Positions 1 to 64,000 of a stretch of 64,000 nt of DNA are shown here, piece after piece (positions within the stretch are counted from its first letter, which is position 1; each line of letters opens with the position of its first letter). Under the pieces are notes generated by a model that saw only the letters and a program-made list of their open reading frames with translations, had not been told where the DNA came from and ran no database searches. A program made the translations under genes and the position numbers. The stretch lies in assembly GCA_049426725.1 (NCBI GenBank), contig JBMSYN010000003.1, positions 42,066 through 106,065 on the forward strand, in the 5' to 3' direction. The stretch comes from Candidatus Kapaibacteriota bacterium. Lineage in GTDB: Bacteria; Bacteroidota; Ignavibacteria; Kapaibacteriales; UBA961.

Positions 1-725
1 GTATACTTGATTTGAATGCTCCACAAAGGCTTGGTCCGGCAGTCAGGCCTCTCTTTGAAGCATTTTCCGGCTTTACTTTTGTCTTTGATCATCATGTTGA
101 ACCAGTGATTGAAGTCGATTCACTTTCCGTCATCATAGAAGCTTCATCAACTTGTGAAATCATAGCAAGATTGGCATTGACATCAAGTCTTGGTATTTCC
201 AACGATGCTGCACAATGTTTATATACCGGAATCATGACTGATACAGGTGGATTCAGGCATTCGAGAACAAATGCTGATGTGATGAGATTGGCTGCAACAT
301 TGATTGACTGTGGAGCTGATCCTGTCATGATTTATGATAAAGTCATGAATGCGCAGTCTTTTTCTTCCATGACATTACTTGGCAAAGCATTAAGCAGTTT
401 GCAAGTCGAACATGATGGGGCACTTGTTCTTATGATCATGAGAAAGGAGGATTTGCACGGATATTTTTCCGAGGATTTGGAAGGATTCGTCAATTATACG
501 CTGAGCATATCGGGAGCAAAAATAGGGGGCTTGATTACGGAATGGGCTGATGAAACAGTTAAAATGTCGCTCAGAGCCAAACCTCAATATGAAGTTCGAT
601 CAATCACGGAGCACTTTGGCGGGGGAGGACACATGCAAGCCGCCGGTGCTAGAGTGAAGCACGGTAATCTCCCGGAAATTGTTCAAACAATCATCAACCT
701 TGCCGGAGAAGCCATCAATAGATAG
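1..725 (+). CDS. DHH-family phosphoesterase (NrnA-like oligoribonuclease/pAp phosphatase), 5-prime partial
   Basis: Reading frame is open to the window edge (ORF track starts at a TTG at 12 but upstream codons have no stop). C-terminal DHHA1-like region with GGGH motif (HFGGGGHMQAAG). Confidence 0.6.
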   Translation, partial: ILDLNAPQRLGPAVRPLFEAFSGFTFVFDHHVEPVIEVDSLSVIIEASSTCEIIARLALTSSLGISNDAAQCLYTGIMTDTGGFRHSRTNADVMRLAATLIDCGADPVMIYDKVMNAQSFSSMTLLGKALSSLQVEHDGALVLMIMRKEDLHGYFSEDLEGFVNYTLSISGAKIGGLITEWADETVKMSLRAKPQYEVRSITEHFGGGGHMQAAGARVKHGNLPEIVQTIINLAGEAINR

Positions 726-1479
726 GCATTAACTCAACCCAAATTGTATCGCCTGCTTTTAGCTTGGAGTTCGTACGACCATAATCCGGGCGGATAACCG
801 GATCGGTGTCCGGCGCGAATGTCTCTAGCATTTCTGGATTTGCGATGATTAAGATCAATTCATTTTGAAAAGCTCGATTTCGAGCATCACTAAGTGTGAT
901 ATCACCTTCAAATAATGACAATTCAATTCCTGGTGCTACTTGATTCACCCTTAATCTAATTGTTGAGCCATATGGTACATACCCGGTTGTTAGAGATGGA
1001 GATTGACCTAAGACGATTCCATCTGGCTTGTCTTCAACTTCTTCATATTCTATGTCGCCAACATTAAAACCAAGACGCATAATTTCAAGCCAAGCATCCC
1101 TTTCATATTTTCCAATGACATAAGGAATTCTCACTTTTTCAATTCCACGACTTATCGTTATGTATAATCTTCTTCCTTCACGAACTTCGGATCCGGCGAA
1201 GGGCAATTGACTGATGATTCTCCCTTTGGGGACAGTCTCACTATACACCTCTCTTACTTCAGCTACGCGAAGTTTTGAGCCCTTGATGATGTCATCTGCC
1301 TTTGTAAGTGTCAATCCCGTTATATTTGGAACTTTCACAACAGCTATGGAATGAACATACGGTGGCATCACGCAGGAATCAATGAGCCAAAGTATGAGAA
1401 ACAGAATAACGAGGATGACGGCAATAGTTTTGGAAAACTGCTTAATCCCTAAGCGCTGTTCAAAAAATTCTTTCATCAT
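715..1479 (-). CDS. PASTA-domain membrane protein
   Basis: N-terminal TM helix (IAVILVILFLILWLI) followed by repeated PASTA-like modules (VPNITGLTLTKADDIIKGSKL..., VIGKYERDAWLEIMRLGFNVGDIEYEEV...). Confidence 0.5.
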   Translation of the reverse strand: MMKEFFEQRLGIKQFSKTIAVILVILFLILWLIDSCVMPPYVHSIAVVKVPNITGLTLTKADDIIKGSKLRVAEVREVYSETVPKGRIISQLPFAGSEVREGRRLYITISRGIEKVRIPYVIGKYERDAWLEIMRLGFNVGDIEYEEVEDKPDGIVLGQSPSLTTGYVPYGSTIRLRVNQVAPGIELSLFEGDITLSDARNRAFQNELILIIANPEMLETFAPDTDPVIRPDYGRTNSKLKAGDTIWVELMPIY

Positions 1480-1496
1480 GAAAAACCTAAAACCCT

Positions 1497-2396
1497 ATGC
1501 TAAACACGCTGCAAAATAGCAAAAACCTCTTTCTTGCCCTAATTTCACTGCAACTCATCATGTTTATTGAAGTTTCTGCAGAGGCATGGCCAAGAGCCAA
1601 AGGGAAAGGCTTTATCCAATGTGGGATTGGCTCGATGTCCGGCTCCAGTTTTTTTGAGACTGATGGCCTCAGAACAAGTGGTTTATATGACAGCGTGGCT
1701 TTGAGCACCTATACATTCGATTTTTACGGGACTCTGATGACTTTGTCAGGAGAATATGGTTTGACCGATGATTTGACGGTTTTTGCCTCTATACCATTCG
1801 GTTCGTATACGTTGATTGAGAAATTTGTGACTGATTCCATTGGAAATAGACCCATCAGAAATGAATTGAGCCGAACATTGCTTTCATGGTTTTCAGTGGG
1901 ATCAAGATATAGATTGTATTCCGGATTATTGACCGCGACCATAAGCGGTGAATTGCGATTACCACCATTTCAGGGATTTCCCAATGATCCATCTCAAGAA
2001 TTTCTTGGTGGTGGCTCAAATGAAGGCATTATTGGTCTTCACATTGGTATTCCTTTTGAAAAAAGTTGGATTGAATTGAAAGGTGCATTATCGCTTCGCG
2101 ATCAATATTGGAATGATCGTTTTTTTGTGCATGGCGAAGCAGGGTTTTCTTCAGTTGAAAGAACAGCATTAAAATTCTTTGTTGATTTGAATCAACCACT
2201 TGGCGCTTTGAGAGATGTACCAACATTTGATGTCAGAAGAATTCATCCTGCAGAGTTTTTTGCCTCCACAGGTGCATCGTTTACGATTGCATTCCCCGAT
2301 GGATTATCTCTTGAAGCCATGTATAATCTTCGGATACTTGGCTCAACAGCATGGAGTTTGGGAACAGTCATCCTTAGTGCAGGGTATGCATTCTGA
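1497..2396 (+). CDS. hypothetical outer-membrane beta-barrel protein
   Basis: Signal-peptide-like N-terminus, alternating hydrophobic beta-strand pattern, terminal aromatic residue (..AGYAF). Confidence 0.4.
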   Translation: MLNTLQNSKNLFLALISLQLIMFIEVSAEAWPRAKGKGFIQCGIGSMSGSSFFETDGLRTSGLYDSVALSTYTFDFYGTLMTLSGEYGLTDDLTVFASIPFGSYTLIEKFVTDSIGNRPIRNELSRTLLSWFSVGSRYRLYSGLLTATISGELRLPPFQGFPNDPSQEFLGGGSNEGIIGLHIGIPFEKSWIELKGALSLRDQYWNDRFFVHGEAGFSSVERTALKFFVDLNQPLGALRDVPTFDVRRIHPAEFFASTGASFTIAFPDGLSLEAMYNLRILGSTAWSLGTVILSAGYAF

Positions 2397-2989
2397 TGCC
2401 AAATGCAATGGAACTCATAGGTTTTGCAACCGGTATTGCGGGAGTATATCTGACGATCCGAAGATCCCCATTTTGCTGGCCAATAGGAGCAATCAATGTA
2501 TTGCTTTATTGTTATTTGTTTTATAGTGAGAAACTCTATGCCGATGCACTTTTGCAAGTGGTGTTTTTTATCTTTACCCTTTATGGTTGGTTTCTTTGGA
2601 CACATAATGCCGAATCCTTTCACCCTGATGATTCACCGTTGAAAGTTTCAAAAAGTAGTCTGAAAGAGATCATGTTGGGCATCTCTTTGATTCTGCCATT
2701 GTCATTCATTCTTGGTTATGTGCTCCATCAATATACTGATGCTTCATTGCCATATTTCGATTCTCTCTTGGCAGTCATGAGCATGTGGGGACAATACCTT
2801 CAAACTAAAAAAAGGATTGAGCATTGGTATGTGTGGGTACTAGTCGATGCTTTGTACATCATTCTCTATATCATGAAGGATCTCATGCTCACTTCATTAC
2901 TGTATGCAGTGTTTTTGATTTTGGCAGTGCAGGGTATTATTGCATGGAGAAAAGTCTTAGGGTCTCCAACCAAAAACTTTGCGCAATAA
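2396..2989 (+). CDS. pnuC: nicotinamide riboside transporter PnuC-like
   Basis: 197 aa polytopic membrane protein. The ATG at 2396 overlaps the preceding stop. Sequence resembles the PnuC family (IAGVYLTIRRSPFCWPIGAINVLLY..., W-rich helices). Confidence 0.45.
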   Translation: MPNAMELIGFATGIAGVYLTIRRSPFCWPIGAINVLLYCYLFYSEKLYADALLQVVFFIFTLYGWFLWTHNAESFHPDDSPLKVSKSSLKEIMLGISLILPLSFILGYVLHQYTDASLPYFDSLLAVMSMWGQYLQTKKRIEHWYVWVLVDALYIILYIMKDLMLTSLLYAVFLILAVQGIIAWRKVLGSPTKNFAQ

Positions 2990-3706
2990 TGCAGATGCTT
3001 GACCAAGAGGATCTTTTCTAATCGATTTTTCTTCATTTGCAATCGTAAAGAATAAACCTTCCAATGCTTTTTCGGTGACATATTGTGTGAGATCGGGATT
3101 GATTCTTTGTACAAAAGGAATTTTGTTATACGCATTCATCACAGTTGACCAATGCTTTGTTGCATCAACTTTATCTAATGATCCTTCAATGACAGGTCTG
3201 AATGCTGCTGTCAATGCATTGGTGGTAGTTTTCTGAAGAAAGCGAGTACCGGCGATGCTATCTCCTTTTACGATTCCAATCGCATCTTGAAAAGTCATGC
3301 CTTTTATGGCATCAACAAAAATTGGCAATGCTTTTGTTGCGGCATCTTCAGCGGCGCGATTAAGTGACAAAACGGCATCATCAACGGTTTTTCCCATTCC
3401 AATCTTTCGAAGTGAACTTTCGATTTGCTTTGCTTCCTGAGGAAAGGGGATTCTAATCAATTGATTGCCAAAATATCCATCCGGTTTTGAAAGTGTTTCC
3501 GTTCCTTTGGTAATTCCATTCTGCAAAGCTTCCTTTAATGCAGAAACCGCTTCTTGCTCGGTGAATCCTCCTGCTTGCTTATCACCCTGAAGTATTCCTT
3601 TCGCCTTATTTTTCAAAGATTCAAATAATTGTGCTTGAGATACTTGAGTGGTGAGTCCAAAGACAACAAATATCATCAAAAGTGGTAGTTTGCGACTATG
3701 TTTCAT
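2957..3706 (-). CDS. DUF4197-family secreted protein
   Basis: Likely start is MKHSRKLPLL at 3706, which gives a signal peptide ending AQA-QLF. Overall similarity to the Bacteroidetes DUF4197 family. Confidence 0.5.
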   Translation of the reverse strand: MKHSRKLPLLMIFVVFGLTTQVSQAQLFESLKNKAKGILQGDKQAGGFTEQEAVSALKEALQNGITKGTETLSKPDGYFGNQLIRIPFPQEAKQIESSLRKIGMGKTVDDAVLSLNRAAEDAATKALPIFVDAIKGMTFQDAIGIVKGDSIAGTRFLQKTTTNALTAAFRPVIEGSLDKVDATKHWSTVMNAYNKIPFVQRINPDLTQYVTEKALEGLFFTIANEEKSIRKDPLGQASALLRKVFGWRP

Positions 3707-3745
3707 GAAGTAGCCCTTTGTGGTGTACAGAATTTCCGTAAATCT

Positions 3746-4186
3746 ATGAATATGTATGAACATTTGAAAGGAAAGAGATTGCTCGCCTTAGACATGGGCA
3801 AAAAAAGGATAGGGCTTGCCGTCTGTGACATACTCCATGTCACGACCACACCTCTTCTTACCTTGGAACGGAACTCTGAAGTCAAACAAACTATTCTACG
3901 CATCATCGAAGATGAACATATTGGTGCTGTGATCATTGGCTTTCCTCGTGAAGCAGCCGGTCAATCAAATGCAATCATCAAAGACATCAGAGACATGGAA
4001 CAATTTCTTCATTCACAACTACCGATTGAAGTAATACTTCATGATGAATCCTATAGTTCAAAAGATGCAGTCTCTCATTTGATTACTTCGGGTCGATCCC
4101 AAAAATATCGAAGAGATAAATCATCCATAGACAAAACAGCAGCTGCAATCATTCTCCGTTCTTTTCTTGATGAACATGATATCTAA
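3746..4186 (+). CDS. ruvX: Holliday junction resolvase-like RuvX/YqgF
   Basis: ATG at 3746. Motif LLALDMGKKRIGLAVCD... typical of YqgF/RuvX. About 147 aa. Confidence 0.75.
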   Translation: MNMYEHLKGKRLLALDMGKKRIGLAVCDILHVTTTPLLTLERNSEVKQTILRIIEDEHIGAVIIGFPREAAGQSNAIIKDIRDMEQFLHSQLPIEVILHDESYSSKDAVSHLITSGRSQKYRRDKSSIDKTAAAIILRSFLDEHDI

Positions 4187-5525
4187 TTTGTTTGTGTTTG
4201 CATTTCCCTTATTGCTTGTACTCACTTCATTTCATGGATTGATTGCACAAGTGCAAAAAAATGGAAGCTCACTCTATCCCACATTGGATTCTCCCAGAGA
4301 GCCATTGTATTCAGAATTACGCGCTCTTCCTCATAAGTCATCTGATTCCATGATGATTCTTGCCTTGTTTCGGATTCAATATGATGTTTTGGTATTCGAA
4401 AAAAGCAATTCATTCAGAGGAGAATTTGTTGCAATGCCTTCATTGGAAATTGAATTGAAAGACACTAATGGGATAATCCGCGGAAGAGTACAATGGAAGG
4501 ATTCGGTATTTGCCAAAACATTCGAGCAAAGTAATGATGAATCAATGTATGCATTCGGCATGCGTTCACTCATTCTTCAAAACAATCACTATGTGGCCAC
4601 ACTCTCACTTACAGACAAAGGACGTGTGATAAAAAAGATGCGACTACCAACATTGGCTGTTCGTGAGATAGGTCAACCTTTTTTTACCTCCGGAAATCCA
4701 TTCTCTGATGCTTTCACGCCGGATATTTTCAATGGGAATATTCCATTTTCTCAATTCAGACAATATGCTATTTTCCCCATGTCATCAGATATTTCCATTG
4801 CATCAGCTTCTTTGAACAGACAAAGAGCCAATGAAGAATATGCCAAACATGTGAAACCTGCCACCGCAACCAAGACTGAATTGCGGAAAGATGTTTTTAT
4901 CATGCCCGAACACATGGAAGAGTCAGCATCTGCCAGACCTTTCCCATTATTGATCAATGAAGTGGAAGGTATGAATGTATTGATTGTACAATTTCCGGAT
5001 AATGTCATTGCTCCTGGTAGATATTCCATTGTCTTGCAACATGCGGTTAAAAAGGGAAAGAAAGACAGTACGCGATTTGATTTTACTTGTCAATGGGAAG
5101 AAATGCCTAAAACACTGATTAGTGCTGAATATGCCAGACAAGTAATGAGATATCTTTTGACCGATGATGAATTCGATAAATTATCAGCAAATAATGATGT
5201 GGACATTCGAAGAAATATCATCGATTGGTGGAAAAGAAATGATCCCACCCCAACAACCATCTATGATGAACCGATGGCAGAATATTTTAGAAGGGCTGAT
5301 AGAGCATTCACCGAATTTCAAACTATGTCAGAAGCCGATGGCAATATGACTCAAAGAGGGAAGATTGCTTTGCTTTACGGATTCCCCAAAAAAAGAGATA
5401 CGGAAATTCCTGCTCAAGGTGTCAAAAAAGAAATTTGGACTTATCCCTCTCCCATTAACAAACGCTTCACATTTGTCCAGCAATCAGGCAAGAACTTTGC
5501 CCTGATCACGATTGAAGATTTGTAA
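4167..5525 (+). CDS. GWxTD-domain secreted protein
   Basis: Signal peptide present. C-terminal region contains DWWKRNDPTPTT and EYFRRADRAF, characteristic of the GWxTD domain family found in Ignavibacteria/Bacteroidetes. 5-prime end overlaps ruvX by 20 nt. Confidence 0.55.
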   Translation: MMNMISNLFVFAFPLLLVLTSFHGLIAQVQKNGSSLYPTLDSPREPLYSELRALPHKSSDSMMILALFRIQYDVLVFEKSNSFRGEFVAMPSLEIELKDTNGIIRGRVQWKDSVFAKTFEQSNDESMYAFGMRSLILQNNHYVATLSLTDKGRVIKKMRLPTLAVREIGQPFFTSGNPFSDAFTPDIFNGNIPFSQFRQYAIFPMSSDISIASASLNRQRANEEYAKHVKPATATKTELRKDVFIMPEHMEESASARPFPLLINEVEGMNVLIVQFPDNVIAPGRYSIVLQHAVKKGKKDSTRFDFTCQWEEMPKTLISAEYARQVMRYLLTDDEFDKLSANNDVDIRRNIIDWWKRNDPTPTTIYDEPMAEYFRRADRAFTEFQTMSEADGNMTQRGKIALLYGFPKKRDTEIPAQGVKKEIWTYPSPINKRFTFVQQSGKNFALITIEDL

Positions 5526-6887
5526 TGTTCCATTGTATTCCAAAAAGTATGTAATTCCCATCAATAGCCACAATATCCCTTCAAATATTAAAGATTCTTG
5601 AGCAGGTTCAATTGCATACATGGCATATGTCAATATCATGATGCAAGCAATAAGCGGGAGACTTCTGAATCCATGTATGCTTCCAATGAATATGATCGGT
5701 ATGAAATACCATGCATGCACTTTGGGTGAAATGAATACTGTTATGAGCAATACAAGATAAAGGGAAAGTGTCAATGCATGATTTCTCACTTTCCCAAGTA
5801 TACTCATTCCTATAATTGAAAATGCTCTGAGTGTTGACACTGCTTTTGGTGCCATCAACCACCATTCATTGAAGGATAATGTTTCAAACAGCCATCGAAA
5901 CAGATATAAAACCATCCCATTGAAATAGGTGCCATTGTAAAAAGATAATACCGAGGCATATCCAATGACTGCTGAAAAATCTCCTATAATTATTCCGGAA
6001 AACCATGGCATTGCAGAGACAATGATTGTAAGTAAGCATGCTGATAAAGCCGTGATCGACTGTTTGAATGTCATTGTTTGTATCATGATCGGAATCAATA
6101 ATACTATAGGATAGAGTTTTATAAGCCCGGCGAAAGCACAGAGAGTCCCAATCATGAAGACATATGCATTTCCTTTCGCATGCTTTATAACAGTCAATAT
6201 TCCTGCTAGTATGGGAATCAACAATAATTCATTGTGTGCTTGACCAATCCCTTCCAGGGCAGTTAATGGAATAGCCAAATACAAGAAAATTGGGAACAGA
6301 GATTGTCCGCTTTTTTTCAGCATCACATAGAGTATCCATAAACCAAACCCTTCGCATATCAATAGAAGAGTTTTCCATATCCATAATGAAGTGAAAAGTG
6401 AAGAAGGGAATGCTGAAGTTATCCATGCAGATAAAGTCATGAACATTGTTGCAATCGGAGGATAAATATTGTGATATGGCTGAAAAGCCATCAAATCAAA
6501 AGCAGAATCTCTGAGATGAAACAGGGAAGGATGATCAGCAGTGATTGCATAAAGATTTGCGCCGTGAAGTGTTGCTTTCCCATAAAACAGATATCCAAAA
6601 ACATCATCCGAGAGCCATGGATACATCCCAAACACAGCGAATCTTGTGAGAATAAATATGAGTGCTATTGTTGTGGGACGTGGAGCTTCGGAATAGTGTC
6701 GTAAGAGAATTATTCCACTAAGAGCATGGAAGGTGTGTAGAATCAACAATAATTGGGTATTCTCTGCATTGCGAATGGCTGGGATGAGAGGATACAAAAA
6801 AAATCCCGACACATACACAATAAGTGCGAGATGTCGGGATCTGAATGTATCGATTGTCTTACTGAACATTGAGTAATTCAACTTCAA
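5484..6887 (-). CDS. polytopic membrane protein, putative GT-C-fold glycosyltransferase (DUF2029/PMT-like)
   Basis: 467 aa with more than 10 predicted TM helices and no soluble domain. Topology resembles polyprenol-phosphate-dependent glycosyltransferases. Confidence 0.4.
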   Translation of the reverse strand: MKLNYSMFSKTIDTFRSRHLALIVYVSGFFLYPLIPAIRNAENTQLLLILHTFHALSGIILLRHYSEAPRPTTIALIFILTRFAVFGMYPWLSDDVFGYLFYGKATLHGANLYAITADHPSLFHLRDSAFDLMAFQPYHNIYPPIATMFMTLSAWITSAFPSSLFTSLWIWKTLLLICEGFGLWILYVMLKKSGQSLFPIFLYLAIPLTALEGIGQAHNELLLIPILAGILTVIKHAKGNAYVFMIGTLCAFAGLIKLYPIVLLIPIMIQTMTFKQSITALSACLLTIIVSAMPWFSGIIIGDFSAVIGYASVLSFYNGTYFNGMVLYLFRWLFETLSFNEWWLMAPKAVSTLRAFSIIGMSILGKVRNHALTLSLYLVLLITVFISPKVHAWYFIPIIFIGSIHGFRSLPLIACIMILTYAMYAIEPAQESLIFEGILWLLMGITYFLEYNGTLQIFNRDQGKVLA

Positions 6888-7272
6888 AATTCAATATTGA
6901 ATTTGCAGGAATGTCGCCTACGGCTCTTGAGCCATAACCAAGTTCCGGTGGAATCTGCAGGATGCGCTTCCCACCAACTTTCATGGTGGAAACTCCCAAA
7001 TCCCATCCTTTTATCACTTCGCCCACTCCAATCGTAAATGTGAATGGTTGCTTGCGATCTCGTGATGAATCAAATTGTTTGCCATTTGTCAAAGTACCAA
7101 CATAATGTACGGTAACTTTGCTTGCAAATGTAGGCTGAGCACCATTGCCCATAACAATATCTGTGATTTTTAAATTGGGATATTTTGCCGGATCTTCAAG
7201 TGTGATTGGTTGCGAGGGTTCGCATGCAATGAAGAGAACCGAACAAAGAATCATGAGAAAAACTGTTTTCAT
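6859..7272 (-). CDS. FKBP-type peptidyl-prolyl cis-trans isomerase (lipoprotein)
   Basis: ATG at 7272 gives MKTVFLMILCSVLFIAC (lipoprotein signal). FKBP core present (VTVHYVGTLTNGKQFDSSRDRKQPFTFTIGVGEVIKGWDLGV...LNFEVELL). Confidence 0.8.
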   Translation of the reverse strand: MKTVFLMILCSVLFIACEPSQPITLEDPAKYPNLKITDIVMGNGAQPTFASKVTVHYVGTLTNGKQFDSSRDRKQPFTFTIGVGEVIKGWDLGVSTMKVGGKRILQIPPELGYGSRAVGDIPANSILNFEVELLNVQ

Positions 7273-7331
7273 TTTACACCAATAAAAAAGCCTGCTTCCA
7301 CAGTAGAAACAGGCCAATTTGAAAAGCTTCA

Positions 7332-7853
7332 TTAATCTATGAGAACTGTGCCATCAACCTCAATGTCTTTTCGAGAATCAATGATCATTGGCTTCGTATT
7401 CTCAATTTTCTCTTGAATTGTCATCAGTGCTTTGAGCAAAGCTTCAGGGCGTGGAGGACAACCAGACACATAAGCATCAACGGGAATGAACTGGTCAATT
7501 CCTTGAACAACTGAATAGCTTCTGAACATTCCGCCGGAAGAAGCGCATACTCCCATGGAAATGCACCATTTTGGTTCGGGCATTTGATCCCAAATTTTTC
7601 TTACCACCCAACTCATTTTATATGTTACAGTCCCTGCAACGATGAGAAGATCTGATTGACGTGGGGTGAATCCAAATTTTTCAGAGCCAAAACGAGCACT
7701 GTCAAAACGAGGTCCTGCAAATGCCATCATTTCAATGGCGCAACAAGAAATACCCATGGGCATTGGCCAAAGTGAATTTCTTTGTGCCCAACTAATTGCA
7801 GCATCAACAGTGGTTGTCAAAAAACCATCTTTTGTCAATTGATCTATTGCCAT
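7332..7853 (-). CDS. nuoB: NADH-quinone oxidoreductase subunit B
   Basis: MAIDQL start at 7853. Conserved NuoB motifs ([24 protein letters not shown] Fe-S cysteines). Confidence 0.85.
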
Positions 7854-8203
7854 TCCAATGCTCCTTTTTTCAACACATAAATATAACCGGCAAAAAGCAA
7901 TACCATAAACAATGCCATGGCTACTAGCCCTACCATACCCAGAGCTTGAAATTGAATTGCCCAAGGGTACATGAACACAATTTCAATGTCGAAAAGAATG
8001 AACAGCATGGCAACAAGATAAAATTTCACGGAGAATCTCTCTCTCGCACTCTTGATTGGTTCCATGCCGCATTCATATACACTGAGTTTCTCTTTTGATT
8101 TATTCTTTCGAGGACCAACAAATTCTGCGATCAGAATATTGGTCAACCCGAAAATGAAGCCAACGGCTATCATCAAAAAGAGAGGGAGATATGTTTCAAA
8201 CAT
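7844..8203 (-). CDS. nuoA: NADH-quinone oxidoreductase subunit A
   Basis: 119 aa with 3 TM helices. Motif VYECGMEP...[12 protein letters not shown] typical of NuoA. Overlaps the nuoB start by 10 nt. Confidence 0.8.
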
Positions 8204-8279
8204 AGCGGTATTCCAGTTTATACGATAACTTGGGCAAAGTTAGGTATTTTTCGCCTTCTTGCAAACTCAAAACAGTTGA

Positions 8280-9497
8280 TCAACTCAAGAATGTTCCCTT
8301 CTTCTTTGGTTTAGACCTCAATACCTTGAAAATGGGGAAAAGTAGGACAATTTGGAGCCATTCCACATCCAATTTGAAGCGAATATTTGCTGCTTGAGTA
8401 AGTGCATAAATGAGGGATACATAGATGAGAGTTCCTGCCATGATCCACAATAAATGCCCATGTTCCGAAAATGCTTCACTGCGAAATATGAGGAGCAGGA
8501 TTGCAATCAAAGTGGCAATGAGTAATGTCGTTTGGGGGATGATGCGAGAAATGAGAATTCCACTTTCAAAAATACGGTCCGAATATCTATCAGGAATCAG
8601 CCAGAATTCTTTTACTCTATGCAGACACTCTCTAGCATATGTATCTGGGGATTGATTAATGCGCTTGCTGACTACTTGTTTGTAGAATTGTTCCATCTGC
8701 ACATCATTATGTGTTTTTCTGGCATTCTCAATGAATGCAATATCAGATTGAGATAGTGTTGGAGCCATTCCTTCATAGACATTCATCCACATTGGTGATT
8801 TCATAGGAATGAATTTCTGGAAAGTCAATGCATTGCGCAGTGACCATGGAGCAAATACAATGAATGCAGAAATGCAGAGAGCCAATAATGTCTTTTTCGA
8901 AAGCGGTCTTGCATATAGCAATTGCATTGCGAAGATTGCAGGAAGAAGTATTGGTTGACACAATCCAATGATGAATCCAAGAATCATGAGCCAATATTGA
9001 TGATGATTTTGCTTTCTATAGAATTCGCAACCATACCAATAGAATATCATGAGTGGAACTGTGAGTGTGGTTGATTCAATAACAAATGGATAATACAAGT
9101 ATGCAGGATGCAATGCAAAGATGAATCCTGAAAGGGTAGAAAATTTCTCACCGAAACGCAATGAACATGCACGCATGAATGCGAGCGCGGCAAAAAACCA
9201 GATGATATGTTGCGTAGCAGAAGCAATGCTTAAACCGAGATCACCAAATAGTGCAAAGGGAATGAGAAAAAAGGGATAGACCGGAGTTTTTAATGCTGTT
9301 GGTCCAAGCGATAAACTATATCCTTGACCACTCACGATATTGTTTGCGATATACCAATCTTCAATTGCATGTGGTGTGATTGGAAGAATGAATAGGAGTA
9401 AGACTTTTACGATTAACATCATGGCTGACACATACATCAACCATCGAAAAGAACGATTCTGATGAAAAAACTGTCGCAAGTCTTGAATCATCATCAC
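8280..9497 (-). CDS. GT-C-fold membrane glycosyltransferase-like protein (ArnT/PMT family-like)
   Basis: 405 aa polytopic membrane protein. Its stop overlaps the start of the upstream GT gene, placing it in the same operon as a GT-B enzyme and a FemAB-like enzyme. Confidence 0.4.
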   Translation of the reverse strand: MMMIQDLRQFFHQNRSFRWLMYVSAMMLIVKVLLLFILPITPHAIEDWYIANNIVSGQGYSLSLGPTALKTPVYPFFLIPFALFGDLGLSIASATQHIIWFFAALAFMRACSLRFGEKFSTLSGFIFALHPAYLYYPFVIESTTLTVPLMIFYWYGCEFYRKQNHHQYWLMILGFIIGLCQPILLPAIFAMQLLYARPLSKKTLLALCISAFIVFAPWSLRNALTFQKFIPMKSPMWMNVYEGMAPTLSQSDIAFIENARKTHNDVQMEQFYKQVVSKRINQSPDTYARECLHRVKEFWLIPDRYSDRIFESGILISRIIPQTTLLIATLIAILLLIFRSEAFSEHGHLLWIMAGTLIYVSLIYALTQAANIRFKLDVEWLQIVLLFPIFKVLRSKPKKKGTFLS

Positions 9498-10573
9498 AAT
9501 ATTCCATACTTGTGATACAAAGATTCGAGATGTTGATTGACCTGTTCATAAGAATGATATCTTTGCACCCAATCCCGACCTTGTTCTCCGATTGCTTTGC
9601 ATTGTTCAGGTGATTCAATCAAATGAATCAATTGATCTTCCAAACTTTTGGCATCATTTGCAATAATAAATGGATTTTCAGGCAACCAGCTTGCATACTC
9701 TGTTGTCATGTTTGTTATTGTGGGAATACCCATTGCCAAAGATTCAATCCCGGCCTTTCCATATCCTGTTCCGCCATGAATACCACCAACTTGATCAATG
9801 GAAATGGTGCACTCAGATTTGATTGACAGAACATCGGCTCTCGACATGTTTTCGAGCAAAAGGAACTCAAATGCATAGGACTTTTGTAATTTTTCTATGA
9901 CAGACAAAATCACTTCAGTTCCTTTGTACAGTCTATTTGTGGGCGAATGAACTATGCGAATGCGAGAGAAATCTTTTTCTGTTGGAATATTGGGCAATTC
10001 TGAAGAATCATAAGGATAGAACACATATTCAAGATTTGATTTCAAAGCCAGATGATCAAATTCAGAAGTAATATTTAGATCTGCGAAATCATCCATTTCC
10101 TTGATGATGCCTCTTGCCCGCAAATCACTTCCGTAATAGCAATTCACAATTGGCTTCTTCATTGATTTCCATCGCTTGGCAAATCGTGAGTCTCTGGTAA
10201 AATCCAATCCGCCATCATACTGTATGATGTCAAATGCATCCAAGTTCAATGTATGAATCATCGACTCAATAGTTGAGACTCTCATTTTTGTTTGCAGAAA
10301 GAAATACAGTTGTTCAAGAAAGGAATGTGGTTCCCAGAAATACTCTTCGTTTTTTCTCCCTTGCTTTGCCAAGGAATGGTGAATTCGATAGGATTTGGCA
10401 GCTCGAGAACGAGGAATTGCAAAATCACAACAGATATCTTCTTCAAATCCAAGTGGATTTCTATGGAGGGTTATAAGTCTGGAGTGATTGCCAAATCGTT
10501 CGTGCATGCGCTTGAAATCATGTGGCACACCGGCAAAATTTTCAGGCGCAATATGGAGAACAGAATAACTCAT
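9494..10573 (-). CDS. glycosyltransferase (GT-B fold, GT4/GT1-like)
   Basis: C-terminal half has a GT-B nucleotide-sugar-binding-like segment (GGIHGGTGYGKAGIESLAMGIPTIT). 4-nt overlap with both neighbours. Confidence 0.5.
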   Translation of the reverse strand: MSYSVLHIAPENFAGVPHDFKRMHERFGNHSRLITLHRNPLGFEEDICCDFAIPRSRAAKSYRIHHSLAKQGRKNEEYFWEPHSFLEQLYFFLQTKMRVSTIESMIHTLNLDAFDIIQYDGGLDFTRDSRFAKRWKSMKKPIVNCYYGSDLRARGIIKEMDDFADLNITSEFDHLALKSNLEYVFYPYDSSELPNIPTEKDFSRIRIVHSPTNRLYKGTEVILSVIEKLQKSYAFEFLLLENMSRADVLSIKSECTISIDQVGGIHGGTGYGKAGIESLAMGIPTITNMTTEYASWLPENPFIIANDAKSLEDQLIHLIESPEQCKAIGEQGRDWVQRYHSYEQVNQHLESLYHKYGIL

Positions 10574-11592
10574 GAATTGGATAAATCTTTTATCAAGGTA
10601 TCACGAAACACGCCTCTGCTACCAAAATTCTCCTTGAATCTGCCAAGCCCCCAATTAGGATCCATATTGACGGTGAAGATACCAAAATCCAAATAAGAGA
10701 ATCCTTGTTTTGATGATTCATGCATGATGGTGGCAAAGAGTAAATTCACCGCGCGATATTCTTGATACTCATCATCATGACTGATATAAAATGCGAGAAT
10801 TACTTGTTCATTTGCAGCAAAAGTGCAAACACCGGCAATCATGGTGTCATTCAAATATGCTCCCCATAACTCAATTTCATTTGGAAAACGCTTTGCCAAA
10901 TCCAGTAATTCATCCAAACTATGTGTAGGTTGCACCCCATGTCGCATTCTGAGATTGCGTTTCAGGATATCATAATATGCAGCATAGTCTCTGGATTTTT
11001 TGATGATGATTCCGGATTTTTTGGCTTTGTTTAGTGCAGTTCTAGCTTCAGGTCGGAACTCATGTTCTATCATTTGAGGATTACGAAGATCCACAATGCT
11101 TGAGATTTCTCTTTTTGCATACGTGAATCCATTCTTTATGAATGCAAAGTCAATATAATTGGAGAGATGCTTTGCATACATGATTGGTGGCAGTGTGACT
11201 TGAATGGCATCAAATCCTTGTTCCTGAGCATGTTTGATGAGATGCTCGGTCATCAAGAACGCATCTCGGATATTGCATTGCGAAGGATACACAAATCCAC
11301 CATAGGATGCCCCGCCATGAGAATTAAGAATGCGCTTACCATTTCTTTCTTGATCGATTGCAGGGAATACGGAAAACAGTTTGTCATTTCTCATGACATA
11401 TAGTGAGTGATCACGGAATCTGTCTTTCGGATGATACCCCAAAAAATCACGAAGATGGAACATCGTTCCATTGTCGGATGTTCGGACAAATGCATCCCAT
11501 TCCTGATCAGACAAATGTTCGTCCGAAAAACGATGCAATGTTATATCAGCATCAAATTGAAATGTTTTGTCTTGATTTGACATGTTTTCCAA
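10570..11592 (-). CDS. FemAB-family / BioF2-like GNAT acyltransferase
   Basis: 340 aa. Resembles the peptidoglycan interpeptide-bridge FemABX/Acetyltransf_6 family. First gene of the minus-strand glycosylation operon. Confidence 0.5.
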   Translation of the reverse strand: MENMSNQDKTFQFDADITLHRFSDEHLSDQEWDAFVRTSDNGTMFHLRDFLGYHPKDRFRDHSLYVMRNDKLFSVFPAIDQERNGKRILNSHGGASYGGFVYPSQCNIRDAFLMTEHLIKHAQEQGFDAIQVTLPPIMYAKHLSNYIDFAFIKNGFTYAKREISSIVDLRNPQMIEHEFRPEARTALNKAKKSGIIIKKSRDYAAYYDILKRNLRMRHGVQPTHSLDELLDLAKRFPNEIELWGAYLNDTMIAGVCTFAANEQVILAFYISHDDEYQEYRAVNLLFATIMHESSKQGFSYLDFGIFTVNMDPNWGLGRFKENFGSRGVFRDTLIKDLSNS

Positions 11593-11659
11593 TAAAAGTC
11601 AATGAATGGCACAAAATTAGTGCTATGATGCAAATTCACACATTTCTCCCGAATATTTC

Positions 11660-12517
11660 ATGTATCCACTCATTCTTCTGCAACAAATCATCGCTTCAAG
11701 TACGCACCTTTTCGCAAAGAATGTCACTACGCTTCTCCATCCCTCCACAGTAGTCCTATTCCGTGGCTGCTTTTCTGCAATTGCTTATGGTCTGTGGTTG
11801 ACATTGACCAGAAAGCAAATAAAAACCCTGGAAAAGTCAGATATACCTTGGTTTTTCCTGCTTGGTGCTCTCAATATGCCCATCAATCAACTATTGTTCA
11901 TTTGGGGAGTGAAATACACAACTCCCGCAAATGCTTCACTGGCTTATGCTTTAACACCTGCTTTTGTGCTCCTCATAGCTGTCTTTTTTCTTGGTGAAAC
12001 GCTTACGAGGAAAAAGATATTTGGCATCGTACTGGCAATGGTTGGAACAATCATCGTTTTGTTTGAAAAAGGACTGGCATTTGGAAGTGAACAATTTACC
12101 GGGAATATCATGGTTTTGCTTGCCAGCATGTCCTGGGCTGTATACACAACCCTTGGAAAGAAATATGCAATGAAGTATGGGGGTGTTTTTATGACCGGTG
12201 TGACCATGATTACTGGCTTGGTTCTTTATATTCCTGTAGTTATGGCTTTACCGGTATCAATTGAGCCATGGGAATATGATGGCAGCATTTGGTTTCAACT
12301 TTTTTATCTAGGCGTTATCACCAGCGGCTTGGGATATGCTCTTTGGTATGTTGCTCTCACAAGAATGGAAGCAAGCAAACTTGCTGTTTTTAACAATATA
12401 CAACCTGTCTTAACGACAATTATGGCGTTTTTCTTGTTTAATACGGTACCAAGTGAAACTTTCATACTCGGTGCCATTGTTGCGATATGTGGTGTCATCA
12501 TCACTCAAAAGGGTTGA
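11660..12517 (+). CDS. EamA/DMT-family transporter
   Basis: 285 aa with 10 TM helices and two EamA-like repeats. Confidence 0.7.
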   Translation: MYPLILLQQIIASSTHLFAKNVTTLLHPSTVVLFRGCFSAIAYGLWLTLTRKQIKTLEKSDIPWFFLLGALNMPINQLLFIWGVKYTTPANASLAYALTPAFVLLIAVFFLGETLTRKKIFGIVLAMVGTIIVLFEKGLAFGSEQFTGNIMVLLASMSWAVYTTLGKKYAMKYGGVFMTGVTMITGLVLYIPVVMALPVSIEPWEYDGSIWFQLFYLGVITSGLGYALWYVALTRMEASKLAVFNNIQPVLTTIMAFFLFNTVPSETFILGAIVAICGVIITQKG

Positions 12518-12595
12518 ATTCATTGTGGAGCAGAAAAACTGGAATCATTTTTGATAGTATTACTATCATTCATTTACATGTTTACCATTTGATTT

Positions 12596-15121
12596 ATGAA
12601 ATCAACATTAATATCGGTACTTGAATCACTTACTTCCACTGATAGGGAATTATTTCCCAAACAAGTGGACGATTTTTTTGTTGCATCTTCAGAGACTATT
12701 GCAGAGTCATTGGTCTCAGAGTTTCATGCAGGGTTAAAATATCCGTATTGGACAAGTGGATTCATATTGAAGGATGCCTGTAAGCTTATGGGCATCAATT
12801 CATCTGTATATGTGTTTGATGCAATGTCGATGAGTGAAACAAATGGTCCAATTCGATATCCGGCAGTTATTCCATTTTGGAGAAATCAAGAAAACATCCA
12901 TGATTTGGATACAGCTGAATTATGTGTATTGTTTGAAAAAACATCTGATGCTTTTCTTGGAGTGGTCTATCCTTCAAAAGAAGAAGTGACTTTGACTTTA
13001 CAGGACATTCAGCGCTTGATCAATGAATATAATTTGATTTTGCGAAGAATGATAGAAAAGCATATAAATGATAATACTCAAAAGCATGACAGAACATATT
13101 CTGTGGAATGTTTGAACACAACTGATACGTCCACTTTGATTTGTCTGCATGCAATAGCATTGGAGAATACTGAAACCGAAGATGAATATGCACGATTGAT
13201 TAGTTCAATGCTTTCTTCAGAAAGGGAACAGGAGCTTTGGAGAGCGCATCCATTCTTTACTGAATGGTTGTCTATCCATCATGAGGGACTTCCTCTTTTA
13301 ATCTTAAATTCCGAAGTGCATGAAGAGCAGGCACCAAAAGAAGTGCATGAAATGTCTCCCGTTGAAAGAGCTTTGCAATATGTAAAGTTCGAGAAGCGAG
13401 ACATATATGTCATCATAATCTATGCAATATTGATAGGACTTGTTTCGCTTGTCACTCCTTTAACCATCAATGCGCTAGTCACGACTATTTCAGCAGGCGT
13501 TTTTACAATGCCATTGATTGTCCTTTCTGCCATCATCTTTACAGGAATTCTTGTTGCTGGTGGTGTTGGAATTGCCCAACTCTATGTGGTTGAATTATTA
13601 CAACAAAGAATTTTCGTTAATACTGCATTTGAGATTGGCTATAAATTTCCGCATGCAAAACAAGAATTGTTTAGTGCCACCTATGCACCAGAATTACTCA
13701 ATAGATTTTTCGACATTGTCACTCTTCAAAAAGGGATCAGAAAATTATTGATTGATGGATTGAGTGCGGTGGTGATAGGTACTGCCGGACTTCTGCTTCT
13801 TGTATTCATTAGTCCGGAATTATTGGCATTAGGGGTATTGCTTTTGGTCTTTTCTCTGCTGCTTGTGTATGTGCTCGGGAAAAATGGATTAAAAACAAGC
13901 ATGGCAGAATCCAAGAAGAAATATGATGTAGCAGGATTTTTGGAAGATATGGCAAGGAGCGTTGGATCATTCAAATTGATTGGATCCAATGAATACATTT
14001 TCAAAAGAATTGACACACTTGCATCGGATTATATCAAGTATAGAAATCAGCATTTTAAGATATTGCTTCGACAACATTTAGGTTTTACCTTCATTCGTGC
14101 TGCGGTGAATACCGGTGTTCTTGCAGTAGGTGGATGGCTGGTTTTTGAAAGGCAAATCACGCTTGGTCAATTGGTGGCTACAGAAATCGTGATTGTTACT
14201 TTGATCAATTCACTAGAAAAACTCACCAATCAATTGGAAGTGATCTATGATACATTGACAGCTTTTGATAAAGTATCCCTAGTTACGGATATTCCTTTGG
14301 AGAGAAGAGGCGGCGAAAAACTGATTGATTCTGAAAAGGGAATTTCTGTTCATTGTGAACATGTATCATTTGCCTATGATAAAAGACCTCTACTCAAGGA
14401 TATTCACTTTTCGGTGGATGCAGGAAGCCATGTAGCATTGGTTGGAAAAAGCGGAGCAGGAAAATCAACTCTTTCTCAATTGTTTCTCGGTGTGATGGAA
14501 ACATCCATGGGAACAATTCTGATTGATGATGTTGATGTCAGAAGATTGGATCTTGCCAGCATCAGAAAGAACATTGGTTTGGTATTCCCACATGATGAAA
14601 TATTTGATGGAACCGTTTGGGATAATATCACGCTGGGAAGAGAATGGGTTACTGGACGAGATGTCATGAAAGCCATTCGTCTGACAAGACTCGATGAAGA
14701 ATTTTTGCGATTCCCCAAAGGTTTGCACACAAAAGTGTTGTCTCATGGAAGAAATCTATCAACCGGACAAATCAGACGCTTAATGATTGCGAGAGCGATT
14801 GTGCACAAACCTCGGCTTTTGATCTTGGATGAAGCATTCACAGGTATTGAAGAACACATGAAGCTTGCAATCATAAAGGATTTGTATTCTTCCGAATATC
14901 AATGGACAGTGATCTCCATAACGCATGATCCGGAAGTTTTGATGTGTTCTGATTATGTATATGTTTTGGATAATGGCATCATAGCAGAAGAGGGAACACC
15001 CGAAGGTCTGTCTTCTCAAAAGGATTCCGTATTGAGCTCCATGTTCCCTGAATTAACCATTCATATCCAAGCACAGAAAATGTCTCATAATTCAGCAGGA
15101 AAGAGCAACCGTGGATTATAG
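12596..15121 (+). CDS. ABC exporter (fused TMD-NBD) with ~265-aa N-terminal cytoplasmic domain; T1SS/PCAT-like
   Basis: ATG at 12596. The TMD begins near residue 270. NBD motifs: Walker A GKSGAGKST, signature LSTGQ, Walker B LLILDEAF, H-loop ITHD. The N-terminal 265 aa precede the first TM helix. Stop overlaps the HlyD start. Confidence 0.85.
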   Translation: MKSTLISVLESLTSTDRELFPKQVDDFFVASSETIAESLVSEFHAGLKYPYWTSGFILKDACKLMGINSSVYVFDAMSMSETNGPIRYPAVIPFWRNQENIHDLDTAELCVLFEKTSDAFLGVVYPSKEEVTLTLQDIQRLINEYNLILRRMIEKHINDNTQKHDRTYSVECLNTTDTSTLICLHAIALENTETEDEYARLISSMLSSEREQELWRAHPFFTEWLSIHHEGLPLLILNSEVHEEQAPKEVHEMSPVERALQYVKFEKRDIYVIIIYAILIGLVSLVTPLTINALVTTISAGVFTMPLIVLSAIIFTGILVAGGVGIAQLYVVELLQQRIFVNTAFEIGYKFPHAKQELFSATYAPELLNRFFDIVTLQKGIRKLLIDGLSAVVIGTAGLLLLVFISPELLALGVLLLVFSLLLVYVLGKNGLKTSMAESKKKYDVAGFLEDMARSVGSFKLIGSNEYIFKRIDTLASDYIKYRNQHFKILLRQHLGFTFIRAAVNTGVLAVGGWLVFERQITLGQLVATEIVIVTLINSLEKLTNQLEVIYDTLTAFDKVSLVTDIPLERRGGEKLIDSEKGISVHCEHVSFAYDKRPLLKDIHFSVDAGSHVALVGKSGAGKSTLSQLFLGVMETSMGTILIDDVDVRRLDLASIRKNIGLVFPHDEIFDGTVWDNITLGREWVTGRDVMKAIRLTRLDEEFLRFPKGLHTKVLSHGRNLSTGQIRRLMIARAIVHKPRLLILDEAFTGIEEHMKLAIIKDLYSSEYQWTVISITHDPEVLMCSDYVYVLDNGIIAEEGTPEGLSSQKDSVLSSMFPELTIHIQAQKMSHNSAGKSNRGL

Positions 15122-16514
15122 TAAAAAACAAGGCGTCACCGTTCCATTTCGTGAGAGCAAATCCGGATTCATTGCTTCCAATGCAATATCCGCTGTGCGT
15201 TCACCAAATTCACTGCGAATGATGGCATATATCATTACAGGATTATTGGTATTGCTTGTCATTGTCCTTACTTATGTTCCTTGGGTGCAAACAGTTGCAG
15301 GCAAAGGGCAAGTGACAGCGCTCATTCCCGGGCAAAGACCTCAGAATATCAATGCTCAAATCACTGGTCGACTTGTCAGATGGCATGTACAGGAAGGACA
15401 GCATGTTGAAGAGGGAGACACAATTGCCGTTTTACAAGATATTGATGAAAAATTCTTGGATACTGCACTTTTGCAAAATCAAGAAGCACAACTTCTTGCC
15501 ATAGAAAGCAGAAGAAATAGTATCATGTCACAGCTTTCTGCATTGCGTCAGCAAATATCCGCTGAATCATCAGCAAGAGATGCTAGTGTTCGATCTTCAC
15601 TTGAAAAAGTGCAACAAGCAAAACAAAAGCGAATTGCTTCCGAAGAGAGGATTAAACAAAATACATTGGATGTATCAGTTGCCAAGCAGCGATTCCAAGA
15701 TAGAAAAACATTGTTTGATAAAGGCCTTTTATCCCAAAGACAATTTGAAAATGCTCAGCTTGAACTCCAAAGAGCCGAAGTAGGATACAATAGTCAGATT
15801 GCCGAGGTTGAAGCTGCAAGAAGAGCTGAAGGAGAAGCTTTGGAAAATGTGAAGAATAAGGAATCAGAAGGTACTTCAAAAATCGTCAAAGCGATGGCTG
15901 ATGAATCTAAAGCACTTGAAACCGTGGCATCAATAGACAATTCATTGTTTAAAGGCAGATCTGAAATGAATGCCATGTTTTCGCGAAGAAGTGCTTCAGT
16001 GGTTAGAGCTCCAAGTAAAGGGAAAATTGTCCGACTCTATACAATCGGTGCCGGTGAAACTGTTAAACAAGGTGATAAGCTTGCGATTCTAGCTCCTGAA
16101 ATGAATACACCTGCAGTTGAATTAACTATTTCCGGAAATGATGCACCACTATTGAGCAAAGGAAGAAAAGTTCGTGTTCAATTTGATGGCTTCCCCGCAT
16201 TTATCATTCGTGGTTGGCCCGGTGCTTCAGTTGGTACTTTTGGTGGTGTGATTTCCGTTATTGACGCCATCGAGGATGAATCGTTTGGTGGACAATTCAG
16301 AATAATCGTCAAACCAGATCCAAATGATGAACCATGGCCTTCTTCTGACTATCTTCGCCCGGGAACACAAGCCTCCGGTTGGATGCAGTTGAATGTTGTT
16401 TCACTCGGATGGGAAATATGGCGTCAGCTCAATGGCTTCCCACCAACGGTGAAAAGACCAGAAAATGCCACATATCCAAAAGAAGTGAAAGAAGTTGAAT
16501 CGGAGAAAGAATGA
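15111..16514 (+). CDS. HlyD-family periplasmic adaptor (membrane fusion protein)
   Basis: Single N-terminal TM helix (MMAYIITGLLVLLVIVL). Long coiled-coil. Lipoyl-like and beta-barrel segments typical of T1SS HlyD. GTG start at 15111, or ATG at 15219. Confidence 0.8.
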   Translation: MDYSKKQGVTVPFRESKSGFIASNAISAVRSPNSLRMMAYIITGLLVLLVIVLTYVPWVQTVAGKGQVTALIPGQRPQNINAQITGRLVRWHVQEGQHVEEGDTIAVLQDIDEKFLDTALLQNQEAQLLAIESRRNSIMSQLSALRQQISAESSARDASVRSSLEKVQQAKQKRIASEERIKQNTLDVSVAKQRFQDRKTLFDKGLLSQRQFENAQLELQRAEVGYNSQIAEVEAARRAEGEALENVKNKESEGTSKIVKAMADESKALETVASIDNSLFKGRSEMNAMFSRRSASVVRAPSKGKIVRLYTIGAGETVKQGDKLAILAPEMNTPAVELTISGNDAPLLSKGRKVRVQFDGFPAFIIRGWPGASVGTFGGVISVIDAIEDESFGGQFRIIVKPDPNDEPWPSSDYLRPGTQASGWMQLNVVSLGWEIWRQLNGFPPTVKRPENATYPKEVKEVESEKE

Positions 16515-17911
16515 GAATATTCTCTTGTATGATTCTTTGTTTTATCGCCGGCTTGTTTTGTTGCTTCACTTTGAAGTCGCAAGTTCAAGATGTAAAGCCA
16601 ATCGATACTTTGTCTCTTGATGAGGTACTTGCAATTGTCAATGCAAATCACCCAAAATTACTTGAGTTTCGACTAGGTAGAAATGCAGCGGACGCACAGT
16701 TAATGCGTGCGTGGTCAGGATTGGATCCTCAAATCAATGCTGAAATCGGCGGCAAGAATGAGAAAGAATCTTTCAAATCACAAACATCGATTGCTACAAT
16801 GGAAGTGCCATTATATTGGGGTCCTAAATTTGTTGCAGGATGGAGAAGAAATCTTGGGTTATTTGATGAAGATTTGAATACTCAAATTTCTGGGGAAGTT
16901 TCTTTTGGAATCATGGTTCCACTCTGGCGCAATATTTTGATCGATAAAAATCGAGCTTCAATTTTGAAAGCGGAGCAAATCCCAACCATAGCCGAGGCTG
17001 AAATTCTATCTACGCGAAATGAATTGTTTTTGAAAGTTTCGGAAAAGTATTGGGACTGGTCTGGTGCCTTGGCAAAACAGGCGATTGCTCGCGATCTCCT
17101 TAGCATAGCAGAGTTTCGTTTGCAAGGTATTACTGCAGAACTTAATAGTGGGGAAAGAGCTCGCATTGATAGTATTGAAATGATTCAGGAGATACAAAGA
17201 AGAAGAGGTGCATTTTTTAAAGCTCGAAGAGAATTGGAAAAAGCACAAATCGCACTTTCGGTATTTCTCTGGAATAGCAATGGAACACCTGCAAATGTTC
17301 CGGTTGGAATTGTACCTCAAAATCCACTAGATGTGTTTAGACTCGATACGGGATCATATATTCGAGACAAAGAATTGGCTTTGCAAAAAAGACCTGAATT
17401 GACAAGAAATTCAGCGGAATTGAATCAAGCTGATATTGATATCAGATTAGCTCGTGAGCAACAAAAGCCAGAGATTTCACTGAAGGTATTGCCTTATTCA
17501 ACGGTCCAGACTATCGATGGTTCTGTTCCGGACTATAAAGTTGGCATTCAAGCCGATATGCCTTTACTATTCAGAGATGCACGAGGTCAAACTGCACTTG
17601 CTGAAATCAAACAACAAACGCTTACCTTTAAAAGGAATGCCATCGAACGAGATATTTCTGCCTCCGTCGATGATGCTGCATCTGAAATGATTGCCACTTA
17701 TGATCAAGCATTAGCCGCGCGAGAGGAATTATCAGCGGCAAGACAAATGGAAGCTGCTGAAAGGGAATTGTATGAACGCGGAGAAGGGAATTTGTTCACA
17801 GTCAATTTTCGTGAACGATTCACCGTTGAATCAGCATCAAGGGAAATCGATGCAAGAATGAATTTCCGCAAGGCAATAGCATATTATCTGTGGTCTACTG
17901 CAGGATTCTGA
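16511..17911 (+). CDS. TolC-family outer-membrane efflux channel
   Basis: ATG at 16511 overlaps the HlyD stop. Signal peptide. Two tandem TolC-like coiled-coil/beta repeats. 466 aa. Confidence 0.75.
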   Translation: MRIFSCMILCFIAGLFCCFTLKSQVQDVKPIDTLSLDEVLAIVNANHPKLLEFRLGRNAADAQLMRAWSGLDPQINAEIGGKNEKESFKSQTSIATMEVPLYWGPKFVAGWRRNLGLFDEDLNTQISGEVSFGIMVPLWRNILIDKNRASILKAEQIPTIAEAEILSTRNELFLKVSEKYWDWSGALAKQAIARDLLSIAEFRLQGITAELNSGERARIDSIEMIQEIQRRRGAFFKARRELEKAQIALSVFLWNSNGTPANVPVGIVPQNPLDVFRLDTGSYIRDKELALQKRPELTRNSAELNQADIDIRLAREQQKPEISLKVLPYSTVQTIDGSVPDYKVGIQADMPLLFRDARGQTALAEIKQQTLTFKRNAIERDISASVDDAASEMIATYDQALAAREELSAARQMEAAERELYERGEGNLFTVNFRERFTVESASREIDARMNFRKAIAYYLWSTAGF

Positions 17912-17915
17912 CACA

Positions 17916-18602
17916 TTGGATAACATTTCACATATCCTTGATGAGATTTCAGGTTTTACAATTAAAAACCCTCGCCAAACAGAACTTGGAAGATCCATCC
18001 TTTTTCATGGTATTAACATGATTTCGGAAGTTGGTTTTGAAGATTTCACTTTCAAAAAATTGGGCAATGCAATAGGATCTCCTGAAGCTTCCATCTATCG
18101 CTATTTTGAAAATAAACACAAGTTTTTGCTCTATGTGAATGCTTTATATTGGGGAATGATTGATGTCAGATGTCAAGATATTATGCATGCGGACAACTCA
18201 CAGATTGAGAAGGCACAAACAATCATCGATATTCTATGCAATCCACCAAATATTCATGTTTCTGAAATCATTATCGAGGGCGAACTGATGTACAGAATTG
18301 TGATGAGTGAATCGGTGAAAACGTTCATGACAAAACAAGTAGATAATGATAATCATCACGGTGCATTTAAAACCCTTAAATCAGTGACTAGACATCTTTC
18401 ATTTGTGATAGCAAGTTTGAATCCACATTGTTTATACCCAAAAGCACTTGCATCAACAATCATTGAAATCTCACTATTTCAAAGATACTTTTCCGAGCAT
18501 CTTCCATCCATGACGGATATTGGAAGCAGAAAATCAATTGGAGATGATTTGAAAGAATTAATGTTGGAGATGATATATGCCGGTGGAAAACAACGTGCAT
18601 AG
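17916..18602 (+). CDS. TetR/AcrR-family transcriptional regulator
   Basis: N-terminal HTH (FTFKKLGNAIGSPEASIYRYFENKHKFL). About 228 aa. Immediately downstream of the TolC gene. Confidence 0.7.
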   Translation: MDNISHILDEISGFTIKNPRQTELGRSILFHGINMISEVGFEDFTFKKLGNAIGSPEASIYRYFENKHKFLLYVNALYWGMIDVRCQDIMHADNSQIEKAQTIIDILCNPPNIHVSEIIIEGELMYRIVMSESVKTFMTKQVDNDNHHGAFKTLKSVTRHLSFVIASLNPHCLYPKALASTIIEISLFQRYFSEHLPSMTDIGSRKSIGDDLKELMLEMIYAGGKQRA

Positions 18603-18604
18603 TA

Positions 18605-18982
18605 TCAACTGTTAAGGAAGGATTGATATGATTTCACTTCATGCGCCAATCGTTTAAAGATTGCTGAAATGACCGCTACATCGTCAATGTAACCAATGAT
18701 GGGGATAAAATCGGGGGTTAAATCAGCCGGTAAAAGAAAGTATAGTAACCCGGCAATCAATAGCGTTTTCGATTTCCAAGAAAGATTGTAATTCTTATCC
18801 TTCAACATCAAAAAAGCAAGTTTCACATGATAGAGCAATTCCTTGATTGTTGAATTATTGGATGCTTCCAATTTCTCAACTTTGGAACTCACATCATGCA
18901 ATACTTTTTCTTCATCGGCAGATGCTGCTTTATTGGCAAAAGCATCAATCATTTCTTCGGTATGTTCTTGTTTGCTTTGCAA
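18605..18982 (-). CDS. YkvA/DUF1232-family small membrane protein
   Basis: C-terminal motif LLYFLLPADLTPDFIPIIGYIDD characteristic of DUF1232. Confidence 0.5.
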   Translation of the reverse strand: MQSKQEHTEEMIDAFANKAASADEEKVLHDVSSKVEKLEASNNSTIKELLYHVKLAFLMLKDKNYNLSWKSKTLLIAGLLYFLLPADLTPDFIPIIGYIDDVAVISAIFKRLAHEVKSYQSFLNS

Positions 18983-18991
18983 CCGGACTCC

Positions 18992-19285
18992 TTAGGAATC
19001 ATTCCCTGGCTCTTCTTCGCTTTTCTTTCTTGCAAGCAAACCATAAGGAATGATTGCGCAATATCCAATGGCAAGTAAAATTGGGGCAATAGTTACTGCC
19101 ATGGGATTATTCCATTGTGTTGGATCATCTGAAATACCGGTGGACATAAGTCCATATCCTATTGCAATTACAATGGCACCAATCCCCAAAATTTTATAGT
19201 TGTATGAATCCAAAGGGAATTTCCATGAGGCTGAGGATGTGGTTGATTGTCTTTGTTTAGTGATATTTTTTTTGTTTTTTGGGGT
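18992..19285 (-). CDS. small two-TM membrane protein (DUF3098-like)
   Basis: Probable start MSTPKNKK at 19285. Two hydrophobic helices. Confidence 0.4.
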   Translation of the reverse strand, partial: TPKNKKNITKQRQSTTSSASWKFPLDSYNYKILGIGAIVIAIGYGLMSTGISDDPTQWNNPMAVTIAPILLAIGYCAIIPYGLLARKKSEEEPGNDS

Positions 19286-19437
19286 GGACATAAGAATCTC
19301 CATGAAAATAGATGCACAAAGATACAAAATCAGTATTGAATGCATGATATGTGCATGTTGAAAACTCAGGGCTGTATGGTCGGTCAATATTCTGTAATTT
19401 TACTTTTACTTAAGCCGTTTCTCAGCAATAATGCTCT

Positions 19438-20319
19438 ATGAATCAAGCCATCTCCCATACCAATATACCAGGCATTCCGCTTTTTAGAAGGGGGAAAGTG
19501 AGAGATGTCTATGATTTAGGTAATGCTTTGCTGATTATTGCAACGGATAGGATATCTGCCTTTGATGTGATTATGCAAGATCCAATCCCAGGAAAGGGGG
19601 CATTATTGACAGAGCTCTCTCTTTTTTGGTTTGAAAAAACCCGCCACATCATTCAAAATCATATCATTAGCACTAATCCGGAAGAATACCCGGAGATACT
19701 CACACCTTATCGCTCCTTATTGGAAGGAAGATCAATGCTTGTCAAAAAGACAAAGCCGCTTCCTATTGAATGTGTGGTGCGTGGATATCTCGCAGGCTCC
19801 GGCTGGAAAGAATATCAACAAAATGGAAAGGTTTGTGGCATAGAGCTTCCTCCCGGTTTGCAGCAATCAGAGCAGTTGATGAATCCCATTTTTACTCCGG
19901 CAACAAAAGCAGAGGAAGGACATGATGAGAATATCTCACTTGAACAAGCGATTGAATTATGCGGTAACCGAGCCATTGAAGCAAAAGAGTATTCATTGAA
20001 ATTGTATTCCTTTGCTCATGACTATGCTTATAAACGCGGAATCATTTTAGCCGATACGAAATTTGAGTTTGGTGTGGATGAGCATGGTGATTTGATTCTG
20101 ATAGATGAAGCATTGACTCCTGACTCATCGCGCTATTGGCTTGAAGAGCGCTATCAGCTTGGTAATCAACAAGAGAATTTCGACAAGCAAGTTCTAAGAG
20201 ATTATTTGGAAACACTTGACTGGAATAAACAGGCTCCTTCACCCCTATTGCCTGAGCATATCATCGATGCAATCAGAGATAAGTATCAACAAGCTATTTC
20301 TATTTTGACAAAGAGTTAA
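19438..20319 (+). CDS. purC: phosphoribosylaminoimidazole-succinocarboxamide synthase
   Basis: GKVRDVY, DRISAFD and other SAICAR synthetase motifs. 293 aa. Confidence 0.9.
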   Translation: MNQAISHTNIPGIPLFRRGKVRDVYDLGNALLIIATDRISAFDVIMQDPIPGKGALLTELSLFWFEKTRHIIQNHIISTNPEEYPEILTPYRSLLEGRSMLVKKTKPLPIECVVRGYLAGSGWKEYQQNGKVCGIELPPGLQQSEQLMNPIFTPATKAEEGHDENISLEQAIELCGNRAIEAKEYSLKLYSFAHDYAYKRGIILADTKFEFGVDEHGDLILIDEALTPDSSRYWLEERYQLGNQQENFDKQVLRDYLETLDWNKQAPSPLLPEHIIDAIRDKYQQAISILTKS

Positions 20320-20325
20320 TCAATC

Positions 20326-21621
20326 ATGATTCAACGTTATACAAGACCCGAAATGGGTTCGATTTGGGAAGATCAAAACAAGTATTCTATTTGGCTGGAA
20401 ATCGAGATTCTTGCATGTGAAGCACAATCCGAACTTGGCCTTATTCCGAAAGATGATGTACGCATCATCCGAGAAAAAGCAAGATTTGATGTGGCAAAAG
20501 TGCTTGAGATTGAAGAGACAACTAAACATGATGTCATTGCTTTTTTGACAAATGTTGCTGAATATGTTGGACAAAGTTCACGATTCATTCACATGGGGAT
20601 GACTTCAAGCGATGTGCTCGATACATGCCTTGCAGTTCAAATGAAGCAATCCGGCGAATTATTGCTGCAATCTCTTCATTCTTTGAAAACTGTCCTTGCA
20701 GCTAAAGCAAAAGAATTCAAATATGCTGTATGCGTTGGACGCACTCATGGTATCCATGCTGAACCCACGACATTTGGATTGAAATGCGCATTGTGGTATG
20801 AAGAGTGCAAACGAAATATCACTCGACTTGAATTGGCGGTTAAACATGCAGCAACCGGCAAGATCTCCGGAGCTGTTGGTACATTTGAACATCTCTCTCC
20901 TTTTGTTGAAGAATATGTGTGTGCAAAGCTTGGCCTTTCTTTTGCACCGGTTTCGACTCAGGTCGTGCAAAGAGATCGTCATGCTGAGTTTTTGTCTGTT
21001 ATTGCAATCATTGGTTCTTCTTTGGAGAAAATTGCAACAGAGATAAGACATTTACAGAAATCGGAAGTATTGGAGGCAGAGGAGTTCTTCTCGAAGGGCC
21101 AAAAGGGAAGTTCTGCCATGCCTCACAAGCGCAATCCTATTGTATCAGAACGCATTTGTGGTCTGGCTAGATTATTGAGAGGGAATGCGATGGCTGCAAT
21201 GGAAAACAATGCATTGTGGCATGAACGCGATATCTCACACAGCAGCGTTGAGCGAGTGATTTGTCCGGATTCGACGATAACATTGGATTATATGTTGAAT
21301 CTCACAATCAACTTGATGGATAAATTGCTTGTTTATCCTGATACCATGAAGAGCAATATTGAAAAAACTTATGGTCTTGTGTTTTCTCAAACCATTTTAT
21401 TGGAATTTGTCAGACGAGGATTGACTCGAGAAGCGGCCTATGCCTTAGTGCAAAGATCTGCAATGAAAACATGGGAGGATAAAACTTCATTGCTTCTCAA
21501 TTTGACGCAAGACAAAGAAGTTGTTTCCATCATTTCTGAACAGGAACTTCGCGAAATATTTGGCAAGGGAACAACACTGCACAAGAGTGTTGACATCATT
21601 TTTGAACGCTGCGGATTATAA
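20326..21621 (+). CDS. purB: adenylosuccinate lyase
   Basis: 431 aa. Fumarate-lyase superfamily signature (SSAMPHKRNP). N-terminal RYTRPEM. Confidence 0.9.
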   Translation: MIQRYTRPEMGSIWEDQNKYSIWLEIEILACEAQSELGLIPKDDVRIIREKARFDVAKVLEIEETTKHDVIAFLTNVAEYVGQSSRFIHMGMTSSDVLDTCLAVQMKQSGELLLQSLHSLKTVLAAKAKEFKYAVCVGRTHGIHAEPTTFGLKCALWYEECKRNITRLELAVKHAATGKISGAVGTFEHLSPFVEEYVCAKLGLSFAPVSTQVVQRDRHAEFLSVIAIIGSSLEKIATEIRHLQKSEVLEAEEFFSKGQKGSSAMPHKRNPIVSERICGLARLLRGNAMAAMENNALWHERDISHSSVERVICPDSTITLDYMLNLTINLMDKLLVYPDTMKSNIEKTYGLVFSQTILLEFVRRGLTREAAYALVQRSAMKTWEDKTSLLLNLTQDKEVVSIISEQELREIFGKGTTLHKSVDIIFERCGL

Positions 21622-21655
21622 AAAAAAAGCCCTGAAGAAATTCAGGGCTTTTATG
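21621..21655. terminator. bidirectional rho-independent terminator between purB (+) and ftsZ (-)
   Basis: A-run, then stem AGCCCTGAA / TTCAGGGCT with loop GAAA, then TTTTAT. Reads as a hairpin followed by a U-run on both strands. Confidence 0.7.
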
Positions 21656-23095
21656 TTAATCCATGATCTTTCGCAAAAATGCCGGCTTTTCAACAACCGA
21701 AGATTTGGGGTCTCTGATGATAACAGGTTGTGAATTGCTTCTAACTCCTGCAGGTAAATCATTTACAGAATTAATTCTAATGGAACCACCATTTGCTTGG
21801 CGTACTGCATTTGGATCGCTACGGCGCATATATGCAGGTTGATTGCGAGTTATGGCTATTTGTGGTTCTTGTGACTTTTCTTGCGCGGCTTGAATGAGTT
21901 GAGGAGCAGATTGCTCATCATCAATGTCCCCATATACTTTCACGGGCTTGATATTCAATTTCTGTTGTCTTGGTTCAGGCTGTGCTTGAACCGGTATGGT
22001 TCTGATTGAAGGTGCTGAACTTGGAGTCGATGACAAAGGAATTGTTGTTTGCGTATTTGTGGGTCTTTCAATTGATTGCTGTGACGCCTGGACACTCATG
22101 TGAGGAGCAGTAAATGATGCTGGTGCTTGATATTGACCACGCTTGAAACCGGTTGCAACGACGGTAATCATCAATTTGTCATCAAGAGTTTCATCATAAA
22201 CAATACCATGAATGAGATTGACATCATTACCTGCACTTTCTTCTATGATTGATACAGCTTCGCCAATTTCATGCATGGTCATGCTGGCACCACCACTAAT
22301 ATTCACAAGTATGCCTTGTGCGCCGGTAATGGAAACACCTTCCAATAATGGAGAATTCAAAGCATTTTGTGCGGCTGTAATTGCACGATGCTCACCTGAT
22401 GCGATGCCTATTCCCATTAATGCATCACCCATGTCCTTCATGATTGAACGAACATCGGCAAAGTCAACATTGATATATCCATTTCCGGAGATGATATCAG
22501 ATATGCCTCTTGTCGCATTGTATAGTACATCATCAACTTTCTGAAATGCTTCTATGAAAGATGTATTGCGATCAATGATTGACAAAAGTTTTTCATTTGG
22601 TATCACAATCAAAGCATCAACATATTCTCTTAATTCATTGATGCCTTGCTCTGCAATATTTGCTCTTTTTTTCGCTTCAAAGTTAAATGGATTGGTTACG
22701 ATTCCAACAACCAATGCGCCAAGTTCTCGACCAATTCTTGCAACGACTGGCGCTCCGCCTGTACCTGTTCCGCCGCCCATACCGGCTGTTACAAAAATCA
22801 TGTCACTACCGGCTAAATGCTCACGAATATCATCGGCATTTTCTTCGGCTGCTTCCTTTCCAATTTCAGGTCTTCCACCGGCACCAAGACCTCTTGTGGA
22901 TTCTTTACCGATATGAAGTTTTGTGGAAGCTGAGTTTTTCGACAAAGCTTGAGCATCGGTATTCGCTGCAATGAAATCAACGCCGCTCAGACCTCGTTGA
23001 ATCATGCTATTGATGGCATTTCCGCCACCACCGCCAACTCCGATTACACGGATTTTTGCTCCGTAATTGGTTGAATCTGTATCAATAGTTATCAC
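21656..23095 (-). CDS. ftsZ: cell division protein FtsZ
   Basis: GGGTGTG tubulin signature (FVTAGMGGGTGTGGAPVVA). N-terminal IKVIGVGGGGGNA. Long Q/P/S-rich C-terminal linker and a conserved C-terminal peptide. Confidence 0.95.
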   Translation of the reverse strand: MITIDTDSTNYGAKIRVIGVGGGGGNAINSMIQRGLSGVDFIAANTDAQALSKNSASTKLHIGKESTRGLGAGGRPEIGKEAAEENADDIREHLAGSDMIFVTAGMGGGTGTGGAPVVARIGRELGALVVGIVTNPFNFEAKKRANIAEQGINELREYVDALIVIPNEKLLSIIDRNTSFIEAFQKVDDVLYNATRGISDIISGNGYINVDFADVRSIMKDMGDALMGIGIASGEHRAITAAQNALNSPLLEGVSITGAQGILVNISGGASMTMHEIGEAVSIIEESAGNDVNLIHGIVYDETLDDKLMITVVATGFKRGQYQAPASFTAPHMSVQASQQSIERPTNTQTTIPLSSTPSSAPSIRTIPVQAQPEPRQQKLNIKPVKVYGDIDDEQSAPQLIQAAQEKSQEPQIAITRNQPAYMRRSDPNAVRQANGGSIRINSVNDLPAGVRSNSQPVIIRDPKSSVVEKPAFLRKIMD

Positions 23096-23269
23096 ATTTC
23101 CCCCCGGAAAAGTGTAGGAAAATTAGTTATTGTCATTTGGATATAAAGCATTTTAAGCATACGAAACCGTTGCTGAAAATACAAGAGAGTGAGAAAATGC
23201 ATGGTCGATATATTGGCTGCACAACATATCATGCGCAGCAATATAGGAATTCAGCGAGCAAAAGTCAAA

Positions 23270-24550
23270 TTAAAGTTCATCAAAAAAAGTAAAAAATCTT
23301 TTGATGAATGATTGCTTGCCCTGTTGTTCTTGTTGTGGAGCTTCTTCACGGGGCTCTTGTCCGGTAGGTGATTGTGGGGTTGTTTTTTGCATTTCTGCAT
23401 CTTTGAAAGATTGCAATAGGAGTCCTATTGAAGTAGAAAACATTGGATGTTCTATCTCGGCTCCAAAGCCTCCAAATTGGCTTCCATTGGGGATTCCAAG
23501 CTTGACCGGCATACCAAAAATCCTTGAAGCCAAATCATCAGAGCCGTGGAGTAGTGCGCTTCCGCCTGTCAAAACAATTCCTGCTGGCAATCTGTGGATA
23601 TAGCCGGATTTTCGTAGTTCCTCAAAGCAAAGTTCAAAGATTTCTTCTAGTCTAGGACCAATGATTCTGGCAAGTAAACTCTTATTGATTTCCATTGGAT
23701 TTCTGCCGCCGATGCCGGGAATCATGATGGTTTGTTCATTCAAGATACTTTCCACGGTTGCATGACCAAAATCTCTTTTCAATCGTTCGGCTTGATTATG
23801 CAAAATTCCCAATCCCGTTGAAATGTCTTCAGTGATTTGATTGCCTGCAAGAGAGATGATAGAAGCGTGACGTATGACATTGTCTCTAAACACCGCGATG
23901 TCTGTTGTTCCACCGCCGATATCAATCAAGGCAACTCCCACTTCTTTTTCATCATTATCAAGAATTGCCGTGCTTGATGCTATAGGTTCCATAACCATAT
24001 CGATTACTTGCAAACCGGCTCTTTCAATGCACTTTTGCAAATTTTGAATGGCAGAAAGCAGTCCTGTTATGACATGAACATTTGCTTCCATTCGAACACC
24101 ACTCATGCCGATTGGATCAGTCACGCCATCTTGTCCATCAATGATGTATTCTTGTGGAAGTATGTGCAGGATTTGTCTATCAGCGGGTAACTTGACATTC
24201 CTTGCATCGTCAATGATGCGTTGAATGTCTGATTGTGAAATCTCTCTTGTTGCATTTGGTATTGCAATGATTGACCTGCTGAGAAGTGATTGTATGTGGT
24301 CGCCGGCAATGCCCACAGAAACCTGTGAAATCTGCACACCAGCTTGTTGTTCGGCAACTTCAACTGCTTTCCTGATTGCCTTGACTGTTTTGTCGATATT
24401 GATTACAACCCCTTTTTTCAAGCCCTCATTGACGGATGCTCCTACTCCCAAGATGTCAATCCCGCCTTGCGCACCACTTGTTGATGCAATCAATGCAACC
24501 ACTTTTGTTGTTCCAATATCCAATACTGCTTTGAATTGACCAGTAGCCAT
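23270..24550 (-). CDS. ftsA: cell division protein FtsA
   Basis: Actin-like ATPase motifs (LDIGTTKVVAL, DIGGGTTDIAVF). 426 aa. Directly upstream of ftsZ. Confidence 0.9.
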   Translation of the reverse strand: MATGQFKAVLDIGTTKVVALIASTSGAQGGIDILGVGASVNEGLKKGVVINIDKTVKAIRKAVEVAEQQAGVQISQVSVGIAGDHIQSLLSRSIIAIPNATREISQSDIQRIIDDARNVKLPADRQILHILPQEYIIDGQDGVTDPIGMSGVRMEANVHVITGLLSAIQNLQKCIERAGLQVIDMVMEPIASSTAILDNDEKEVGVALIDIGGGTTDIAVFRDNVIRHASIISLAGNQITEDISTGLGILHNQAERLKRDFGHATVESILNEQTIMIPGIGGRNPMEINKSLLARIIGPRLEEIFELCFEELRKSGYIHRLPAGIVLTGGSALLHGSDDLASRIFGMPVKLGIPNGSQFGGFGAEIEHPMFSTSIGLLLQSFKDAEMQKTTPQSPTGQEPREEAPQQEQQGKQSFIKRFFTFFDEL

Positions 24551-24574
24551 GGGTATATCCTCAATGTGTAGTCG

Positions 24575-25405
24575 TCAAGAATCCTTGCTTGCTAGCAGTG
24601 GTTGTTTCCCGATGACAATTTGATTTTTCCAACGAATGTCTACATATGTTGGATGACCCTGCCTTGTTGCTGAATGCACCATGTAGAGTCGTAATTTTTC
24701 AAGTTTTCTGTCTATATTCTCTGGCGTCCCAAACTTTATTTGTGTTTCTCCATCTGTCGTAATGAACGTGTATTCATTCTGTTTTTTGTCGATATCAATT
24801 TCAGACAGTAATTCTTGCAAACCCATGTCCTTCAATTTTGCCATCTCTATGATTGAAACAATACTCGAGAGCATCTTGCGATTGATCTTCGAACCTTCAT
24901 GTATGCCATGGACTATCGGTACATCTGATGTATGTGAAAATTTTTCATAGGGTAGTACAGTTCCTGTTGAATCCACATAATCAATCTTCCCCATGGACGA
25001 TGGAAATGCAATATAGGGTTGCTTTTCAGTTACCGTGATTTTTATACCCTTGATTCCACTAGTTTCTACAATGACATCCTTAACATAAGGGTGTTTCAGA
25101 ATTCTGTCTCTAATCACAGCAAGTCGCTTTGAAGATGCGCTTTGCGTTGTATCGGCAATTGTCAATGATGCCAATGAAAGAATCTCTTCATGACGCAATG
25201 CCTTGACACCTTCGATAACGATAGACTGCACATGCTGAGTTGATTTCCAGCGGATGGCTAAAATCAATACAGCAACAAGCACAAGTCCAACAACGATGAG
25301 TTGACTTATCGCTCCTGCCCTTGCTTCCGGATTCATATCCGTAGCATCGTCATTATGTGAAAAGAAAGTAAAGGACATCACAAATTCCGCATAGGATACA
25401 GCCAT
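24575..25405 (-). CDS. ftsQ: cell division protein FtsQ-like (POTRA domain)
   Basis: Single TM helix. POTRA-like region (IVIEGVKALRHEEI...). Position immediately upstream of ftsA. Start ambiguous (25405/25378/25336). Confidence 0.6.
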   Translation of the reverse strand: MAVSYAEFVMSFTFFSHNDDATDMNPEARAGAISQLIVVGLVLVAVLILAIRWKSTQHVQSIVIEGVKALRHEEILSLASLTIADTTQSASSKRLAVIRDRILKHPYVKDVIVETSGIKGIKITVTEKQPYIAFPSSMGKIDYVDSTGTVLPYEKFSHTSDVPIVHGIHEGSKINRKMLSSIVSIIEMAKLKDMGLQELLSEIDIDKKQNEYTFITTDGETQIKFGTPENIDRKLEKLRLYMVHSATRQGHPTYVDIRWKNQIVIGKQPLLASKDS

Positions 25406-25610
25406 TACACCGATGTAATAGGGGGAATGAATGCATCAACTATGAAGATACACGATTGTGAAATGAAGATGAATGAAACTATGCTGCAGAAACATTCAAA
25501 GGCAAACATACGAGACTAGGGCATGAATGACAAGAAAAAAATGACATCTAATTCTCTGTTTATTGATATGGTATCAATAGGAATGCAAAAGAAAATGTAT
25601 TTTACATCAC

Positions 25611-26900
25611 ATGAAAAAGCTTCACGGAAATACTACTATGTCTTCACGGTCTCGATTTGCTTGGTACATGTATGATTGGGCCAGCTCTGCATTCACAACA
25701 ACGGTGATCACAGTTTTTTTGGGTCCTTATTTAACATCGATTGCAATAACAGAAGCAGGAAATTCAGGTTTATTGCATGCCTTTGGGATACCAATAGCAC
25801 CTCAGTCACTGTTTCCTTATGCTGTATCTGCTTCGGTTTTCTTGCAGTTTTTATTGCTTCCAATTGTGGGACATGCATCTGATGGACCACTTGGTAAACG
25901 GATTGTCATTCTTTTATGCACAGCCATTGGTGCACTTGCAACAATGTCCATGTATTGGATTGAAGCCGGTAATGCATTGATGGGTGCCTTATTGTTCATT
26001 ATAGCAAATGGGGCTTATGGTTCATCTATAGTGGCATATAATGCAATGCTGAATGATGTTGCAAGTCATGATGAACGAGATCATGTGTCGTCACGAGGCT
26101 TTGCTATCGGCTATGCGGGTGGGGGCTTGCTATTACTGATGAATTTGGGTTTATATATTTCTCGAGAATCTTTGGGAATAGATGGCGGTCATGCAGTAAG
26201 AATTGCAATTGTTTCAGCAGGTTTATGGTGGGCTATATTTACTTTCATTCCTTTCTTGAAGATTCCAAAACGGGAGAAGCAAGAGAGTGGTGAAGGGCTT
26301 TTGGTATCGCTTGCTTCATTGAAGAGTATTCTCCATCAACCGAAAATTCTTCTATTTCTGATTGCTTTTTTACTGTTTAATGATGGGATTCAAACGGTTA
26401 TTTCCATGGCTGCGCAATTTGGAAGCGAAGAATTGCATCTACCATTGGAAACATTGCAAATATCGATTTTGCTCGTGCAAATCATTGCTGTTTTTGGTGC
26501 ATTGATGTTTGGAAAATTGGCGGAATCATCCTCGGCATTGAATATGCTCATGGTGAGTTTATTTCTGTGGATGAGCATCATTATATATGCTTATGCTTTT
26601 TTGCCACCGGGTTCATTCATTCACTTTTATCTATTAAGCGGAATCATTGCTTTGGTCTTGGGTGGAAGTCAATCGCTTGCGAGATCAATCTTCTCAAAAA
26701 TTATTCCGATGGGGAGTGAATCACGGTATTTTGGGATTTATGAACTTACGGATAGAGGTAGTAGTTGGCTTGGCCCACTTCTTTTCGGAATCAGCCTGCA
26801 GATGAGTGGTTCATATAGATCTGCACTGCTTGCTTTGATTGTCTTCTTTGTTTCAGGAATTTGCTTTCTTTGGCTCTTTTCAAGAAGGTATAAAGAATGA
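25611..26900 (+). CDS. MFS transporter (UMF1/Atg22-like)
   Basis: 12 TM helices. N-terminal FAWYMYDWASSAF motif typical of the UMF1 family. Confidence 0.65.
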   Translation: MKKLHGNTTMSSRSRFAWYMYDWASSAFTTTVITVFLGPYLTSIAITEAGNSGLLHAFGIPIAPQSLFPYAVSASVFLQFLLLPIVGHASDGPLGKRIVILLCTAIGALATMSMYWIEAGNALMGALLFIIANGAYGSSIVAYNAMLNDVASHDERDHVSSRGFAIGYAGGGLLLLMNLGLYISRESLGIDGGHAVRIAIVSAGLWWAIFTFIPFLKIPKREKQESGEGLLVSLASLKSILHQPKILLFLIAFLLFNDGIQTVISMAAQFGSEELHLPLETLQISILLVQIIAVFGALMFGKLAESSSALNMLMVSLFLWMSIIIYAYAFLPPGSFIHFYLLSGIIALVLGGSQSLARSIFSKIIPMGSESRYFGIYELTDRGSSWLGPLLFGISLQMSGSYRSALLALIVFFVSGICFLWLFSRRYKE

Positions 26901-26903
26901 AAA

Positions 26904-29708
26904 CTAGGGTTTGATAGCCTGGTCTATGAGATATAGTATTGAACGGTATACATTTCCTGTCCCTATTTGCATTCCCAATTCACAAGTGGGATTTATTGAA
27001 TAATATCCCAATACATTCCTTTGGGCAGAAATTTCTGCTCTCATATCCTTACATGCATGAACTACCAATTCCGGATGATGAAATCCATGGTCTCCGGCGA
27101 ATCCACAACATCCTACTGATTCCGGAATAAACACTTCCATTGCACAGCGTTCTGCAATGGCTTTTAATCTTTGTACTCCATGTTGCATTTGCAATGAACA
27201 TGGAGGATGCAAGATAGCAGTGCCTTTTATTGGTTGAATATTCAAAGAATCTAGCACAAGTTCAGCGAAATCTATGATATCGATCGTCTTCATGGATTGT
27301 TGAATATGTGCCTGACATGAATATGCATCCGTCAATAGCATTGCATTGCTCGGAATATCTTGCTTCCATCTATCCATCGCAATATTGCCGGATTCCGTAT
27401 CTCCTTTTGAGTCAAAAGCCAATCCACAGCATCGCTCTTCTATGGATGATGGAATTGAAATGGCTATTCCTGATTGCTGAGCCAATGACATGACAAGTTC
27501 GGGAAGTGACTGTAATGCACCCTCGGGTTTTGTGAAAAAACGCGTCGTGCATGATGGTATATAGTAAATTTCAGCATTTGGATTCATATGTGATATCGTA
27601 GTACTTATGCCTGGCATCGCAGGAATCCATTGTGGGATTTGTACGATATGTGAAAGAAATCCTGTTAGGGATTGCAATTGCTTTCCACCGATAATGTTTG
27701 AAACAACATGGCCAATTTTGAGTCCGGCTCGTATTGTAGCATCTCTTTTGTCAATGTGTTTAGCAGCCTTGTGATATGACTTCCCAAGCATCTTGTTTGT
27801 CTCAGCTCGTTTTGTCAGCATGTATTCTCCGGTATTGATGGTAACCGGACATGCAAGTGAGCATAAACCATCAGTTGCGCAGGAATCTATTTGGTGAAAC
27901 GAAGCAAACTCAATCAATTCATGCTTTGCTGTTTCATCCTTGACAAGTTTGATCTCTCTATCCAATATGATGCGTTGTCTGGGCGAAAGAGTGGAGTGAT
28001 GTGTTGGACAATGCGATTCACAATATCCACATTCGATACATGTGTCGATGATATCATGAACAATCGGAAATGACTTGACATTTTGCACATGCGCTAAAGG
28101 ATCATCATTGATAATGATTCCCGGATTGAGAATTCCATTGGGATCAAAAAGATTTTTTACTTCTTTCATCAATGCATATGCTTCTTCGCCCCATTCATGT
28201 GCAACAAAGGGAGCGATATTTCTACCTGTCCCATGCTCTGCTTTCATTGATCCATCATAGGTGTCTATGATGATGGTTGAAAGATCTTGCATGAATGCTC
28301 CAAATTGCTCGATATCTTCCTTTGTGTCAAATGCATGAGCAATCACAAAATGGAGATTCCCTTCTTTTGCATGACCAAATATGATTGCTTCATCAAAATG
28401 ATAAGCAGTAAACAATCTTCGTAAATCTCTGACAGCATCACTTAATGAATGAACTGGCACAGCGATGTCTTCATTGATTATCCCAGTGCCTTTGGCTCTG
28501 GATGCACCAATGGAAGGAAACATCCCTTTTCGAATTTTCCAATATTGATTTCTGGTTTTTACATCAGTTGTGAAATGAGGAGCTTCAATCAATGATAAAG
28601 AGTGTTGTATTTCATGGAATGATTGTATTGACTCCTGTAATGCTGACAAATCGGAAGATTGATACTCTATCAAAATGGCAGTTGCATCATGACCAAGATT
28701 TGAGATGATCAATGGAGCGCCCTCTTGCTTTTCAATCGACCGAAGAGCTTGCCTATCCATGATTTCAAGAGCAGCCGGATTAGTACTGGCGAGATTTGGT
28801 ATTGCCGAACAGGCCGCATCCATTGAATGAAAAAAGAGCATTGCTGTACTTGCAAAAGGTAGAGCAGGCAATGTATGCAATGTTGCTTTTGAAATAAATC
28901 CTAAGGTTCCTTCAGAACCAATGAGTAAGCGTTTGATGATTTGTGAAGGAGCATATTCATCCAAGAATGCATTTAAACAATATCCAACAGTATTTTTCAG
29001 GCGATATTTTTTGCGAATGATACTTGTCAACTCATCAGATTCACGGATGCGATCTCTTATGGAGATGATTCCATCATAGAGGGATTTGGAAAATTGTTTC
29101 AATACATCATCAGCATTAGGAAGTGCACTATCAAATATGTTTCCATCCGCCAATATGCATTCAATAGAAGAAATTGTATGATAAGAATTGAATTCAATTC
29201 CACAGCACATGCCGCTGGCATTATTTGCCAATATTCCACCCATCATGCATGCATTCATTGAAGCAGGATCCGGTCCAATTTTTCTTTGATGCTTTGCTAG
29301 TAAACGATTGACATGCCCACCAATAATCCCGGGTTGAACAGTGACGAGATTTGAATCAGAATTGAAAGAACAGTCCTTCCAATATTTTGAACAATCAATG
29401 ATGATTCCTGCTCCAACTGCCTGTCCTGAAAGTGATGTCCCGGCTGATCGAAATGTTAATCCGATGGAATGCTTTTTTGCCCAGTCGATCAAAAATACAA
29501 TGTCTTGTTTCGTTCTTGGAAAGACGATTCCTTTGGGTACAATGCGATATGCGCTTGCATCATGAGCATAGAGTAATCTCTGTGCCAGAGAAGTGAATAC
29601 ATCGTCCTTGGGGAATTGTTTTCTCAATTCTTTGAGAGCAGAATCATGTATGGTATTGATTTCAGACATTTGACGTAACAAAATCCTGATATAAACCAAT
29701 AAGCTCAC
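26904..29708 (-). CDS. FAD-binding oxidoreductase fused to Fe-S/CCG cysteine-rich domains (YdiJ/Dld-like 2-hydroxyacid dehydrogenase)
   Basis: N-terminal FAD-binding PCMH domain (YRIVPKGIVFPRTKQDI...SGQAVGAGIIID). Middle region has two 4Fe-4S Cys motifs (CIECGYCESHCP, CATDGLCSLACP). C-terminal CCG-type cysteine repeats. The real start may be 29666 (MSEINT). Confidence 0.8.
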   Translation of the reverse strand: MSLLVYIRILLRQMSEINTIHDSALKELRKQFPKDDVFTSLAQRLLYAHDASAYRIVPKGIVFPRTKQDIVFLIDWAKKHSIGLTFRSAGTSLSGQAVGAGIIIDCSKYWKDCSFNSDSNLVTVQPGIIGGHVNRLLAKHQRKIGPDPASMNACMMGGILANNASGMCCGIEFNSYHTISSIECILADGNIFDSALPNADDVLKQFSKSLYDGIISIRDRIRESDELTSIIRKKYRLKNTVGYCLNAFLDEYAPSQIIKRLLIGSEGTLGFISKATLHTLPALPFASTAMLFFHSMDAACSAIPNLASTNPAALEIMDRQALRSIEKQEGAPLIISNLGHDATAILIEYQSSDLSALQESIQSFHEIQHSLSLIEAPHFTTDVKTRNQYWKIRKGMFPSIGASRAKGTGIINEDIAVPVHSLSDAVRDLRRLFTAYHFDEAIIFGHAKEGNLHFVIAHAFDTKEDIEQFGAFMQDLSTIIIDTYDGSMKAEHGTGRNIAPFVAHEWGEEAYALMKEVKNLFDPNGILNPGIIINDDPLAHVQNVKSFPIVHDIIDTCIECGYCESHCPTHHSTLSPRQRIILDREIKLVKDETAKHELIEFASFHQIDSCATDGLCSLACPVTINTGEYMLTKRAETNKMLGKSYHKAAKHIDKRDATIRAGLKIGHVVSNIIGGKQLQSLTGFLSHIVQIPQWIPAMPGISTTISHMNPNAEIYYIPSCTTRFFTKPEGALQSLPELVMSLAQQSGIAISIPSSIEERCCGLAFDSKGDTESGNIAMDRWKQDIPSNAMLLTDAYSCQAHIQQSMKTIDIIDFAELVLDSLNIQPIKGTAILHPPCSLQMQHGVQRLKAIAERCAMEVFIPESVGCCGFAGDHGFHHPELVVHACKDMRAEISAQRNVLGYYSINPTCELGMQIGTGNVYRSILYLIDQAIKP

Positions 29709-30315
29709 TCACACACATTGCGGTTGCACCCCATAGATGATTCTTGGGATGAATCTCCCAGCAGGGAGCAAGTACCTCCATGTCCGGAGATCGCATTTTG
29801 GATACATGCTTTACTTCATGCATAAATGCCAAATCATGCAAAGAAATATAAAATGCTTCATCCACTTCTTGAGGATTTGGAAGAAGGTTTGGTTTTGAAG
29901 TGAGATGTCCAACAATGACATGCATCATCGAATGTGATGGAGGAACAAAGAGGGAAGACAAATTACCCAAGATGGAAATATGTTCACGAGCTATACCAAG
30001 TTCTTCATGAGTTTCACGAAGAGCAGTTTCAATGATGCTTTCATGTGATTCAGCTCTACCTCCAGGAAAACAAATTTGTCCTTTATGATGAGATACATGT
30101 TCGCTTCTGATTGTAAAGAGTAATTCCGTTCCAAACTCACCGGGAAAAAGCAAAGCCGCCACACCGGTTTGTTTTGCATCGGGAGGAGTCATTCGGGGTT
30201 CAAGGGTCTTGGCTCCTTGCACATAAGGACTCATTCTTTGTTGATACTCCCAGCCGGGCAATGGTTCCTGTAATCTTCTTTCAAGAAAGTCAATAAATGA
30301 AAGATGTGTATTCAT
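29662..30315 (-). CDS. NUDIX hydrolase (CoA pyrophosphatase-like)
   Basis: Nudix box GQICFPGGRAESHESIIETALRETHEELGI. Confidence 0.65.
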   Translation of the reverse strand: MNTHLSFIDFLERRLQEPLPGWEYQQRMSPYVQGAKTLEPRMTPPDAKQTGVAALLFPGEFGTELLFTIRSEHVSHHKGQICFPGGRAESHESIIETALRETHEELGIAREHISILGNLSSLFVPPSHSMMHVIVGHLTSKPNLLPNPQEVDEAFYISLHDLAFMHEVKHVSKMRSPDMEVLAPCWEIHPKNHLWGATAMCVSELIGLYQDFVTSNV

Positions 30316-30854
30316 CGCTTTATACGATTCGGATTTTCATGAATGAATTGCATCCAAGATTTTGCGCTCTGTTTTGGCGTGCTGCGTTTCATTCCATGAC
30401 ATAATGCGACAGCCAGGGCATCGGTTGCATCAAAGAATTTTGATTCTTCTTCAATCTTCAATAAAGACTTTACCATGAATCCAACCTGTTCTTTACTCGC
30501 ATTGCCATTTCCCGTTACGGCTCTTTTCACTTCCTTTGCCGAATATTCAATCACAGGTATGCTTCTCTGATTTCCTGCAAGCATTGCAACTCCACGAGCA
30601 TGTGAAAGCTTAATGAGAGATTGAGCATTCTTCGCATAAAATGTTGCTTCCAATGATATCTCATCGGGCAATGTTCGCTCAATCACGGCAATCAATTCTT
30701 CATAGATCATTCCTAATCTTTGAGGCATGGACTCAAAATGCTTTTTTGCCTCTACAACACCATATTCAAGAACATGAAATGAACTTGTGCCTGTTTTTTC
30801 AATCACACCATATCCACAAATCACGCTGCCTGGATCTATACCCATGAAGATCAT
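30312..30854 (-). CDS. ruvC: crossover junction endodeoxyribonuclease RuvC
   Basis: GIDPGSVICGYGVI N-terminal motif. 180 aa RNase H-fold resolvase. Confidence 0.9.
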   Translation of the reverse strand: MIFMGIDPGSVICGYGVIEKTGTSSFHVLEYGVVEAKKHFESMPQRLGMIYEELIAVIERTLPDEISLEATFYAKNAQSLIKLSHARGVAMLAGNQRSIPVIEYSAKEVKRAVTGNGNASKEQVGFMVKSLLKIEEESKFFDATDALAVALCHGMKRSTPKQSAKSWMQFIHENPNRIKR

Positions 30855-31747
30855 GAAAGCCCCGCATTGTATTTAAGAAACATTTGAAAGGCCTCTTCTT
30901 CACTCAAAAATTCTGCAGGACCTGATAAACGAAGTCCACTACTGCCAATTATCTTGTCAATGGTTAAGACATAACCTGATTTCACAATGAGAGATTTGGG
31001 ATATGTGTGAGCTTGACCTGATAAAAATGGCGAACCTGATTGAGAAACATATGTAAAAGCTGCAGCCAAAGCGCCGGTTCCGCATGCAGCAGTCTCTCTT
31101 TCAACACCACGCTCGAATGTCCGAATGAGGAGAGTTCCATCCTGTCTTGCATACACTATGTTCACATTCGCGCCTCTTGGAAAGAGTTTTGATTTTCGTA
31201 GTGGCTTGGCAAATGTATGCAGTGGAAAATCTTCAAATTCATATTCATGGTTCATGATTTGTTTTGCATCAATTACTAAATGATCTGAGCCATTTTCTAC
31301 ATAAAATCCATGTATGATTGGTTTTGTGGGTAATTCTACAAGTGATATTGACGGTGTATCTTTGAAATATACTTTGACAATATCACCAAAGAGAATATAA
31401 TCAGCTTGATATACTTTACCTGCCATCATGAATTCTACATCGCCAATATCTGGTCTCAGATTCAAAATTTCCTTCAGATAATATGTAACTGCACATCGAG
31501 CACCATTTCCACACATGGCACCATGAGAACCATCGGGATTTAAAAAATCAACTTCAAAGTCATATTCATCACTCTCTCGAATAGCAATGAGACCGTCTAC
31601 AAGCCAATTGATTGGGATATCTTGCACGATAAACTTTTTGAGTTCTTGGATTGACAAGTTGAGTTTTCTATTGTCGATGACGCAGAATATATTACCTGCA
31701 CCATGCATAAATGTATATTCGATATGTTTACTCATGGAAGTCACCAC
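30851..31747 (-). CDS. dapF: diaminopimelate epimerase
   Basis: FTKMHGAGN-like N-terminus (FMHGAGNIF). Two catalytic Cys contexts (MCGNGARC, AACGTGALA). Confidence 0.85.
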   Translation of the reverse strand: MVTSMSKHIEYTFMHGAGNIFCVIDNRKLNLSIQELKKFIVQDIPINWLVDGLIAIRESDEYDFEVDFLNPDGSHGAMCGNGARCAVTYYLKEILNLRPDIGDVEFMMAGKVYQADYILFGDIVKVYFKDTPSISLVELPTKPIIHGFYVENGSDHLVIDAKQIMNHEYEFEDFPLHTFAKPLRKSKLFPRGANVNIVYARQDGTLLIRTFERGVERETAACGTGALAAAFTYVSQSGSPFLSGQAHTYPKSLIVKSGYVLTIDKIIGSSGLRLSGPAEFLSEEEAFQMFLKYNAGLS

Positions 31748-32567
31748 TTTGATATATCAAATTTACTTTCTGCAATTCAATGTTTATGTCTTTAACTAAC
31801 AATGCATTACCTGCAATGATTGATGATGATTGCAACACATTCAATTCTTTTCCGGCATAATCAATCACAATTCCTCCTGCTTCTCTAACCAATAATGAAC
31901 CAGCGGCCATGTCCCAAGGTTGCAATGCAATTTCCCAGAAACCATCAAATCTTCCTGAAGCAACATAAGCCAAATCAAGAGCAGCTGAGCCTAATCTTCT
32001 GACAGGTATACCAAGTGAGACAATATGAGCAAAGTGTTCAATGCAGTGTCCCGGATTTTCACTTACCGAATAGGGGAAACCGGTAACCAAAAAAGCTTCT
32101 TTCAACACTGATGTATGTGTGACTTGAAGTCTGGTCCCATTACAATAAGCACCTTTTCCCAACTCAGCTGTGAACATTTCATCAGTCATTGGAGAGTAAA
32201 TCACTCCACAGAGAATTTCGCCTGAATTGACTGCGGCAATACTAATGCAAAAAAATGGTATTCCATGAGCAAAATTAACCGTTCCATCCAGCGGATCAAT
32301 GATCCAAGTGATTTCACTTTGGGATTCATGATGACCGGATTCTTCTGTCAATAGAGCATGATCCGGAAAGTGTATGCGAATATGCTCCATGATGATGGAT
32401 TCCGCACGATGATCGTATTCGGTCACCAAATCATGGAAACGAGTTTTGGAAGAAATGGAAAAGTCAGACCTAAATCCCTCTTTTAAGAGATCTCCGGCTT
32501 TTCGCGCTGCTTCGATAGCCGTTCTTAACAAAGTGTTCATGATTGCAAAGTAATGATTGTATTGCAA
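31728..32567 (-). CDS. suhB: inositol monophosphatase family protein
   Basis: IMPase motifs (WIIDPLDGT, ALDLAYVASGRFDGFWE). Likely start at 32540 (MNTLLR). Confidence 0.8.
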   Translation of the reverse strand: MQYNHYFAIMNTLLRTAIEAARKAGDLLKEGFRSDFSISSKTRFHDLVTEYDHRAESIIMEHIRIHFPDHALLTEESGHHESQSEITWIIDPLDGTVNFAHGIPFFCISIAAVNSGEILCGVIYSPMTDEMFTAELGKGAYCNGTRLQVTHTSVLKEAFLVTGFPYSVSENPGHCIEHFAHIVSLGIPVRRLGSAALDLAYVASGRFDGFWEIALQPWDMAAGSLLVREAGGIVIDYAGKELNVLQSSSIIAGNALLVKDINIELQKVNLIYQSGDFHE

Positions 32568-32682
32568 AAATACGAACAGTCTCTGCCTTGTGAGAGAAAT
32601 TAATTTGAAGCTTCACATACATGAATGCACCCCTCAAATTGCTATTTTGCATGAATTCATTGTATATATGCTTTACAAAACC

Positions 32683-33984
32683 ATGGCAACACAAGAACAA
32701 TTAAAAGATACAGTATCAGTAATCACCCTTGGCTGCAGCAAGAATACCGTCGATTCCGAGGTATTGTCGGGGCATTTACAATCAGCCAAATTGACTTTGG
32801 TAGATGATCCTGAACAGGCATCTACTGTCATCATCAATACATGTGGTTTTATTGACTTGGCAAAAGAAGAAAGTGTCTCGGCTATCCTTGAAGCTGCGGA
32901 GTTAAAGAAACAAGGGAAGATAGAAACTCTCATCGTTGCCGGATGCTTGTCAGAACGCTATGGCAATGATTTAAAAGCAGAAATCCCTGAAGTCGACCAT
33001 TTCTTTGGAACCGAAGCATATGCAAATATTTTGAAAGTGGTTTCCCCTGATTTAAAGTATGCTCTTTTGGGTGAGCGCATCATTTCTACACCGAAGCATT
33101 ATGCATATATGAAAATCAGCGAGGGATGCGATAATCCGTGTTCATTTTGCGCGATTCCTCTGATGAGAGGGAAGCATCGTTCAAAGCCAATAGAAGATTT
33201 GGTTCGAGAAGCACAAGCATTGACTCGTCAGGGAGTTAAAGAACTTGTTCTTGTTGCCCAGGATTCAACTTGTTATGGACTCGACATCTACGGCAAAAGG
33301 AATCTTGATGCACTTCTACGAGGATTAAGTGATGCATCAGGTGCAGAATGGATACGTTTGATGTATGCATATCCATCTAAGTTTCCAAAAGAAATCTTGC
33401 CAGTTATTGCCGAAAGAGAGAATATCTGCTCATATATCGATATGCCGCTTCAACATATCTCAACCAATATGTTGAAGTCAATGCGTCGTGGCATCACAAG
33501 AAGAGCCACTGAAGAACTTATTCATCACATTAAAGACACAGTTCCCGGAATTACACTCAGAACAACATTCATCGTTGGATATCCCGGAGAAACTGAAGAA
33601 GATTTTCAGGAATTGTGTGATTTTGTCAGCACCGGCATTCTAGATCGTATGGGCGTGTTCACATATTCGCAAGAAGATGACACCTATGCATATATCTTGG
33701 GCGATCCAATTCCACAAGAAGTCAAAGATGAACGAAGAACAATATTGATGGACATACAAAAACAGATTTCACATGATGCCAATCAAGAATTGATAGGGAA
33801 GCACGTGAATGCAATCGTAGAACAAGAAATTAATGGGGAATTTCAATGCAGAACAGACCGTGATGCACCTGAAGTTGACAATGAATTATATGTTCGTTCA
33901 GACTCACCACTGAAGCCAGGGGATATGATTCGTGTTGAAATTGATGATGCTGCAGAGTTTGATTTGTTTGGTCATGTAGTGTAA
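32683..33984 (+). CDS. rimO: ribosomal protein S12 methylthiotransferase RimO
   Basis: MTTase N-terminal domain. Radical-SAM CxxxCxxC (CDNPCSFC). C-terminal TRAM domain. Start at MATQEQ (32683). Confidence 0.9.
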   Translation: MATQEQLKDTVSVITLGCSKNTVDSEVLSGHLQSAKLTLVDDPEQASTVIINTCGFIDLAKEESVSAILEAAELKKQGKIETLIVAGCLSERYGNDLKAEIPEVDHFFGTEAYANILKVVSPDLKYALLGERIISTPKHYAYMKISEGCDNPCSFCAIPLMRGKHRSKPIEDLVREAQALTRQGVKELVLVAQDSTCYGLDIYGKRNLDALLRGLSDASGAEWIRLMYAYPSKFPKEILPVIAERENICSYIDMPLQHISTNMLKSMRRGITRRATEELIHHIKDTVPGITLRTTFIVGYPGETEEDFQELCDFVSTGILDRMGVFTYSQEDDTYAYILGDPIPQEVKDERRTILMDIQKQISHDANQELIGKHVNAIVEQEINGEFQCRTDRDAPEVDNELYVRSDSPLKPGDMIRVEIDDAAEFDLFGHVV

Positions 33985-34024
33985 AAAAATACCCCCAACC
34001 GCATTTTGCAATTGGGGGCATTTA
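33984..34024. terminator. rho-independent terminator (strongest for the minus-strand lipoprotein gene)
   Basis: Stem CCCCCAA...TTGGGGG flanked by an A7 run on the plus strand, which is a U-run on the minus-strand transcript. Confidence 0.55.
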
Positions 34025-34040
34025 CATCATAATTAAGAAT

Positions 34041-34838
34041 TTATTTCACTGAATAGCGAAGCAATTCTCTTACATATCCATCGCCTTTGTATTGAATTGG
34101 TTCAATACCTGGGACGCTTACTTTTAAATTTAATGCGGGGAATTCTTCTTTAACAATTCCAACATTCTGTGCTATCCAAATGGATTGTTTCACCATGATT
34201 GAATCAACGGCAAATGGTGTTCCGAAAAGTGTGATTGTTGGTTTCAATGTAACTGTCAAATCAAATTGAGAAGTATTTGGGAATGATTTTCCATTGATGA
34301 CTTCTGTCTTTGTAGCAACTTTCTTACCCTTCATGGAGATTGATGATGACAATGGGATATTTTGACCATTAAAGGGAATAGAAACTCCTGTAATGCTGGT
34401 ATCTGCAATGATCCATTCATTAGTTGCAGCAAAATCAGCAAATTTTGACCATCTGTAATTTTGTGGGATAATTGAGTTAATCAAGTCAGACAAAGTGATT
34501 CCCGGTGGAATATATTTCCAATATCCCCATACTGTTTGACCTTCCTTATAATAAAAATCAGTTCTGATTTTTTGATTCATTCTATATACATCAAATGGAA
34601 ATGCAGTTTTGTTTTCTTTGGAAGTAGAACTACCCACTACTAAAGAATCAACTTGCAGTGCATTCATATCGCGATTGCCCGTTATGGAATCTAGTCGGAT
34701 ATTATTGTACACAAAATAGCTTCCGGTTGTTAGAGGGAAGATATCACTAGTTGGAGTTGGATTTGTTGATGAGTCGTCTGAGCATGAGGCAAAGAGGAAT
34801 GTCAAACCAATCATGATTGACAAAAAGAGTGATTTCAT
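34041..34838 (-). CDS. hypothetical lipoprotein
   Basis: Signal peptide with lipobox (LFASC). No recognisable catalytic motifs. Confidence 0.5.
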   Translation of the reverse strand: MKSLFLSIMIGLTFLFASCSDDSSTNPTPTSDIFPLTTGSYFVYNNIRLDSITGNRDMNALQVDSLVVGSSTSKENKTAFPFDVYRMNQKIRTDFYYKEGQTVWGYWKYIPPGITLSDLINSIIPQNYRWSKFADFAATNEWIIADTSITGVSIPFNGQNIPLSSSISMKGKKVATKTEVINGKSFPNTSQFDLTVTLKPTITLFGTPFAVDSIMVKQSIWIAQNVGIVKEEFPALNLKVSVPGIEPIQYKGDGYVRELLRYSVK

Positions 34839-34859
34839 GAGAATACCTTTATGAATGAA

Positions 34860-36890
34860 TTACATATTTCTTCTATATTGTCCGCCAACTTGATAGAGCG
34901 CATTGGACATTTGACCTAGAGAACATACTTTCGCAGCTTCCATTAATGCTCCAAAGATATTTCCATCGGCAATGGCGGTTTGTTTTAAGTTTTTTAGAGC
35001 TATTTCTGCTTCTTCTGCATGATGTTTTTGAAATGCTCTGACATTCGATATCTGTTGTTCTTTTTCTTCGGTGGTTGAACGAATCACTTCTTGGGGAATG
35101 ATTGTTGGTGAACCATTTTTGGAAAGAAATGTATTCACTCCAATGATTGGATATTCACCGGTATGTTTTAATGTCTCATAATACAGCGATTCTTCTTGAA
35201 TCTTATTGCGTTGATACATTGTCTCCATTGATCCTAAAACACCACCACGCTCTGAGATTCTATTGAATTCGGCATAGACTGCTTCTTCTACAAGATCGGT
35301 TAACTCTTCTATGATGAATGACCCCTGTAGTGGATTCTCATTTTTTGCTAATCCCAATTCACGATTAATGATAAGCTGAATGGCGACTGCTCTTCTGACG
35401 GATTCTTCAGTTGGAGTGGTAATCGCTTCATCATAGGCATTTGTATGCAAGGAATTGCAATTGTCATAAATGGCATAAAGCGCTTGCAATGTGGTTCGAA
35501 TATCATTGAAGTCAATTTCTTGAGCATGCAGCGATCTACCTGATGTTTGAATATGATATTTCAACATTTGCGAACGTTCATTTCCACCATAAATATTCTT
35601 CATGGCTTTTGCCCAGATTCGTCTGGCAACTCTACCAATGACGGCATATTCTGGATCTATTCCATTTGAGAAAAAGAATGAAAGATTTGGCGCGAAATCA
35701 TCAATATGCATGCCTCTGGAAAGGTAATATTCCACGAATGTGAATCCATTTGCCAGTGTGAACGCCACCTGCGTAATTGGATTTGCACCGGCTTCAGCAA
35801 TATGATAACCACTGATTGACACGGAATAGAAATTTCTAACTTGTTTTTCGATGAAATACTCCTGAATGTCACCCATCATTTTGAGAGCAAATTCAGTGGA
35901 GAAAATACAAGTATTCTGCGCTTGATCTTCTTTGAGAATATCGGCTTGGACTGTTCCTCGAACTGTTTTTAATGCCCGCTCTTTACACTGTTCATATACA
36001 TCAGGAGGAAGAACCTTATCTCCGGTGATACCAAGCAATGTTAATCCCAAACCTGTATTTCCCTCAGGTAAATCTTGTGATTTTGTCTCGGGATCAGAGC
36101 AATATATTGGTTGACCTTGAGTTGATTCAGCATAAAAGGCCGCAATCTTTGCTTTTACTTCATCAATCAGACCATGCTCATGAATATATTTTTCACATTC
36201 TTGATCAATGGCGGCATTCATAAAAAATGCCAGGAGCATAGGTGCCGGACCATTGATTGTCATTGAAACTGATGTCTTGGGATCGCAAAGATCAAAACCA
36301 GAATACAGTTTTTTTGCATCATTGAGTGTTGCAATCGAAACACCGCTATTCCCAATCTTACCATAAATGTCCGGTCTGAAATCAGGATCTTCACCATAGA
36401 GGGTCACGCTGTCAAAAGCTGTAGACAAACGAGCAGCCGGCATGCCATGACTGAGATAATGAAACCTTTTATTGGTTCTTTCAGGTCCACCCTCACCGGC
36501 AAACATTCTGGTTGGATCTTCACCTGTACGCTTGAATGGATAAACACCGGCTGTATAGGGAAACTCACCTGGAAAATTTTCTCTCAAACTCCAGCGAACA
36601 ATTTCGCCCCAATCTTTGAATTGCGGTATGGCAATTTTGGGAATCTTTGTATGACTCAATGATTCAATAAAGTTCGCGACATTGATTTGCTTATTTCGAA
36701 CCGTATAGGTGAATTCTTCATTGCGATAATTCTGGGTGGTATTTTCCCATTCATCCAGAATTCGTTTTACCTCCGGTTTCAATTGACCAATGAGTTCATC
36801 GTAAAGATGACGCACATCTTCAATTGCAGAATCTGTCAAATGCGTGTTTTGTAAGATAGACATAGTTCTAAACAAATGGGAAACATGCAT
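34860..36890 (-). CDS. methylmalonyl-CoA mutase-family large (substrate-binding) subunit, no B12-binding domain
   Basis: Matches the acyl-CoA mutase TIM-barrel domain ([42 protein letters not shown]). The 676-aa protein ends without a Rossmann B12-binding DxHxxG domain. Confidence 0.75.
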
Positions 36891-36937
36891 ACAAATTTAC
36901 TGGAATTTCAACAATTCATCCCCTGAAACAAAGCATT

Positions 36938-37714
36938 TTACTTGATTTTTGCCTTGATTGGACCTCGGGTACCCGAAAAACTTGTCAATTCCGCCTCAAT
37001 TGCTCCAATGAGTACTTTTGTGCTGACTTTTACCGGTATTTTTCTCTCATCATCAGTCAGCCATAAGAGAATTTTCCCCTCACTTTTGAATAATCCACCT
37101 TTAGTCACCATTGGCTCAACGACGATGCAATTAAATGTCCCTGCTTGGACATTAACTGTTTGTTTACCATGAATTCGTACACCGAGCGTATAGGTGCTAT
37201 CATCAACAAAATTTTTCAATTGAATGACATCCCCTTTTTTCTTTGAAGTTAGATCCATTGTTCTCACAAAATAAAATGCGGAAACGATATCATGCGAGAA
37301 TGCAGGGAAGGGATAAGATTTGTCATCAACTGTGGCTTTCTTTGCAGAGTGATCGAAATGTGCTTTTGCATCTTTTCGATATCCACCTTCGCGTATTTTT
37401 TGTTCGAAGTAATAGGGATAGATACCATCAATATCAACAAGGGTGCGATAGATATCTTGAACGCGATATAGCCAGTCGAGTGATTTTAATGAACGAACTT
37501 CGAATCGTATATCATAGCAAGGTCTACCCTTGTATGTAAATGATTTTGGCTGAACATGAAAATACGCATCTCCGGCTTTGACAAATTGATATCCTACTTT
37601 GTATTCAAGCCTTTCCCCCAATCCAAATGCTTCATTGGGAATGGTTCGTAATGCTTGTTGGGCATCAATTGATGTGATGGCAAAGAAAAGAAATATGGTA
37701 AGAAGTCGAATCAT
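36938..37714 (-). CDS. DUF3108-family secreted protein
   Basis: Signal peptide from MIRLLTIFLFF (37714). Resembles the DUF3108 family. Confidence 0.45.
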   Translation of the reverse strand: MIRLLTIFLFFAITSIDAQQALRTIPNEAFGLGERLEYKVGYQFVKAGDAYFHVQPKSFTYKGRPCYDIRFEVRSLKSLDWLYRVQDIYRTLVDIDGIYPYYFEQKIREGGYRKDAKAHFDHSAKKATVDDKSYPFPAFSHDIVSAFYFVRTMDLTSKKKGDVIQLKNFVDDSTYTLGVRIHGKQTVNVQAGTFNCIVVEPMVTKGGLFKSEGKILLWLTDDERKIPVKVSTKVLIGAIEAELTSFSGTRGPIKAKIK

Positions 37715-37782
37715 ATGTGATGATAAAAAAACGGCAAAACAATATACTGCTTTGCCGTTAGATGTCATTTTGCCCAAAAAGT

Positions 37783-40419
37783 TTATTGAATGCGAAGAGT
37801 TTGACCTGCCTTCAAGCCACTTTTGGCATTTTTGTTTTTCTTTTTTAACTGAGAAAGTGTAATTCCAAATTTATTTGCGATACTTTTCATGGAATCACCT
37901 TTTCTGACTTTATATTGCTTTGGTATGCGTGATGATGAACGATTTTTTGAATCGGAAGAGCTTCCTTTGCCGGAAACTTTTGAGTAGACTTTTATTTTTT
38001 GTCCTCGAACAACTTTATTCGATTTTATTCCGGGGTTCCAAGAACGTAAATCTCTCTCGCTAACATTGTAGATAGCTGCTAGCTTGGATAAAGTCTCACC
38101 TTTCTTCAGTGAATGTACTTTGAGCGTTGAACCTTTCGTCCGTTTTTTCGTAGTCGCTCTTGAAGACCGCTCATCGGAATAGGTTTGTCTGGGGATTCGG
38201 AGAATTGTACCGGAATTTACCGATCCTGATTTCTTGATATCATTTGCTTTGCGAAGTGATTCAATGTCTACACCATAGTCATCAGCAATCTGAGCAAGCG
38301 TTTCTCCTCTTTTCACTGTATGCTTATTTCCACGCTTGACTGATTGTGATGGACTTTGTTGTTTTTTCTCCTGAATATATACAAGCTTTGGGCTTGCTGT
38401 AGAAGAGACAATCAATTCTTGTCCTTCAGTCAATTGATCTGTGTCAAATGAAATGCCATTCCAATTCCGGAGATCGGTCATTCTAACGCCATATTTTTGA
38501 GCCAGCGTATAGAGTGTTTCGCCGGAACGAACAATGTGCTTAACATGTGCTCGACTGCTTTTCTTTGCAGTTGACTGAACAGTCTCAGTAGTTTCTTTCG
38601 TGATTCTTTCAGTTTGCTGAGTTGGAGCTGTTGTGACTTGACTACTGATAGTTACAGGTTGTTTTGATGCAGGAGGTTCAATAGCGACAACCGGTTCTTT
38701 TTCCGTTGTTGATTGATTAGAAGAAATAGCAGGGTTTGCATTTGCTAGAATTTCCTCTTGACTTACACTTTTCTTTGTGTTTGAAGCAATGCCGGAAACA
38801 GGAGCTGCAGATACAATTGAAGTTGTATTTGAATTTGACTCAGCCACTGTACTTTTTGTTGATTGAACATTCAAGCCGGGTGTACCGGTGATGGTATCTC
38901 CTGAAGGAACAACATTGCTTGCGATGACAGCTGTGCCCAATGCTTCTCTTGGTATTCTTAAGGACATTCCTTTTTTGAGCTTACTTCCGGAAGAAAGAGA
39001 ATTATTGGTTGTTATGTCTTGTGTATTGACCGCATACTTGACAGCGATGCCAGCGATTGTTTCTCCCTTTTCAACTGAATGCAATACCCATGGATTTAAC
39101 TCTTCTGGGCTAAGTTTAGCAAGGTTTTGTGCAAAGAGATCTTTTTTTCCAATTGGTATTTTCAACTCATAAGGTTCATCACCATTTGGAGGTGTGGTAA
39201 TGCCCACCAATTCAGGATTTAACTCCTTTACCTGTTCAATCGATTCATTCAAACATTGGGCAATTACTTTCAAACTTATGGATCCATCAATCGGATGGGT
39301 TTCAAACACATATTCAGGTTCGAAAGTCAATTCCTCTTTTGTAAAGCCATATTGTTCTTGATTTAAACAGATGACTGCTGTTGCTATATAAAGAGGAACA
39401 TAGTTTTTCGTCTCCTTTGGCAGGTATTCGCGTATGTCCCAAAATGTTGGTGCATCTTTTTGGAGACGGGCAATGCCTCGGCGAACCGGTCCATTTGGTC
39501 CGCTATTATATGCTGCCAAAGCCAAATGCCAATCGCCAAATTCATTATAAAGCCACTTCAAATACCGCATAGCTGCTCTTGTTGATTTCTCGGGATCTCT
39601 TCTTTCATCTACCCAAGAATTCATCTTCAATCCATAATCACTTGCAGCTGCTTGCATGAATTGCCACATACCAACCGCCTTTGCCCAAGAAACAGCATTG
39701 GGATTCAATGCACTTTCAATCATTGAAAGATAAATGATTTCTTCCGGCATGTCTTCTTCTTTTGCGATTCTTTTCAAAAGAGGAAACCAGCGTGAGCTTT
39801 TTTCAATCCATCGTTTGAAAAATTTGCGTCCCTTATCCTGTGAAAGGAAAGCGATATTCTTCTGCACATGTTCATTTATCTCAAGAGGAATTGTCATCCC
39901 CGGAACTCCGGGAGCGCCGGATACCCTTGAACTTGCATATTGCGAAGTTGACATCGATGGGGAAGCAGGATCAATTTCTTCCACTTCTTGATAGATTTTG
40001 TTTCGAAGCATGAATGCCGAAGAGCTCTCAGGCAAACTGTCTATGATTTGAACATAACTCTCATAGTCATCTATGATGGATTGAGCCAAATCGGCAAAAT
40101 CCTCGTTAGATTCAATACCCGGATAGCTTGCCAGGGAGTTCAAAGCCTGAACTGCATCTTCGAAAAGTCGAGGAATTGATAAAGTATCGTCGTTCTCAAT
40201 GGCAGTTAAAGCCTTCAAATACTTTTGGCGAGCTTTTTCCAATTTCTCGGAAATAACTTTGCTCGCGGTACTCTTGGGTTCATTGCCAACTTCTGAGGAT
40301 TGCTGGGACTTGCCAGACTGACCAACTGAGACCTGTCCCTGTGTGGGTGGTGCGTGAAACAACATTATGCCTAAAGACATAATGCAGATGCTTAAGAATT
40401 TTTTGATGATTCCTATCAT
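37783..40419 (-). CDS. mltD: membrane-bound lytic murein transglycosylase (MltD-like) with multiple C-terminal LysM domains
   Basis: SLT catalytic region (AMRYLKWLYNEFGDWHLALAAYNSGPNGP). At least four LysM repeats (GETLYTLAQKYGV..., GETLAQIADDYGV..., GETLSKLAAIYNV..., GDSMKSIANKFGI...) separated by Ser/Thr-rich linkers. Confidence 0.8.
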   Translation of the reverse strand: MIGIIKKFLSICIMSLGIMLFHAPPTQGQVSVGQSGKSQQSSEVGNEPKSTASKVISEKLEKARQKYLKALTAIENDDTLSIPRLFEDAVQALNSLASYPGIESNEDFADLAQSIIDDYESYVQIIDSLPESSSAFMLRNKIYQEVEEIDPASPSMSTSQYASSRVSGAPGVPGMTIPLEINEHVQKNIAFLSQDKGRKFFKRWIEKSSRWFPLLKRIAKEEDMPEEIIYLSMIESALNPNAVSWAKAVGMWQFMQAAASDYGLKMNSWVDERRDPEKSTRAAMRYLKWLYNEFGDWHLALAAYNSGPNGPVRRGIARLQKDAPTFWDIREYLPKETKNYVPLYIATAVICLNQEQYGFTKEELTFEPEYVFETHPIDGSISLKVIAQCLNESIEQVKELNPELVGITTPPNGDEPYELKIPIGKKDLFAQNLAKLSPEELNPWVLHSVEKGETIAGIAVKYAVNTQDITTNNSLSSGSKLKKGMSLRIPREALGTAVIASNVVPSGDTITGTPGLNVQSTKSTVAESNSNTTSIVSAAPVSGIASNTKKSVSQEEILANANPAISSNQSTTEKEPVVAIEPPASKQPVTISSQVTTAPTQQTERITKETTETVQSTAKKSSRAHVKHIVRSGETLYTLAQKYGVRMTDLRNWNGISFDTDQLTEGQELIVSSTASPKLVYIQEKKQQSPSQSVKRGNKHTVKRGETLAQIADDYGVDIESLRKANDIKKSGSVNSGTILRIPRQTYSDERSSRATTKKRTKGSTLKVHSLKKGETLSKLAAIYNVSERDLRSWNPGIKSNKVVRGQKIKVYSKVSGKGSSSDSKNRSSSRIPKQYKVRKGDSMKSIANKFGITLSQLKKKNKNAKSGLKAGQTLRIQ

Positions 40420-40836
40420 CGGTAACTCCCTAGATAGTGTGTAAAACTATCACATCGTTGCTGCTCGATGTGAAATTCAATATACCGCTTGAAAGACAGT
40501 TGCCCAAATTGAAAAAAATTCATAAATGCTTCATTTTTCAAGCTTTGCACTCTATTTACTTGAAAACCAATGAAGATACGGACATACTACATAAATAGTG
40601 CCCGCAATGTGATGATTTTTCCGTATAATCACTGATAATCAGCGTAAATACTTGACAATAAACATAATTAGCAAATATCGCTTACAAGTTGGGCTTGCAT
40701 CATGAATCAATGATGGGGATGTGGATAATTATCCTCTCCTTTGCTGTTTTTGGATGCTGCTGATGATGTTTGGAACAAATTGCAATGGAAGTGAGGTGAA
40801 ATTTAGAGGGGCTTTTGTGGGATAAGACTTATGTTT

Positions 40837-41502
40837 TTAGGGAGAAAAAGTGCATTCAATGATTTTCTTCTCTTCTTTAGAAAACCAATCCACGCCAATC
40901 CAATGTATGGGGGTTTCTTTCACGACCAATCCTGGAAAGGCGATTTTTGCTTCATGTATTTCAGTTGTGAGATCTCCACCCTTAAGTAAAATATATGAGC
41001 CTTCTTTTTTTAGCAAGGGTTTGGTCCATTGTATTAGAGATGAGATGGGCGCAACAGCTCTGGCTATGATATAATCAAAAGAATTGACTTGAGATGTATC
41101 TTTTGCGATGTCTTCCATGCGAGAGACAATTGCTTTGAAATTTCTCTGTCCGGTATGATCTGCGAACATTGCTGTCAATTTCATCTTTTTTGCAATGGAA
41201 TCAACGAGTGTGAGAGATATATCAGGTCTTGCAATGCCTATCGGAATTCCGGGAAAACCTCCTCCGCAGCCAACATCGATACATCGACTTTTGGGTTTAA
41301 TCAGATTGGATTTGACGATGCTCAGAGAGTGCATGAAATGCCTGATCCAAATATTATCCATGTCTTTTCTGGAAATCAGATTGACTTTTTCATTCCAGTA
41401 CACCATTTCATCATGGAATCGTTCGAAAGTTTCCATTTGCTCTCTTGTGAGCAAGATGCCATTAGCATTGCACAATGTCCAAAATTCCAATGGATCCATC
41501 AT
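40837..41502 (-). CDS. rsmG: 16S rRNA (guanine527-N7)-methyltransferase RsmG
   Basis: SAM-binding CIDVGCGGGFPGIPIGI. 221 aa GidB family. Confidence 0.85.
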   Translation of the reverse strand: MMDPLEFWTLCNANGILLTREQMETFERFHDEMVYWNEKVNLISRKDMDNIWIRHFMHSLSIVKSNLIKPKSRCIDVGCGGGFPGIPIGIARPDISLTLVDSIAKKMKLTAMFADHTGQRNFKAIVSRMEDIAKDTSQVNSFDYIIARAVAPISSLIQWTKPLLKKEGSYILLKGGDLTTEIHEAKIAFPGLVVKETPIHWIGVDWFSKEEKKIIECTFSP

Positions 41503-42428
41503 GTAAAGATTCCTTCTTTTATTCCACGATATCCGCGTAAAAAATCCATTATTGACATTTGGGGTTTACCTTCTTCTTGAATAGTGAGGAGAGACACATT
41601 GTCGGAACCGGTTCCAACCATAAAATTGGAGCCTTCAATGACAAATCTTCCAGATTCTAAGTTCATGGAAGAATCCGAGATTGCAGCTTTCAAAATCTTC
41701 AATGTTTTTCCATTGAACGTTGTCCATGCACCCGGCTTTGGATTTGTTCCACGAATCAAATTAATGATGTGATCCGCCGAATTGTTCCAATTGATCGAAC
41801 ATGTGCTTCTAAACAATTTCGGTGCCGGTGTTGCATGTGCATTATTTTGAGGGATGGGCTTTGCTTTTCCGCTCAATAAATCTCTACATGTTTGAACAGC
41901 AAGTTCGGCAGCAGGAATTTCAAGTGCTAAAAAGAGGTCGCCGGCAGTCATGCTAGGTTCAATCTCAATTGTTGACTGCGCGAGAATCTTCCCTGTATCT
42001 ACTGTATCATTGAGCAAGAAGGATGTCAAGCCAGTAGTAGTTTCACCATTGATGATTGCCCATTGTATTGGAGCTGCCCCACGATACTTTGGAAGCAAAC
42101 TTCCATGAATATTGAAAGCTCCGAGTTTTGCAAGTGAATACACTTCTTTGGGAAGTATTCGAAAAGCAATAACAATGATGATATCTGGTTTATATGCAGC
42201 AATTGTTGAAATGAATTCAGGATCTTTTAAGCTATGTGGAGTCAATAATGGTATACCAAGCGCAATAGCTTCTTTGCTCACCGGCGAACTTTGTAATACT
42301 CTACCTCTTCCGGCAGGTTTATCAGGAACGCTTACTATTGCAGTTAAGCCAAAGGCATCATGAAGAGCTCGAAGTGCAGGAACTGCAAATTCGGGAGTGC
42401 CCATGAAGATAATTGATGGAGTATTCAT
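41499..42428 (-). CDS. fmt: methionyl-tRNA formyltransferase
   Basis: IIFMGTPEFAVP N-terminus. Formyltransferase motif HGSLLPKYRGAAPIQWAII. Confidence 0.9.
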   Translation of the reverse strand: MNTPSIIFMGTPEFAVPALRALHDAFGLTAIVSVPDKPAGRGRVLQSSPVSKEAIALGIPLLTPHSLKDPEFISTIAAYKPDIIIVIAFRILPKEVYSLAKLGAFNIHGSLLPKYRGAAPIQWAIINGETTTGLTSFLLNDTVDTGKILAQSTIEIEPSMTAGDLFLALEIPAAELAVQTCRDLLSGKAKPIPQNNAHATPAPKLFRSTCSINWNNSADHIINLIRGTNPKPGAWTTFNGKTLKILKAAISDSSMNLESGRFVIEGSNFMVGTGSDNVSLLTIQEEGKPQMSIMDFLRGYRGIKEGIFT

Positions 42429-42432
42429 TCAA

Positions 42433-43011
42433 TCAACCATGCATGGTGGGTTGATGACCAAGTGTTTCAATGATGGCGGCTTCTATTGTAGCCAGTTCAT
42501 GCAGGCGATCTTTTACAATGTTGGCAGGGAAATATGCTCTGGCAAGATCAGTAAATGTTTTGTAATGACCCGCCTCGCTGGCAAACAATTCTTTGTAGAA
42601 TATTCGCAAGTCTTCTGGTATGGCCGGTGACTTTGCAAGAAGAGAGAATCTCTCGCAAGATCGTGCTTCGATTAATGCATCAACCAAGAGAAGATCAAGC
42701 ATTCTATCCGGTTCTTGTTTTCGAATATGTTTGGAGAGACGCTTTGCATACTCATCACCTCGATCTTTGGTGAGATGATTTTGTTTGTCTCTGATACGAT
42801 CATACACTCTTTCAAAATGTTCCCATTCTTCTTTGAGAATATTGATCATTTCTCGGACTATATCTTCATGTTCAGGATAGCGTTGAATCATGGACATTGC
42901 ATTGGCAGCTGCTTTTTTTTCGCAATGAGCATGATCAATCAGGAGGGTATTGATGTCAGCAGCAGCGATATTTACCCATTCGGGTCTTGTATTATTGAGT
43001 AAACAAAGCAT
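42433..43011 (-). CDS. miaE: tRNA ms2io6A37 hydroxylase MiaE-like (ferritin-like di-iron)
   Basis: Di-iron motifs (DHAHCEKKAA, EEWEHF, SEAGHY). The long ORF to 43098 would overlap rnpB, so the start at 43011 is preferred. Confidence 0.6.
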   Translation of the reverse strand: MLCLLNNTRPEWVNIAAADINTLLIDHAHCEKKAAANAMSMIQRYPEHEDIVREMINILKEEWEHFERVYDRIRDKQNHLTKDRGDEYAKRLSKHIRKQEPDRMLDLLLVDALIEARSCERFSLLAKSPAIPEDLRIFYKELFASEAGHYKTFTDLARAYFPANIVKDRLHELATIEAAIIETLGHQPTMHG

Positions 43012-43024
43012 AGAAAAAAAGAAG

Positions 43025-43412
43025 AAACGAAGCTGTCTATAAGCCGAATTCTGTCTCCCTAGGGAGGAGAAGCATTTATCTTGATACAATGTTGCCATTG
43101 CATTCCTTGCGGCATACCCGAAAGAGTTACTATCGAACGAGCAATTCGATTGTCCGAGGACACCTCTTTCTTATTTGCCTTGCTCCGCGTGGGGTTTGCC
43201 TTGCCATTCATGTCACCATGAATGCGGTGAGCTCTTACCTCGCCATTTCAACCTTACCGAATAATCGGCGGTATATTTTCTGTTGCACTTTCCGTCGACT
43301 TCTCATTTCTTGCGAAATGCATCATCGCCTTTGTGTTACAAAGCACGCTGCTCTATGGAGTTCGGACTTTCCTCACCGTGAATCACGGCGCGCTTCTCCG
43401 ACAGCCCCGTCA
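43025..43412 (-). ncRNA. rnpB: RNase P RNA (bacterial type A)
   Basis: Minus-strand transcript contains GAGGAAAGUCCGAACUCCAUAG (P4 region), AGUGCAACAGAAAAUAUACCGCCGAU, GGUAAGAGCUCACCGC, CGGAGCAAGGCAAAUA, and the 3-prime ACAGAAUUCGGCUUAUAGACAGCUUCG that pairs with the 5-prime GGGGCUGUC (P1). Ends are accurate to about 10 nt. Confidence 0.85.
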
Positions 43413-43419
43413 ATTGTGA

Positions 43420-44121
43420 TTATTCTCCGACTAAAATTCTTCCGCAGTGTTCGCATAAGAACATCAAATCGGATTTATTTCGCATTTCGACTATTTTCTG
43501 TGGTGGTACTGCGCTAAAGCAACCGGAGCAACTATTTTTCTTTACCTTCACAGCCGCATCTTTGTGGAACGTGCGAATGCGTTCATATTCTGCAAAAATC
43601 GATGTTGGAATTTCTTTCGCCAAAGAAGCGCGCTTTTTTGTTTGTTCCAGAATCTCATCATTGTGTCCATGAGAAATGGAAGTGAGCTCTTGCTCTTTTT
43701 CAGAAAGATGTTGTTGTGCTTCTGCAAGTTCAGTTTTGCTTTGCTCCATGATGGCACGAAGATTTTCTTCTTTAACGCCTATCGTCCTTTGATCATCATA
43801 AATTTTATTGCGTTCATCTCTCAAAGATTCAATTTCATGAGTTATGGCATCGAATTCTTTGTTATTGCGAACATTGAACTGTTGCTGCGCCAATTGATCT
43901 TCTTTGTCTTTGATTTCTTGAAGGCGAATATGCGAACGACTTTTGAACTCTTCAATATCGTGAATGTCTTTCTCTGATTGTTCAGCTTGTGTTGTTTTCA
44001 AGCGTACATACTCTTCTGCTTCTTTCACTTGCTGTGGCAAATCGCCAAGTTCTTCTTTCAGGTCATCCAGAATAGAGTCAATTTCCGACATGGATGACAA
44101 CATTGTAGCGAGTGAGTTCAT
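43420..44121 (-). CDS. C4-type zinc-ribbon coiled-coil protein (COG1579/DUF164)
   Basis: Long coiled-coil region followed by CSGC...CEHCGRIL zinc ribbon. Adjacent to a Nif3 gene, a conserved pairing. Confidence 0.6.
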   Translation of the reverse strand: MNSLATMLSSMSEIDSILDDLKEELGDLPQQVKEAEEYVRLKTTQAEQSEKDIHDIEEFKSRSHIRLQEIKDKEDQLAQQQFNVRNNKEFDAITHEIESLRDERNKIYDDQRTIGVKEENLRAIMEQSKTELAEAQQHLSEKEQELTSISHGHNDEILEQTKKRASLAKEIPTSIFAEYERIRTFHKDAAVKVKKNSCSGCFSAVPPQKIVEMRNKSDLMFLCEHCGRILVGE

Positions 44122-44165
44122 AATGGGCTCTTGGTGATAGATGAATGATTCAAATAAAGTTCATG

Positions 44166-44963
44166 TTAAGCATAGTGAATTGGGGAAGTCTTGACCTCTG
44201 AATTGATGATATTCAACTGTTTCAGTTGTTCATCTTGTTTCAGTAATGTGCTCATTCCTTCAACTACGAATTGTTCCATTTCTGCATGCCCGGGATCAAT
44301 AAGCATAATTGTGCCTTTGGCTGCATGAAACTGATGATATTTCACATCTGCTGTAATAAAACAATCAACATTGGCATCGATGGCAGCTTGCATGTATTGG
44401 GAACCACTACCACAAACCATGGCAATGGTTTGTATAGTGTCTGTTTTGCCATTTGTAAAACGTATTGGCGCTCCAAAAACATGCGCGCAATATTCTGCAA
44501 ATTTTTGAGTGTTCATTGATTCTTTCAGCGAACCAATAATTCCCATTCCAAAATGAGGATGCATTTGATCAGGAATGAGAGGTTGCAATGAAGTATCATC
44601 CAGGCCGATTGATCGCGCGGCAAGCGCATTTGTTCCATGCGGATGAGTATCGAAATTTGTGTGTATGACTATGACTCCGATATTGTGTCGAATGAGATCA
44701 TACACAAGGGAAGAGACTCTGTCTTGTCTGGTGATTGTTCTCAGAGGCGAAAAAATCAGCGGATGAAAGACACATATACAATCAACTTGTCGAAATACGG
44801 CTTCTGAAAGAACTTCTTCATTTATCTCATAGGCTATGAGCAATGATTGAATATCTCCATTGTGTGGATGATGATCAATTTGCAAACCTATTGCATCTCC
44901 ACTCCAGGCAGTTTCAGGAGGAAAAAGTTCATTGAGTCTCTCATTCAAATCACTAATTGTCAT
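44166..44963 (-). CDS. Nif3-family dinuclear metal centre protein (YqfO/YbgI)
   Basis: 265 aa. Conserved His clusters (HTNFDTHPHG, DPGHAEME). Confidence 0.8.
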   Translation of the reverse strand: MTISDLNERLNELFPPETAWSGDAIGLQIDHHPHNGDIQSLLIAYEINEEVLSEAVFRQVDCICVFHPLIFSPLRTITRQDRVSSLVYDLIRHNIGVIVIHTNFDTHPHGTNALAARSIGLDDTSLQPLIPDQMHPHFGMGIIGSLKESMNTQKFAEYCAHVFGAPIRFTNGKTDTIQTIAMVCGSGSQYMQAAIDANVDCFITADVKYHQFHAAKGTIMLIDPGHAEMEQFVVEGMSTLLKQDEQLKQLNIINSEVKTSPIHYA

Positions 44964-45047
44964 GAACTGCCAAGTGTAAATTCTAATGAATATTACTCAA
45001 AAATAACAAAGTTTTTCCAAATCAGCCATTTCCAAGGCATTGCAACC

Positions 45048-46220
45048 TTAATTTGATGGCTTTGGCAGTACACCTGGAGAGGGAACAGCTCCTGTAGTTG
45101 CAGACTTTTTCTTTTTTGAATATTGAATAGAAGCTCTCAATTTTACTCCATCTCTTATGATGCCACGAGCTCTCAATGTGTCTTCAGCAGAAACATATCG
45201 CTCTTTGTTTGGCAATCCACCACGAGCGCTACTTGGTACTTGAGAAATTGGAATCCATGCTTCTTCAGTAGCCAAAGGATCTTCAGGCAATGTGATTTTG
45301 AAAGAATTGTCGGTAATATCCCACCATGGTCCGCCTTTCTTTCTGGTGAAATCGAACATATCCAAAATGATGACAGTCGTCCCTGAGAAAGGGATATATC
45401 GTCTTTTCAGGGTATCTCTTTTTGCACCTTCACCCCAATAGAATAGCCATCTCGCATCATCTCTAAATTGGCGAATGCAAGAGTGCGAGACGGGTCTTCC
45501 CGGCATGTCGAATTGATGGAATGCACTTCCGGCATGTAGATGGAAATTCCATGTATAGGGAAGAATCCAACTTGAATTCAAAGAGGATCTACGTAAAATA
45601 TGTCTCCAATTGAGGGAATATTTTCCTGGGAAAGTAGCTTTTCTCTCCTCGCCTGTATTACATGCTGCAAATCTCACAAGTTTCCCATATTCATAACAAG
45701 CATAGCTTTGCCAAGCATTTGAAACCATGATAATTTTAGGAATGGAGTCAACTGCATGATATTCAGCAGGGAATATTGAATAGTCGGTGAGATTGGGTGA
45801 GAGCATGCTTGGTATCATGACGGTGTCACCAACTCTGAAATAATGCAGATCTTTTCTGTTAACGGTGATGAATGCTCTATATGCGATATTCTGGATAGTG
45901 TCAATTTTTCGATATGCTCTACGAATCGAATCTAGATGCTTTCCATTGGCAATCACGGTCTTTCTGTACGTGATTAACTGTCCATTTGCAACAGTTTGAG
46001 ACTGTTTGGAATTCGTCAAGCTTGTACTATCTTTTCGATTTGAATCAGCATTGACTGTTTTCTTGACTTTTTTGGATGTTTTTTTCGGGTTTCCTGCTTC
46101 TTGAGGATTTCCCGGTGTATTGCCACAAGTTCCCCAACCCAATGTCAAAGAGGCGAATGCCCCTATGATCAGCAATGTTGCTTGTTTCCCATTTAAAGGT
46201 AAACGATTCATAAATCTCAA
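45048..46220 (-). CDS. L,D-transpeptidase-family protein
   Basis: YkuD catalytic motif with His...SHSCIR (FHLHAGSAFHQFDMPGRPVSHSCIRQ). Signal peptide. Confidence 0.65.
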   Translation of the reverse strand: MRFMNRLPLNGKQATLLIIGAFASLTLGWGTCGNTPGNPQEAGNPKKTSKKVKKTVNADSNRKDSTSLTNSKQSQTVANGQLITYRKTVIANGKHLDSIRRAYRKIDTIQNIAYRAFITVNRKDLHYFRVGDTVMIPSMLSPNLTDYSIFPAEYHAVDSIPKIIMVSNAWQSYACYEYGKLVRFAACNTGEERKATFPGKYSLNWRHILRRSSLNSSWILPYTWNFHLHAGSAFHQFDMPGRPVSHSCIRQFRDDARWLFYWGEGAKRDTLKRRYIPFSGTTVIILDMFDFTRKKGGPWWDITDNSFKITLPEDPLATEEAWIPISQVPSSARGGLPNKERYVSAEDTLRARGIIRDGVKLRASIQYSKKKKSATTGAVPSPGVLPKPSN

Positions 46221-46236
46221 ACCTCAAAAAATAATG

Positions 46237-46944
46237 TCAATTTCCAAATGCAATACCCAGTGCAATAAATAATCCACCAAAATCTGAAATTGGTAAATCT
46301 TTGATGCTTTCTAGACCTGCTCCACCATAAGGAATGAAATAATACCGTATTAATGCCGAAAGGGAGGTTCTACCTTCTGAACCAAAAGCCGAACCTAATC
46401 CAACATATCCTGCTGGTCTGCCATGTGCCAATGTCCTTTGCTCGGTTTGTACAAGATTTTCATTATACGGTACTTGGAGAATCATCGCATAACCAATCCC
46501 TCCGCCGATGAATGGTCTGAATGAATCAGACAGTGATTCTTTAAACAGACGATACTGTAAACCAAGTGTCAAAGGAAAAGAAAAAAGTCTGTTCACTTTG
46601 TTTGGTATGAAAGTAGCACCAGTAAAAGGATCTATGTATTCAAGTTCATCACTATTTCTATTGCCGGTCATTCCAAGTAATCCATGTAGTGATACTGTAG
46701 ATGAAATGTGCTTGGAATAAGAAAAACCCGCCCCAAATCCATTCCCTGAAAAGAGCATTTCAATACTCCAATATGAGGAATGTTTGAGCGATTCCATCTG
46801 CTCGGTTATCAGTGGTCTTGGTGATTTGAACACTATTATTGAATCAGGTACTGCACCAAATTCAGTGATTGACTTCTCTTGTCCATTCATCAATAGAGTG
46901 AATCCAAAAATGAAATGGCATATCAAAGCAATAAAAGACTTCAT
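46237..46944 (-). CDS. outer-membrane beta-barrel protein (OmpA-beta-barrel/OmpW-like)
   Basis: Signal peptide from MKSFIALICHFIF. Amphipathic beta strands. Terminal aromatic residue ...IAFGN. Confidence 0.45.
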   Translation of the reverse strand: MKSFIALICHFIFGFTLLMNGQEKSITEFGAVPDSIIVFKSPRPLITEQMESLKHSSYWSIEMLFSGNGFGAGFSYSKHISSTVSLHGLLGMTGNRNSDELEYIDPFTGATFIPNKVNRLFSFPLTLGLQYRLFKESLSDSFRPFIGGGIGYAMILQVPYNENLVQTEQRTLAHGRPAGYVGLGSAFGSEGRTSLSALIRYYFIPYGGAGLESIKDLPISDFGGLFIALGIAFGN

Positions 46945-47032
46945 CCTGATTCCCGAGAATGACACCTAAACCCAAGCAAGAAATATGCCATGTTGATTCT
47001 TTACGGCAAGTATGAATGAACAATTATGTGCT

Positions 47033-48007
47033 TTAATATAAAAGGAGTTCTCTCAGTTCCTGTTCAATTTTATCTGCATTTGGAAGCATTGCCTTTTCGA
47101 GAGTTGGTGCAAAAGGCGTTGGAGAATCGAAAGCCGCAACCCTCTTTATGGGTGCGTCCAATGCATCAAATGCCTTTTCTGTGATTCTGGCAGAGATCTC
47201 ACCTGCGAATCCACCTGTCAATGTTGCTTCATGTGTAATGAGAACTCTATTGGTTTTTCTTGCAGAAGCAAGAACAGTTTCTTCGTCAAAAGGGACAAGT
47301 GTTCGTATGTCAATAATCTCAATGGAGACTCCTTCTTTTTCCATTCTTTCAGCAACTTCCATTGCCATGTGTACAGCGCTGCCATAGCATATTATGGATG
47401 CATGAGTCCCTTCTCGTACAATGCGAGCTTTCCCCAGTGGAATCGAGTATTCTCCTTCGGGCACTTCTTCCTTGATTTTTCTATATAATCCTTTATGCTC
47501 AAAAAACACGACAGGATTATTGTCTCGGATAGATGCGGTCATGAGTCCTTTTGCATCAGCAGGGGAAGAAGGGCATACAACTTTCAATCCTGTTGCTTGG
47601 ACAAACCATGCTTCGGAATTTCTGGAGTGAAAGGGATTTGCGCCTACTCCACCACCAGCAGGGCCTCTCACAACAATCGGCACACCAATGCCCCAGCGAT
47701 AGGCAGTAGTTCCGGCAACATTCACCAATTGATTGAATCCGCAAGTGATGAAATCCATGAATTGCATCTCAACAACCGGACGCATGCCATTGAGGGAAGC
47801 ACCTATGGCTGCACCAATGATTGCGGCTTCAGAAATGGGTGCATCGATGATTCTTTGAGTGCCAAATTCTTCAAGAAATCCCTTTGTTAATTTGAAAGCT
47901 CCACCATAGGTGCCTATATCTTCTCCAATCATAAAAACGGATTCGTCTTTTCGCATTTCGATTTTCAATGAATCGGCAATGGCTTCGAGATATGTCATGA
48001 CAGGCAT
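47033..48007 (-). CDS. 2-oxoacid dehydrogenase E1 component beta subunit (transketolase-like)
   Basis: Start MPVMTYLEAI. Motifs MIGEDIG, FKLTKGF, RIIDAPISE, VVEMQFMDF, and C-terminal transketolase domain. About 324 aa. Confidence 0.85.
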   Translation of the reverse strand: MPVMTYLEAIADSLKIEMRKDESVFMIGEDIGTYGGAFKLTKGFLEEFGTQRIIDAPISEAAIIGAAIGASLNGMRPVVEMQFMDFITCGFNQLVNVAGTTAYRWGIGVPIVVRGPAGGGVGANPFHSRNSEAWFVQATGLKVVCPSSPADAKGLMTASIRDNNPVVFFEHKGLYRKIKEEVPEGEYSIPLGKARIVREGTHASIICYGSAVHMAMEVAERMEKEGVSIEIIDIRTLVPFDEETVLASARKTNRVLITHEATLTGGFAGEISARITEKAFDALDAPIKRVAAFDSPTPFAPTLEKAMLPNADKIEQELRELLLY

Positions 48008-48026
48008 AATGGAACCTTCTAATTTA

Positions 48027-49205
48027 TCATTGTTGTGGGTGAATGGATATGCAGTCTGCAATGTGCTTTGCTTTCGCTCTGAGAGATTCAATTGTTGTAG
48101 CAGAATCGCCCCATGTGAGAGCGACGCCCATGCGCCGATACTTTCGAGTCACTGGTTTGCCAAATAATCGAATGTCGGATTGAGGAATTGAAAGTGCATC
48201 GACAAAACCGGTAAAACCAGGTTTGAATTGCTCTTCTTCTGTATGTAAAATGACAGCGCTAGCGCCAGGTCTTTCCAATTGAATATAGGGAATAGGCAAG
48301 CCCAATACTGCTCTGCAATGAAGCTCGAACTCAGTAAATGTTTGAGTTCCCGCAAGGGTTACCATTCCAGTATCATGCGGACGTGGACTCAATTCTGAGA
48401 AATACACGTCATCACCTTTGATGAAAAATTCAACGCCCCATATACCTGCGCCCGAAAGCGCCGTTGTCACTTGTTCTGCTATCTCGCAAGCTTTTTTGTA
48501 TGCAATCTCTGACATCGCACATGGCTGCCAACTTTCTTGATAGTCACCTCGTTCTTGTCTATGTCCGATTGGCGGACAAAACAATGTAGGACCTGATTGC
48601 TGGGTCACTGTAAGCAATGTTATCTCATAATCAAAGCTGATGAATTCTTCGATGATTACTTCACTTGAATCGCCTCTACCACCGGTGGCGGCATAATTCC
48701 AACATGCTTCGATGTCTTCAGGACTTTTTATTGTGGATTGACCTTTGCCCGAGGATGACATGAGTGGTTTGATGATGCAAGGAAATCCCATTGTATGTGC
48801 AATGGTTTGTGCTTCTTCCAAGGTTGTAGCATACCCATATTTGGCAGTCTTTACTGATAACTCCATTGCAGCAAGATCTCTGATCGCTTTCCTGTTCATG
48901 GTAAAGTTAGCCGCTTTGGCACTTGGAACTACCTGAATGCCTTGTTCTTCATAGGTATAGAATCTCTCGGTGCGAATTGCTTCAATTTCAGGAATGATGA
49001 TATCAGGTTTATGCTTTTCGATGATTGCATCCAATGCATTGCCATCCAACATTGAAATGACTTCGAAGTCATCGGCAACATGCATTCCGGGTGCATCAGG
49101 ATAAGAGTCTACGGCAATGACATGATTTCCTAATCTTTGAGCGCTTATGATTGTTTCTTTTCCAAGTTCTCCGGAACCTAGAACCATGATTTTTTTGGGT
49201 AGCAT
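48027..49205 (-). CDS. purT: formate-dependent phosphoribosylglycinamide formyltransferase
   Basis: ATP-grasp PurT signature along the entire length ([55 protein letters not shown]). Confidence 0.9.
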
Positions 49206-49210
49206 AGTTG

Positions 49211-50206
49211 TTAGTCTATGAATACATTTCGGAAAGCTTCCTCTGGTGGAGGAAAAGGCAAATCAATCACTGCATCGATTGCATCCCGAATGTCTTGAAT
49301 GATGTGTTGTCGCATTGCATCAATCTCTGCTTTTTTCAATGCTTTGTGCTTAATGCAATGTTCTATATATCTGTCAACTGGATCCATGTTTTGCCAATGC
49401 GCGAGCATTTCCTTTGGAACATAGCTGAAATCATCATGCTCGGCATGACCCCTCATACGCATCGTTATTGTTTCAATGATTGTTGGCCCATCTCCATTTC
49501 TTGCTCGCTTTACTGCTTCGAGAGTGGTTTCATATACCAATTCAATATCAGTTCCATCAATTGTGATTCCATGACAACCATATCCTTTTGCTCGATCAGA
49601 AAGTTGCTCGCATGCAAATTCAATGGAATTGGGAGATGAATAGGCATATTGATTATTCTCGATGATGAGAATGAGAGGTAATTTCTGGACTGATGCAAAA
49701 TTCATGGCTTCATGAAATTCGCCTGTTTGAGAACCACCATCTCCGATATATGTCATTGCAACACACATCTCTCCACGCAGTTTTGATGCCATGGTAAATC
49801 CTGCTGCAACAGGAATCATCGCTCCCAAATGAGAGATGTTTCCATAAATTCTTTTGGAGGGATCAGCATAATGTCCGGTACCATCAGTTCCACGCATAAG
49901 ACTTCCTTCTCGAGCCAAAAATGCTTTCATGAGAATATCCAAGTCTTGTCCGAAAACGAAATGACCACCAATATTTCTATGCATGGGAAACAATACATCG
50001 TCCGAACCCAATGCTGATGCGGATCCAACGCTTGTTGCTTCATTTCCTGTTTGTGAATATACTCCACCGAAAGCTCGACCTTGCCTATTCAATCTTTGCA
50101 TAGCAAGATCGAACTCTCTTGCCATAAGCATATATCGTAGAAATGAAATACGTTGTTCATTGGTTACTGATGAAGAATGCATCAGCTTGGGAATTGTTTT
50201 CGACAT
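49211..50206 (-). CDS. 2-oxoacid dehydrogenase E1 component alpha subunit (TPP-binding)
   Basis: TPP motif ([20 protein letters not shown]...IIENNQYA). ATG start at 50206 preferred over the TTG at 50221. Confidence 0.85.
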
Positions 50207-50217
50207 GGTATTGATGT

Positions 50218-52350
50218 TCAAAGTGTGATGATTGTACCTTGTTGCATTGATTCAACGGCTGCAATGCTTGCCTCTGTGACTTGGTGAATGCTCGCAAATG
50301 AAATAGGACAAGGATTTCCTGATTTCATGGCTTCAATGAATGCATGAACTTCTTCTTTATGTCCTTTTTTTCCATCATAAGTACGCTCTTTACTTTTCTT
50401 CCCGGCTGAGAAAACAACAGAGGTAAAATTCTTCATGATTGCTGATTTACCTTCAGCAAAAACTTCGCAATATTCCTTCTCAACAGATGGATCGCCATTT
50501 GCTAAATATAAAATGGTACCGATGCTGCCATCAGAAAAACGGATGGTTATATGGGTTGAATCATGATGCCCAATATGTCTGCCTTCATGAGATAAAGCAT
50601 TCGCATATACTGAAATTGGTTTGGCATTTGTGAGATAAACCATACAATCGATGAAATGACATGCCTCACCGATGATTCTTCCTCCTTGTTTTGGATCTTG
50701 AATCCAACTTGATAATGGAATTGCACCTGCATTCACGCGATACATCATAGAAAGTGGAGAAGTTCTCTCAGAGAAAAACTTTTTGATATCAACAAATGGT
50801 TTGGAAAATCTGCGATTGAATCCAACCATGACATTTCCACCATGTGATAGAATGGAAGATTCTATGGCTTTCAATTCTTCTCTTGTAACACATAATGGCT
50901 TCTCAACAAAAATTGGCTTATGATGCTGGAGAGCAGAGAGAACATACGCTGCATGTGAATCATGTCTGCTAGCACAAAACACTATATCAGTTTTGGGATC
51001 ACGAATGATGTCTTCAGAATTTGTGCTTGCATGAGCAAATCCATAATGCTTTGCAACAGAGAGTGCATTTGCAGGACTCGATGTTGAAACAGCATGCAAG
51101 CGAACACTGAGTGAACGCAATGGGGGAAGCAACTGCGCTTGCGCAAAACTTCCTGCGCCTATGAATCCAATTGCAGGATTATCTAATGGTGATGTCGAAG
51201 AATTGACGGTAACCATCGATTCCGGAATTGCATCAGGATTGTATAAAAGGGTAATACCCAAATGCGGTTCCGGATTTTTTCCGGATATGATGTCATAAGC
51301 ATGCAAGGCATCAGATATTGCAAATGTATGAGTTGTTAGATGATCGGTTTTGACCGAGCCTTGCTCCATCAAATCAATGAATGCCTGCATATTTCTTTGT
51401 TCTGTCCAGCGTACATATCCCGCGGGGTAATCAATGCCTTGCTCTTCATATAGTGGGTCATATCTTCCCGGACCATAACTACAGGATATTCTGAGATCCA
51501 ATTCTTTTTCATAGAATGGTGAACGCGGTATATTCATTGGAACTGCACCCACAATCACGATTGGACTTTTTTTGCGTGAGATATTCAAAGCCAATTGAAT
51601 GGGTGCTTCGGAATCAGTGCTGGCTGTGATGATGACGGCATCAGTTCCAATCCCTCTCGTGAAATGCATGATAGTAGAAACTGCATCTTGATTGCTTTGA
51701 AGTGCGATGTCGCATCCATGAAGTTTTGCTAGAGAGAGAACTTCATCATTCACATCAAGTCCAATCACCCTACAACCAGATGCCTTGAGCATCTGCACAG
51801 TCAATTGCCCAAGTAGTCCAAGTCCAATGACAGCAACTGTCTCACCTAAACGGAGATCCGCCTGGCGAATACCTTGAAGTGCAATTGCACCAAGCGTTGT
51901 ATAGGAAGCATCAATGAAGGAAACAGAATCAGGAAGTTTGACTGCAAGATTTTTGGGGACGCTTATGAATTCTGCATGATGTGCATATTGAGCTCCTGCG
52001 CATGAAACTCTGTCACCGGGAGAGAATTCTTCACATGTTGATTCAATCACAATTCCAGAGGCACTATAACCAAGAGTTTTATAGGAATCCAATTTCGCTT
52101 GAACGCGATCAATTGTTGATTTGATTCCATCTCTTTTGAGTGTATCAAGAACAAGCTTGACTTGTTCGGGTTGTTTCTTTGCTCTCTCCAGAAGTGAGGC
52201 TTGTCCACCGACAACGGAAGTTCTTTCTGTGCCGGCGCTTATGAGTGAGGCAGAAGTACGGACTAGGATCCCCCCTTCTTTACATTGTGGGGAAGGAACT
52301 TCGAGTAATGACATTTCGCCATTCTTTTGGTATTGTACAACTTGCAACAT
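50218..52350 (-). CDS. bi-domain oxidoreductase: MDR zinc-ADH-like N-terminal half fused to Gfo/Idh/MocA C-terminal half
   Basis: N-terminal half has the GroES-like/Rossmann pattern (VAVIGLGLLGQLTVQ). C-terminal half has the Gfo/Idh/MocA Rossmann (IGFIGAGSFAQAQ) and EKP motif (FVEKPL). Confidence 0.75.
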   Translation of the reverse strand: MLQVVQYQKNGEMSLLEVPSPQCKEGGILVRTSASLISAGTERTSVVGGQASLLERAKKQPEQVKLVLDTLKRDGIKSTIDRVQAKLDSYKTLGYSASGIVIESTCEEFSPGDRVSCAGAQYAHHAEFISVPKNLAVKLPDSVSFIDASYTTLGAIALQGIRQADLRLGETVAVIGLGLLGQLTVQMLKASGCRVIGLDVNDEVLSLAKLHGCDIALQSNQDAVSTIMHFTRGIGTDAVIITASTDSEAPIQLALNISRKKSPIVIVGAVPMNIPRSPFYEKELDLRISCSYGPGRYDPLYEEQGIDYPAGYVRWTEQRNMQAFIDLMEQGSVKTDHLTTHTFAISDALHAYDIISGKNPEPHLGITLLYNPDAIPESMVTVNSSTSPLDNPAIGFIGAGSFAQAQLLPPLRSLSVRLHAVSTSSPANALSVAKHYGFAHASTNSEDIIRDPKTDIVFCASRHDSHAAYVLSALQHHKPIFVEKPLCVTREELKAIESSILSHGGNVMVGFNRRFSKPFVDIKKFFSERTSPLSMMYRVNAGAIPLSSWIQDPKQGGRIIGEACHFIDCMVYLTNAKPISVYANALSHEGRHIGHHDSTHITIRFSDGSIGTILYLANGDPSVEKEYCEVFAEGKSAIMKNFTSVVFSAGKKSKERTYDGKKGHKEEVHAFIEAMKSGNPCPISFASIHQVTEASIAAVESMQQGTIITL

Positions 52351-52429
52351 GGTTGTTTACATCACATTCTGAATATGGCAAAAATAGGCAATTCAGGTGA
52401 ATATGCTTTTCTAACCATGGGAATATTCA

Positions 52430-55400
52430 TTATCTGATTACTTCCAATTTGCGAGTTGCTTTGTAGTGTCCTGCTTCCAAAACATAGAAATATGTGCCGC
52501 TTGAAAGACCAGATACATCCAAAAGCTGGGAATATTCACCTTTTTCGACAGTACTTGTTGAGCTTGAAATGGTTTTGATGAATGTACCATCAGAACTGTA
52601 GAGACTAAGAGTATATGCTACTTTTTCATTCAATACAAATCGTATTTCTGTATTGTTCATTGCTGGATTCGGTACATGTTGCATCAATGTGGGAAGGTCC
52701 GTATCAAATGACAATGTATGAAGACCACATTTTGGTGTGATGATGCATGTTGCATTTTCAAGCAGAGGAATAATGTTTACAAATGGCAATGAATCGGTTG
52801 TAACAATTATTGGTTCAATATACATTGAAGAGATTGCCGAGTCGGGAACAGCAATTGTAAAATTCACTTTTGCTAATTCACCTTTTTTGACTGAATCCAA
52901 TTGTTTGAACTGCAAAGTGAGATTTCCTGGTGCATAGATAATGTCAATGTTTTTCGATAATGATTGATCAATCGATTCATACTTTAACGCATTGGGGTTG
53001 TATTTCAATGTAAGTGCAAATGACACTGATTGCAGATAATAGGTGATTGAACGATAGCTGGTTGAAAAGTCCTCTCCGATGGATATAGGAACAGATACTT
53101 TATCGCCAAGAGCTCCGGAAACAGTGTCGATGATGCTAATTCTTTGTCCGATTGAAAATGGTACTTCCAGATTTGGAGCGAAGCCAATGCCTGCAACAGA
53201 ACTTGTGTCTGAAATCGTGCATGGTATTAGTGAGTTCACATCAATCTTCGAACTAATTGATGAGGAAGAACGAGGACAGAACCGGATGATGCATTGCAAA
53301 GTGTCATTTGGTTGAAGCAATGAATCAAGAGGAGGTGTTGAACCTATCAATGAAAAGCCTTTTGGAAGACCTATGATTGACGAAATCTTTATGGGAAGAT
53401 CTCCGTCATTCAAAATGCTCAATGTTGTGTCGATGCAATCCAAAATTCGCACGCTATCATAACTGGCGGCACCCAGTACTTTTAATGAAGATTGTTTGAT
53501 TACAACCTGGCCGGTATCAGGCTCTGCATAAATTCTGTATAGGATAACTTTTTCAGTGTCGAAGAATACACTATCAATGAAAATTGGAATTGAGGCACGT
53601 TTCTTCGTTTTTGACTGAAACAACGCTGTAAAAATGGGTTTCGTGGAATCTACTTTGCAGAAGTTCTTGACCTTTATCAATGTACCACGAGGGTATGTTG
53701 CAATTGAAATTCCCGGCGAATATTTTACATCACAAGAATTGGATAAGTAGGGGCTTTCAACTCCTATATATTGCAATTGGGTTGTGTCATGCTCCAAACC
53801 ACAGTGAATGTCGATCAACTCTGCAGGGATGTCTCTTGAAGCAAATACTGGTATCCTTACAGTATCGCATTGCGTGGCAGGGAAGGTATCTCTTAAGATT
53901 CTTTGATTGTCAAAAGTGAATGACATCCCAAATGGATTTGCTTGCCCAAGACCGGTTACCAAAATAGTTGTATCGGTTTCAGCACAAGGTTGACTTACAT
54001 GGAGAACAACTCTCGCTTGATATAATCTTGGAGCCCTAGGTTTGAAAAGCAGTTGAAATCGTAAAGTATCACCGCTTCTTAGTGTTACTTGAGTAAATGG
54101 GGTTCCATCAAATTTTGCAGCCGTGAATACTCTTTCATCCGGAAAAAATGAAATTGAATCAATCACAATGGGGAATTGATCCGGGTTCTTATCAAATGAT
54201 GGTATGGTTACTCTGCCCAATAATGGATTCAGTGTTGTATCCACCGGCGTTGGCGGAAATGTGAGCGAAATTGGTTCCGGTTTATATGTCAAAGCTCTTT
54301 TGCCTGCCAATACAACGCGGAAATTATTCTTTGACCAACCAGGTCCATAAGCTTTGATTCTGATTTGTGCTGCGCAATTGATGTATTTGTCTTCTGCAGG
54401 AGTTCTGGGACAGAATAAAACTTTTACTGTGTCTGTTGCATCTTTAGGTATCGTATAAGGTAATGTTCCCTTTGGAGAATAGGTAGAACTCCAACTCCAG
54501 AATTGGGGTGTTCCATTTGGAATGCCCGTACTGTCAATAATCAATGAATCTACAGTCATGCCATGCACAATGGATTGATTTACCAATGGCAGCCTTCTTT
54601 CTATGCAATCGCATGGTTTTGTATAACCCCAATTCATGAGTGAAATTGGTACATCAAGTGGAATGATGATGCCTCTGCCTGTCAATGACCCTTGTTCAGA
54701 AATTGGACATGGGTAATCTGAATAAGCTTTGATTATTCCATTATATGTTTTGGCTGAATCAGGCTTGAAACGTACTCTAACAAGTATGGAGTCTCTTGGA
54801 GCCATTACAGTGGGTATGGCTTTTGACATTGATACAATCGTGAAGCCTTGGGGTATCGTGAGTGAGTCTAATCGCACAGGTAGAAATGAGACATTTTCCA
54901 CAAGTATTGTTTGAGAAATTGTATCGCTTACTTCAACGGTGCCAAATGTTGTGAGTGGCGTAATAAATAGTTTTGGATTTGCAGAGGTTCCATAGAGTGG
55001 AGCAGACCACTTCACAGTATTTGATTCATAATTCAAAAAAGCTCGATCGGCTCTGTCTTTTGTGATATCATTTGGAGTGTATTTGAAAATGACACGTAGT
55101 TTGCCTCCAGTCGGAATGATCGTGTCAAGAGAAAGCAAATTAGGAGGCGAGATAATCGAATATTTTCCTGATGGATCTGCAAGTGCAAACTTTTGTACTC
55201 GCTGATTGAATGTTGCGATGTTCAATATGTCCAATGTGTCGAGTTGCTCACCACAACCTAAAACATTTTCTGTTTTCATCATGATTGGATCAAACTTGAA
55301 TGTTTCCAGAACACCTCTGCCTTTTACTTGAATGCAATCGGTTGTGAAACATCGAGTTTCAAAGAGACATAGTTTATCGACATATTGTGAATCTTTCAAT

Positions 55401-57448
55401 GGTTTGAAATCTATCTGAACATTTTTTGTTTCACCCGGGGCTATACTGAATGATCTGCCACCCGGAAAGAAAAACACTTCACCGACCTCGAAGTAAAATG
55501 AGATATTCAATGGATCAACAGCTTCATTTTTAATTGAAGCGATTATGCGTTTTTGTTGTCCAACGATGCAGTCACCGGAATCAATGATTCTGGCAGTCCA
55601 TCGTACTTTTGCTTCATATCCTGTTCCGGATAAATAGATCTTTTTCTCAAATGTGCAGGAAATTCCTCTTATTGTGTAGCGAATGATTGCTGAATCATTG
55701 TATTTGCCTGACCTTTGAGGAAAGAATCGAAAATAATTGGCTGAGTATCCTGTATTGGGATTCAAGACGGGTTTATTTCCAAGTTTTCTTCCTGTGAATC
55801 CTGCAGGCACAATGATCGTGTCTATTGTAATTGGACGCGAAGTGAGATTCTTCCAAACCCACATGCTTGGATTTGATAAAGTATTAATACATTCCACTCC
55901 CCAACGAACTGAATCAACTTTTCTGTTTCCTGCTTCATTGGTTATAGCCAATACTTCTCGCACAACACCTCTGACCGGAACTGTGATGAACTTAGGTTCG
56001 CATTTGTCTGTGGTGTTTATCGTGAGCGTATCAAAAAAGATATTTGATGTATCAGTTGGATTTACTCTAAACCTCACAACTATATCAACGCATTTACCAG
56101 GTTGAATAATTGCAGGAAGTGCAGGGGATAAAATGCTGAATCTTCCGGGAATTTTATTGACTATTGAGGTTATTGAAACAGCTCTTCCTTGTCCTGGTCC
56201 CAAGGAATCAGAATAATTGCAAATCTTGTATGTTGTGTCTTTAAAGGTTTGCGAAGGACAACCAACATATAATGTATCAAAATTGATTGGAGTTCTGGGG
56301 AAGGATAATTCCGTTTTTCTATTCAGGCGTATTGGAACAACTATTTCTCGTCCACAGGCATTTGTTGGTCTGATTTTTAAATCTGCAATCAGTGGTCCAA
56401 CTACACTCGTTCTTACTCTAACATTAATCGTATCAGGTTTGCCAGGCAATAGATTAGTTGAAGCTTTGTTGATGGTGAATGCATTTTTGTCAACATTGTC
56501 CATGATGAATGTTGCGCCGCTGCCACAAACAGAAGTATCAGTAATGATGAATGTAAATGTTTTTTCTTGCAAGCATTGTAATTCTTCTGTCACTGAAGTG
56601 GGTTGGACAATTACTTTTTGTTGTAATGCTCGATCAGAGGTTACACATCTTGTTCCGCTAAACATTGTACCATTGAAATTCTTACCTGTTGCATCGCAAA
56701 GTGAAACAACTCCATCTGCTTCATTGCATCTGTAATACAATGTCAGATTTGGTGTATTCCATGCAAGTGAATTTGACATATTACAATACAGTTCGGATGG
56801 CGATAAAGCCTTGTTCCAAAGTCGTATTTCATCCATTTGTCCTCTGAAAGTACGATTGATGGTTGTATTATCAGACAAACCATTTGTACTTCCAAACATT
56901 AATTTTAACCCTTGTTTTTCCGGTGGTCGCAGATATGAAGCAGGATAGGTTGGATTATTGGTAGGGCCTGCAACGAGCTCGCTATTCACATATATCGATA
57001 CGGTATTTGCAGCACCATTGAATATTGCAGCAATATGTGTCCACTTTCCAAAAAATGATGCAAAGGGAACGCTTGTTTTTGTATTATCAACACTACGAAG
57101 TTTTGTGCCATCGCCATTTACTTCGAAAACTAAATCATTGTTTTGATTGATGAATAATTGCCATGAATCATTATTGTCGAAGCTTGGCCCCCAAAGCCCA
57201 CCAAGAAACTGCACTGTATTGGGTAAACGATCAATTTTGACCCACATTTCGAGTGTCATTGCAGTTTGTTTTCTGTCGGGTATTGAATAGCCGGCAACTT
57301 CTACGAAATGCGCTCCTCTTCCACTATTAACAGACATTTGAACCGCTCTACCTATACAAGAGCGATCTTTATCACAGGCAGGTTGGGCAAATAGTCGAAA
57401 AGAGCATAAGCCAAGGAGCAAGAGAAATATTGGGGTAAAGTGCTTCAT
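52430..57448 (-). CDS. giant secreted protein with N-terminal LamG/concanavalin-like domain and C-terminal T9SS sorting domain
   Basis: Signal peptide. LamG-like region (LTLEMWVKIDRL...IRLWNKALSPSEL). About 1300 aa of repeated beta-rich modules. C-terminus ...GTYFYVLEAGHYKATRKLEVIR typical of a T9SS type-A CTD. Confidence 0.8.
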   Translation of the reverse strand: MKHFTPIFLLLLGLCSFRLFAQPACDKDRSCIGRAVQMSVNSGRGAHFVEVAGYSIPDRKQTAMTLEMWVKIDRLPNTVQFLGGLWGPSFDNNDSWQLFINQNNDLVFEVNGDGTKLRSVDNTKTSVPFASFFGKWTHIAAIFNGAANTVSIYVNSELVAGPTNNPTYPASYLRPPEKQGLKLMFGSTNGLSDNTTINRTFRGQMDEIRLWNKALSPSELYCNMSNSLAWNTPNLTLYYRCNEADGVVSLCDATGKNFNGTMFSGTRCVTSDRALQQKVIVQPTSVTEELQCLQEKTFTFIITDTSVCGSGATFIMDNVDKNAFTINKASTNLLPGKPDTINVRVRTSVVGPLIADLKIRPTNACGREIVVPIRLNRKTELSFPRTPINFDTLYVGCPSQTFKDTTYKICNYSDSLGPGQGRAVSITSIVNKIPGRFSILSPALPAIIQPGKCVDIVVRFRVNPTDTSNIFFDTLTINTTDKCEPKFITVPVRGVVREVLAITNEAGNRKVDSVRWGVECINTLSNPSMWVWKNLTSRPITIDTIIVPAGFTGRKLGNKPVLNPNTGYSANYFRFFPQRSGKYNDSAIIRYTIRGISCTFEKKIYLSGTGYEAKVRWTARIIDSGDCIVGQQKRIIASIKNEAVDPLNISFYFEVGEVFFFPGGRSFSIAPGETKNVQIDFKPLKDSQYVDKLCLFETRCFTTDCIQVKGRGVLETFKFDPIMMKTENVLGCGEQLDTLDILNIATFNQRVQKFALADPSGKYSIISPPNLLSLDTIIPTGGKLRVIFKYTPNDITKDRADRAFLNYESNTVKWSAPLYGTSANPKLFITPLTTFGTVEVSDTISQTILVENVSFLPVRLDSLTIPQGFTIVSMSKAIPTVMAPRDSILVRVRFKPDSAKTYNGIIKAYSDYPCPISEQGSLTGRGIIIPLDVPISLMNWGYTKPCDCIERRLPLVNQSIVHGMTVDSLIIDSTGIPNGTPQFWSWSSTYSPKGTLPYTIPKDATDTVKVLFCPRTPAEDKYINCAAQIRIKAYGPGWSKNNFRVVLAGKRALTYKPEPISLTFPPTPVDTTLNPLLGRVTIPSFDKNPDQFPIVIDSISFFPDERVFTAAKFDGTPFTQVTLRSGDTLRFQLLFKPRAPRLYQARVVLHVSQPCAETDTTILVTGLGQANPFGMSFTFDNQRILRDTFPATQCDTVRIPVFASRDIPAELIDIHCGLEHDTTQLQYIGVESPYLSNSCDVKYSPGISIATYPRGTLIKVKNFCKVDSTKPIFTALFQSKTKKRASIPIFIDSVFFDTEKVILYRIYAEPDTGQVVIKQSSLKVLGAASYDSVRILDCIDTTLSILNDGDLPIKISSIIGLPKGFSLIGSTPPLDSLLQPNDTLQCIIRFCPRSSSSISSKIDVNSLIPCTISDTSSVAGIGFAPNLEVPFSIGQRISIIDTVSGALGDKVSVPISIGEDFSTSYRSITYYLQSVSFALTLKYNPNALKYESIDQSLSKNIDIIYAPGNLTLQFKQLDSVKKGELAKVNFTIAVPDSAISSMYIEPIIVTTDSLPFVNIIPLLENATCIITPKCGLHTLSFDTDLPTLMQHVPNPAMNNTEIRFVLNEKVAYTLSLYSSDGTFIKTISSSTSTVEKGEYSQLLDVSGLSSGTYFYVLEAGHYKATRKLEVIR

Positions 57449-57476
57449 TGATTGTTTAAGGGTAGTATGTGTATGT

Positions 57477-58496
57477 TTATTCTATGTCGCTTTGAAAATA
57501 GGAAATCAATCGATCATCATGCAGAGAAGACAATTCATCAGTCTTTTTTTGTATTTCTTGTTCCAATGTTTCTGAAAATACATTTGCAGCATGATAGCCA
57601 TAGGTTTTAAGCAAATAATTCAGAGCAATCACTTCGGCAATAACCGTGACATTCTTTCCCGGAAAAATAGGAAGAATCACTCTAGAAACAGGAACTTGAA
57701 GAATCGAAAAAGGATCTTCATCGAGTCCAGTTCTTGTATAATTACCGTCTTTGTTCCATTCTTCGAGTTCTACCACTATTTCCAATCTTTTTTGGAAGCG
57801 TATGGCACGGATGCCGAACATTTTCTCAACATTTATGATACCGAGCCCTCGTATTTCCATGAAATGCTTTACGAGTGAAGTCCCAGTACCCATGAGTACA
57901 TTTTCGCGTTTTTTTGTGAGCATAATCACGTCATCTGCAACTAGGCGATGACCTCTTTCAATCAAGTCAAGAGCAATCTCACTCTTTCCAATTCCACTTC
58001 TACCATGAAGAAGAACCCCTACACCATAAATATCCACAAAAGAACCATGAACCACTGCCTGTTCGGCAAATTGATCTTCCAAGAAATCAGATAGCAAGGC
58101 AATGGTTTTTGTTGTTCCAAATGGTGTTTGAAACATAGCGATATTGTGTTGCTTTGCAATCTCGATGATTTCATTATCTATTACATGATCATTTGTTGCA
58201 ATAATGCAGGGAATATCAAACTCTGCCAAAGTTTTGAAAGACTTGATTCTATCTTCATGAGATAATGACTGAAGATAGTAAATTTCTGTATTTCCAAATA
58301 CTTGTACTCTATGATAAGTAAATAACCCCACAAAACCCGCTAAAGCCAATTGAGGGCGATGCAGACTCTTGTCGGTGATGAAATTATCAAGTCCAATTTC
58401 ACCCGTCAATTGCGTCCATTGAATTGGAGCTTTGAGGAGAAGTCTGACCGGAATCATTTCTTTGGAAATAGGTTTTATTTGATCGAGTAAGCTCAT
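57477..58496 (-). CDS. hprK: HPr kinase/phosphorylase
   Basis: Walker A in HprK context (LLHGRSGIGKSEIALDLIERGHRLVADD). 339 aa. Confidence 0.85.
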   Translation of the reverse strand: MSLLDQIKPISKEMIPVRLLLKAPIQWTQLTGEIGLDNFITDKSLHRPQLALAGFVGLFTYHRVQVFGNTEIYYLQSLSHEDRIKSFKTLAEFDIPCIIATNDHVIDNEIIEIAKQHNIAMFQTPFGTTKTIALLSDFLEDQFAEQAVVHGSFVDIYGVGVLLHGRSGIGKSEIALDLIERGHRLVADDVIMLTKKRENVLMGTGTSLVKHFMEIRGLGIINVEKMFGIRAIRFQKRLEIVVELEEWNKDGNYTRTGLDEDPFSILQVPVSRVILPIFPGKNVTVIAEVIALNYLLKTYGYHAANVFSETLEQEIQKKTDELSSLHDDRLISYFQSDIE

Positions 58497-58509
58497 GCAT
58501 TTTCCATAG

Positions 58510-58803
58510 TTACATTCTTCGATAGTCGGATTGTTTTTCTCTTAATCTGCGTAATTGTGATATCATTTTATCTGTGGCTGAATGAATCGCTTTATCAAAA
58601 TCATGTCCGGAATCTTTTGAACTGAGAACATGATGATTGACATGCACGATAAATTCTACTTCTTTATCATGTTCTTCAGATAGCACAACTTCTGTACTTG
58701 TAATTTGAGGATGTGCTTTTGAAAATTGTTCTGCTTTGTTTTTCAATGTCTCTTGCAATTCTGGCCAGGCTTTGAAATGTCTGGCTGTAATGGTGAAAAT
58801 CAT
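58510..58803 (-). CDS. hpf: ribosome hibernation promoting factor (HPF/RaiA, short form)
   Basis: Start MIFTITARHF. About 97 aa sigma-54 modulation protein fold. Confidence 0.7.
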   Translation of the reverse strand: MIFTITARHFKAWPELQETLKNKAEQFSKAHPQITSTEVVLSEEHDKEVEFIVHVNHHVLSSKDSGHDFDKAIHSATDKMISQLRRLREKQSDYRRM

Positions 58804-58823
58804 GATGTCCTCCTTGGAATAGA

Positions 58824-59735
58824 TTATAAAATTCGTTTTCCCATACATGATGCCACGATATCTGTGGCAAAGATTGCACTGGCATTCATATCATCCAAAA
58901 TTGGATTGACTTCGCTAACTTCAAATGAAGAGACAAGTCCGCTTTCTGCAGCCAATTCCATGATAAGATGTGCTTCTCTGAAAGATAGCCCACCCGGAAC
59001 AGGCGTCCCAACTCCTTTTGCAACACTTGGATCAACGCTATCTAAATCAAAACTTATATGGAGATGATCGACTGTCGATCTCATGCGTTCAAGCGTTCGC
59101 ATGGTGATATCATACATCCCATTTTTGTCAATCGATACCATTGTATGTACTGTAACTCCAACCTCGCGAATGAAGTCTCTCTCGCCCGGATCAATAGATC
59201 GAGCACCAATTATCACCAAATGTTCAGGCTTGATTTTGGGTCCGGGATAATGCAAATTCACAAGTTCATCAGCTCCATAACCCATTGAAATTGCAAGTGG
59301 CATTCCATGAATATTACCGGATGGAGTTGTATCTGGAGTATTCATGTCGGCATGTGCATCTATCCATAATACACCAAGAGTTTTGCCATGCTTCTTACAA
59401 TGACCGGAAATTCCGGCAATTGTTCCAATACCCATTGCATGGTCACCTCCAATGATCAAAGGGAAACCATTATTGTCCAATACGGATTCAACTTTCGAAG
59501 CAAGTAATGTATTAGCATCTTTGATGCTAGGCAAGAACTTCAATGTATCGCTGTATATGTCACTTGTTTCTTGATTTGCGACTGGAATATCCCCTTCATC
59601 TATGATTCTGTAGCCCAATGAACGAATTTTTTCTGCAAGCCCCGCGATTCGCAAAGCTGATGGACCCATGTCTACACCCCTTCTGCCGGATCCAAGATCC
59701 ATAGGGAACCCAATGATATGTACTGATTTATCCAT
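58824..59735 (-). CDS. rocF: arginase/agmatinase-family ureohydrolase (arginase-like)
   Basis: Mn-binding motifs (GGDHAMGIGT, DAHADMNTP, SFDLDSVDP). Confidence 0.8.
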   Translation of the reverse strand: MDKSVHIIGFPMDLGSGRRGVDMGPSALRIAGLAEKIRSLGYRIIDEGDIPVANQETSDIYSDTLKFLPSIKDANTLLASKVESVLDNNGFPLIIGGDHAMGIGTIAGISGHCKKHGKTLGVLWIDAHADMNTPDTTPSGNIHGMPLAISMGYGADELVNLHYPGPKIKPEHLVIIGARSIDPGERDFIREVGVTVHTMVSIDKNGMYDITMRTLERMRSTVDHLHISFDLDSVDPSVAKGVGTPVPGGLSFREAHLIMELAAESGLVSSFEVSEVNPILDDMNASAIFATDIVASCMGKRIL

Positions 59736-59889
59736 AAATGCTGCTTATCTATTACTTATGGTGAATGAATAACCTCACAGAAAATACGGGAAAAGACTGA
59801 ACCCTCAAAAACAGAAGAAAAAACCTTTGATGCAAACTGATTTTGGATGCTATTATTGGCTAAAATTCAGTAATTTTGCAATACATAAT

Positions 59890-59974
59890 GCCCGGGTGGC
59901 GAAATGGCAGACGCACGAGACTTAAAATCTCGGGTATGGCAACGTACGTGCGGGTTCGAGTCCCGCCCCGGGCA
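59890..59974 (+). tRNA. tRNA-Leu (anticodon UAA), no encoded CCA
   Basis: Acceptor stem GCCCGGG/CCCGGGC. Anticodon loop CTTAAAA gives UAA. Long variable arm. T-arm GCGGGTTCGAGTCCCGC. Confidence 0.9.
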
Positions 59975-60068
59975 CAATGATCGATGTTTTTCTCGATACA
60001 GAACTTGTTTGTGATGCAGTATTTGCATTCACCGGCATGTATTGATTATATAACACAAGAGCTATCCA

Positions 60069-63000
60069 ATGTTGACTCCCAATAGTGCATATATTGATGA
60101 TCTGTATGCCGACTTTCTTCATGATCCCAATTCAGTGGGAGAGGAATGGCGAGCATATTTCCAAGCAAGAAAGGATGCAACCATTTCCTCGATGCAAGAA
60201 CAACCATTTCAATCGCATGATGACATGATTGAAGTTGTACAGGAGACTCCACCTTCAAAACCCCAGCCGAAAGTTGAGCAACAACAAAGCCAAGTTAAAC
60301 AAGACACAACCATTCCACTTGCTTCATCAGACATACCCGAAAAATTATCTAGTATTGGAATGCGCATTGCTTCCAATATGTCGCAATCACTCAATGTTCC
60401 AACAGCTACTTCTTTCAGAGTTATTCCTGTAAAAGCTTTGGAAGAAAATCGCAGATTGATCAATCGACATCTCGATCGAAACAAAAAGAAAAAAGTTTCA
60501 TATACACATATCCTTGCATGGGCACTTGTAAAGGCATTGGTAAAATATCCTCACATGAATGATGCCTTTTCAGTGATAGATGGAATACCGCATAGAATAA
60601 AAAGATCATCAGTAAATATTGGTCTGGCTGTAGATGTAACGCGTAAAGATGGAATGCGTATGCTTGTTGTACCAAGCATAAAAAATGCGCAAGCCCTGAC
60701 ATTTTCAGATTTCTGTGCTGAATATGATGGTTTGATTGCAAAAGCAAGAACAAACAAACTCACTGTTGATGAATTATCAGGTGCTTCCATTTCGCTGACC
60801 AATCCCGGTACAATTGGCACTGTTTCATCTGTGCCACGTTTGATGGAAGGTCAAGGGCTAATCATAGCAACCGGTTCAATAGAATATCCTGCTGAATTTC
60901 AAGCAGTGATGCCCGATGTATTATCAACATTGGCAATCAGCAAAGTTCTCACAATCACAAGCACCTATGATCATCGCATCATTCAGGGCGCTGAATCCGG
61001 AGAATTCCTTGCTTATGTGCATAAGTTGGTTTTGGGTGAAGAACATTTCTATGATCAGATTTTTGCAAATCTTCATATACCATTTGAGCCTGTTCGTTGG
61101 CAGAAGGATAATCGTATTAATCCTTTCATGCCACAGGATGAATTGGAGTCATTGGACAAAGAAGCTCGTGTTGCCCAACTCATAAATGCATATAGAGTTC
61201 GCGGACATTTTCTCGCGGATGTCAATCCACTCGGACTCCAAGCTTATTATTATCCAGAATTAGATCCGGCAGCCTATGGTTTTACCATTTGGGATTTGGA
61301 TAGGGAATTTGACACCGGTGGTCTTGGTGGCATAAACCGTGCATCACTCCGTGATATCATTGATATGCTTCATGATACCTATTGCGGAAAATTGGGGATT
61401 GAATACATGCATGTTCAGGATCCCGTGAAAGAGCGCTTCATTCAAAAGTGGGTTGAACCAACACGGTTTTCATATTCATTTTCCAAAGAACAAAGACTTC
61501 ATATATTCAAGCATCTCACCAAAGCAGAACAATTCGAGCAATATCTTCACACAAAATATTTAGGGTCGAAAAGATTTTCTCTTGAAGGTGGAGAAACAAC
61601 GATCACTTTTCTTGAGAAGACTCTTGAATTATCATCAAGAGAATCATTGCATGGTGTGGTGATTGGGATGGCTCATAGAGGTCGCTTGAATGTACTGGCG
61701 AATATTTTAAACAAACCTTATGATAAAATCTTTGATGAATTTGAAGGCAATTATGATCCAAATTCTTTTGAAGGTTCAGGTGATGTAAAATATCATCTAG
61801 GTGCAACAGGAGTCTTTACATCCAGAACAGGAGAAACGGTCAATGTCATGCTCGCACCAAATCCAAGTCATTTGGAAGCAGTGAATCCTGTTGTTGAAGG
61901 CATGGCAAGAGCATTGGATGATATGATTGATGATAAAGATTGTGATTCTCACTTGCCAATTCTTGTTCATGGAGATGCCGCCTTTGCCGGACAAGGCGTA
62001 GTGCCCGAAACATTGAACTTGTCTCGTCTATCCGGATATAAAACCGGTGGTACAATTCATGTCATCATCAATAATCAAATTGGTTTCACAACATCTCCTG
62101 ATGATGGCAGATCTACGCCTTATGCGAGTGATATCGCAAAGATGTTACAAGTGCCTATCATTCATGTGAATGGTGATGATCCTGAAGCTGTTCGTATTGC
62201 GGCGATGTTTGCTTTTGAGTATAGACAGAAATTCAATGATGATGTCATTGTTGATTTATTCTGCTACAGAAAATACGGGCATAATGAAACAGATGAGCCA
62301 AGTTATACTCAGCCACTTCTGTATAAAAAAATCAAGGTACAAGTACCTGTCCGTCAGCAATATGCACATACGTTGAAAGCAAGTGGTGTGTTTACTGAAG
62401 AAGAATTGAATGGCATCATGAGTGAAGTGAAAGAAGAATTGAACTCTGCATTTTCTGCACGAAATTCTTCTTCATCAAGAGTACATAATCCATATTCCGG
62501 AGCAAATGTATTTTCTCATGTTGAAACGAAAGTTGATCCTTCGATTCTGAAATCAATCGTTGAGAAAATATCTCATGTTCCTGCTGGATTTACTGCAAAT
62601 CCTAAAGTCGTGGATCTTCTCAATAAGCGTTCTCACATGCTTGATTCTGATCAACCAGCAATTGATTGGGCTATGGGTGAGGCATTGGCTTTTGGTTCTT
62701 TGCTACTCGAAGGACATGACATTCGCATGAGCGGTCAAGATTGCGGTCGTGGCACTTTTAGTCATAGGCATGCAATACTGCGTGATTTCCAGACTGAAGA
62801 AGAATTGATTTTGTTGAATAAACTTTCTGATAATCAAGGACAACTCAGAATATACAATAGTCCATTGTCTGAAGAAGCTGTGCTTGGTTTTGAATTCGGT
62901 TATTCCACTATTCTTGTCAATGGATTGACGCTTTGGGAAGCGCAGTTTGGAGATTTTGTGAATGGTGCACAAGTTGTGATAGATCAGTTCATCAGTAGTT

Positions 63001-63686
63001 CTGAAGCAAAATGGGCTCAACATTCGAATCTTACATTATTGCTTCCGCATGGCTATGAAGGACAAGGACCGGAGCATTCCAGCGCTCGTCTTGAACGATT
63101 CCTTCAGCTCTGTGCTGAGAACAATATGTTTGTTTGTAATTTCACGACACCCGCTCAATATTTTCACGCATTGCGTCGCCAAGTGAAAGCACCATACAGA
63201 AAACCAATGATTGTGATGTCTCCAAAAGAGATACTTCGCAAACCAATTTCTGTATTGAGTGATTTATTGGTTCCTTCATTCCAAGAAATCATCAATGATG
63301 ATGCAATCATCAATCCATCTTCAGTTGAACGCGTTTTGCTTTGTTCGGGTAAAGTTTATTATGACTTGATTGCCGAAAGAGCTAAACTCAATGCCCAGCA
63401 ATCTGTTGCAATCATCAGAGTTGAGCAATTATATCCTTTCAGGGATGATTATGCAAGTGCGATGTTGGCGCAATATTCGAATGCAAAGTTTGTGAAATGG
63501 GTTCAAGAAGAACCAAAGAATCAAGGTTCTTGGTATTTCATTGCACCTCGTTTGGCGGAGATTCTTTCTGCCGGACAACAGTTGTCATATGCAGGTAGAC
63601 CCGAAGCTGCAAGCCCGGCTACCGGATTTGGTAAAAAGCATGAAGTTGAAAAGCAGGCATTTCTTGCAACTGCATTTCATCAGTAA
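60069..63686 (+). CDS. 2-oxoglutarate dehydrogenase E1 fused to an N-terminal E2 acyltransferase catalytic domain (OdhA/Kgd-type)
   Basis: Residues ~90-330 carry the 2-oxoacid dehydrogenase acyltransferase catalytic motif TSTYDHRIIQGAESGEF. The rest is E1o (RGHFLADVNPLG, TPP-binding and transketolase-like domains). 1205 aa. No lipoyl domain seen. Confidence 0.85.
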   Translation: MLTPNSAYIDDLYADFLHDPNSVGEEWRAYFQARKDATISSMQEQPFQSHDDMIEVVQETPPSKPQPKVEQQQSQVKQDTTIPLASSDIPEKLSSIGMRIASNMSQSLNVPTATSFRVIPVKALEENRRLINRHLDRNKKKKVSYTHILAWALVKALVKYPHMNDAFSVIDGIPHRIKRSSVNIGLAVDVTRKDGMRMLVVPSIKNAQALTFSDFCAEYDGLIAKARTNKLTVDELSGASISLTNPGTIGTVSSVPRLMEGQGLIIATGSIEYPAEFQAVMPDVLSTLAISKVLTITSTYDHRIIQGAESGEFLAYVHKLVLGEEHFYDQIFANLHIPFEPVRWQKDNRINPFMPQDELESLDKEARVAQLINAYRVRGHFLADVNPLGLQAYYYPELDPAAYGFTIWDLDREFDTGGLGGINRASLRDIIDMLHDTYCGKLGIEYMHVQDPVKERFIQKWVEPTRFSYSFSKEQRLHIFKHLTKAEQFEQYLHTKYLGSKRFSLEGGETTITFLEKTLELSSRESLHGVVIGMAHRGRLNVLANILNKPYDKIFDEFEGNYDPNSFEGSGDVKYHLGATGVFTSRTGETVNVMLAPNPSHLEAVNPVVEGMARALDDMIDDKDCDSHLPILVHGDAAFAGQGVVPETLNLSRLSGYKTGGTIHVIINNQIGFTTSPDDGRSTPYASDIAKMLQVPIIHVNGDDPEAVRIAAMFAFEYRQKFNDDVIVDLFCYRKYGHNETDEPSYTQPLLYKKIKVQVPVRQQYAHTLKASGVFTEEELNGIMSEVKEELNSAFSARNSSSSRVHNPYSGANVFSHVETKVDPSILKSIVEKISHVPAGFTANPKVVDLLNKRSHMLDSDQPAIDWAMGEALAFGSLLLEGHDIRMSGQDCGRGTFSHRHAILRDFQTEEELILLNKLSDNQGQLRIYNSPLSEEAVLGFEFGYSTILVNGLTLWEAQFGDFVNGAQVVIDQFISSSEAKWAQHSNLTLLLPHGYEGQGPEHSSARLERFLQLCAENNMFVCNFTTPAQYFHALRRQVKAPYRKPMIVMSPKEILRKPISVLSDLLVPSFQEIINDDAIINPSSVERVLLCSGKVYYDLIAERAKLNAQQSVAIIRVEQLYPFRDDYASAMLAQYSNAKFVKWVQEEPKNQGSWYFIAPRLAEILSAGQQLSYAGRPEAASPATGFGKKHEVEKQAFLATAFHQ

Positions 63687-63688
63687 GA

Positions 63689-64000
63689 TTATCTAAAAAC
63701 TGGCAAGTTTCGCTTTATTAATTGAAGGTCTCGCAATTGCGAGGCCTTCGCTGCAAAACGGATGATGAATCCCTGATTGAACCCGGTAGGATACCAATTC
63801 GCAGACAATTCCCAACAATCCAAATCTTTGATGATGGAGATGCTGGGAGCTACAATCATCGCATTGATAAAATCATAACTAAAAGATGAGCGCACATTCA
63901 ATGTTGAAGTGAGGCGAATGTCAAAATCTGCTCGAGCATCAAATCTTCTGCTAATCATTCCTTTTACCGGTTCCCCATAGAAGTATGTTACACTAGTTGA
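63689..64000 (-). CDS. hypothetical protein, C-terminal fragment (gene continues past the window end)
   Basis: Open minus-strand frame running off the window. Beta-strand-rich terminal sequence ending in an aromatic residue suggests an outer-membrane protein. No family assignment possible. Confidence 0.3.
   Translation of the reverse strand, partial: STSVTYFYGEPVKGMISRRFDARADFDIRLTSTLNVRSSFSYDFINAMIVAPSISIIKDLDCWELSANWYPTGFNQGFIIRFAAKASQLRDLQLIKRNLPVFR

Follow-up and report, generated by a model that had tools for sequence, protein, structure and literature searches.

The closest described counterparts of the enzymes considered here are the heterotetrameric E1 of G. stearothermophilus pyruvate dehydrogenase (1w85) and that of T. 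thermophilus (1um9), E. coli PurT (1kj8, 1eyz), and the OdhA and Kgd proteins of Corynebacterium and Mycobacterium. In the G. stearothermophilus enzyme, αHis271 and βHis128 are the histidines that catalyse the reductive acylation of lipoamide. In the window, by which we mean the whole 64-kb stretch of DNA that was analysed, genes for such an E1 flank a purT gene within a four-gene block on the minus strand (Table 1). The ORFs and domains bear out the gene order of the preliminary description, namely bi-domain oxidoreductase, E1-alpha, purT and E1-beta, which the sequence shows to be separated by 11, 5, and 19 nt. Independent NCBI metagenome-assembled genomes (MAGs), JGI and Logan assemblies, and the closed 2.49-Mb chromosome OZ123195.1 (L014) share this order, which rules out an assembly artefact.

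Table 1. Features of the window at and around the four-gene block (positions are those of the window).
Feature	Coordinates	Strand	Length	Basis and remarks
Bi-domain oxidoreductase	52350..50218	-	710 aa	Pfam ADH_zinc_N + GFO_IDH_MocA N- and C-terminal domains; first gene of four-gene block
E1-alpha (ThDP-binding)	ATG 50206..stop 49211	-	331 aa	PF00676, 226.6 bits
purT, formate-dependent GAR transformylase	49205..48027	-	392 aa	ATP-grasp + PurT_C; inserted gene
E1-beta	ATG 48007..47033	-	324 aa	Transket_pyr + Transketolase_C
Arginase-family gene, HPF, HPr kinase (HprK)	57477..59735	-		Pfam; ancestral upstream backbone
T9SS-secreted Laminin_G_3/Ig-repeat protein	52430..57448	-	1672 aa	Pfam
242-aa protein, YkuD, NIF3, Zn-ribbon protein, MiaE, fmt, rsmG	40837..46965	-		Pfam; housekeeping string
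OdhA/Kgd-type fusion	60069..63686	+	1205 aa	Pfam architecture + NF008907

The four genes are probably co-transcribed, given gaps of 5-19 nt here and of up to ~66 nt across the clade described below; neither a promoter nor a terminator signal in the block rises above the shuffled background, and the gaps are too small to hold one. The downstream housekeeping string is co-directional with the block, and its genes are mutually unrelated. Spacing between unrelated genes is equally short: MiaE and fmt lie 4 nt apart, fmt and rsmG overlap by 4 nt, the gene for the 242-aa protein (without a Pfam match) is separated from YkuD by 16 nt, and HPF from HprK by 13 nt, which shows that this genome routinely packs unrelated genes tightly.

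The inserted gene had been described as a PurT paralog, but its product is an orthodox PurT. As a whole protein it scores above both curated equivalog cut-offs (NF006766, 566.7 vs. 339; TIGR01142, 525.6 vs. 502.15), its Pfam domains are those for pre-ATP-grasp, ATP-grasp, and PurT_C (PF22660, PF02222, and PF21244), and it matches E. coli PurT (1kj8_A) over the full length at 381.7 bits. The binding motifs are kept, including FGKP..RR, whose residues we take, from the E. coli PurT structures, to have GAR-, ATP-, and formate-binding functions. Among 191 near-invariant PurT columns, 188 are retained in the clade, and the 3 changes are all conservative. Phylogeny likewise gives no support for a paralog: the nearest outgroups of the clade PurTs are vertically inherited PurTs of the Kapabacteria/Chlorobi type, and in 166 of 200 replicates the PurTs from E1 contexts form a monophyletic group whose topology is congruent with that of the E1-alpha tree. 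Neither a second purT nor a purN was found within the window. Measured with a comparison set biased towards slow evolvers, the clade PurTs appear to exceed other PurTs by ~20% in their divergence from an outgroup (3-5% for E1-alpha and E1-beta), a mild, apparent acceleration that counts against the neutral accident proposed below. As the best explanation, PurT would do its usual job of making formyl-GAR from formate, ATP, and GAR, and it should retain its standard name.

E1-alpha is identical to the NCBI MAG protein P0001 and carries a ThDP motif (GDG..NN; G155-D156-G157...N184-N185) that is invariant in the family alignment. Its H254 aligns with αHis271 of 1w85, and H127 of E1-beta with βHis128; E1-beta also matches 1um9_B at 304 bits, with the alignment starting at residue 1. 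Assignment specifically as pyruvate dehydrogenase (PDH) E1 is not supported, as both subunits fall below the PDH E1 equivalog cut-offs applied (TIGR03181, TIGR03182, and NF008854). E1-alpha scores 254.3 vs. 411.35 for PDH_E1_alph_x, its best NCBIfam match, and 219 vs. 393.85, while E1-beta reaches 335.2 vs. 454 and passes only the subfamily model NF006667 (339.2 vs. 321). Since these cut-offs were missed, the predicted substrate is a 2-oxoacid that may be either pyruvate or a branched-chain acid, and the evidence at hand does not justify the name pyruvate dehydrogenase.

E1 alpha and beta genes had been regarded as almost universally adjacent, which fails for this E1 family, where they adjoin in 41 of 78 determinable species-level loci. 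Other genes lie between them in eight loci outside the clade (an LRR protein gene in L016; small ORFs without a Pfam match in L018 and L022), and in 19 loci beta is missing from at least the first 3 kb downstream of alpha. In this E1 family the alpha/beta junction is unprotected. Orthologues of E1-alpha that share 42-58% identity with it belong to complete operons containing lpd, alpha'beta', and lipoyl-E2. At L054 (Bacteroidota MAG087), which was found to have lipB and lipA as well and in which alpha'beta' is fused, the order is lpd-lipB-alpha'beta'-alpha-beta-E2-lipA, and some dozen further loci have the core layout lpd-alpha'beta'-alpha-beta-E2. This comparative series documents the stepwise decay of a classical multienzyme operon in one phylum, from the full operon to an orphan alpha-beta pair and then to alpha-X-beta or unlinked alpha and beta. 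The E1 genes of the window would be a remnant of the classical operon, which may have disintegrated in Kapabacteria and close relatives, such that E2 and E3 would now be encoded elsewhere.

The oxidoreductase-alpha-purT-beta block is kept in a monophyletic clade of freshwater Kapabacteria comprising at least seven species representatives and further metagenome contigs, and so is not a peculiarity of one strain, as the preliminary description had allowed. On the E1-alpha tree the purT-bearing loci (n = 10) are monophyletic in 91 of 100 replicates. The arrangement has a single origin and is derived: in the sister group (L006, L010, L011, and L012) alpha and beta are adjacent with HPF-HprK upstream (in L011, arginase-family, x, HPF, HprK, x, alpha, beta), and out-of-clade purT genes (L091 and L092) lie in unrelated contexts with no E1 nearby. 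Of three observations that the preliminary description took to speak against its claim, two were thus made, namely purT elsewhere in relatives and adjacent alpha and beta, and the third, confinement to one strain, was not. Within the clade, the T9SS protein gene and the oxidoreductase gene sit between HprK and E1-alpha; the former is present in L002, L007, L009, L014, L015, and L048 and absent from the sister loci. Two separate insertions flanking E1-alpha on the same branch would be a coincidence under pure neutrality, and count against it.

The evidence supports one of the three readings originally offered, a simple operon rearrangement, and we consider it very probable that a single neutral intragenomic relocation brought purT into a decaying operon and was then frozen, leaving a gene-order quirk with no new enzyme system behind it. 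In the common ancestor of the freshwater Kapabacteria clade, the genome's own orthodox purT would have moved once into the alpha/beta junction; on the same branch the T9SS protein and oxidoreductase genes would have come between HprK and alpha, and all these changes would since have been inherited vertically within a tightly packed string of housekeeping genes.

We think it unlikely that, after a chance insertion, a promoter shared by purT (and the oxidoreductase gene) with the E1 subunit genes proved beneficial, perhaps because it coupled the making of purines to growth rate or to flux through central carbon metabolism, so that selection for co-expression without shared chemistry would hold the block together. 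The block is intact in 10 of 10 clade loci with short gaps, over a divergence reaching down to 74% identity in E1-alpha, 69% in PurT, and 48% in the neighbouring 242-aa protein. It is intact even in L004, where three opposite-strand genes separate the T9SS gene from the oxidoreductase and the upstream genes have changed. Such persistence counts against a neutral accident and could also be explained by selection for co-expression. However, inertia predicts the same persistence, as only a precise event could excise an essential gene that lies between two co-translated subunit genes; moreover, the order of the unrelated neighbours YkuD, NIF3, MiaE, and fmt is equally conserved, and the purT-E1 association did not recur independently in any of the 80 species-level loci. 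The main lesson is one of caution: neither conservation of gene order across a clade nor tight spacing is in itself a sign of shared function, especially in compact genomes, where gaps between unrelated housekeeping genes measure 4-20 nt.

The absence of recurrence among those 80 loci also leaves the main idea of the preliminary description, a formate or acyl-phosphate link, without comparative support. Under such a coupling, the ATP-grasp enzyme would handle formate or acyl phosphate made or used alongside the E1 reaction. The placement of purT between subunit genes and the mildly raised evolutionary rate specific to the clade PurTs would fit it, and so would the fact that E. coli PurT can also act on acetyl phosphate and carbamoyl phosphate as side activities. 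By contrast, E1 chemistry gives neither formate nor acyl phosphate, the PurT is of equivalog level with intact GAR-, ATP-, and formate-site motifs and only the three conservative changes, the association arose once and is absent from the sister lineage and all other lineages, and unrelated genes fill the same junction elsewhere. We therefore regard functional coupling as very improbable. Scarcely more credence is given to the broader idea that the clade PurT became tied to E1 after relocation, whether by obligatory co-translation or assembly with alpha-beta or by a moonlighting role with acyl phosphate or formate; if that were true, the four genes would be a genuine metabolic module and the PurT rate acceleration its trace.

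The partnership of oxidoreductase and E1 suggested earlier also lacks comparative support. Homologues of the oxidoreductase are 55-86% identical (55-63% outside the clade) and carry the NCBI name "bi-domain-containing oxidoreductase"; no NCBIfam model reached its cut-off for this protein. Outside the clade its gene adjoins carB, ftsK, or a carboxyltransferase gene, a different neighbour each time and never E1, and in the sister MAG GCA_046328995.1 it lies beside carB (L093), on a different contig from E1 (L012). As the best explanation, the oxidoreductase would act independently of E1. These observations bear on the proposal that the oxidoreductase works with E1 alpha-beta in a non-canonical route of cleavage or ligation without lipoyl-E2, such as acetoin-type or sugar two-carbon transfer. 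Neither lipoyl-E2 nor E3 was found within 10 kb of E1 in any locus with E1-alpha identity of at least 57%, E1-alpha fails the PDH equivalog cut-offs, and the oxidoreductase gene ends 11 nt before alpha, all as such a route would have it. Yet both histidines for lipoyl reductive acylation are conserved, orthologues occur in complete operons with E3 and lipoyl-E2 (in L054 also with lipB and lipA), and the same E1-alpha, highly conserved (mean column identity 70%), is found without the oxidoreductase in dozens of species, which makes the route highly unlikely. That neither lipoyl-E2 nor E3 was located for any genome of the clade, with none within 10 kb of the loci at or above 57% identity, also counts against the neutral accident. 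Returning to the relocation of purT into a decaying operon, the alpha2beta2 E1 would decarboxylate a 2-oxoacid and reductively acylate a lipoyl-E2 encoded elsewhere. We infer both that E1 depends on E2 and that functional coupling is absent.

The earlier statement that no E2 or E3 gene lies nearby stands for lipoyl-bearing E2 and E3, of which tblastn found none in the window when queried with AceF, SucB, and Lpd of E. coli, and does not stand for the OdhA-type E2 catalytic domain encoded outside the operon, 9.9 kb from the E1-alpha start. The protein in question joins an E2o succinyltransferase catalytic domain to E1o (2-oxogl_dehyd_N + 2-oxoacid_dh + E1_dh + Transket_pyr + OxoGdeHyase_C) and was classified by the architecture criterion used in bioRxiv 10.1101/2020.07.24.212647, with an NF008907 score of 1651.7 bits against a cut-off of 878. 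OdhA needs lipoyl groups supplied in trans (PMC10415282), and this requirement implies that a lipoylated E2 would be encoded elsewhere in the genome. Nothing in the window, the purT insertion included, is of more interest than this actinobacterial-type fusion, which together with the scattered E1 genes raises the question of whether several E1s in Kapabacteria share one lipoyl-E2, as in Corynebacterium.

Compared with known systems, the fusion has the same Pfam architecture as Corynebacterium OdhA and Mycobacterium Kgd, scores above the NF008907 cut-off, and likewise has no lipoyl domain, but its host is a Kapabacterium (FCB group). PurT shares domain architecture, motifs, and a full-length match with the E. 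coli enzyme, and differs only in the position of its gene between E1 subunit genes and in the mild apparent acceleration in the clade. The E1 resembles the heterotetrameric enzymes 1w85 and 1um9 in its alpha (E1_dh) and beta (Transket_pyr/Transketolase_C) subunits, its ThDP motif, and its equivalents of αHis271 and βHis128. By contrast, its alpha is divergent from the solved E1-alphas (137 bits to any) and carries a 10-residue family-invariant segment; moreover, in this lineage E2 and E3 do not adjoin the E1 genes and purT splits alpha from beta. Finally, the two-E1 cluster at L054 holds orthologues of both alpha (54% identity) and beta (57%), whereas the lineage of the window has lost linkage to lpd, lipB, alpha'beta', E2, and lipA, and its locus has gained purT, the oxidoreductase gene, and the T9SS gene.

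Four genes on the minus strand of the window, encoding a bi-domain oxidoreductase, E1-alpha, PurT, and E1-beta, follow one another in that order with gaps of 11, 5, and 19 nt in the window sequence. The names borne by proteins identical or nearly identical to those of the window place its source, a MAG, in Candidatus Kapabacteria (Kapaibacterium). The E1-alpha start codon is backed by protein P0001, which is identical to the window E1-alpha, and the E1-beta start codon by an alignment with 1um9_B that begins at residue 1. Therefore, the coordinates and gene calls in the preliminary description are correct, with ORFs, domains, and starts in agreement with homologues. The oxidoreductase belongs to the family named "bi-domain-containing oxidoreductase" by NCBI, on which our literature search retrieved nothing relevant.

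Features of the four-gene block and of other genes discussed, in window coordinates
Feature	Position	Strand	Length (aa)	Domains or product
Bi-domain oxidoreductase	52350..50218	-	710	ADH_zinc_N + Gfo/Idh/MocA
E1-alpha	50206..49211	-	331	PF00676
PurT	49205..48027	-		ATP-grasp + PurT_C
E1-beta	48007..47033	-		Transket_pyr + Transketolase_C
HPF and HprK	57477..58848	-		HPF; HPr kinase/phosphorylase
fmt	42428..41499	-		Formyl_trans_N
purC and purB	19438..21621	+		SAICAR synthetase; adenylosuccinate lyase
FAD/4Fe-4S fusion	26904..29708	-	934	FAD_binding_4 + FAD-oxidase_C with 4Fe-4S dicluster domain
OdhA/Kgd-type fusion	60069..63686	+	1205	E2o succinyltransferase catalytic domain + E1o, no lipoyl domain

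The unusual placement of purT between the two E1 genes recurs in related genomes. An E1-alpha profile scan of one genome per species yielded 80 loci, whose neighbors were classified by tblastn. The oxidoreductase-alpha-purT-beta order is found in seven species representatives (L007, L008, L009, L013, L014, L015, and L048) and likewise on metagenome contigs L001-L005, at E1-alpha identities of 74-100%. The arrangement is real and conserved, being kept across a monophyletic clade rather than confined to one strain. An assembly or binning artefact is ruled out, as assemblies made independently show the identical order, one of them a closed chromosome (OZ123195.1, 2.49 Mb). In one clade member (L015:10987-11056), the PurT match begins ~90 nt deeper in the gene than expected (estimated gap -91 nt), which points to either a frameshift or 5' truncation of purT or an assembly error in that MAG.

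In the neighbor-joining tree of E1-alpha, the 10 loci with purT form a monophyletic group in 91 of 100 replicates; their PurTs, in an ingroup that includes P0167 (a protein of unknown context, sister to L014), do so in 166 of 200, and the branching inside the group is the same. This agreement between the two trees indicates that purT was inserted once and then inherited vertically. The E1-alpha tree places L006, L010, L011, and L012 as the sister group, and in these alpha and beta are adjacent, without purT and without the oxidoreductase. The genes upstream of alpha in L011 (arginase-family, HPF, and HprK) are exactly the window backbone, so two changes set the clade apart: HprK and alpha are separated by a T9SS protein gene and the oxidoreductase gene, and alpha and beta by purT. 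HPF and HprK lie directly upstream of the E1 locus in the window, and the sister order in L011 is HPF-HprK-alpha-beta; this association of HPr kinase with E1 predates the purT insertion and may simply reflect neighborhood.

The components of the block are found apart in other genomes. In the sister MAG GCA_046328995.1, the oxidoreductase gene lies beside carB on another megabase contig (L093), with alpha-beta on L012, and two more out-of-clade oxidoreductases adjoin ftsK or a carboxyltransferase. The two out-of-clade PurT contexts that we looked at (L091 and L092) have unrelated neighbors and no E1. Therefore, the oxidoreductase, E1, and purT are unlinked outside the clade. The preliminary description had anticipated that relatives might carry purT elsewhere and keep alpha and beta adjacent, and both situations are seen, the first in L091 and L092 and the second in the sister group. 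The nearest PurT outgroups are proteins labelled Kapabacteria and Chlorobi, which rules out horizontal acquisition of purT as the main explanation.

The simplest explanation, which we consider highly probable, is that the genome's own purT was relocated once, neutrally, to a junction between alpha and beta that was already free of constraint, and stayed there by inertia. The preliminary description had assumed that E1 alpha and beta genes are almost universally adjacent, and this fails for the present E1 family. Across 78 determinable species-level loci (L007-L086), the two genes are at most 150 nt apart in 41 and 151-500 nt apart in three; one or more genes lie between them in 15 (seven of the purT clade and eight others), and in 19, beta is missing from at least the first 3 kb downstream of alpha. 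The intervening genes include one for an LRR protein (L016:1925-3118) and small ORFs that lack Pfam matches (L018:10997-11943 and L022:4780-5372), and in L020, L035, and L036 the gene after alpha encodes a T9SS protein, a BatA/VWA protein, or a SpoIIE phosphatase. None of these non-purT inserts is related to purine or 2-oxoacid metabolism. Since the junction is evidently left unprotected in this lineage, insertion there requires no functional explanation. The purT gene would have moved into it once, neutrally; "simply an operon rearrangement", one of the options offered in the preliminary description, fits such a single relocation and a sister group with adjacent alpha and beta.

Selection for co-expression of the block, with no shared chemistry, would also be compatible with its short gaps and conserved order, and we regard it as improbable. 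The block belongs to a series of 16 or more same-strand genes of unrelated functions (arginase-family, HPF, HprK, T9SS protein, oxidoreductase, alpha, purT, beta, 242-aa protein, YkuD, NIF3, Zn-ribbon protein, MiaE, fmt, rsmG, and SLT/LysM), in which many gaps are no longer than the ones on either side of purT (4 nt between MiaE and fmt, 13 nt between HPF and HprK, and 16 nt between the 242-aa protein and YkuD, with a 4-nt overlap of fmt and rsmG), and the neighbor order in the clade is conserved as well as the block itself. Scans for sigma-70 promoters (42 sites vs. 54.5 expected from shuffles) and terminators (19 vs. 13.4) did not rise above background and are uninformative on transcription of the block, in part because FCB-group promoters depart from the consensus that was scanned for. 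Under the neutral relocation that we favor, purT would have been kept in place by inertia within this compact housekeeping gene string.

A chemical link between PurT and E1 appears very unlikely. All available sequence tests show an orthodox PurT: it passes the curated equivalog models NF006766 (566.7 bits, cut-off 339) and TIGR01142 (525.6 bits, cut-off 502.15), can be aligned end to end with E. coli PurT (381.7 bits), and keeps the motifs [33 protein letters not shown] and FGKP..RR of the latter, which we take to line the ATP and GAR sites. An exact-match look-up with the window PurT found no identical protein. Among 191 columns with at least 97% conservation in other PurTs, the clade PurTs differ at only three (A21S, A40G, and A168C), all conservative clade-wide substitutions outside these motifs. 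What could favor a changed function is that clade PurTs lie ~20% further from their outgroup set than other PurTs of Kapabacteria/Chlorobi type (0.431 vs. 0.360), compared with ~5% for clade E1-alpha and ~3% for E1-beta; the PurTs used for comparison were the best hits to the window protein, a choice that favors slow evolvers and confounds the divergence comparison, and we therefore treat the excess as a weak residue and not as evidence of new function. Purine genes are scattered in this genome, with purC and purB adjoining each other ~27 kb from purT. The 64-kb window contains no purN, its sole Formyl_trans_N gene being fmt.

The E1 itself looks functional and lipoyl-dependent, judging from its residues: the ThDP motif GDG...NN is invariant across the E1-alpha family alignment, and alphaHis271 and betaHis128 of the G. 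stearothermophilus enzyme correspond to alpha H254 and beta H127. The E1-alpha represents a divergent, tightly conserved subfamily. Its best score against any solved E1-alpha is only 137 bits, and it falls under the PDH equivalog cut-offs (254 vs. 411). Alignment A1 of E1-alpha, which spans Kapabacteria, Ignavibacteria, and Bacteroidota, averages 70% column identity and includes a segment, [10 protein letters not shown], that is invariant and has no counterpart in solved E1-alpha structures. Therefore, we give this E1 no substrate, and automatic "pyruvate dehydrogenase" labels would be unsafe. A literature search on Kapabacteria and pyruvate dehydrogenase retrieved nothing relevant.

Searches by tblastn with AceF, SucB, and Lpd of E. 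coli as queries found no E2 or E3 within 10 kb in any locus with E1-alpha identity of at least 57%. This absence might suggest an oxidoreductase-E1 pathway independent of E2; with an apparently lipoyl-dependent E1 and an oxidoreductase unlinked to it outside the clade, we give that pathway very little credence. Orthologues at 42-58% E1-alpha identity sit in complete operons, and thus the window alpha-beta pair is what remains of a classical complex operon after its break-up in Kapabacteria and close relatives. L054 (5692-14172) reads lpd-lipB-fused alpha'beta'-alpha-beta-lipoyl-E2-lipA, and its core layout is likewise present in L050, L055, L058, L059, L064, L065, L067, L071, and L086. These distant operons combine two different E1s (a fused or split alpha'beta' and alpha-beta) with a single lipoyl-E2 and lpd, lipB and lipA also being identified in L054, and the two E1s apparently share one E2. 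Elsewhere in the window, a 934-aa FAD/4Fe-4S fusion resembles glycolate oxidase or D-lactate dehydrogenase.

Of more interest than the placement of purT itself is the OdhA/Kgd-type neighbor. Its product, already so named in the NCBI annotation, scores 1651.7 bits against NF008907 (cut-off 878), and four loci of the clade (L007, L009, L015, and L048) keep the gene start in this same divergent position. In the literature, the OdhA/Kgd "two-in-one" architecture is described as essentially unique to Actinobacteria; the present gene is like actinobacterial OdhA/Kgd in architecture but differs in its host, a Kapabacteria genome. The presence of this fusion in Kapabacteria would imply that a lipoylated E2 is encoded elsewhere in the genome, possibly in a shared-E2 arrangement like that of the corynebacterial PDH/ODH supercomplex.
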